30,702 bases of DNA, from the IMG/VR virus record IMGVR_UViG_3300025889_000609, positions 1 to 30,702 of that record. One strand, written 5' to 3'. The translations under genes and the position numbers were made by a program. The DNA is from a virus. Lineage: Duplodnaviria; Caudoviricetes. Of the stretch, positions 1 through 30,702 are shown piece by piece. Every line of letters starts with the position of its first letter. Position 1 is the first letter of the stretch. Under the pieces are notes generated by a model, which saw only the letters and a program-made list of their open reading frames with translations, had not been told where the DNA came from and made no database searches.

Positions 1-2
1 CC

Positions 3-1688
3 GCTAATAATAATCTAGTCACCGTTGCAGCCGCATTCACAAAGGCCAATACAGCCTGTACCCAATCAGATACAGCCGGAACTAATGCTAATACAGGCAT
101 CACAAATGCAGCAACAGCACAAGCATTAGGTGTCTCAGCATTCGATAAAGCAAATACTGCCTCATTAGAAGCAGGCGGTGCTCATGGTACTGCCAATGCA
201 GCCTCAGTTCAAGCATCTCTAGCTAGAGGTGCAGCCAATACCAATGCATCAGACATTACAGCAACAGAGGCTGAAACTGTCCTAGCTCGAAATCAAGCCA
301 ATACTGGCGTAACAGATGCGGCAACAGCATTAGCAAGTTCCGGCGCAGCATTCGATAAGGCTAATGCTGCTAATCTTCTTGCCTTTACATCAAACGTCAC
401 AAGTCTAGCATTAGGTGCAGCCGCATTTGATACTGCCAATAGTGCTACATCGGAGGCAGCATTGGCTAGAGGTGCTGCAAATACCAATGCTTCTGCTATT
501 ACGGCAACAGAGGCCGAAACTGTCCTGGCTCGAAATCAAGCGAATACTGGTGTAACAAATGCGGCAACAGCACAGACTGCGGCCGATCAAGCCAAGGGTA
601 TTGCCAACACCGCTAATCTGACTGCTAACAACAATCTAGTCACTGTTGCATCAGCATTTACAAAGGCCAATACAGCCTGTACCCAATCAGATCAGGCTGG
701 AACCAATGCTAATACAGCACAAGCACTAGGAGTCTCAGCATTCGGTAAAGCCAATACTGCATCCCTAGAAGCAGGTGGCGCACACTCGACGGCAAACTCA
801 GCAACCATTACTGCTGGTGCAGCCTTTGATGCGGCTAATTCGGTTTCACCTATTGATACGACTGCTAGAACATGGGCAAACACTGCCAATCTGACTGCTA
901 ATAATAATCTTATTACTGTTGGTTCTGCATTTGATACTGCCAATAGTGCTGCTAGTGAAGCGGCTATAGCGAGAGGTGCAGCAAATACTAATGCTTCTGA
1001 CATTACTGCTACCGAAGCAGAGACAGTTCTAGCACGAAATCAAGCAAATACTGGTGTTGCTGATGCAGCAACAGCATTGTCCGCAGCGGGTAGTGCTCAT
1101 GGTACAGCCAACATAGCATATTCAACTGCTGGTGCAGCATTTGATGTTGCTAATACTGGTGATGCCACAGCAATCGCAACAGCATACTCAGCCGCGAATA
1201 CTGCATCAAACAGAGCCAATACCGCATACGGTGCATCTAATACAGTTCTTGTAACGACACAATCTGCATATGGTGTGGCTAATACGGCTCTACAAAACAC
1301 AACAGGAACATTTGCAGGAACACTTAGCGTTACTGAGAGTGTGTATATCGAGGCCGCACTAACTGCTCAGACGAAATCATTCTTGATTACTCACCCTGAT
1401 AATCCTAACATGTCTCTGAGATATGGTTCTCTAGAAGGTCCTGAGAATGGTGTATATATCCGTGGTAAAAATCGAGGTACAACCATTCGATTGCCTGATT
1501 ACTGGACAAATCTTGTTGATAGTAGTACCATAACTGTTCAATTGACAGCAACCAGTCCTGATCAAATGCTATATGTCTCATATACGAGCGGTCCGTTCAT
1601 CAATATTGATGGTGATAATGGAGAAGATTACTTCTTCATTGTCTTTGCTGAAAGAAAAGATGTACCAAAACTTGTGGTGGAATTCTAA
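3..1688 (+). CDS. Long tail fibre-like protein, 5'-truncated (Ala/Asn/Thr 14-residue repeat stalk plus conserved C-terminal domain)
   Basis: The frame of ORF 462..1688 is open back to position 3 (ANNNLVTVAAAFTKANTAC...), so the gene starts upstream of the window. It has repeats AxxxAxxAFxxAN(T/S). The C-terminal KSFLITHP..LRYGSLEGPENGVYIRG..LPDYW..TITVQLT domain is typical of T4-like environmental phage fibre tips. Confidence 0.8.
   Translation, partial: ANNNLVTVAAAFTKANTACTQSDTAGTNANTGITNAATAQALGVSAFDKANTASLEAGGAHGTANAASVQASLARGAANTNASDITATEAETVLARNQANTGVTDAATALASSGAAFDKANAANLLAFTSNVTSLALGAAAFDTANSATSEAALARGAANTNASAITATEAETVLARNQANTGVTNAATAQTAADQAKGIANTANLTANNNLVTVASAFTKANTACTQSDQAGTNANTAQALGVSAFGKANTASLEAGGAHSTANSATITAGAAFDAANSVSPIDTTARTWANTANLTANNNLITVGSAFDTANSAASEAAIARGAANTNASDITATEAETVLARNQANTGVADAATALSAAGSAHGTANIAYSTAGAAFDVANTGDATAIATAYSAANTASNRANTAYGASNTVLVTTQSAYGVANTALQNTTGTFAGTLSVTESVYIEAALTAQTKSFLITHPDNPNMSLRYGSLEGPENGVYIRGKNRGTTIRLPDYWTNLVDSSTITVQLTATSPDQMLYVSYTSGPFINIDGDNGEDYFFIVFAERKDVPKLVVEF
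664..715 (+). repeat. 52-nt exact direct repeat shared with 5397..5448 (different fibre gene)
   Basis: aggccaatacagcctgtacccaatcagatcaggctggaaccaatgctaatac is identical in both. Degenerate copies lie near 43 and 5113. Confidence 0.9.
855..913 (+). repeat. 59-nt near-exact repeat shared with 4434..4492
   Basis: 57/59 identical; both differences are synonymous GCT/GCC. Encodes DTTARTWANTANLTANNNL. Confidence 0.9.
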
Positions 1689-2368
1689 TGGGTATCCATT
1701 ATAATCCAAAGATTGTCACTGACGGATTAGTGATGTGTCTTGATGCAGCAAATCCTAAGAGTTATCCAGGTACAGGGACTACTTGGAGTGATTTGAGTGG
1801 TAATGGTAATAATGGGTCATTTAATAATGGGCCGACATATAGTGATAGTTCTATCCTTTTTGATGGGTCGGATGATTATGTTAATTTACCAGCGTCGGCA
1901 ACTTTAGGAAAATCAATATCTTATACAACTTCTGCTTGGATAAGATATGAAGATACAGGTTATACTAGTTGGATGATGGTGTGCGACTCTGTAAATTACG
2001 GAGTAGGTGGAGGATATATGATGTGGATAAGTAATGATTCTCCAGCAATAGGCAAATTACTATCTTCTTATGATGGGACTTGGCGATACGCTACAGTTAG
2101 AATTCCTCCAAATACCTGGACAAATATTTGCATATCTAAAAACAACAATCAAGTTTCTTTTTATACTAATGGCAAGTTTGACATAACAAGAACATATAAT
2201 TTTAATGGTAGTATAAGTTCCACTGCTGTTGATATTGGAGGAAGTCCGAGAAATTCTCCCTATCGGTTTAATGGAAACATCGCACAGGTATCCATATACA
2301 ACAGAGCACTAACCGCAGCAGAAATCCAACAAAACTTTAACTCGCTCAGAGGAAGGTATGGGCTATGA
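1688..2368 (+). CDS. LamG / concanavalin A-like lectin domain protein (putative receptor-binding module)
   Basis: IVTDGLV.CLDAAN.KSYPG.GTTW.DLSGNGNNG N-terminus, FDGSDDYV, and a FNGNIAQVSIYNRALTAAEIQQNFN C-terminus. TAATG overlap with the fibre gene. Confidence 0.85.
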   Translation: MGIHYNPKIVTDGLVMCLDAANPKSYPGTGTTWSDLSGNGNNGSFNNGPTYSDSSILFDGSDDYVNLPASATLGKSISYTTSAWIRYEDTGYTSWMMVCDSVNYGVGGGYMMWISNDSPAIGKLLSSYDGTWRYATVRIPPNTWTNICISKNNNQVSFYTNGKFDITRTYNFNGSISSTAVDIGGSPRNSPYRFNGNIAQVSIYNRALTAAEIQQNFNSLRGRYGL

Positions 2369-3048
2369 GTCTAGCACACAATCCTCGAATAGTAACTGAT
2401 GGTCTTGTTCTTGCTCTTGATGCAGCAAACACGAAGTCATATCCTGGTAGTGGTACAATTTGGTATGATTTGAGTGGTAATGGTAATAATGGCACATTAA
2501 CAAATGGACCAACATTTAGTAGCGATAATCTAGGTAGTATAGTTTTTGATGGAGTGAATGATTATATCAATGGTACACATAATGCTGCTTTAGATATAAC
2601 CGGAAATGTTACATTAGAATGCTGGTTTAAGGTGACAGGTCCTAAAACATATTATGTTAGAGTGTTTGGCAAAGGCGAGAGTGCAAACAGAACTTATAAT
2701 TTATGGTATCATCAATCAAATTCTATTTTTCTTTATCAAAGGTATGGTACTACAGATATAAATGTTGAATTGTCGGCACCAGTAAATCTAAATGTTTGGT
2801 ATCATATGGCAGGAACAAGCAATAATGGAACACATGTTTTATATATAAATGGTGTCTCTGTAGTATCATCGTCGGGTGGTACAACTTTTTATTCCAGCAC
2901 TGATCCGTATAGAGTTGGATATCATGGGGGTGTTCATACATACGACCATATTGGAAACATTTCCAATTGTAGAATCTACAACCGTGCATTATCAGCCACC
3001 GAAGTACTTCAAAATTATAATGCTCTCAGAGGAAGGTTCGGAATCTAA
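2365..3048 (+). CDS. LamG / concanavalin A-like lectin domain protein, paralogue of 1688..2368
   Basis: Same N- and C-terminal motifs (IVTDGLVLALDAAN, FDGVNDYI, WYHMAGT, IYNRALSATEV.QNYNALRGRFG). ATGA overlap. Confidence 0.85.
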   Translation: MSLAHNPRIVTDGLVLALDAANTKSYPGSGTIWYDLSGNGNNGTLTNGPTFSSDNLGSIVFDGVNDYINGTHNAALDITGNVTLECWFKVTGPKTYYVRVFGKGESANRTYNLWYHQSNSIFLYQRYGTTDINVELSAPVNLNVWYHMAGTSNNGTHVLYINGVSVVSSSGGTTFYSSTDPYRVGYHGGVHTYDHIGNISNCRIYNRALSATEVLQNYNALRGRFGI

Positions 3049-3923
3049 TGGGTGCGGCTGCTGGACCTAAAACACCATATACACTAATGAGAGACGGTAC
3101 TGCTGGATTCTTCTTAAATCCAAATGTGTTATCTTCGCTTTTTGCTGATACTGCTGGAACAACACCAGCTACAGTTGACGGTGAAGTAAAAAGAATGAAC
3201 GATTTAGGTCCATTAGGTCTTGCATTTGTAGCACCAACAGGCTCGCAAGTTTCAGGTGGAGTAACATATACTTTTCATGGGCCAACTCTAAGAAAAAGTA
3301 ATGAGACATATTATTTAGAATTTGATGGAGAAGGTGCAGGATTACAATTATTAGATGCTGCTGGAAATTGGCCACAAGCAACAACTTCAGGTGGAAATGC
3401 AATGACATTAATGGTTGCATTTGAAACAAACAGTACTCAGACTATAGGATTTGGTGGTACTTGGTTAGGTACACATTCAATAGGTAATTATACTGGAAAA
3501 TGGAACTTCGGTTTTAGGTTGTCTACCGAAAATCAACATTATTGTGTGGTAAGAAACGATGCTAATGATGGATGGATTAATATATTTGATGAAGGTACTA
3601 GATATTCAACTTTAAATTCAAGTCAATATTATGACATTCCACTGATATATTGTGCTGAAGGAAATATTGGTAATTTAGTTATAGGTGGTAAAGATTATAT
3701 TAGAAGAGATTTTCAAACAGAATTTTCAAATGTAGCCGTAACAGATACTGAAAATGATTTACCAGTAGATTTTTACAATAATTTCGCTATTGGGGCAAGA
3801 GCACCAAACAACGATAATTGGATAGCTGGAAAATTTTTTGGTGGTATAATGATAGCTAAATCATTGTCAGATTCTGAAAGAAATTCTTCATATGATTATT
3901 TATATTCAAACATAAATAAATAA
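3048..3923 (+). CDS. Divergent lectin/beta-sandwich virion protein
   Basis: LFADTAGTTPATVDGEVKRMND, YLEFDG, and an IGAR...GKFFGGIMIAKSLSDSER..YDYL C-terminus resemble LamG-like phage tail proteins. TAATG overlap. Confidence 0.55.
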   Translation: MGAAAGPKTPYTLMRDGTAGFFLNPNVLSSLFADTAGTTPATVDGEVKRMNDLGPLGLAFVAPTGSQVSGGVTYTFHGPTLRKSNETYYLEFDGEGAGLQLLDAAGNWPQATTSGGNAMTLMVAFETNSTQTIGFGGTWLGTHSIGNYTGKWNFGFRLSTENQHYCVVRNDANDGWINIFDEGTRYSTLNSSQYYDIPLIYCAEGNIGNLVIGGKDYIRRDFQTEFSNVAVTDTENDLPVDFYNNFAIGARAPNNDNWIAGKFFGGIMIAKSLSDSERNSSYDYLYSNINK

Positions 3924-3944
3924 TAAACTAATCAGAGATAGTAA

Positions 3945-4919
3945 ATGGCACACTCAGAAAAAAATATCGTAATTACACCAAATATTGGTGCTAATGATGA
4001 TCCTAAGATTGTATTTACTGGTGCTGATGCGTCTACAAACGCACAGAATATCTCTGTATATGTATACCCAACTTCTAATGGAACTCTATCGTTTGAAGGT
4101 TCTTTTGGGCAGCTATTCTCTATCACAAACGATTTAACTGGAACTATCTTTTCAGTTAATGATATTTCTGGTATGCCTTCTATTGAAGTTTTCTCTAATG
4201 GTCGAATCGAACTAGCATCGATTTCTGGTAATGTATTTGCAGAAGGTGTTGAGGTTGTTTCGGAGATATCATTGGCTCATGCACAAGCCAATACTGGTGT
4301 AACAGATGCGGCAACGGCACAAGCACTAGGTCAAGCGGCATTTGGACAAGCCAATACTGCAACAAGTGATGCTGCTGGAGCATTATCAACTGCCGGTGCT
4401 GCCTTTGATGCAGCCAACACTTCTGGCGGTGCAGATACGACTGCCAGAACATGGGCAAACACTGCCAATCTGACTGCCAATAATAATCTTATCACAGTAG
4501 CATCAGCATATGGTGTCGCAAATAATGGTGTTTCTGATGCGGCTACCGCTCTTAGTGCTGCTGGTTCAGCACATGGAACTGCTAATAGTGCGGCCTCGGA
4601 AGCATCATTGGCTAGAGGATCAAGTAATACTAATGCTTCTGGCATTACCGCAACAGAGGCCGAAACTGTCCTTGCGAGAAATCAAGCGAATACTGGTGTT
4701 ACTAATGCAGCAACAGCACAAGCATTAGGTGTCTCAGCATTCGGTAAAGCAAATACTGCCTGCACGTCTGCCGATTCCGCTACAACAACCGCTGGAGCAG
4801 CATTTGAAAAGGCCAATTCAGCAACAATTACCGCAAGTGCGGCCTTTGATACAGCAAATTCTGCTGGTGGTGGTGGAACAGGAACTTCTATAGCCATGTC
4901 AATAATTTTTGGCTGGTAA
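3945..4919 (+). CDS. Fibre-like virion protein with Ala/Asn/Thr repeat stalk
   Basis: N-terminal KNIVITPN..DPKIVF..GTLSFEGSFGQLFSITNDLTGTIFSVNDISGMPSIEV domain seen in T4-like fibre proteins. Its stalk modules are shared with gene 3..1688. It ends SIAMSIIFGW. Confidence 0.7.
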   Translation: MAHSEKNIVITPNIGANDDPKIVFTGADASTNAQNISVYVYPTSNGTLSFEGSFGQLFSITNDLTGTIFSVNDISGMPSIEVFSNGRIELASISGNVFAEGVEVVSEISLAHAQANTGVTDAATAQALGQAAFGQANTATSDAAGALSTAGAAFDAANTSGGADTTARTWANTANLTANNNLITVASAYGVANNGVSDAATALSAAGSAHGTANSAASEASLARGSSNTNASGITATEAETVLARNQANTGVTNAATAQALGVSAFGKANTACTSADSATTTAGAAFEKANSATITASAAFDTANSAGGGGTGTSIAMSIIFGW

Positions 4920-4934
4920 GTGCAATGCGGATAA

Positions 4935-4942
4935 TATAAATA
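4935..4942 (+). promoter_or_regulatory. T4-type late promoter TATAAATA
   Basis: Exact consensus, intergenic, about 30 nt upstream of ATG 4973, with an AAGGA RBS between. Confidence 0.75.
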
Positions 4943-4972
4943 TAACACAAGATTTAAGGAACTGGTAAAATA

Positions 4973-5533
4973 ATGGCATTTGCAAACGTATCATTTTCGG
5001 ACACCTATGCTACATGGTTAATGCGAACCAATCAATTGGTTGTCGCATATAACTCTTTAGAATCAGCCAATGCAGCTACCGCAGAAGCATCAGCCGGTGC
5101 TGCATTCGGAAAGGCCAATACGGCCTGTACCCAATCAGATCAAGCCGGCACTAATGCCAATAATGCATATGGACAAGGTAATACAGCATATACTCACGCC
5201 AATAATGCCTATAATAGCGCAAATGCCGCCGTAATTGCGACTAATGCAGAAGTTGTTATTGCAAGAGATAGAGCCAATACTGGAGTTTCGGATGCAGCAA
5301 CAGCCCTTAGTGCGGCTGGTAGCGCACATGGTACTGCCAATACTGGTGTTAATAATGCAGCAACAGCACAAGCACTGGGCGTTTCGGCCTTTGGACAGGC
5401 CAATACAGCCTGTACCCAATCAGATCAGGCTGGAACCAATGCTAATACCGCATATGGACAAGCCAATAATGCGTATAATCAAGCCAATACTGCCAAAAGT
5501 TTTGCCATAAGTATGTCAGTTCTTTTTGGTTAG
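4973..5533 (+). CDS. Short fibre-like protein with Ala/Asn/Thr repeat stalk
   Basis: N-terminal NVSFSDTYATWLMRTNQL anchor-like motif, repeats shared with the other fibres, and C-terminal FAISMSVLFG. Confidence 0.7.
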   Translation: MAFANVSFSDTYATWLMRTNQLVVAYNSLESANAATAEASAGAAFGKANTACTQSDQAGTNANNAYGQGNTAYTHANNAYNSANAAVIATNAEVVIARDRANTGVSDAATALSAAGSAHGTANTGVNNAATAQALGVSAFGQANTACTQSDQAGTNANTAYGQANNAYNQANTAKSFAISMSVLFG

Positions 5534-5544
5534 AGAAAATGTAT

Positions 5545-5552
5545 TATAAATA
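5545..5552 (+). promoter_or_regulatory. T4-type late promoter TATAAATA
   Basis: Exact consensus, intergenic, upstream of the GAGGA RBS and ATG 5577. Confidence 0.75.
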
Positions 5553-5576
5553 AAATCATAGAATAGAGGAAGAGAA

Positions 5577-5936
5577 ATGGCAGCACCAAATATTGTAAAT
5601 GTGGCAACAATTAAAGGAAATACTGCGGTATTGGCCGTTACGACATCGCCCGCTAATATTGTATCCAATATAGCATCAAGCGGTAAGGTATATAAAATCA
5701 ATACACTGATTGTCGCAAACGTAGATGGAACTAATGCCGCGGATATAACAGGTTCGCTATATAGAGATGGTACCGAATGGAATTTTTCTAGTACAATTTC
5801 GGTGCCTGCGGATTCCGCAATAGTATTGATCGACAAAAGTTCGGCATTATATCTAGAAGAAGGTGATGCAATTCGACTAACAGCATCAGCGGATGATGAT
5901 CTCGAAGCAATTTGTTCTTATGAGGAGATTAGTTAA
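5577..5936 (+). CDS. Conserved small phage virion protein (fibre adaptor-like, beta-rich)
   Basis: MAAPNIVNVATIKG..KVYKINTLIVANVDGTNAADIT..YLEEGD..CSYEEIS is a widespread phage family that follows genes ending in an IAMxIxFG motif. Confidence 0.65.
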   Translation: MAAPNIVNVATIKGNTAVLAVTTSPANIVSNIASSGKVYKINTLIVANVDGTNAADITGSLYRDGTEWNFSSTISVPADSAIVLIDKSSALYLEEGDAIRLTASADDDLEAICSYEEIS

Positions 5937-6901
5937 TGTCACTTCCATATTGGAGTAACGGTGGAATAATAGGTCCAAACAATATACCCAGTCCTATTGT
6001 TGCGAGTGGTATGTGGAGATTTGCTACTATCTCGAATGCAGTCGCAAGCGATACATGGCCAAAGTATTATAATCCAACAATACCGACAGTTATTGATGAA
6101 ATGATTGCAAACTGGAGTGCAAATTCTTATGCATACAGAAACAATTTATGGAGCAAAAGTTCGGTAGCGGCTGGTCGAGAATCTTCTGCATCGGCAGCAG
6201 TGACAAGCACGTTGGGTGCCACATATTACACATCAACAAGCGTATCAGGAACTTTGGGCTTTTCAACACAAAATAACTATGATGCTGGTATGCGAGAAGG
6301 AAGACAAACAGATTGGTGCACCATATTCGCAAGAAATACTGGCCAATCTGCGGGAAATATTTCTTGTGAAGTGAATGGTGGTGCCGTAGCATCAGCAAAT
6401 TTGCTTATCTCAACAATCATGACTGCAGGTAGTACCGGTTCACCGATGGTAACTAGATATGAACTATATCAAACCAATAATAGTTTGGATTCAATATCAA
6501 CAATCTATACTGTAAATACTAAGATAAATGATAATTCGGATAATGCTCAAGATTTCTTTGTTCTTCCTGGAAGATGGAATGTAGGACAAGTTCAAACACA
6601 AGATTGGAATGCCTCGGCCGCGGCTACGCTCACTACAACATGTGCTGTGGATGATATCGTAATCGCATTTATGGCCGATGATAGTACAACAGCAACTTGG
6701 GGAACACAAGGAGGTACAGGCACATTTTCACTTCTTTTCGACAGAAATACTTATCAGAATAGCTGTTCATCACACTATAAAGTATATGTATGTACCGGTG
6801 CAGGAACATTTACCCATACCACAGCACTAGATTCTTTTTCAGTAGATACAGCATACTATAGACCAAAACAACTTATTAGACTGGAGGCAGTGAGTATCTA
6901 A
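5936..6901 (+). CDS. Putative fibre-tip / receptor-binding protein
   Basis: N-terminal NGGIIGPNN..ASGMW..TWP motif common in phage tail-associated proteins, followed by a Thr/Ser-rich beta region. TAATG coupling. Confidence 0.5.
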   Translation: MSLPYWSNGGIIGPNNIPSPIVASGMWRFATISNAVASDTWPKYYNPTIPTVIDEMIANWSANSYAYRNNLWSKSSVAAGRESSASAAVTSTLGATYYTSTSVSGTLGFSTQNNYDAGMREGRQTDWCTIFARNTGQSAGNISCEVNGGAVASANLLISTIMTAGSTGSPMVTRYELYQTNNSLDSISTIYTVNTKINDNSDNAQDFFVLPGRWNVGQVQTQDWNASAAATLTTTCAVDDIVIAFMADDSTTATWGTQGGTGTFSLLFDRNTYQNSCSSHYKVYVCTGAGTFTHTTALDSFSVDTAYYRPKQLIRLEAVSI

Positions 6902-7512
6902 TGGCATTATATACAAAGGATGGAAATTTCCCCCAACCTATACCACTCAGAATAATTCTTTCAAATGGTAGAACAAGAACTGATCCAAGCACATTTACCG
7001 CCGAAGAAATTGCTGATGCGGGATTTGTTGAAGTGGCTGATGAACCAGTTTATGATCCTTTAACACAAAAATTGGAATGGAATAATCAAACATTAAATTG
7101 GTCTATTATCAATAAAACACAATCAGAATTAACAACGGACCTTCGTCAACAAAAAGATAAAGCAAAGGAAGAAATTCTTGCAGCAAGAAGTATAAAACTT
7201 AAATTACCATTTTATGCTAATGATGTAGGTGGTCTGGTTTCTAGGGATACCGAAGATATGGTTTTCACATTAACCAATATCATAACATCTATGCTTGCGA
7301 CACGCGAGGGATCACCAATAAATGTACCCATTATTGATGTAAATGATAGGGTCGTTCTCTTGAATGATCAGGCTATTACGAATGTGACGACACAACTCTT
7401 CCAGGCTAATCGGTCAGATTTTTTTGAATATAGAGACGTTATATCCAATCTAAGGAATGCAAATACTGCCGTTGAGATTTCTAATATTGTATCAAATTAC
7501 ATTACGGGGTGA
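6901..7512 (+). CDS. Tail fibre assembly chaperone-like protein
   Basis: PLRIILSNGRTRTDPSTFTAEEIADAGF..P.YDPLTQKLEW motif typical of phage fibre assembly proteins, and position after a fibre-tip gene. Confidence 0.55.
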   Translation: MALYTKDGNFPQPIPLRIILSNGRTRTDPSTFTAEEIADAGFVEVADEPVYDPLTQKLEWNNQTLNWSIINKTQSELTTDLRQQKDKAKEEILAARSIKLKLPFYANDVGGLVSRDTEDMVFTLTNIITSMLATREGSPINVPIIDVNDRVVLLNDQAITNVTTQLFQANRSDFFEYRDVISNLRNANTAVEISNIVSNYITG

Positions 7513-7518
7513 TAAAAA

Positions 7519-7965
7519 ATGGAAAATGCGCGAGTTGCTTTAGAGAGTGATGGACAATTTAGATATGAATTGGCTGATTTTGAAATTTTGGATGATGTAT
7601 TTCATAGCATTCAATTCACGATCAATAAATATCCATGCGGCCCAAGAGGCGAAAAAATTACTGATAAACTTTGGTCATCAGTAACACATCAAATCAGATC
7701 CTGTGAAATAACAGATAATGGTTGGATATATGAAGATGGTGAGAGATTTAATGATCCTCTTATAAAACAAGTAATACAAAAAGCCATTGATCAATATTGG
7801 ACGGAAGATATAATTGAAGAAGTGAAACTTGAAATTGAACGGCAATATGTCGAAAAATATATGCAGTTCAATGCTGGTGAAGGCGCAGTTTCACTTGAGG
7901 AAATCAACTCAATATTGGAAAATATGGGATTGGATGATGAAATTACAGAAGATACCGCCAAATAA
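7519..7965 (+). CDS. Hypothetical acidic protein (possibly fibre-associated)
   Basis: Clean 148-aa ORF in an operon context; no confidently recognised motif. Confidence 0.55.
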   Translation: MENARVALESDGQFRYELADFEILDDVFHSIQFTINKYPCGPRGEKITDKLWSSVTHQIRSCEITDNGWIYEDGERFNDPLIKQVIQKAIDQYWTEDIIEEVKLEIERQYVEKYMQFNAGEGAVSLEEINSILENMGLDDEITEDTAK

Positions 7966-8485
7966 GGAAGTAGTTCGATTTATTGAATATTACATTCGAC
8001 AATCCGCAGAACTTTTACTAACTCTTAAATCGGGCAAAACAACCGAAAACGATTTTAACAATCAGTCTTTTCCAGATCATGATATTCAATCTGGATATTT
8101 TCTCAATAATGTTCCTGTGGTTCAACTTAAGGTATTCAACAAGAAACTTTTTCTTGAGAATTCCGCCAAAATGTTGAAAATAGATAATGATACTTTCAAA
8201 AAACATTTCATAGATTCTAGCACGAATAATCTGGTATATAATCCTATGTCCTGCATGGGGTGGCATACCAATTCGAATCATGTCGGCCTAAGAACTTACT
8301 ATACTTATACTAAGGGCAAAGCAATTTTTCGTTATATTGACGAAAACGGAAAGATCCAAGACGACTATGACGATCCTGGAAAATGGGTTGTTCGACAATT
8401 TCAAATAGATGATAAGGATAAACTTTGGCATACAATTTGGACAGAAAAATTAAGATTCTCTTTTGGATTTGTGTTTGATGATTAA
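7934..8485 (+). CDS. 2OG-Fe(II) oxygenase-like protein
   Basis: MGWHTNS (HxN variant of HxD), distal LWHT and terminal RFSFGF fit a double-stranded beta-helix fold. Start moved from 7829 to the in-frame ATG at 7934/7937. Confidence 0.6.
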   Translation: MMKLQKIPPNKEVVRFIEYYIRQSAELLLTLKSGKTTENDFNNQSFPDHDIQSGYFLNNVPVVQLKVFNKKLFLENSAKMLKIDNDTFKKHFIDSSTNNLVYNPMSCMGWHTNSNHVGLRTYYTYTKGKAIFRYIDENGKIQDDYDDPGKWVVRQFQIDDKDKLWHTIWTEKLRFSFGFVFDD

Positions 8486-9539
8486 AAAAGAAGTGAGTTT
8501 TCTCAAAGAAATGGATCCAAGAGTTCTGGATCAATGGTATCTGTGGGCAAAAATAAGATTGGATAAGCCCAAGAAACTGGCCAATCTACCACATCTTATC
8601 AAGTTTCATGAATCCCTAAAGAAAATATCACAAAAACAGAAAGTATATTTCTTGTTTGCCGACCTTATTAAAGCAAAATTCCTCAATAATACTTTGATGT
8701 ATAGGGGAGGCAGTCCTAATTATACACACTTCAAAATAACACCTGGTGGTGAATATATTCTATACAATCCAAAGTATCATCTATGGAGAAATCAGGATAT
8801 AGATCATGATATCATGAAGAAATATTCATCATTCAAGAACAATCGATATGCACAGCCAGATAAAACAATAGAACTGCCGGAACACTACAATCTATTTGCA
8901 CTACAACTAACCTCACGAAAGTTTGGTGCCTATGATCTGCCTCTAGGTAAAATGGAAATAGAAAAAGATGATCCTAGATATAGTCCAAACGGCACATTCT
9001 TTGGTGAATTGGGATTGAAAGGTATAGAATTGACGGAGGACGAAATTATGCCCAGAGATGAATGGGCAACTCGCGATGCTATTCGACATGCAAAAGAAAC
9101 TAAGACATACACAATATTTAAAGCACATCCGGTAGCATCTAGTCCAAATACAAAGACATGGGACAACTTCATCAAAGAAGGCATTCTAAACGAATACTGC
9201 ATCTTTGTTGATGGACATGAATGTAACGTGGATTATCTAATAGAAAATGCCGATCTTGTCTATAGTTCGGATAGCGCAGTTTCATTTACAGCAATGCTAA
9301 AAGGTAAACCGACAGCGACATACTATAACACAGACATGTCAGAAATTATACCAACCATCACAACTTCTGATGATTTGGTTAATATCAAAGCAATTCCGGA
9401 AGAAGATGTAAAGAGATTTCTTTCATGGTACTATCATAAACTATGTATTGATATTGAGCAAGATGATTATGAGGATAAGATAGAAAAAATGGTCATTCGA
9501 TTTAAGAATGGCGAAAGAACAAAGGAACTATTTTCTTGA
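8478..9539 (+). CDS. KpsS/KpsC-like (capsule polysaccharide synthesis, GT-B) glycosyltransferase, paralogue 1
   Basis: LFALQ, IFKAHP and YLIENADLVYSSDSAVSFTAMLKGKPTATY match the Capsule_synth-like C-terminal Rossmann domain. Start is ATG 8478 or 8511. Confidence 0.65.
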   Translation: MIKKEVSFLKEMDPRVLDQWYLWAKIRLDKPKKLANLPHLIKFHESLKKISQKQKVYFLFADLIKAKFLNNTLMYRGGSPNYTHFKITPGGEYILYNPKYHLWRNQDIDHDIMKKYSSFKNNRYAQPDKTIELPEHYNLFALQLTSRKFGAYDLPLGKMEIEKDDPRYSPNGTFFGELGLKGIELTEDEIMPRDEWATRDAIRHAKETKTYTIFKAHPVASSPNTKTWDNFIKEGILNEYCIFVDGHECNVDYLIENADLVYSSDSAVSFTAMLKGKPTATYYNTDMSEIIPTITTSDDLVNIKAIPEEDVKRFLSWYYHKLCIDIEQDDYEDKIEKMVIRFKNGERTKELFS

Positions 9540-10582
9540 TTAATGCAGTAATTCCTTCGCTAGATGATAATCTTGCGAGAATCTATAAGTCTATAAACAG
9601 GGATCGTGGACCACTTAAACAAGCAAAAATTAACAACATAAAACATGTCGATCACTTCCATAATCTTCTAAAACCGATACTCGAAAAGCATCCTGTCGAT
9701 ATACTTCTAGCAGATCATCATAAAGAGAAATATCTACCTGATGTTCTATTCTATAGAGGCGGAAGTCCGATATATTCGTTATTTGTGATATCACCCGGAG
9801 GTGAATATATCAATTACAATCCTTTTTATCATCTATGGAAGAATCAGAAGATTGATGATGATATTCTTGAGAAGTTGTCCAAATATGATTATAATAGATA
9901 TACACAGCCGGATAATGTAGATAAATTACCAGAAGAATATGATCTATTTCCATTGGGTCTCTCTAATCATATCTTTGGATTTAATGATCATCCGTCGCAG
10001 ATAAAAATATCTACGGATGACCCACGATATTGCTGTAACAAACAAATGTCTCTTCTAGGACAAGGATCGATCAAAGCGAGTTGGAGAAAGAATGTTCAGC
10101 CTAGGGATGAATGGGCCACACTTGATGCCATGAAATATGCTACCGAGAATAAGAAATTGACACTATTCAAAAATCCACATGCCCAAGGAGATAGAGTTAG
10201 GAATTGGAATGATTTGGAAAGAGACGGTTTTGTGAGTCGATATACGAGGTACGTTGAAGGAAATATTGATAAAATGATTGATGGTGCTAATAGAGTATAT
10301 AGTTCGGATAGTATGGCAACTTTTCAGGCAATGCTAAAAGGAAAACCTACAGCATCATATTATAATCTAATGATTTCAGAAGTTACTCCAGTCATAACTA
10401 CTGCAAAAGATATGGAAAATGTCAGACCAGTTCCTCATAAAGATATGCTGCGATTTCTTTCGTGGTTCTATCATAAACTATCGATTGATATATATACTAA
10501 TGATGCTCAGGATAAATTGGAAGAATTGATTGTTCAATTCAAGAAAGGTAAAAGAACAAAGGAATTATTTAATGGATCCTAA
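9536..10582 (+). CDS. KpsS/KpsC-like glycosyltransferase, paralogue 2
   Basis: Collinear with paralogue 1 (YRGGSP, PGGEYI.YNP.YHLW, PRDEWAT.DA, ANRVYSSDSMATFQAMLKGKPTA, FLSWFYHKL, RTKELF). TTG start overlaps the upstream TGA. Confidence 0.62.
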   Translation: MINAVIPSLDDNLARIYKSINRDRGPLKQAKINNIKHVDHFHNLLKPILEKHPVDILLADHHKEKYLPDVLFYRGGSPIYSLFVISPGGEYINYNPFYHLWKNQKIDDDILEKLSKYDYNRYTQPDNVDKLPEEYDLFPLGLSNHIFGFNDHPSQIKISTDDPRYCCNKQMSLLGQGSIKASWRKNVQPRDEWATLDAMKYATENKKLTLFKNPHAQGDRVRNWNDLERDGFVSRYTRYVEGNIDKMIDGANRVYSSDSMATFQAMLKGKPTASYYNLMISEVTPVITTAKDMENVRPVPHKDMLRFLSWFYHKLSIDIYTNDAQDKLEELIVQFKKGKRTKELFNGS

Positions 10583-11504
10583 AATTCTTGATGATTATTT
10601 AAATCAACTGAAAATGAAAATTATTAAAAATGGTGGAATATTCCAACAAAAAAAATTAGATAATCTAAAACATCTTCAATATTTCCATAACATGATAAAG
10701 GATTATGATGTAAATGCTATATTAGCAGCAAGTGTGAAAAACACATTATTGGCCGATGATAATATCACATATGACAACACTCTATTTTATGAGCCTGGTA
10801 CACCAAATATTCAACTATTCAAGTTTAGTCCTGGTGGGGATTATATCTTTAAGAATCCTCGATATCATCTATGGAAAGAGTGTGATATTGATTATGACAT
10901 CCTAAAAAAGTTCGATAAATTGCCTAATAATAGATACACGCAAACTCAAAGAACTATACCTGTACCGGATAGTTATGATCTTTTTCCACTCGCTCTTTCA
11001 GCAAAAAAGAAGAATGAGTTTGGTATACCTAAAGATGAAGTAGTAACTCGCGATGCTATCAGATATGCAACCGAGAAAAAAAGATATACGATATTCAAAG
11101 AATCCCATCTAGCAGTCAAGGGCAAAACATGGCATGACTTTGTAAAAGAAGGTATAACCAGCAAATATACAATATATGCCGAAGATTGTAACGGAGATTA
11201 TCTGATAGATAATGCAGATAGAGTCTATAGTTCGGAAAGTGCTATGTGTTTTCAGGCAATGCTCAAAGGTAAGATTGTAGCAACATATCATGACACGGAT
11301 TCATCAGAAGTGATGCCAATTATCAAAACCGCATCAGAAATTGATGATATTGAACCTTTGCCTATAGGTAAACTATATCGTTATTTGTCGTGGTACTATC
11401 ATAAACTATGTATAAATATATATGATGAGAATGCTGAGGAACGAATAAATGATCGTATATCTCGGTTTATAAATGGTGAAAGAACAAAGGAATTATTCAA
11501 ATGA
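10572..11504 (+). CDS. KpsS/KpsC-like glycosyltransferase, paralogue 3
   Basis: Same motifs (PGGDYI..NPRYHLW, ADRVYSSESAMCFQAMLKGK, LSWYYHKL, RTKELF). The likely start is ATG 10572 (MDPKILD, cf. MDPRVLD in paralogue 1). Confidence 0.62.
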   Translation: MDPKILDDYLNQLKMKIIKNGGIFQQKKLDNLKHLQYFHNMIKDYDVNAILAASVKNTLLADDNITYDNTLFYEPGTPNIQLFKFSPGGDYIFKNPRYHLWKECDIDYDILKKFDKLPNNRYTQTQRTIPVPDSYDLFPLALSAKKKNEFGIPKDEVVTRDAIRYATEKKRYTIFKESHLAVKGKTWHDFVKEGITSKYTIYAEDCNGDYLIDNADRVYSSESAMCFQAMLKGKIVATYHDTDSSEVMPIIKTASEIDDIEPLPIGKLYRYLSWYYHKLCINIYDENAEERINDRISRFINGERTKELFK

Positions 11505-12139
11505 ACATAAATATGATTCCATGGCCACATCTAGAAATTGATGATTTCTATAATCCCACTCTATTCTCAGAAATGCGAAAAGAGGTGGCTTTACACTGTA
11601 AACAATTGCCCCTTAAAGACCCTAAATTTCGAACAAAAATGACATCGAAAGCAAAAGGTATACCTGGTAAAAAAAGATTGAACGGACAAGGATTTAAATA
11701 TGAAGTCAATATTTCGAATTCAGAAGAAGATGCGTTTCCAGCAGTAAAGAAGTGTCTTGCGGAGAGACCTATTGATGAAAGTTGGATTAAGATGTTTCCA
11801 GCTTATCGGGAATACGGAGAACTTGTATTGCTATCGGAACTAAATATTCTCATGGATGAATTAAACTATCCTATTCATGATGAAAATCCTAGTAAGATTT
11901 TATCAGTGGTAACATATCTAATACCAGAAACTGGTCGAGGTACAGTTCTCTACGATAAAGATCAAAACTATGTGAAGGAATTGGAATGGAAACCTAATCG
12001 CACATTCATCTTTCCGGCTATTACTGGTGTGACATGGCATAGTTATAATTCACCAAAGGGCACATATAGAATTACACTAAATCAGTTTCTTATCGATAAA
12101 GAAAAGAATACTGTATTTATGGCAAACAAAGGAAAATAA
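11501..12139 (+). CDS. 2OG-Fe(II) oxygenase superfamily protein
   Basis: PWPHLEIDDF start, YPIHDE..KILSVVTYL, GTVLY, WKPNRTFIF, TWHSY and RITLN give the His/acid...His...Arg pattern. Confidence 0.75.
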   Translation: MNINMIPWPHLEIDDFYNPTLFSEMRKEVALHCKQLPLKDPKFRTKMTSKAKGIPGKKRLNGQGFKYEVNISNSEEDAFPAVKKCLAERPIDESWIKMFPAYREYGELVLLSELNILMDELNYPIHDENPSKILSVVTYLIPETGRGTVLYDKDQNYVKELEWKPNRTFIFPAITGVTWHSYNSPKGTYRITLNQFLIDKEKNTVFMANKGK

Positions 12140-13045
12140 ATGATACGTCTAAAAAGATTGAATTTTACCCTGATTCATTCATCTATGGGTGTTCTCGTTA
12201 ATAATATAGAAACATTTTTAATATTCAATGCAGTAAGATCAGAGGATATTGTTTATCCAATATATCTTTCTCATAGAATAGGATCTCAACGTGCCGAATA
12301 TAATTCGAAAATTATGAACAAGATCACAAATAATCAAACAGCCAATAATATTCGGAATTTCATATATGGTGGTAAGAAAGATAATGTGACGAATGGTCAA
12401 AAACAGACTATTCTAAGTCAATTAACTTCCAATCCGAAATACTCGACACAAGAAGAAGTTAATGCTGCATTCGATGAAATGGTAGGCAGCAAATATACAC
12501 AAAATTTTCCAGAAACATATCTTACTGGTGAAGATGGTTCTGGCATATTCTCAGCACAAAGATTGATCGATGAAGGTATATCCGATGCTGGAGATAGATT
12601 TGTTTCGGTCATAATGAATCCTCTTGAAAGATTTATTATCATTTTTATGAACGAGAATAATTGGGGCAAAACCGGTGAGACAGTCAATAGAACTGCCTTC
12701 AGGAACTGGATTAGTAGTGGTGAACACCAAAATCTCTCACCACAAAAATCAGGAAAACAATACAATCTTCTTGACTACAACGGAACTACTGGTGAATGGT
12801 GGTGTGCCGATCATATAAAAGATCATTTGAAACAGGATTTCATAGAATATTATGATATATCAACAACAGACATGGTATCATGGGAAACTATTATGAAGCA
12901 TAATAGAAAAAAGATTCTCTTTGCATCGGAAAATTTGGATTATCATAATCTATCCACCCAAAATGCATTACAGGCACAATATCCCGAAGACTTCGATCTC
13001 TATGATTCGATAAAAACTGCCACAGACACTAGATTTGGTACATAA
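12140..13045 (+). CDS. Degenerate sulfotransferase-fold protein
   Basis: Retains FVSVIMNPLERF and C-terminal YPEDFDLYD like its neighbours, but lacks the 5'-PSB PK(T/N)A motif. Confidence 0.5.
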   Translation: MIRLKRLNFTLIHSSMGVLVNNIETFLIFNAVRSEDIVYPIYLSHRIGSQRAEYNSKIMNKITNNQTANNIRNFIYGGKKDNVTNGQKQTILSQLTSNPKYSTQEEVNAAFDEMVGSKYTQNFPETYLTGEDGSGIFSAQRLIDEGISDAGDRFVSVIMNPLERFIIIFMNENNWGKTGETVNRTAFRNWISSGEHQNLSPQKSGKQYNLLDYNGTTGEWWCADHIKDHLKQDFIEYYDISTTDMVSWETIMKHNRKKILFASENLDYHNLSTQNALQAQYPEDFDLYDSIKTATDTRFGT

Positions 13046-13752
13046 TGATTTATATAAAAAGTTTGGGTATACCGATAGTCTTCATTGGTGTACCAAAAAC
13101 GGCGAGTGAGGCAACCGCCAAATTCTTTATTGATAATGTTCTAGTATCAGGTGATATGGCATCGCGACTCCTTGAGAGGGATATAAACAAAGTCAAGAAT
13201 GATCAAATCGATTATGCCAAAGATTTTCCTTTTGATGGTAAAAATCCAAATTGCCATACTTCTGCATCCGAAGCAATAGAATCTGGTATAGTTGATCCTA
13301 AATCCGAATTTATTGGAGTAATTCGTGATCCCATCGAAAAGCAACTCAGCCTATATCTATCTAAAACGAGAAAGATGAATAGAACTTCTCCATTAAAACA
13401 ACCAAGAGATCCACTTTTCAAATTAGGAATTCAAGATTTCCGTGATAGGGTAAAAAATAATTCATGGGAAGGTGTGACCGAATATCAACTCCGATCACAA
13501 AAATCATTCCTTGAGGGGGCCAAGTGGAAAATTTGGTGGTGTTATGATCATCTAGAAGACCGTCTAAATGATTTTCTAGATAAGTATCAAATAGAACTTA
13601 AAGTTCCTTTCGAGAAATTGAATAGAAGCGTTGAAAACAGTTCGGCCAAAGATTTCATAGACAAGTTCTATGATGAAGAAACCTTAAGCATAGTTCGGGC
13701 GCGACATAAGGAAGATATTGAACTTTATGAAAGGGTGAAATATGGAACTTAA
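13045..13752 (+). CDS. Sulfotransferase (Sulfotransfer_2-like)
   Basis: 5'-PSB motif FIGVPKTASEA, 3'-PB motif VIRDPIEKQLSLY, and C-terminal YDEETLSIV...EDIELY. Confidence 0.75.
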   Translation: MIYIKSLGIPIVFIGVPKTASEATAKFFIDNVLVSGDMASRLLERDINKVKNDQIDYAKDFPFDGKNPNCHTSASEAIESGIVDPKSEFIGVIRDPIEKQLSLYLSKTRKMNRTSPLKQPRDPLFKLGIQDFRDRVKNNSWEGVTEYQLRSQKSFLEGAKWKIWWCYDHLEDRLNDFLDKYQIELKVPFEKLNRSVENSSAKDFIDKFYDEETLSIVRARHKEDIELYERVKYGT

Positions 13753-14416
13753 TGGTATAATATTTCCTGATGAAGTTGATGGTATTGTTACTAAGAACAG
13801 TGTTGATAAAGATTATGAAAATGGATTTTCTAAAGCAATTTCCAAATATGTTCTGCAAGATGACATTGTACTTGAATTGGGAACAGGATTAGGATTTACT
13901 TCTGCGCTTGCAGCCAAGAAAGCGAAGCATGTCGTTACCCTTGATCCGAATCCCCTTTCAGTAAACTACATAAAGAAATTATATGAGATAAATCATATAG
14001 AAAACATTTCCTTCATTAATAAAGCGGTTTCAGCATTCCCGACAGAAGAACAAATTACTTTTTGGGTTCATTCAGAAGGACCAAATTGCAAATCTTTCGG
14101 GACTGCTTCATCCCTTATCCAAGGAAGAAAGTCTTATGATAAACACATTCTTGTCGATGCTATTTGTATAGATAATCTCTTAGAAAAATACAAACCAACT
14201 GTTATGATAGTGGATGTTGAGCGTTATGAGTATGAACTATGTAAAAATCCTGGTTGGACTAAAGGAGTCCAAGTAGTAATGGTAGAAATGCATGAAATTA
14301 AAGGATTGAATAAAGAGGTCACGCATATCAACCAAGCAAAACTTAAATTCAATTTAAAATCTAATGGGTTTAGATTGAGTAATAGCAGATCGAAACTCAT
14401 AGGCACAAAGAGATGA
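13742..14416 (+). CDS. FkbM-family class I SAM-dependent methyltransferase
   Basis: VLELGTGLGFTS motif I, LDPNP, FINKAVS, VMIVDVERYE and VEMH. Confidence 0.8.
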   Translation: MELNGIIFPDEVDGIVTKNSVDKDYENGFSKAISKYVLQDDIVLELGTGLGFTSALAAKKAKHVVTLDPNPLSVNYIKKLYEINHIENISFINKAVSAFPTEEQITFWVHSEGPNCKSFGTASSLIQGRKSYDKHILVDAICIDNLLEKYKPTVMIVDVERYEYELCKNPGWTKGVQVVMVEMHEIKGLNKEVTHINQAKLKFNLKSNGFRLSNSRSKLIGTKR

Positions 14417-15024
14417 TATATATAAAACGGCACAATATTTGTTTTATAACTACAAGCAAAAATGCGAGCATATCAATAAAAAAATTCTTTAGGGATAATG
14501 TTGTTCAGCCTGATGATGTGGTCAATAAAATAAATCGGATAATAATTGCTATAGAAAATGGTGTGCCCAAAGATGCTAAATTTTTTGGTATTATAAGAAA
14601 TCCTTATGAACGATTTCTCAGTTCATATTTCTACATATCCCGAAAATATCCAGAACTAGGATTTACTGGTACGTGCGCGGATTTTGAAAATCAACTGAAA
14701 ATGTCAATATATAATTGCAATGGAAATGGAAATCTCCATAAGAACGGCCAAAGTAAAATGTTTGATTGTAAAGAAGACATCGAAAAAGAGATATGGTGTT
14801 TTGATTTCCTAAAAGATCATATCAATTCTTTCATCAATGAATATAAAATTGAGATTGTTTTTCCTCTAGAACATAGAAATAAAACATCTTTAAGCACAAA
14901 GAATTTGATAGATACATATTATAATGAGGAAACTAAAAATATGGTCTATGAAAGATATCAAAGAGATTTTGAACTATATGATGAGGTAAAAGAAAAATGG
15001 TCCCGGATTTACAACGCGCAGTAA
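14413..15024 (+). CDS. Sulfotransferase (Sulfotransfer_2-like)
   Basis: FITTSKNASISI, IIRNPYERFLSSYFY and YYNEETKNMVYERYQRDFELY. Confidence 0.75.
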   Translation: MIYIKRHNICFITTSKNASISIKKFFRDNVVQPDDVVNKINRIIIAIENGVPKDAKFFGIIRNPYERFLSSYFYISRKYPELGFTGTCADFENQLKMSIYNCNGNGNLHKNGQSKMFDCKEDIEKEIWCFDFLKDHINSFINEYKIEIVFPLEHRNKTSLSTKNLIDTYYNEETKNMVYERYQRDFELYDEVKEKWSRIYNAQ

Positions 15025-15950
15025 TAGAAGTCTTTGGAGGATGTAACTATACTTGTGCCATGTGTCCTCAGACAAATCCCGGTAGAGGTAAAGAATGGAC
15101 TCGCAAGATGCCTCTACCTCTATTCGAGGAAATATTGGATCAACTTCCGGGTAAACCAATAGTCAATCTGGAAGGTTCTGGTGAGCCAACAATGGCAAAA
15201 GACCTACCGAAGTATATTCAGGCCTGCACAGATCGCGGACTGAAAAGTTATATCTACACAAATGGATTTAGACTCAAAGACCAATTCATGCGCGATTGTG
15301 TGAATGCAGGTCTTTCCTATGCCAGATTCTCCGTTATTGGATATGATCCCGTAACATACAAGAAATGGATGGATTCCGACAACTTTGATGCGGTCATGGA
15401 AAACATTGCGGCCATTCAAGCATATGGTGGTACTGAAATCAGCACATATCATCTCATTCTGGACGAACACGACATACCGGTCGAGATCCAAAAGTATCGG
15501 GAGAATGTGATTGATCGACATAACACAATCGGCTACATCTGGAAGATGCATAACTGGAGTGGTAACTATGAGCCGGGTTATGAGAGAAAGATTGATAAAA
15601 GACGATCATGTGGTCGGCCATTCTCACCGGAGATTGTGGTTCGGGCAGGTGGTAATGACGGCCATCGAGCCGCAGTAACACCATGCTGCCAGACACTCGG
15701 ACCACCAAACGAGTCCAAGAGCGTTCTGGGACATCTGGATCATCAATCTCTTGAAGAAGTCTGGAATGGTGAACTTTATGAAGACTTACGCAAAGCCCAT
15801 AGAGAAAAAGACTTTGATCGAATCGATTATTGCAAGGATTGTGATTTCCTCCTTCATGACGGAGATGCTCTTGTGTGGACGAATGATCCGAAAGCAGAAT
15901 TGGAACATATGCTAGGAACGTCATTTTCACTAAAGGAATATATACCATGA
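14997..15950 (+). CDS. Radical SAM protein with SPASM/twitch domain
   Basis: CNYTCAMC (CxxxCxxC), GSGEP, YTNG, and C-terminal C..PCC..LGHL..SLEEVWNG..CKDC. Confidence 0.9.
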   Translation: MVPDLQRAVIEVFGGCNYTCAMCPQTNPGRGKEWTRKMPLPLFEEILDQLPGKPIVNLEGSGEPTMAKDLPKYIQACTDRGLKSYIYTNGFRLKDQFMRDCVNAGLSYARFSVIGYDPVTYKKWMDSDNFDAVMENIAAIQAYGGTEISTYHLILDEHDIPVEIQKYRENVIDRHNTIGYIWKMHNWSGNYEPGYERKIDKRRSCGRPFSPEIVVRAGGNDGHRAAVTPCCQTLGPPNESKSVLGHLDHQSLEEVWNGELYEDLRKAHREKDFDRIDYCKDCDFLLHDGDALVWTNDPKAELEHMLGTSFSLKEYIP

Positions 15951-15962
15951 GTTGCCTGATCG

Positions 15963-15970
15963 TATAAATA
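15963..15970 (+). promoter_or_regulatory. T4-type late promoter TATAAATA
   Basis: Exact consensus, intergenic, upstream of the gp13 ATG at 16001. Confidence 0.8.
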
Positions 15971-16000
15971 GTATGAATCAATACAAGGTAACCCAAACAT

Positions 16001-16744
16001 ATGTCAGTTCCAGCTTCCAGAGCAAATCTAATCGATTGGTGCAAGAGACAACTCGGTCATCCTGTCATTGAAATTAATGTGGATGATGATCAGGTCGAAG
16101 ACCGGATTGATGAAGCATTCCAATATTTCCGAGATTTCCACTATGATGGTGTTGAAAGATGGTATACGGCCCATCAAATCACTTCAACGGATGTTACCAA
16201 CAAGTACCTTACAATTTCAGATAATATCATAGGCATTACTCGAATCTTTCCATTAGGTTCGACCAATGCATCAGTCAACATGTTCGATCTTCGATATCAA
16301 CTCCGGCTTCATGAACTATATGACTTCACCTCAACATCCTATGTCAGTTATGTCCTTACACAACAGCATATCCGAACACTCGATTTGCTATTCTCGGGTG
16401 AACAGCCCATTCGATATAATCGACATACCAATAAACTCTATATCGATTGGGATTGGGGTAGCGATATTCAGGTAGGTGAATATGTGATTTGTGAGGGATA
16501 TATCGTAATCGATCCCGACACATATACGGATGTCTATAATGATCGAATGCTAAAGTCTTTAGCCACAGCATATATCAAGAGACAATGGGGCAACAACCTC
16601 AAGAAATTTCAGGGTATGCAGTTACCTGGTGGTATCCAAATGAATGGTCAACAGATATTCGAGGAAGCACAAGCAGAAATAACTCAACTGGAAAAGGATA
16701 TTCGGGAACAATATGAAGAACCGCCTGGTTTTCTTGTGGGCTAG
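16001..16744 (+). CDS. gp13: Neck protein gp13
   Basis: LGHPVIEINVDDDQVEDRIDEA..FHYDG, KRQWGNNLKKFQGMQLPGGIQMNG, and its synteny. Confidence 0.93.
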   Translation: MSVPASRANLIDWCKRQLGHPVIEINVDDDQVEDRIDEAFQYFRDFHYDGVERWYTAHQITSTDVTNKYLTISDNIIGITRIFPLGSTNASVNMFDLRYQLRLHELYDFTSTSYVSYVLTQQHIRTLDLLFSGEQPIRYNRHTNKLYIDWDWGSDIQVGEYVICEGYIVIDPDTYTDVYNDRMLKSLATAYIKRQWGNNLKKFQGMQLPGGIQMNGQQIFEEAQAEITQLEKDIREQYEEPPGFLVG

Positions 16745-16779
16745 ATTCATGAAACAATTCTTATAAAGGTAAATGAAAT

Positions 16780-17430
16780 ATGCTAACATTCAAACAATTC
16801 ATGGTACAAGAAGGTTTTTGGGATAAGGCTAAAGCGGCTGTATCGAGTGCCGCTGGCGCTGCCGCTGGTGTAGTGAGATCATTACAAGGTAATACACCTC
16901 CAAGAACAGTTCCTCAATCCACAGAATCGAAACCCCAAAAAGTAGCAAATCCTATGAGTTATAATGATGCGTTAGCAGCCAAAAAACGAAGTTTGGCCAT
17001 TGATAGTAATATCAGGAATGTCACATCTCGGGCTACACCGAGTGGTTCTAACAAAGTTGATCCGGCAGCTTTACCATCCGCATTAGCGGCTGCAGCCAAG
17101 AGAAGGGGCGAAGAAATGAAAGCCAATGCTCTACCCGCTAAGAAAACTGCGGGTGATGAAGGTTTTAAAACAGCATCATTACAGAATGCGGCACATAAAA
17201 TCAAGTTACAAACAGCAAAAACGGCGGCTGATTTGGCTAAGAGAATGCCAGTGCCGAGACCTAATCCCATTGCTCCAAAAACAACATCCAGTGATTATAC
17301 TATTAAGAGTGGCGACACATTATCATCTTTAGCTAAAGCTCACGGCACTACAGTTGCGGATTTACAGAGAATTAATAATATTAAAAATCCTAATAAGATT
17401 CGGGCTGGCGCGCAATTGAGATTCAAATAA
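16780..17430 (+). CDS. LysM-domain protein with capsid-targeting-like N-terminus
   Basis: C-terminal YTIKSGDTLSSLAKAHGTTVADLQRINNIKNPNKIRAGAQL is a canonical LysM. N-terminus MLTFKQFMVQE; basic low-complexity middle. Confidence 0.85.
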   Translation: MLTFKQFMVQEGFWDKAKAAVSSAAGAAAGVVRSLQGNTPPRTVPQSTESKPQKVANPMSYNDALAAKKRSLAIDSNIRNVTSRATPSGSNKVDPAALPSALAAAAKRRGEEMKANALPAKKTAGDEGFKTASLQNAAHKIKLQTAKTAADLAKRMPVPRPNPIAPKTTSSDYTIKSGDTLSSLAKAHGTTVADLQRINNIKNPNKIRAGAQLRFK

Positions 17431-18314
17431 TGGCAGTGAATCATTATTTCCACAATTTTTCCCCCGCCGTAATCAATGAACAGCGAGTTCTTGAGGATCT
17501 CATTGGTGAGTCCGTGCAGATATACGGTCATGCATGTCAGTATATGCCTCGGGAAACATATGATGCAATTGATCTTCTATATGGTGAAGATCCGGTATCA
17601 AAGTTCACTCGCGCATATACGATGGAAATGTTTATTGCGAACGTCGAGGGCTTCGAGGGCGACGGCGATTTCTTCTCCAAGTTTGGTATGGAAATTCGGG
17701 ACACATCAAATTTCGTAGTCCCTCGCCGTGCATTTGAGAAATATACTCCCGGATCCGTGCGGACACGACCGCGAGAGGGCGATCTGGTGTATGTTCCCGT
17801 CATGAGGAAAATATTCGAAATCAAGTTTGTGGAAGAAGAACTTCTATTCTTCTCACTAGGTAAGCGCGAACCTTACATGTATGAAATGCGATGTGAAGTG
17901 TTCCGGTACAGCCAAGAGAACTTTAGCACAGGAATTGGAGATGTGGATAGAATTGAGGACAGAGTGGCATATACAATAGAACTTACATTAGGATCAGGTT
18001 CAGGAAACTATACTATTGGCGAAACAGTATATCAGGGCGTCGATCTATCTTCTGCCACAGTTTCGGCCAAGGTAAAGGACTGGGATATCACAACCGGCAT
18101 CATGGAAGTAATCAACATCAAGGGATCATTCACAGATGCTGGCACACTTGTTGGCGCGACATCCAATACTCAATATAATCTGACAAGTAGTGAAGGTCAA
18201 GATGAATACAGCGACCATGATATATTCGATAACAAACTCCTACAGACAGAGGCAGATGAGTTTATCCAAACAACCGAGACTAATCCTTTAGGTGTCTCAT
18301 ATAATGATAGGTAA
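17430..18314 (+). CDS. gp14: Neck protein gp14
   Basis: EQRVLEDLIGESVQIYG, FFSKFGMEIRD, RPREGDLVY and FEIKFVE. Confidence 0.92.
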   Translation: MAVNHYFHNFSPAVINEQRVLEDLIGESVQIYGHACQYMPRETYDAIDLLYGEDPVSKFTRAYTMEMFIANVEGFEGDGDFFSKFGMEIRDTSNFVVPRRAFEKYTPGSVRTRPREGDLVYVPVMRKIFEIKFVEEELLFFSLGKREPYMYEMRCEVFRYSQENFSTGIGDVDRIEDRVAYTIELTLGSGSGNYTIGETVYQGVDLSSATVSAKVKDWDITTGIMEVINIKGSFTDAGTLVGATSNTQYNLTSSEGQDEYSDHDIFDNKLLQTEADEFIQTTETNPLGVSYNDR

Positions 18315-18319
18315 AGCCG

Positions 18320-19324
18320 GTGCTGAGTAACGTCCACTATTACTATAAACTCAATAGAAAATATGTCACGCTCTTTGGCAGTATTTTCAATAATGTGACC
18401 CTGAAAAGGATCAAAGCATCGGATAGTACCGAAATCGAAAGATTTAAGGTACCGATCATCTATGGTCCTAAGGAAAAATATGTGACACGCCTTCAATCAG
18501 ATCCGGATCTGGATCGTGAAGTGTCAACCATACTGCCTAGAATGTCATTCGAAATGACCAATATGCAGTATGATCCTACAAGAAAACAAAACTCACTTCT
18601 CCGTGCATCAAAGGCCAATAGTTCTACACGGACAACATCATCATATATGGGTGTGCCATATGATATTACATTCGACCTGAATATATATGCACGGAATATC
18701 GATGATGGCAATCAGATTATTGAACAGATTTTACCGTATTTTGGGCCTGACTATACAGTAACAGTGGACAATCTACCTGATATTGGCATCACTAAGGATG
18801 TACCAATCATTCTGAATTCTATTCAAGAATCCACAGAGTATGAAGGAAATTTCGATTCAGTTCGATATGTTACATGGAATCTAAATTTCACGATGAAGGT
18901 TTACTATTACGGACCTATCACATATCCCAAAATCATTCGGACTGTCATTACCAATATCTATAACGATCCCGAACTTCAAACAGGATATATCGTTCGAATC
19001 AATACGGGTGGTGGATCAGGTGTGTTTCGACCCGATGATTATGTCTATCAGGGAGATTCATATCTCACAGCCAATGCGTATGGTATCGTGATCGGATGGT
19101 CTGCCAATACCGGAAAACTACAGATCGGTGGCACTCAAGGCTCATTCAAGGTGGGTCAGAACGTCCATGCAGTCTCGACTAATGGTGTCTATACGATTTC
19201 CAGTTTTGATGCAACACCACTGAAATTGGCTGAAATCACGATTACGCCAGATCCGAGTGATGCACTTCCGAATTCCGATTTTGGGTACACCACAACAATC
19301 ACTGAATGGCCGAATATAGACTAA
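18320..19324 (+). CDS. gp15: Tail sheath stabiliser / tail terminator gp15
   Basis: RKYVTLFGSIFNN, KVPIIYGPKEK, LPRMSFEM, QIIEQILPYF and DVPIILNS. GTG start. Confidence 0.92.
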   Translation: MLSNVHYYYKLNRKYVTLFGSIFNNVTLKRIKASDSTEIERFKVPIIYGPKEKYVTRLQSDPDLDREVSTILPRMSFEMTNMQYDPTRKQNSLLRASKANSSTRTTSSYMGVPYDITFDLNIYARNIDDGNQIIEQILPYFGPDYTVTVDNLPDIGITKDVPIILNSIQESTEYEGNFDSVRYVTWNLNFTMKVYYYGPITYPKIIRTVITNIYNDPELQTGYIVRINTGGGSGVFRPDDYVYQGDSYLTANAYGIVIGWSANTGKLQIGGTQGSFKVGQNVHAVSTNGVYTISSFDATPLKLAEITITPDPSDALPNSDFGYTTTITEWPNID

Positions 19325-19335
19325 AGGAATAGATT

Positions 19336-19764
19336 ATGGCAGATACAAACAAGACACTTTCCGAAGCACTCGGCATAGAGCATGAACCGCATGTGGAATA
19401 TCTACCTCCTGCAATTCAAGAACCTCATGTCAAGGAAGAAGAAACCGAAGACGCGAAGGATGACTATATTCTATCTAGACAGACATATCGAAAACTCATT
19501 GAAAAAGGTAATGATGCACTCGATGGTATTGGTGGATTGGCTGTTGAGAGTGAAAGCCCTCGCGCATATGAAGTGATGGCCACACTCATGAAAACGATAG
19601 CAGACACGACAGGCCAGTTATATGATCTCCAGAAGAAGCATAAAGACCTTCGAACATCGAATAATACTCGCGTGGACGAGGGTAATATCACAGTCGATAA
19701 AGCGGTTTTCGTAGGTTCTACAGCCGAACTCCTAAAGAAACTCAAGAAAAAGGAATCTGAATAG
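19336..19764 (+). CDS. gp16: Terminase small subunit gp16
   Basis: DDY..SRQTY..LIEKG..ESESPRAYEV..FVGSTAELLK. Confidence 0.9.
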   Translation: MADTNKTLSEALGIEHEPHVEYLPPAIQEPHVKEEETEDAKDDYILSRQTYRKLIEKGNDALDGIGGLAVESESPRAYEVMATLMKTIADTTGQLYDLQKKHKDLRTSNNTRVDEGNITVDKAVFVGSTAELLKKLKKKESE

Positions 19765-20252
19765 TGCTATCATTCAAGCAGTTCATGATAGAGATGAAGA
19801 AGCCTAAATGGGAGATACCAGATGAACCTGGTACTAAACCCATACCTAAAGACCATGTGAGATTGTATCACCAGACACAAAAAAAGAATCTGAGCAATAT
19901 TCGACGCAAGGGTATTCTACCACATCAACCAGTTGAAGGGCCTAGAGGTATATATGCAGATACTAAAGGATTCTATGGTAAGCCCACAGAAACACCGACC
20001 GCCGAATTTTCTGTCCATAAGAAAGATTGGCACGCGCCATTTGTCACAAGAGATAAGGTCGAGAAGAAAAAACTGATAGCCACTCATAAAGATTGGCACC
20101 ATACTGTTCGATATATTGATGATGATCCAGATCTAAAGAAAAAGGTTTTGAGTGGTGAGCATGACGATCTTATCAAACAAGGTAAACACGACAAGTTTGC
20201 CAAGGCCGTGCGGTTCGTAAAAAGACGGGAAAGAGCCAAGAATAATGCTTAG
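19764..20252 (+). CDS. Putative ADP-ribosyltransferase-fold protein (His-Tyr class, Tpt1/PARP-like N-terminal motif) with capsid-targeting-like N-terminus
   Basis: VRLYHQT..NLSNIRRKGILP..GPRGIYA resembles the LYHGT..I...GL.P..GIY signature. Starts MLSFKQFMIE; the GTG overlaps the gp16 TAG. Confidence 0.55.
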   Translation: MLSFKQFMIEMKKPKWEIPDEPGTKPIPKDHVRLYHQTQKKNLSNIRRKGILPHQPVEGPRGIYADTKGFYGKPTETPTAEFSVHKKDWHAPFVTRDKVEKKKLIATHKDWHHTVRYIDDDPDLKKKVLSGEHDDLIKQGKHDKFAKAVRFVKRRERAKNNA

Positions 20253-20595
20253 TTTTGGAGAATATCTCGCAGAGATCGCCAGAGCATATGAAAAGATACA
20301 TCACAATGTCACTGTCAGGCAGGCGATGAAGATTATACCTCATGTCAAAAATCAAACAGTGAGATATGTTATCGACAAAAAAGATAAGTTGCACATAGGA
20401 GCATCTCATATACATACCCATGATGATTTGGTGAATCCTAAGGACTATAAGCATGTGGGTTCCATATCACATCACGAAGGCAAATATTACTATGATGCAA
20501 TGGTACCTAAAGGTGATTATGAATATAAGAACAAGAATCATGATCATTTCAAGAAGTATGGATTTCACCATTCTCCCGGTCTAACGGAGCCATAG
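20245..20595 (+). CDS. His/Lys-rich hypothetical protein with capsid-targeting-like N-terminus
   Basis: Starts MLSFGEYLAE; many His residues; tightly packed between the upstream ORF and gp17. Confidence 0.6.
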   Translation: MLSFGEYLAEIARAYEKIHHNVTVRQAMKIIPHVKNQTVRYVIDKKDKLHIGASHIHTHDDLVNPKDYKHVGSISHHEGKYYYDAMVPKGDYEYKNKNHDHFKKYGFHHSPGLTEP

Positions 20596-20597
20596 TA

Positions 20598-22268
20598 ATG
20601 CCAACACCTAATCTTGGATACCTCGGTAATCCAAAACTTCGGAGAGCATTCACCCAGATTGCAATGACGCAACATGAGGTGGATGAATACGAAAAATGCA
20701 TGAAAGACCCGGCTTATTTTATCAAGAACTACATGAAGATTGTGGTTCTCGGCAAGGGTATTCAGCCATTCCTTCTCTATGATTTCCAAGAAAAAATGAT
20801 TAGGACCTTCCAGAGAGAAAGATTTTCAATCTGTAAGATACCGAGACAGTCTGGAAAAACTATCACAACGGTCGGTTATCTTCTCCATACTATACTTTTC
20901 AACGAACAATATAATATTGCCATTCTCGCGCATAAAGGTTCGGCCGCAAATGGTATTCTTGCACGACTAAAATTGGCCTATGAGAATCTCCCACCATGGT
21001 TACAGTCCGGAATTATTGAATGGAATAAAGGTACTATCGAACTGGAAAATGGATGTAAGATAGCCGCATATGCAACATCAGCCGACGGTCTTCGATCAGG
21101 TTCTTATGACATCATTCTTTTGGATGAGTTTGCATTCGTGCCGAACAACATCGCCGAAGAGTTTTTTACCTCAACCTATCCAGTGATCACGGCTGGTACA
21201 GACACAAAGATCATCATCGTTTCAACTCCCAAGGGTATGAACCATTTCTGCACAATGTGGATGAAGGCTGAAAAGGGATTGAGCGACTATTTCCCCATCG
21301 AGGTTCATTGGTCAGCCGTACCTGGTCGAGATCAGGCATGGAAAGAACAGACTATTCGGAATACCTCGGCCGAGCAGTTCCAGCAAGAGTTTGAGACGGA
21401 ATTTATTGGATCTAGCCATACACTTATCAATCCAGTGAAAATGCGCCAGTTGATAATGAACATGCAAAATCCTATAGAGTCTATCGAAAAACTGGATATA
21501 TATGTGCAACCAGAACCTGGTAAGACATATGCGATAACAGTGGATGTATCGGAAGGGCAGGGTCTTGATGCATCTGCATTCTCAGTCTTTGATGTGTCTC
21601 AGATACCATACAAACAGGTAGCCAAGTTCAAGAATAATAAGATAACATCATATCTATTTCCAACAACAATCTTTCAGGCTGCCATGAAATATAATGAAGC
21701 ATTCATTCTGGTAGAAATCAACTCAATCGGATTGATGATAGCCGACTCGCTCCATAATGAACTGGCCTATGAAAATCTTATCAAAATCAAGACAAAGGGT
21801 AGACAGGGTCAACAAGTGAGTGGTGGTTATCAAAAAGGATATGCACTGGGTCTAAAACAAAGCACTCAGACAAAAAGAATTGGTTGTGCAAATCTCAAGG
21901 CTCTAATAGAAAATGATCGACTTGTGCTATGCGATACAGATACGATTACTGAATTGACCACATTTGCAGCCAGTAAGCAGTCATTTGCAGCCGAAACAGG
22001 TAATAATGATGATTTGGCAATGACCTTGGTAATGTTTGCATGGATGACATCTCAAAAATGGTTCAAAGAGGCAGTATCATCGGATGTTCGGCAGTCTCTC
22101 CAAGAAGAACAAATGAATCTTATGGATCGCGACCTGGTACCGTTCGGAATTATTGATAATGGTCTTGATGATAACAAGTATGAACAGTCTGGTGGTGATG
22201 TATGGGTAAAAGATAGACGAAATTATACTCCGTGGGACAATGTAAGCCATTTATGGAACAAACTGTAA
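20598..22268 (+). CDS. gp17: Terminase large subunit gp17
   Basis: Walker A PRQSGKT, Walker B ILLDEFAFV, STPKG motif, and nuclease motifs VDVSEGQGLDAS and NDDLAMTL. Confidence 0.97.
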   Translation: MPTPNLGYLGNPKLRRAFTQIAMTQHEVDEYEKCMKDPAYFIKNYMKIVVLGKGIQPFLLYDFQEKMIRTFQRERFSICKIPRQSGKTITTVGYLLHTILFNEQYNIAILAHKGSAANGILARLKLAYENLPPWLQSGIIEWNKGTIELENGCKIAAYATSADGLRSGSYDIILLDEFAFVPNNIAEEFFTSTYPVITAGTDTKIIIVSTPKGMNHFCTMWMKAEKGLSDYFPIEVHWSAVPGRDQAWKEQTIRNTSAEQFQQEFETEFIGSSHTLINPVKMRQLIMNMQNPIESIEKLDIYVQPEPGKTYAITVDVSEGQGLDASAFSVFDVSQIPYKQVAKFKNNKITSYLFPTTIFQAAMKYNEAFILVEINSIGLMIADSLHNELAYENLIKIKTKGRQGQQVSGGYQKGYALGLKQSTQTKRIGCANLKALIENDRLVLCDTDTITELTTFAASKQSFAAETGNNDDLAMTLVMFAWMTSQKWFKEAVSSDVRQSLQEEQMNLMDRDLVPFGIIDNGLDDNKYEQSGGDVWVKDRRNYTPWDNVSHLWNKL

Positions 22269-22330
22269 ATCGCTGGAATGATAAATATCATAGAATAAAT
22301 CAATAATACCTTCTACAAGGAGACTCTAAA

Positions 22331-24052
22331 ATGGCTTTTCAACTTTCTCCCGGCGTAAATGTCTCGGAAATCGATCTAACAACTATAGTTCCTGCAGTGG
22401 GAACTACGGAAACGGCCATTGCCGGTTCCTTCAACTGGGGTCCAATCAATGAAGTTCGCACTATTTCGAGTGAAGTTCAATTGGTAGACACTTTCGGTAA
22501 GCCGGACGCAAATACCTTTGTCGAATGGCTCTGCGCGGCCAACTTCTTGACTTATGGTAGAAACTTGAAGGTCGTTCGATCATCAGGTACTGGCACACTA
22601 CTGAATGCTACAGCAAATGGTTCTGGCATTCTTATCGAAAATGAAACCGACTACACAGAAAATCATAGTTCGGGTGCTAATACCAATGGTGCTTGGGCAG
22701 CAAAGTGGGCAGGTGATAGAGGAAACTCACTCAAGGTTTCAATGTTTGCCTCATCCAACTCTACGGCTTTTGCTGCATGGGTATATAACGGCTACTTTGA
22801 TGGTACTCCCAACACATCAACTTATGTCGCTAATCAGGGCGGTGCAGAAGACGAAATGCACGTGGCCGTGATCGATGAAGATGGTGTTTTCACAGGCACT
22901 CAAAACACAGTTTTGGAAAGATTCTCATTCGTCTCTAAGGCATCAGATGCCAAGCGCGACGATGGTGGATCTAACTACTATGTGGATGTGATCAATAACA
23001 CATCCAAATACATCTGGTGGCTTTCACATCCAGATGGTGGTGTAACCAATGATGATTATTCAAACACAACAAATTGGGGTACGGTTGCCAATGGCACAAG
23101 ATTTGGTCTTGGTAACAATTCAACGAATACCGCACTAACTCTTTCGCTTACAAATGGGTCATATAATGTTTCGACTGATGCCGAACATATCACGGCCTAT
23201 AACAAGTTCAAGAATGCCGAAGAACAGGATGTTTCATTGATCATCACAGCCGATCATGGTGATACGGTTGTTGACCACATCATCGACAATATCGCAGAAT
23301 ACCGCAAGGATTGCGTGGCTTTCGTATCACCTCTCCGAGCCGATGTTGTGGATAATGCTGGATCAGAACAAACCGCAGCCGTCACAACTCGAAATGGTTA
23401 CTCAACAAGTTCTTATGCAGTGATGGATTCTGGTTGGAAGTACCAGTTCGATCGGTATAATAACACATATCGCTGGGTGCCACTGAATGGTGACATTGCC
23501 GGACTATGTGTTAGAACTGACTTTGAGCGAGATCCTTGGTTCTCACCTGCTGGATTCAATCGAGGTCAGATCCGAAACGTGGTTAAACTTTCATGGAATC
23601 CGAACAAGACTGAAAGAGATGAACTTTACAAGGCTGGCATCAATCCAGTTGTAACATTCCCGGGAGAAGGTACTATTCTTTACGGTGATAAGACAATGCT
23701 TGCCAAGCCCAGTGCTTTCGATCGGATCAATGTTCGAAGACTATTCATTGTGCTTGAAAAGGCAATTGCCAGAGCAGCCAAGTATTCACTCTTTGAATTC
23801 AATGACTCCTTCACAAGAGCGCAATTCGTATCTTTGGTTGAACCTTTCCTAAGAGATGTTCAAGGTAGACGTGGTATCTTTGATTTCCGTGTGGTTTGTG
23901 ACGAAACAAACAATACGGCCGAAGTCATTGATCGAAACGAGTTTATCGGCGACATCTACATCAAGCCAGCCAGATCAATCAACTTTATTCAACTTAACTT
24001 CGTGGCAGTAAGAACTGGTGTCAGTTTTGATGAAATTGTGGGTCAATACTAA
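22331..24052 (+). CDS. gp18: Tail sheath protein gp18
   Basis: MAFQLSPGVNVSEIDLT, PWFSPAGFNRG, FDRINVRRLF, FEFND.FTR and IKPARSINFIQLNFVA. Confidence 0.97.
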   Translation: MAFQLSPGVNVSEIDLTTIVPAVGTTETAIAGSFNWGPINEVRTISSEVQLVDTFGKPDANTFVEWLCAANFLTYGRNLKVVRSSGTGTLLNATANGSGILIENETDYTENHSSGANTNGAWAAKWAGDRGNSLKVSMFASSNSTAFAAWVYNGYFDGTPNTSTYVANQGGAEDEMHVAVIDEDGVFTGTQNTVLERFSFVSKASDAKRDDGGSNYYVDVINNTSKYIWWLSHPDGGVTNDDYSNTTNWGTVANGTRFGLGNNSTNTALTLSLTNGSYNVSTDAEHITAYNKFKNAEEQDVSLIITADHGDTVVDHIIDNIAEYRKDCVAFVSPLRADVVDNAGSEQTAAVTTRNGYSTSSYAVMDSGWKYQFDRYNNTYRWVPLNGDIAGLCVRTDFERDPWFSPAGFNRGQIRNVVKLSWNPNKTERDELYKAGINPVVTFPGEGTILYGDKTMLAKPSAFDRINVRRLFIVLEKAIARAAKYSLFEFNDSFTRAQFVSLVEPFLRDVQGRRGIFDFRVVCDETNNTAEVIDRNEFIGDIYIKPARSINFIQLNFVAVRTGVSFDEIVGQY

Positions 24053-24062
24053 GGTCTAAGCG

Positions 24063-24070
24063 CATAAATA
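24063..24070 (+). promoter_or_regulatory. Late promoter variant CATAAATA upstream of gp19
   Basis: One mismatch to TATAAATA, intergenic, before the AGGAG RBS. Similar variants occur at 3911 (CATAAATA) and at 22280, 28663 and 30554 (GATAAATA). Confidence 0.55.
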
Positions 24071-24097
24071 TAAGCAACGAATAGGAGTAAATAAAAA

Positions 24098-24721
24098 ATG
24101 GCTTTCAATATTCAACAATTCAGATCATCAATGGCCAATGATGGCGCTCGACCTAATCTTTTTGAGGTAGCATTCAACTTCCCTCAGTTAGCCACAGCGG
24201 GTGTTCCAGCAACGGCCAGAGTAGGATCTGATGGACTAGGTGTAGCAGAACAGTTCCGATTCTTCTGTAAAGCAGCACAACTACCCGGTACCCAAATCAA
24301 TCCAGTTTCGGTCAACTATTTTGGTCGAGAATTGAAATTTGCTGGCAACAGAACATTCCCAGAATGGACTGTTACACTTCTTAATGATGAGGATTTCAAG
24401 ATTCGAAACGCATTTGAACTATGGCTAAACGGAATTAATTCCCATAGAGGCAATCTTCGACATCCTTCTTTCCGCTCACCAACATCTTATACGGTGCAAG
24501 CAACTGTTACTCAGTTCGCGAAGACGGGAGAAGCACTCAAATCATATACCTTCATCGGAATGTTTCCGATCGAAGTCACTCCAATTGAAGTGGATTGGGC
24601 AGATAATGATCGTATTGAGGAATATGCTGTCACTCTCAGTTATCAGTGGTGGGAATCTTCACCAAATGATACTGGTGTTACTGGCGCAGCTCCTCCCGTT
24701 CGAAACGTACCAGTTTACTAA
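24098..24721 (+). CDS. gp19: Tail tube protein gp19
   Basis: GARPNLFEV, CKAAQLPG, GRELKFAGNRTFPEWTVT..NDEDF and IEEYAVTLSYQWW. Confidence 0.95.
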   Translation: MAFNIQQFRSSMANDGARPNLFEVAFNFPQLATAGVPATARVGSDGLGVAEQFRFFCKAAQLPGTQINPVSVNYFGRELKFAGNRTFPEWTVTLLNDEDFKIRNAFELWLNGINSHRGNLRHPSFRSPTSYTVQATVTQFAKTGEALKSYTFIGMFPIEVTPIEVDWADNDRIEEYAVTLSYQWWESSPNDTGVTGAAPPVRNVPVY

Positions 24722-24738
24722 GCGACATATATAGTATT

Positions 24739-24762
24739 GGGTCTAACAAGACCCTTTACTTT
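24739..24762 (+). terminator. Probable rho-independent terminator after gp19
   Basis: GGGTCT-AACA-AGACCC hairpin followed by TTTACTTT. Confidence 0.6.
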
Positions 24763-24828
24763 GATTGGAAATATGATGTCGATATTTAATGCACTCACGC
24801 AAAAGTTGGGAATATAATTTTGGTTACA

Positions 24829-26481
24829 ATGTTCGGATTCGAGATCAAGAAACGTGTCGATCCTGTAAAGGAAGCCGAGACCAATAAGACGTTTGCGGCT
24901 CCACAGAATGATGATGGAGCCGTTACCGTTCAATCAGGTTCATACTACGGTACGTATGTGGACATGGACGGTATTATCCGAAACGAGATTGAACTTATTA
25001 CTCGGTATCGGGAAATGGCAATGCAGCCAGAAATCGAATCCGCAATTGATGAAATAGTCAATGAGGCCATTGTTACCGAAGATAATGGTAAATCTGTTGA
25101 GTTGAATTTTGATGAATTAAAACAGCCTCAAGCCGTTCGAAAAAAGATTAAGGATGAATTCGATACTATTCTAAAAATGTTGGGGTTCGGCGCAAACGGA
25201 CATGACGTTTTCAAAAGATGGTATGTTGATGGTAGACTATTCTACCATGTAGTCATTGACGAAACAAATCCTCAAAAAGGCATTCAAGAAATAAGGTTCA
25301 TCGACCCGCGCAGAATTCGAAAAATTCGTGAAATTCAGCGTAAGAAGGATCCAGCAACTTCGGTTGATGTCATTGTCCGAACAAATGAGTATTACCTCTA
25401 TAATGAGAGAGGTATTATTGGCGCTCATTCGAATATGGGTACCAAGATTGCTGTTGATTCCATTGTCAATGTCAATTCAGGTTTGATGGATTCTCGTCGT
25501 GCAATGGTTCTTTCCTATCTACATAAAGCAATAAAACCTCTCAATCAAGTCCGAATGATGGAAGACGCAACGGTCATTTATAGACTGTCACGCGCACCAG
25601 AACGTCGAATTTTTTATGTTGATGTTGGTAATATGCCCACAATTAAGGCCGATCAATATCTTCGTGATATCATGACCAAATATAGAAACAAACTTGTCTA
25701 TGATTCATCAACAGGTGAAATCCGAGATGATCGAAAGCATATGTCCATGCTCGAAGATTTCTGGTTACCGCGGCGTGAAGGTTCGAGAGGAACTGAAATC
25801 ACGACACTGCCTGGTGGACAAAATCTAGGTGAACTGGAAGACGTTAAATATTTCGAAAAGAAACTATATAAAGCATTGGGTGTTCCGATGAGTCGTCTTG
25901 AGCAAAATCAAGGATTTTCTCTTGGTAGAAGCACCGAAATCACTCGCGATGAATTGAAGTTTGCCAAGTTTATTGCACGCCTAAGAAGTAAATTCTCCAC
26001 ACTCTTTGATGATCTCCTTCGAGTCCAGTTGGTTCTAAAAAGAATCTGCACAGAAGAAGAATGGAATGAGTTCAAGGAAGATATCTGGTATGATTTCCTC
26101 AAGGATAATAACTTTGATGAAATGAAAGAAACGGAGTTATTGACCAATCGAATTCAACTCCTCCAACAGATTGAACCATTCGTTGGTCGATACTATTCGA
26201 AAGAATGGATCCGTCGGAATCTCCTAAAACAATCCGATGAAGATATCGAAGAAATTGATGGTCAAATGGAAGAAGAAGCTAAGGCTGATGCAGAAAATAT
26301 GGAAACGCAGGGCATTGATCCAATGACGGGTCAACCTCAGATCGATCCAAATGATCCTCAGCAACAGCAACAGTTGGGTGGCCCTCCACAAGGTCAAGCA
26401 CAACTACCGCCACCTCAGCAACAGCAAGAGAAACCGCCTAAGTTTCAGGTAAGAAAAGAAGATATAGAGTTTGTGAAATGA
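24829..26481 (+). CDS. gp20: Portal vertex protein gp20
   Basis: MFGFEI, SYLHKAIKPLNQ.RMMEDA.VIYRLSRAPERRIFYVDVGNMP and LEDFWLPRREG.RGTEITTLPGGQNLG, with a Gln/Pro-rich tail. Start is ATG 24829 or TTG 24820. Confidence 0.97.
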   Translation: MFGFEIKKRVDPVKEAETNKTFAAPQNDDGAVTVQSGSYYGTYVDMDGIIRNEIELITRYREMAMQPEIESAIDEIVNEAIVTEDNGKSVELNFDELKQPQAVRKKIKDEFDTILKMLGFGANGHDVFKRWYVDGRLFYHVVIDETNPQKGIQEIRFIDPRRIRKIREIQRKKDPATSVDVIVRTNEYYLYNERGIIGAHSNMGTKIAVDSIVNVNSGLMDSRRAMVLSYLHKAIKPLNQVRMMEDATVIYRLSRAPERRIFYVDVGNMPTIKADQYLRDIMTKYRNKLVYDSSTGEIRDDRKHMSMLEDFWLPRREGSRGTEITTLPGGQNLGELEDVKYFEKKLYKALGVPMSRLEQNQGFSLGRSTEITRDELKFAKFIARLRSKFSTLFDDLLRVQLVLKRICTEEEWNEFKEDIWYDFLKDNNFDEMKETELLTNRIQLLQQIEPFVGRYYSKEWIRRNLLKQSDEDIEEIDGQMEEEAKADAENMETQGIDPMTGQPQIDPNDPQQQQQLGGPPQGQAQLPPPQQQQEKPPKFQVRKEDIEFVK

Positions 26482-27302
26482 AAAGTTACCTAGATCATAT
26501 AAGAGAAGATTTGAATATAGCAAAGACCGAAGTTAGTGGTAGGGCTGCCAAACAAGCCAAGGACATGGGCCTTGAGTATGTAGGATTTGGTCGATATGCT
26601 GATCCCAAAACTGGTCAAGTTGCCTATATCGTCAAGAATGACCAGTTAGTACCATTCTCGAAAGCCATGAAAACAAATGACTATCAACAAAATCGATCGG
26701 ATGATTTTGGTACAATGGCAAAAGCGCAAACACAAGATAATGCAGATATTCTGGAACAATTATCCAAAGCCTATGATGCAATGAAATATGATGAAGCGGA
26801 ATTGGATGCCATCAAATGGTGGACAGATACCGGTTATTATGAAGCAGGTGATATGCTAAGCGGTATGCCCACTGGTGTAGATTCGAAGCAATTGCAGCCG
26901 GGTGGTCCTCAAGATTCTAGTCCTGCAATGATACAGGCCCTTGATAGTGCAATGACCAAAGTCCTTACACCGGCTGAGATTATTGTTTTCTCTGCTATTG
27001 ATGAGGGCAATGAATTTGCACCGGGCGTGTCATTCATCACGAAGGGATTTAGATCGACAACCCTCAGTATGGAAAACGCACTATCAACTGGATCGAACAC
27101 AATTCTACAGATATATATTCCACCAAAAATGCCGGGTGTTTATGCAGATGATATGTCAGTCAACCCGGGTGAGCATGAGTTCATTCTACCACGAGGTGCA
27201 AAGTTCAAAATAACAGGTGGTCCTAATCGTCTTGTTGGTAGTAGTGCAGAAATGCCTGATCAACATAAGGAAATCAACTATTACACCTGTTCTTTAGTAT
27301 AA
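26478..27302 (+). CDS. Alt/VIP2-like (R-S-E class) ADP-ribosyltransferase domain protein with capsid-targeting-like N-terminus
   Basis: E.DAIKWWT helix, KGFRSTTLS (STS motif), ILQI.IP..GVY and EHEFILPRGAKFKI (ExE motif). Starts MKSYLDHIRE. Confidence 0.72.
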   Translation: MKSYLDHIREDLNIAKTEVSGRAAKQAKDMGLEYVGFGRYADPKTGQVAYIVKNDQLVPFSKAMKTNDYQQNRSDDFGTMAKAQTQDNADILEQLSKAYDAMKYDEAELDAIKWWTDTGYYEAGDMLSGMPTGVDSKQLQPGGPQDSSPAMIQALDSAMTKVLTPAEIIVFSAIDEGNEFAPGVSFITKGFRSTTLSMENALSTGSNTILQIYIPPKMPGVYADDMSVNPGEHEFILPRGAKFKITGGPNRLVGSSAEMPDQHKEINYYTCSLV

Positions 27303-27305
27303 ATA
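27298..27305 (+). promoter_or_regulatory. T4-type late promoter TATAAATA
   Basis: Exact consensus overlapping the stop of the ART gene, upstream of the GGAG RBS and ATG 27327. Confidence 0.75.
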
Positions 27306-27326
27306 GAAAACAACACGGAGAGACCA

Positions 27327-27503
27327 ATGTCAAGAGAAAATATTGACGCAGCCATCCAAGATATCGTCAACAATCAGTTGGATGATATGCGCGAAAGATT
27401 CAATGCCACTCTATCATCAAAGGCTGTCGAAGCTCTTGATAATCGCAAGATCGAAATTGCACAGAACTATTTTGGATTTGAAAGAGCGAGAGATACAGAG
27501 TAA
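27327..27503 (+). CDS. Small prohead core protein (gp67-like), missed by the ORF track
   Basis: Manual translation MSRENIDAAIQDIVNNQLDDMRERFNATLSSKAVEALDNRKIEIAQNYFGFERARDTE* (58 aa). It has a GGAG RBS, a late promoter, and TAATG coupling to the next gene, and sits between gp20 and gp21. Confidence 0.75.
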   Translation: MSRENIDAAIQDIVNNQLDDMRERFNATLSSKAVEALDNRKIEIAQNYFGFERARDTE

Positions 27504-28720
27504 TGAAAACCTTATCCCAAATTAGGAAGACATCAGAAGATGTGTTATTAGAAAGTGCTGATAACACAGATATTAAGAAATTGACCACACTCGTTCGGAG
27601 TGGGCTTTTTGATCCTGCTAAACTGATGCTCCTGAAACGGGCTTTGGCTAAAGAGAACATGAAGATGACCAAGGCCGAAAGGCAGGTTCTTCTTGATCTT
27701 CTCGACAAACTCCTTGAACTTGTTACGAATGACCGGCAGATGTTTGGCCGAACACGATCCCTTGTTCGCGAAGATGTGGAAGATGGCGAGTTTGAGGATA
27801 TACCCATCAATGAAGTGACTGCACTACCCGCAGTCGGTGATAGAGGTATAGGACCAGGTGCGCTGGCCAAATCTATTTCAAATGCCAATAAAGGCTATAA
27901 GGGCAACGTAAAGATAGGTGTTGATACGAATCAAATACCTGCACTCATTGTTCTAAAACGTCGAGCCATTCGAGTTTTTCCAGATGGTCAGAAGGTTGCT
28001 CTATATTGGGCAGATCGGATCAACAAATACATCTCAGTTCCATTTCAGACAATAGGCATCAGCGAGGAGTTGAACGAAGGTGCTGTAGCCGAGTTTGGAA
28101 AAAGTTTAATACCCGGACATGATGCTTATCAAAGTTACAAGAAAGGCAACTATCTGGGTGCTGCAGGTAACCTCGCGCTTGATGCTGCAAGTCTGGCTGG
28201 TGTAGGTATAGCAGCAAAAGTGGGTATTAAAGGTATCAAAGCACTTCGAGCGGCAAGGGCTGTGAGTAAAGCAGGTAAAGCATCAAAGTTGGGCAAAGCA
28301 GCAAAATTGGGTGCAGCCGCGGCCGCAGGTTCTGCGGCAACCTCTGGTAATAGTGATGATAAGAGTCCGCCCGAAAAGTCTACCGCTAAGTCGTTGAAAC
28401 GGGATGGACCAGCATTTAATGGCACAAAGATCAAAGCATATTCTGCGGTTCGTGCAAAGCAACAGCGCGACCAAAAGGCCAAACTAGATAAACTCTATTC
28501 AACTCCTGATGAAAAGCCTGCCAAGAAAGATGATATTACAGAAAAATACATCATGGATTCTGCCAGATTCCACAATCTCAACATAAATTCCACATTTGCG
28601 GGTAAAGTATTGAATACTTACAACTCCTTAAATGAAAATAACAAGGCTGTGTTTCAGGAAATGATAAATAGAGATAAGGAATCATTCACCCAAGTGCTTA
28701 ATTTTACGCTAAAGAACTAG
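27503..28720 (+). CDS. Multi-segment prohead core / internal head protein
   Basis: PALIVLKRRAIRVFPDGQKVALY and LNTYNSLNENNK..F segments seen in T4-like core-region proteins. It has many (I/L)xE sites and a Gly/Ala/Lys-rich amphipathic insert. Confidence 0.6.
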   Translation: MKTLSQIRKTSEDVLLESADNTDIKKLTTLVRSGLFDPAKLMLLKRALAKENMKMTKAERQVLLDLLDKLLELVTNDRQMFGRTRSLVREDVEDGEFEDIPINEVTALPAVGDRGIGPGALAKSISNANKGYKGNVKIGVDTNQIPALIVLKRRAIRVFPDGQKVALYWADRINKYISVPFQTIGISEELNEGAVAEFGKSLIPGHDAYQSYKKGNYLGAAGNLALDAASLAGVGIAAKVGIKGIKALRAARAVSKAGKASKLGKAAKLGAAAAAGSAATSGNSDDKSPPEKSTAKSLKRDGPAFNGTKIKAYSAVRAKQQRDQKAKLDKLYSTPDEKPAKKDDITEKYIMDSARFHNLNINSTFAGKVLNTYNSLNENNKAVFQEMINRDKESFTQVLNFTLKN

Positions 28721-28729
28721 GAAAACCAC

Positions 28730-29260
28730 ATGGCAAACGTACTAAAAGAACACAAAATTATTGACACCCAAAATCGGGCACTTGTCAAATATGTATGGAT
28801 TTCAGATGGTACAGCCGAAGCCAATACGACACTGATTGATGTATCGGGTCTAGCATATTCATTGAATGCTAATGGGCAGATCATGGTATCGAATACACAT
28901 CCTAAATCTTCATATAGAACGACAATACGAAGAATCTATGGAACGGTAAAAGCCAATACATATGTTGCACTTCAATGGTATGGTTTGAATGGTCTTGCTA
29001 ATGATGAGATTGTCACAATCAACTCAGGTAATATTGATCTAAGACCAGACTATCCTGGGCATCCAGGCACATTGCCAAATCCTAATGTTGGCGATCCTGC
29101 GAATACCAACGGCGATATTGTCTTCTCAGTACCAACACCAGCATCCGGTGATAACTTTACTCTGATATTGGATATCAAGAAAGATAATCATGATTATGAT
29201 GCGGGCCAAACGGCTGATCCTAGTGCTTTCAATAGAGGTGTTTCGGCAGGGCCCCTATAA
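28730..29260 (+). CDS. Conserved T4-like virion protein of the gp20-gp21 region
   Basis: Clean ORF with an AGGA RBS. RALVKYV..SDGT.E.NTTLIDVS..GDI..FTLILDIKK pattern; ANT-rich. Confidence 0.6.
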   Translation: MANVLKEHKIIDTQNRALVKYVWISDGTAEANTTLIDVSGLAYSLNANGQIMVSNTHPKSSYRTTIRRIYGTVKANTYVALQWYGLNGLANDEIVTINSGNIDLRPDYPGHPGTLPNPNVGDPANTNGDIVFSVPTPASGDNFTLILDIKKDNHDYDAGQTADPSAFNRGVSAGPL

Positions 29261-30087
29261 TGAATAGACTGATTCAAGCCATCTCTGAAAAGAAATATGA
29301 ATTAGCCAAAAATGTTTTGGATGAACGGATATCAGATGTGGTTAGCCGGAAACTATTTGAAGTCAAAAAGTCTTTGCTGGCTAAAATCAGTGAAGCAGAT
29401 GTGCCGATTCCAAGACCGAGTCCGATACCCACACCAAATCAAACGAATGCTGCAAAGGGCGCGATTCGAAAAGAATTGGGTATCCAGAAAATCATTAAGG
29501 ATCAGGGTAATAGTCCTTCAAACTGGAAAGAAAAGACCGGAGGTGAATTACCCTCAAATCCTCCAAAAAATCCTACGCTTCGACAAAGTAAAGTTGAACG
29601 ATTCGCAGAAGAAACTAGGGCCGAGAAGTATGCAGCAAAGAAGGCTGCATGGGAAGCCAAAGAGAAGCCTTATAAAAAGGAAAAGATGAGCGATAAAAGA
29701 CTTGATGCACTCAAAGCCAAACTCGGTATCACAACCAAGAAGTTTCATGATGATATTCATTCCAAAGTGGCCAAGATTGGTCAATATGCTCAAGGTTCTC
29801 TTGAAGAGGAAGAAGACCTGCAGGAGGCTTCATTCAAGATTGTTAAGGCCCGAGTGCGTGGTGGTAAGATTCAACGCCGAAAGAAAGTATCGACACGACC
29901 AGGATATACATTTAGAGGTGGTAAATTGGTTAGAATGTCACCCGCTGAAAGACGAAGAAGAAAAATGGGTGCGCGCCGCGGCAAAATCAAGCGTCGGAGC
30001 AAGATGAATAGAGCCAACATGAAACGAGCCAGATCAAATCGCAAGAGAAATGCATTAGGTCTCAACAGAAAACCAGGAAGAAGATAG
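29260..30087 (+). CDS. Prohead core protein (gp68-like) with Arg/Lys-rich C-terminus
   Basis: ARVRGGKIQRRKKVS..GY..RGGKLVRMSPAERRRRKMGARRGKIKRR..RSNRKR..LGL, located just before gp21. Confidence 0.65.
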   Translation: MNRLIQAISEKKYELAKNVLDERISDVVSRKLFEVKKSLLAKISEADVPIPRPSPIPTPNQTNAAKGAIRKELGIQKIIKDQGNSPSNWKEKTGGELPSNPPKNPTLRQSKVERFAEETRAEKYAAKKAAWEAKEKPYKKEKMSDKRLDALKAKLGITTKKFHDDIHSKVAKIGQYAQGSLEEEEDLQEASFKIVKARVRGGKIQRRKKVSTRPGYTFRGGKLVRMSPAERRRRKMGARRGKIKRRSKMNRANMKRARSNRKRNALGLNRKPGRR

Positions 30088-30088
30088 C

Positions 30089-30568
30089 ATGACCAGAGAA
30101 GAAAAACTAGAAGTCTATGCAGAGATCATTTCCGAGGCTATTCAGTTGCAGGAGATATCCATAAAAAAGGCAATCAATGCCTACAAAAAAGCAGATTCGG
30201 CCGAGAAGTTTGAGACTGATGATGATTATGGAAATGACCGTGCGGCAAGATCCTATCGTAAGCAAAAGAATAAGTTCAAATCATATATTGCGAAAAAGGG
30301 TGGAGATAAGGCTGTAGCCGGGGCTGAAAAGGCTGCAAAGGTTCATCTGACAGGTCGTCGTCCAGGCCAGATCTTAGGTCAACCAGACGATCCTCTCAAA
30401 ATTCGACAAGAAGTTATTGGTCGTGAAAAGAAGAAGGGTGGCAAATGGTATACACCCACTCGCGGCAAGAATAAAGGTAAGATGCCAAACTCAAAAGAGT
30501 TGACAAGATATATCAAGCATTTCAGGCAACGGGATCACTACAAAAATTCCGATGATAAATATTCATAA
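30089..30568 (+). CDS. Basic hypothetical internal head protein
   Basis: Acidic leader ending IISE..LQEIS followed by a Lys/Arg-rich body. Confidence 0.6.
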   Translation: MTREEKLEVYAEIISEAIQLQEISIKKAINAYKKADSAEKFETDDDYGNDRAARSYRKQKNKFKSYIAKKGGDKAVAGAEKAAKVHLTGRRPGQILGQPDDPLKIRQEVIGREKKKGGKWYTPTRGKNKGKMPNSKELTRYIKHFRQRDHYKNSDDKYS

Positions 30569-30578
30569 GGAATAAGAA

Positions 30579-30702
30579 ATGAAACTAATAACCGAAGAAA
30601 TTCAGGATGTCCAGTTTATCACCGAAGAAAAGAACGGTGTCAAGGAACATTACATTACTGGAATTTTCATGCAATCCGAACAAAAGAATCGCAATGGTCG
30701 AG
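30579..30702 (+). CDS. gp21: Prohead protease gp21, 3'-truncated
   Basis: Manual translation MKLITEEIQDVQFITEEKNGVKEHYITGIFMQSEQKNRNGR matches the gp21 N-terminus. AAGGA RBS. Confidence 0.93.
   Translation, partial: MKLITEEIQDVQFITEEKNGVKEHYITGIFMQSEQKNRNGR

Follow-up and report, generated by a model that had tools for sequence, protein, structure and literature searches.

An enzyme cassette built on an oxygenase-like protein (c1) and a glycosyltransferase (GT) accompanies the genes for the fibre tip in phages that are not related to one another. We favour the reading that it attaches a CMP-ulosonate sugar to the fibre tip of the phage itself, perhaps at a hydroxylated aspartate, and that a small open reading frame (ORF) recruits the enzymes. 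The ten-gene block described here, an expanded form and the largest version of the cassette that we found, lies in the window, a 30,702-nucleotide stretch of DNA from an aquatic, T4-like phage.

The initial annotation had described ten contiguous, mostly overlapping or abutting enzyme genes in the late structural region, and the ORF coordinates confirm this arrangement: all ten run in the + direction, each abutting or overlapping the next, with genes of fibre type on their left and the neck gene gp13 (16001; phrog_211) on their right. The unit that contains them reaches further upstream, and the whole gene chain (5577-15950) stands behind a copy of TATAAATA, the T4-type late-promoter motif. 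The proposed late-operon placement is supported. A further copy of TATAAATA occurs inside GT3, at 11411, and the number of copies by itself does not exceed chance expectation (10 of 100 shuffles). No terminator-like site was found on the + strand in 5545-15950, scans for sigma-70 promoters and terminators found no more sites than in shuffled sequence, and a tRNA search returned none. Three other DNA runs cover 28 to 30 of the 30 bins of 3900-17500; single contigs from other runs bridge 6042-8002 and 15363-16386, and none spans the entire stretch. An RNA run (X6) yielded no contigs for it. Half of the variant places in 5936-16744 (11/22) fall inside ST1.

Table 1. Features of the gene chain and its boundaries in the window.
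Feature	Position	Strand	Basis or detail
T4-type late-promoter motif TATAAATA	5545..5552	+	25 bp ahead of chain 5577-15950
119-aa protein, first gene of chain, candidate fibre-tip adaptor	5577..5936	+	position
321-aa Ser/Thr-rich protein, candidate adhesin and substrate	5936..6901	+	homologues, composition
203-aa protein, candidate tail-fibre assembly chaperone	6901..7512	+	DUF4376, phrog_28130
148-aa small ORF, predicted adaptor	7519..7965	+	acidic amphipathic C-terminal helix
c1, putative core oxygenase, DSBH/2OG-Fe(II) fold	7934..8485	+	H111-x-N113, H166, R174-x-S176
GT1, KpsC/WbbB-like GT-B	8478..9539	+	Q143, D194, K215-x-H217-P218
GT2, paralogue	9536..10582	+	Gly replaces conserved Gln; K-N-P-H replaces KxHP
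GT3, paralogue	10572..11504	+	Ala replaces conserved Gln; K-E-S-H replaces KxHP
c3, oxygenase, 2OG-Fe(II) family	11501..12139	+	H126-x-E128, H180; PF13640
ST1, sulfotransferase homologue without 5'-PSB motif	12140..13045	+	BLAST
ST2, Sulfotransfer_2, both PAPS-binding motifs	13045..13752	+	Pfam above cut-off
FkbM-family methyltransferase	13742..14416	+	TIGR01444/PF05050
ST3, Sulfotransfer_2, both PAPS motifs	14413..15024	+	Pfam above cut-off
Radical SAM/SPASM enzyme	14997..15950	+	Radical_SAM and SPASM domains
TATAAATA ahead of gp13, right-hand boundary of chain	15963..15970	+	motif scan

Among 67 distinct c1 loci, 44 have a GT within three genes, directly adjoining c1 in 40 of them. These cassettes, found on T4-like, podovirus-like and other phage backbones, share a conserved core of c1 and one GT; the usual companions are another oxygenase (c3, in 32/44 loci) and a radical SAM enzyme. 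Sulfation is an accessory to the cassette (a sulfotransferase in 9/44), and the triple GT occurs solely in this phage. Given this composition, to speak of a sulfation island whose three GTs are all active would be an overstatement. The link with fibre genes, which the initial annotation had proposed to test in related phages, extends to other phages: a fibre- or adhesin-type gene of one of four tip types lies upstream in 41/41 untruncated loci, and in every one of these a small ORF sits behind the tip gene and ahead of the cassette. All four YR-type fibres tested match PHROG tail-fibre families. A single GT clade (18 rows, 100/99) has members on T4-like (L056), podovirus-like and third backbones, with YR tips in 16 of its 17 untruncated rows; loci L013, L018, L062 and L064 are exceptions to the match between GT and tip. 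In one podovirus-like clade, loci with a complete fibre and other tips have a GT in the next five ORFs in 0/62 cases, many cassette-free loci having less than 2 kb of sequence behind the fibre. A scan for the YR tip, which is circular, gave 14 loci, 13 on known contigs and one an identical tip on a truncated contig; the same kind of scan with the window's tip protein found no relative, and isolate phages held no homologues of YR or RIS tips.

The 321-aa protein, likely the fibre-tip adhesin and a candidate substrate, consists of 24% Ser and Thr; PHROG and Atlas comparisons gave it no named family, the Atlas matches being unnamed viral clusters only, and its homologues stand ahead of the cassette in loci L001, L002 and L018. 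The 119-aa protein has no Pfam or PHROG match, and its position makes it a likely fibre-tip adaptor; a 53% identical homologue in L018 precedes another tip-like gene. The 203-aa protein, with a weak DUF4376 match (E 0.08), is likely a tail-fibre assembly chaperone.

Two features recur in the cassette loci, both in patterns defined post hoc, after the positives had been inspected. One is an acidic amphipathic helix at the C-terminus of the small ORF (residues 125-136, nt 7891-7926 in the window), present in 25/43 cassette small ORFs versus 6/397 controls and in none of 44 small ORFs behind cassette-free fibres. The tendency is common to nine unrelated small-ORF families; with a protein's own family left out, 31/43 rank in the top 5% and 12/43 are missed. 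The other is an Asp in the terminal hairpin of the tip (Asp304, nt 6845-6847, in the 321-aa protein). Hairpin-type tips carry it in 32/32 cases from 14 clusters (rough null 2e-4), compared with 1/7 related tips in the cassette-free set; the same 32 hairpins also hold Thr (32/32), Tyr (31) and Ser (29). For the window-type tip, Asp is present in 3/3 loci with c1 and absent in L018, which is without c1. Gly-rich adhesins give a weak Asp signal, with 15/32 controls also positive and the rule parsing 4/8 positives, and for these adhesins we dropped an Asp at the apex as a universal rule.

GT1, GT2 and GT3 are mutually 47-51% identical, in keeping with their initial description as KpsS/KpsC-like GT-B paralogues. 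GT1 (E 0.0055) and GT3 (E 0.0018) match Capsule_synth (PF05159) under the cut-off and GT2 has no match to it in the Pfam search; nine of 13 homologues match, the best at 2e-8, and GT2 has orthologues in L001 and L014. In a GT1 model (pLDDT 85) the top Foldseek rows are WbbB/KpsC (E 3e-6). Superposed on KpsC (VIA), the model gives Z 13.0 and rmsd 3.9 over 241 residues, while other GT-B enzymes reach Z 12.4 over about 150; as modelled, GT1 shares the reduced GT-B fold of KpsC/WbbB. A sequence search of the PDB with 27 sequences also found WbbB/KpsC, at E 0.03-0.08. The CMP-binding motif of retaining ulosonate transferases, (K/R)xHP (PMC12887879), is intact in GT1 and broken in GT2 and GT3. The KpsS/KpsC-like fold suggested at the outset is supported, and two copies lack canonical donor motifs. 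Across 44 cassette GTs the motif's His and Pro are conserved in 40 and 38, a Gln in 38 and an Asp in 35; this Gln aligns with that of QxxxD, the motif of the nucleophilic Asp, in Capsule_synth proteins. The spacing differs: Q-x3-D occurs in 0/44 and Q-x5-D in 26/44, or the distance is longer, as in GT1 (50 residues).

KpsC (GT107), WbbB (GT99), KrkA (GT140) and KpsS1 (GT118) have the reduced GT-B fold, (K/R)xHP, Gln and Asp in common with the phage GTs, at 11-14% identity between the phage GTs and these retaining beta-Kdo/Pse transferases. By fold and motifs the phage GTs are predicted to belong with the CMP-ulosonate transferases; because of the Gln-Asp spacing we describe them as working like GT107/GT99 and not as filed members. 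They are a family of their own, which counts about 100 clusters at 50% identity and is set off from Capsule_synth proteins by a gap in scores, and are known from phage contigs, with no homologue in isolate phages or in a GTDB pattern scan. Unlike in KpsC-type enzymes, the acceptor is likely a protein and not a glycolipid. Two cassettes (L032/L035) contain a CTP_transf_3 gene (CMP-sugar synthetase). The sole PDB match of the three window GTs, rotavirus NSP2, was weak and was discarded as spurious.

Of the two 2OG-Fe(II) oxygenase-like genes annotated, c3 is supported by 2OG-FeII_Oxy_3 (PF13640, E 6e-4, under the gathering score) and by H126-D-E128 and H180, which fit HxD/E...H, the iron triad of the family. 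For c1, which has no Pfam match, the support is a modelled DSBH fold. In structure it comes closest to protein prolyl hydroxylases (Z 10.3, rmsd 3.6, 145 aligned); AspH scores Z 8.6, AlkB-type nucleic-acid enzymes come within 1 Z unit of the best match, and the first Foldseek row is thymine-7-hydroxylase (E 3e-4). Here c1 departs from the triad: H111-T-N113 and H166 are invariant in 17/17 sequences, with Asn instead of the carboxylate, and RxS is also present. We regard c1 as a variant 2OG oxygenase, putatively active. It has two weak matches in isolate phages, and profiles of c1 and c3 against the PDB gave nothing useful.

The remaining enzymes would tailor the product. ST2 and ST3 have 5'-PSB and 3'-PB, the PAPS-binding motifs of Sulfotransfer_2, ST3 with Ser instead of Pro in the first. 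ST1, the third gene annotated as sulfotransferase-fold, is a homologue by BLAST (E 2e-12) with no Pfam match, no 5'-PSB Lys and Met instead of Arg in the 3' motif; it is likely inactive or repurposed. Non-canonical motifs in GT2, GT3 and ST1 led us to drop a scheme in which every GT and every sulfotransferase of the block is active. The methyltransferase passes the FkbM cut-offs (TIGR01444, 54 bits, and PF05050) and the last gene has both CxxxCxxC and the SPASM domain, so both annotations hold; the closest solved relatives of the latter are BtrN, then tetraether synthase, BlsE and DesII.

The gene content, folds, motifs, linkage and co-segregation with tip type are observed; in the mechanism that we propose from them, tip, chaperones and enzymes would be co-produced from the late promoter at 5545, and the small ORF would bind the folding tip, its acidic helix recruiting the enzymes. 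By a KpsC-type retaining mechanism, GT1 would transfer an ulosonic acid in CMP-activated form, such as Kdo or pseudaminic acid, that comes mostly from the host. The acceptor in the terminal hairpin would be either a Ser/Thr close to the Asp or the Asp itself, pre-hydroxylated by c1; the latter carries about half the weight of this reading. The sugar could then be tailored by c3, the radical SAM enzyme, FkbM and ST2/ST3, a set that varies between phages, the probable purpose being to tune or shield receptor binding during late infection. A virion glycan, built and then decorated, had been suggested at the outset; a virion over a DNA substrate is retained, but it is the fibre tip, and not the particle in general, that the evidence singles out, and hydroxylation may precede the sugar.

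The main rival is that the enzymes modify LPS or capsule from the cytoplasm, masking the host receptor for superinfection exclusion or to protect progeny from debris, and, sharing with the tip a specificity for one receptor, would move together with it. Co-segregation with tip type and fibre linkage are expected equally under this account, KpsS/KpsC use cytoplasmic glycolipid acceptors (PMC10148158), and the closest solved relatives of the radical SAM enzyme act on sugars. We nonetheless consider it unlikely: it leaves the convergent helix in nine small-ORF families and the tip Asp unexplained, a late-operon position allows little time for surface remodelling, and the block contains no predicted membrane segments and no membrane or export genes. 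Cyanophage and jumbo-phage clusters (Iyer 2021, PMC7824862; S-SCSM2R, PMC12801897), in T4-like phages that are likewise aquatic, also combine paralogous GTs with O-methyltransferases and 2OG oxygenases. They are read as acting on host surfaces or metabolites, the former as host polysaccharide diversification, which favours the rival; the passages searched mention no sulfotransferase or fibre linkage, and the present cassette is compact, with a fixed place behind tip and small ORF.

A general virion coat, with many Ser/Thr-rich shaft or capsid/tail proteins glycosylated and the fibre linkage reflecting a recombination hot spot under late control, would accord with the Ala/Thr/Asn-rich fibre shafts upstream of the block, and the extra GT copies could lengthen a chain. 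Mycobacteriophages offer a parallel, their own glycosyltransferases reportedly modifying structural proteins at capsid and tail-tube C-termini (Freeman et al. 2023, as cited in PMC12619734 and PMC12582341), whereas the genes here indicate a CMP-ulosonate-type GT in company with oxygenases, a radical SAM enzyme and sulfotransferases, and a link to the fibre tip. The fixed place directly behind tip and small ORF and the absence of the cassette where members of one clade carry other tips make such a coat quite improbable. Very improbable, in our view, is DNA hypermodification or synthesis of a free glycoside. Hydroxylation followed by glycosylation is the logic of phage base modification, and the thymine-7-hydroxylase and AlkB matches of c1 agree with it; yet in the loci examined the cassette is always amid fibre genes and never among replication genes, its GT groups with CMP-ulosonate transferases, and its presence tracks tip type, not backbone.

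Predictions of host range start from the sequence of phage receptor-binding proteins, which are taken to be polypeptides without modification. If a mobile cassette edits the tip chemically, the adsorption of aquatic phages would have a hidden layer, and some of the genes for oxygenases, sulfotransferases and radical SAM enzymes that are often classed as auxiliary metabolic genes would acquire a function; the GT family would add to the retaining ulosonate transferases a new branch, whose acceptor may be a protein. A bolder version, which we find rather doubtful, is that chaperones of separate origin have arrived convergently at a single acidic docking helix, by which the H-x-N oxygenase and the GT resembling KpsC are recruited, the apical hairpin Asp being hydroxylated, ulosonate-capped and then oxidised, methylated or sulfated, as a widespread plug-and-play tip maturation. 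Host range would then be partly a matter of the enzyme set, and maturation would be RiPP-like with the leader in trans. With substrate, residue and adaptor named, the fibre-tip hypothesis can be put to the test in E. coli, with no need for a culture of the phage.

The literature searched, which lay outside subscription journals and was queried in part with strict terms, yielded no description of this cassette or of such virion modification. Hydroxylate-then-glycosylate modification of proteins has a model in collagen lysyl hydroxylase and its GT, alongside prolyl and Asp/Asn hydroxylases. The modelled likeness of c1 to prolyl hydroxylases and AspH is in line with this, whereas its H-x-N in place of H-x-D/E, the proposed hairpin Asp and an ulosonate sugar would set it apart. 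One of the loci, L013, carries a PLOD-type GT and 2OG fusion beside a collagen-like fibre.

The window proved to be a 30.7-kb part of the late region of a T4-like myovirus, in which neck, terminase, sheath, tube and portal genes were recognised through PHROGs. Its sheath is closest (52-56%) to those of Stenotrophomonas phage DLP_6 and of Pelagibacter and Methylophilales phages, and the metagenomes carrying the sequence are freshwater and marine. The block of ten enzyme genes described in the initial annotation is real and lies where it was placed, within a single gene chain. The block region was recovered in three other DNA runs, with 28-30 of 30 bins covered and contigs bridging both block ends, and a hydrophobic segment long enough to cross a membrane was seen in none of the 14 proteins of genes 5577 to 14997 (maximum KD19 1.45). 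Six matches to TATAAATA, the T4 late-promoter consensus, occur in the window, no more than chance would give (10 of 100 shuffles); three of the five plus-strand matches precede a start codon by no more than about 40 bp and fall in the intergenic 2% of the window. GC3 is low in the fibre and cassette genes (0.14-0.30) and is 0.30-0.42 from gp13 onward. Within the cassette, the radical SAM gene stands apart by its backbone-like composition; it is also absent from the cassette of another locus, L001, suggesting that it was acquired separately. Among the fibre-shaft genes, joints skipping 306 and 828 bp in other runs are possibly repeat-number variants or assembly effects.

Features of the window and of compared loci (prefix L)
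Position	Strand	Feature	Remark
3-1688, 3945-4919, 4973-5533	+	three fibre-shaft genes	common Ala/Asn/Thr-rich coiled-coil repeats
1688-2368, 2365-3048	+	tandem Laminin_G_3 lectin-fold genes	37% identical; pair also in L002, 3-4 kb from cassette
5545, 11411, 15963	+	TATAAATA sites	before chain; inside GT3; before gp13
5577-15950		gene chain	unbroken; gaps at most 6 bp
5936-6901		tip	candidate substrate
7519-7965		small ORF	predicted adaptor; acidic helix at residues 125-136
7934-15950		ten-gene enzyme block
7934 (start)		c1	putative oxygenase
8478, 9536, 10572 (starts)		GT1, GT2, GT3	KpsC-like glycosyltransferase genes
11501 (start)		c3	putative oxygenase
12140, 13045, 14413 (starts)		ST1, ST2, ST3	sulfotransferase-fold genes
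13742 (start)		FkbM
14997-15950		radical SAM/SPASM	GC 0.44, GC3 0.40
16780-17430	+	LysM-domain protein	Ala/Lys/Pro-rich N-terminus; inserted between gp13 and gp14 neck genes
16780, 19764, 20245, 26478, 27503, 29260 (starts)		small genes amid core structural genes	similar 'M-L/K-S/T-F/Y/L' N-terminus
26478-27302	+	274-aa protein	3' of portal
L013:9030-10841		603-aa fusion	GT25, PLOD-type GT and 2OG oxygenase domains; beside collagen-like fibre
L032:10523-13316; L035		cassette with additions	aminotransferase, second-type radical SAM, CMP-sugar synthetase, methyltransferase
L056:5721; L057:6622		cassettes of T4-like phages	same place as in window, directly before gp13
L068:7417-9150		three tandem c1 paralogues	no GT; behind Gly-rich adhesin and small ORF
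L189:5773-6276		c1 alone	phage-like contig of Celeribacter MAG

Three of the genes had been read as KpsS/KpsC-like paralogues, and the fold held for GT1, whose model (pLDDT 85) has WbbB, KpsC and KrkA as top structural matches and aligns with KpsC over 241 residues (Z 13). GT2 and GT3 are non-canonical, since in both the Gln is gone and the HP is no longer intact, which leaves GT1, with D194 as putative nucleophile, as the sole canonical copy. On the GT tree GT2 and GT3 derive from duplications within one clade, and since orthologues of GT2 occur in L001 and L014, this copy may have taken on another role instead of being inactive. A GT profile searched against 1.84 billion representatives found 83 proteins below 1e-30; the next tier consisted of Capsule_synth proteins, 20 of 20 tested passing the PF05159 cut-off. 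In the literature, the KpsC-type class is set by QXXXD and (K/R)xHP, and one member is a pseudaminic-acid transferase (PMC12887879, PMC10148158). Among 44 phage GTs the Gln is conserved in 38, the Asp in 35, the His in 40 and the Pro in 38, but the Gln-Asp spacing differs, with Q-x5-D in 26 and Q-x3-D in none of the 44. The phage enzyme would thus resemble KpsC in its mode of action while standing outside the filed class, and its predicted donor is a CMP-ulosonate.

The structural model of c1 has a DSBH fold. Among solved structures it comes nearest to prolyl hydroxylases (Z 10.3-9.2); AlkB enzymes score within 1 unit of these, effectively a tie, and AspH reaches 8.6. Its Foldseek list is headed by thymine-7-hydroxylase, and in the Atlas it falls in unnamed viral clusters, with an Asp/Asn-hydroxylase lead under the Atlas bar. 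Because its triad is H-x-N...H in 17 of 17 (N113 in the window), c1 is treated as a putative oxygenase; the triad of c3 is H-x-E...H. As for the three genes annotated as sulfotransferase-fold, both PAPS motifs are intact in ST2 and ST3 but not in ST1. ST1 also holds 11 of the 22 variant places of 5936-16744 (6 non-synonymous), mostly one allele common to two runs. The best PDB matches of the radical SAM protein are BtrN (E 2e-9), a tetraether synthase, BlsE and DesII, three of which act on sugars or aminocyclitols.

Scans with GT and c1 alignments, one limited to its best 80 of 135, yielded at least 67 distinct c1 loci, at least 44 of them with a GT within three genes. Counted among the 44 are the window, one relative at 90% identity and four loci whose GTs are short and score weakly; most of the 23 c1 loci lacking a GT carry distant c1 homologues. 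The GT immediately follows c1 in 40 of the 44, and, some loci being truncated, it is a single copy in 41, accompanied by c3 in 32, a radical SAM gene in 28 and a sulfotransferase in 9. The window is the most expanded cassette among them. Accessory genes include FkbM, GT8, GT25, an aminotransferase, a CMP-sugar synthetase (L032 and L035, whose gene content indicates that they may make their own donor) and a PLOD-type GT-oxygenase fusion (L013). The GT was found neither in 50,697 isolate phages nor in a GTDB pattern scan. That scan returned c1 once, on the phage-like contig of a Celeribacter MAG (L189), where it follows a tail-tip gene of 1189 aa and a short ORF; this points weakly to hosts among the Alphaproteobacteria.

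The initial annotation had proposed checking whether the cluster stays next to fibre genes, and it does: the order fibre/adhesin, small ORF, cassette recurs in 41 of 41 untruncated loci, four with one extra gene inserted. By our own sequence patterns, the tips comprise 23 YR, 8 RIS, 7 Gly-rich and 3 window-type. All four YR fibres tested match PHROG tail-fibre families; RIS, Gly-rich and window-type tips had no named PHROG family match, so theirs is a putative fibre role. As a control we took 80 loci that have their fibre adaptor in common with the RIS group, leaving 62 once 12 truncated and 6 unrecognised fibres were dropped. A GT occurred within the next five ORFs in none of the 62, many of which have less than 2 kb of room; their tips are other than the cassette-linked ones, and three have a distant c1 alone. 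On the GT tree, where backbones carry our own marker labels and long branches meet in parts, a clade of 18 (100/99) has members on three backbones, and 16 of its 17 untruncated rows carry YR tips; T4-like backbones are spread over three GT clades. The cassettes of L056 and L057 differ in both tip type and GT clade. This GT-tip match, broken by L013, L018, L062 and L064, is a description rather than an independent-pairs test.

Two features are convergent. The small ORFs fall into nine BLAST families once their last 30 residues are removed, and 25 of 43 end in an acidic amphipathic helix, a pattern picked after the data were seen, versus 6 of 397 control ORFs. With their own family held out of the scoring, 31 of 43 rank in the top 5%. 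Of the small ORFs that follow cassette-free fibres, many of them holin-like, 0 of 44 have the helix. It also accompanies c1 alone (L034) or a GT alone (L018, L021). At the tip, an Asp lies in the terminal hairpin of 32 of 32 YR/RIS tips (14 clusters; rough null 2e-4), where a Thr is equally universal, and in 1 of 7 RIS tips of the control set, the genes behind those seven not having been checked singly. Window-type tips have the Asp (Asp304 in the window) in three loci with c1 and lack it in L018, itself without c1; among Gly-rich adhesins the Asp is a weak signal, seen in 4 of 4 that could be parsed and in 15 of 32 controls.

Folds, motifs, gene order and linkage were seen directly, and from them we infer the remaining steps. 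The cassette probably places an ulosonate on the phage's own fibre tip: tip, small ORF and enzymes would be co-expressed late, the small ORF would recruit the enzymes, the sugar would be transferred to the tip hairpin, onto hydroxy-Asp or Ser/Thr, and the variable enzymes would tailor it. The full version, with hydroxy-Asp and a predicted docking helix, is a tentative proposal, less likely than not. Masking of the host receptor by the same enzymes would account for the linkage and the GT ancestry, and agrees with the reading of cyanophage clusters as host polysaccharide diversification in Iyer 2021 (PMC7824862); masking gives no account of the helix or the Asp, and we consider it unlikely. The fixed cassette position is a poor fit to a general virion coat, which is improbable, and to DNA or small-molecule chemistry, the least probable reading of all.

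Virion glycosylation is known in mycobacteriophages (Freeman 2023, as cited in PMC12619734 and PMC12582341) and GT-rich clusters in cyanophages (PMC12801897). The cassette is real, and the part of the open literature that was searched gave no account of one that pairs a KpsC-like GT with an oxygenase and is linked to fibre tips.

Beyond the cassette, the similar N-termini of the small genes inserted among the structural genes are possibly a shared head-targeting signal, by analogy with T4-like phages. By eye, the C-terminal half of the 274-aa protein resembles an ADP-ribosyltransferase-like domain, with an R..STT..E.E-type motif.
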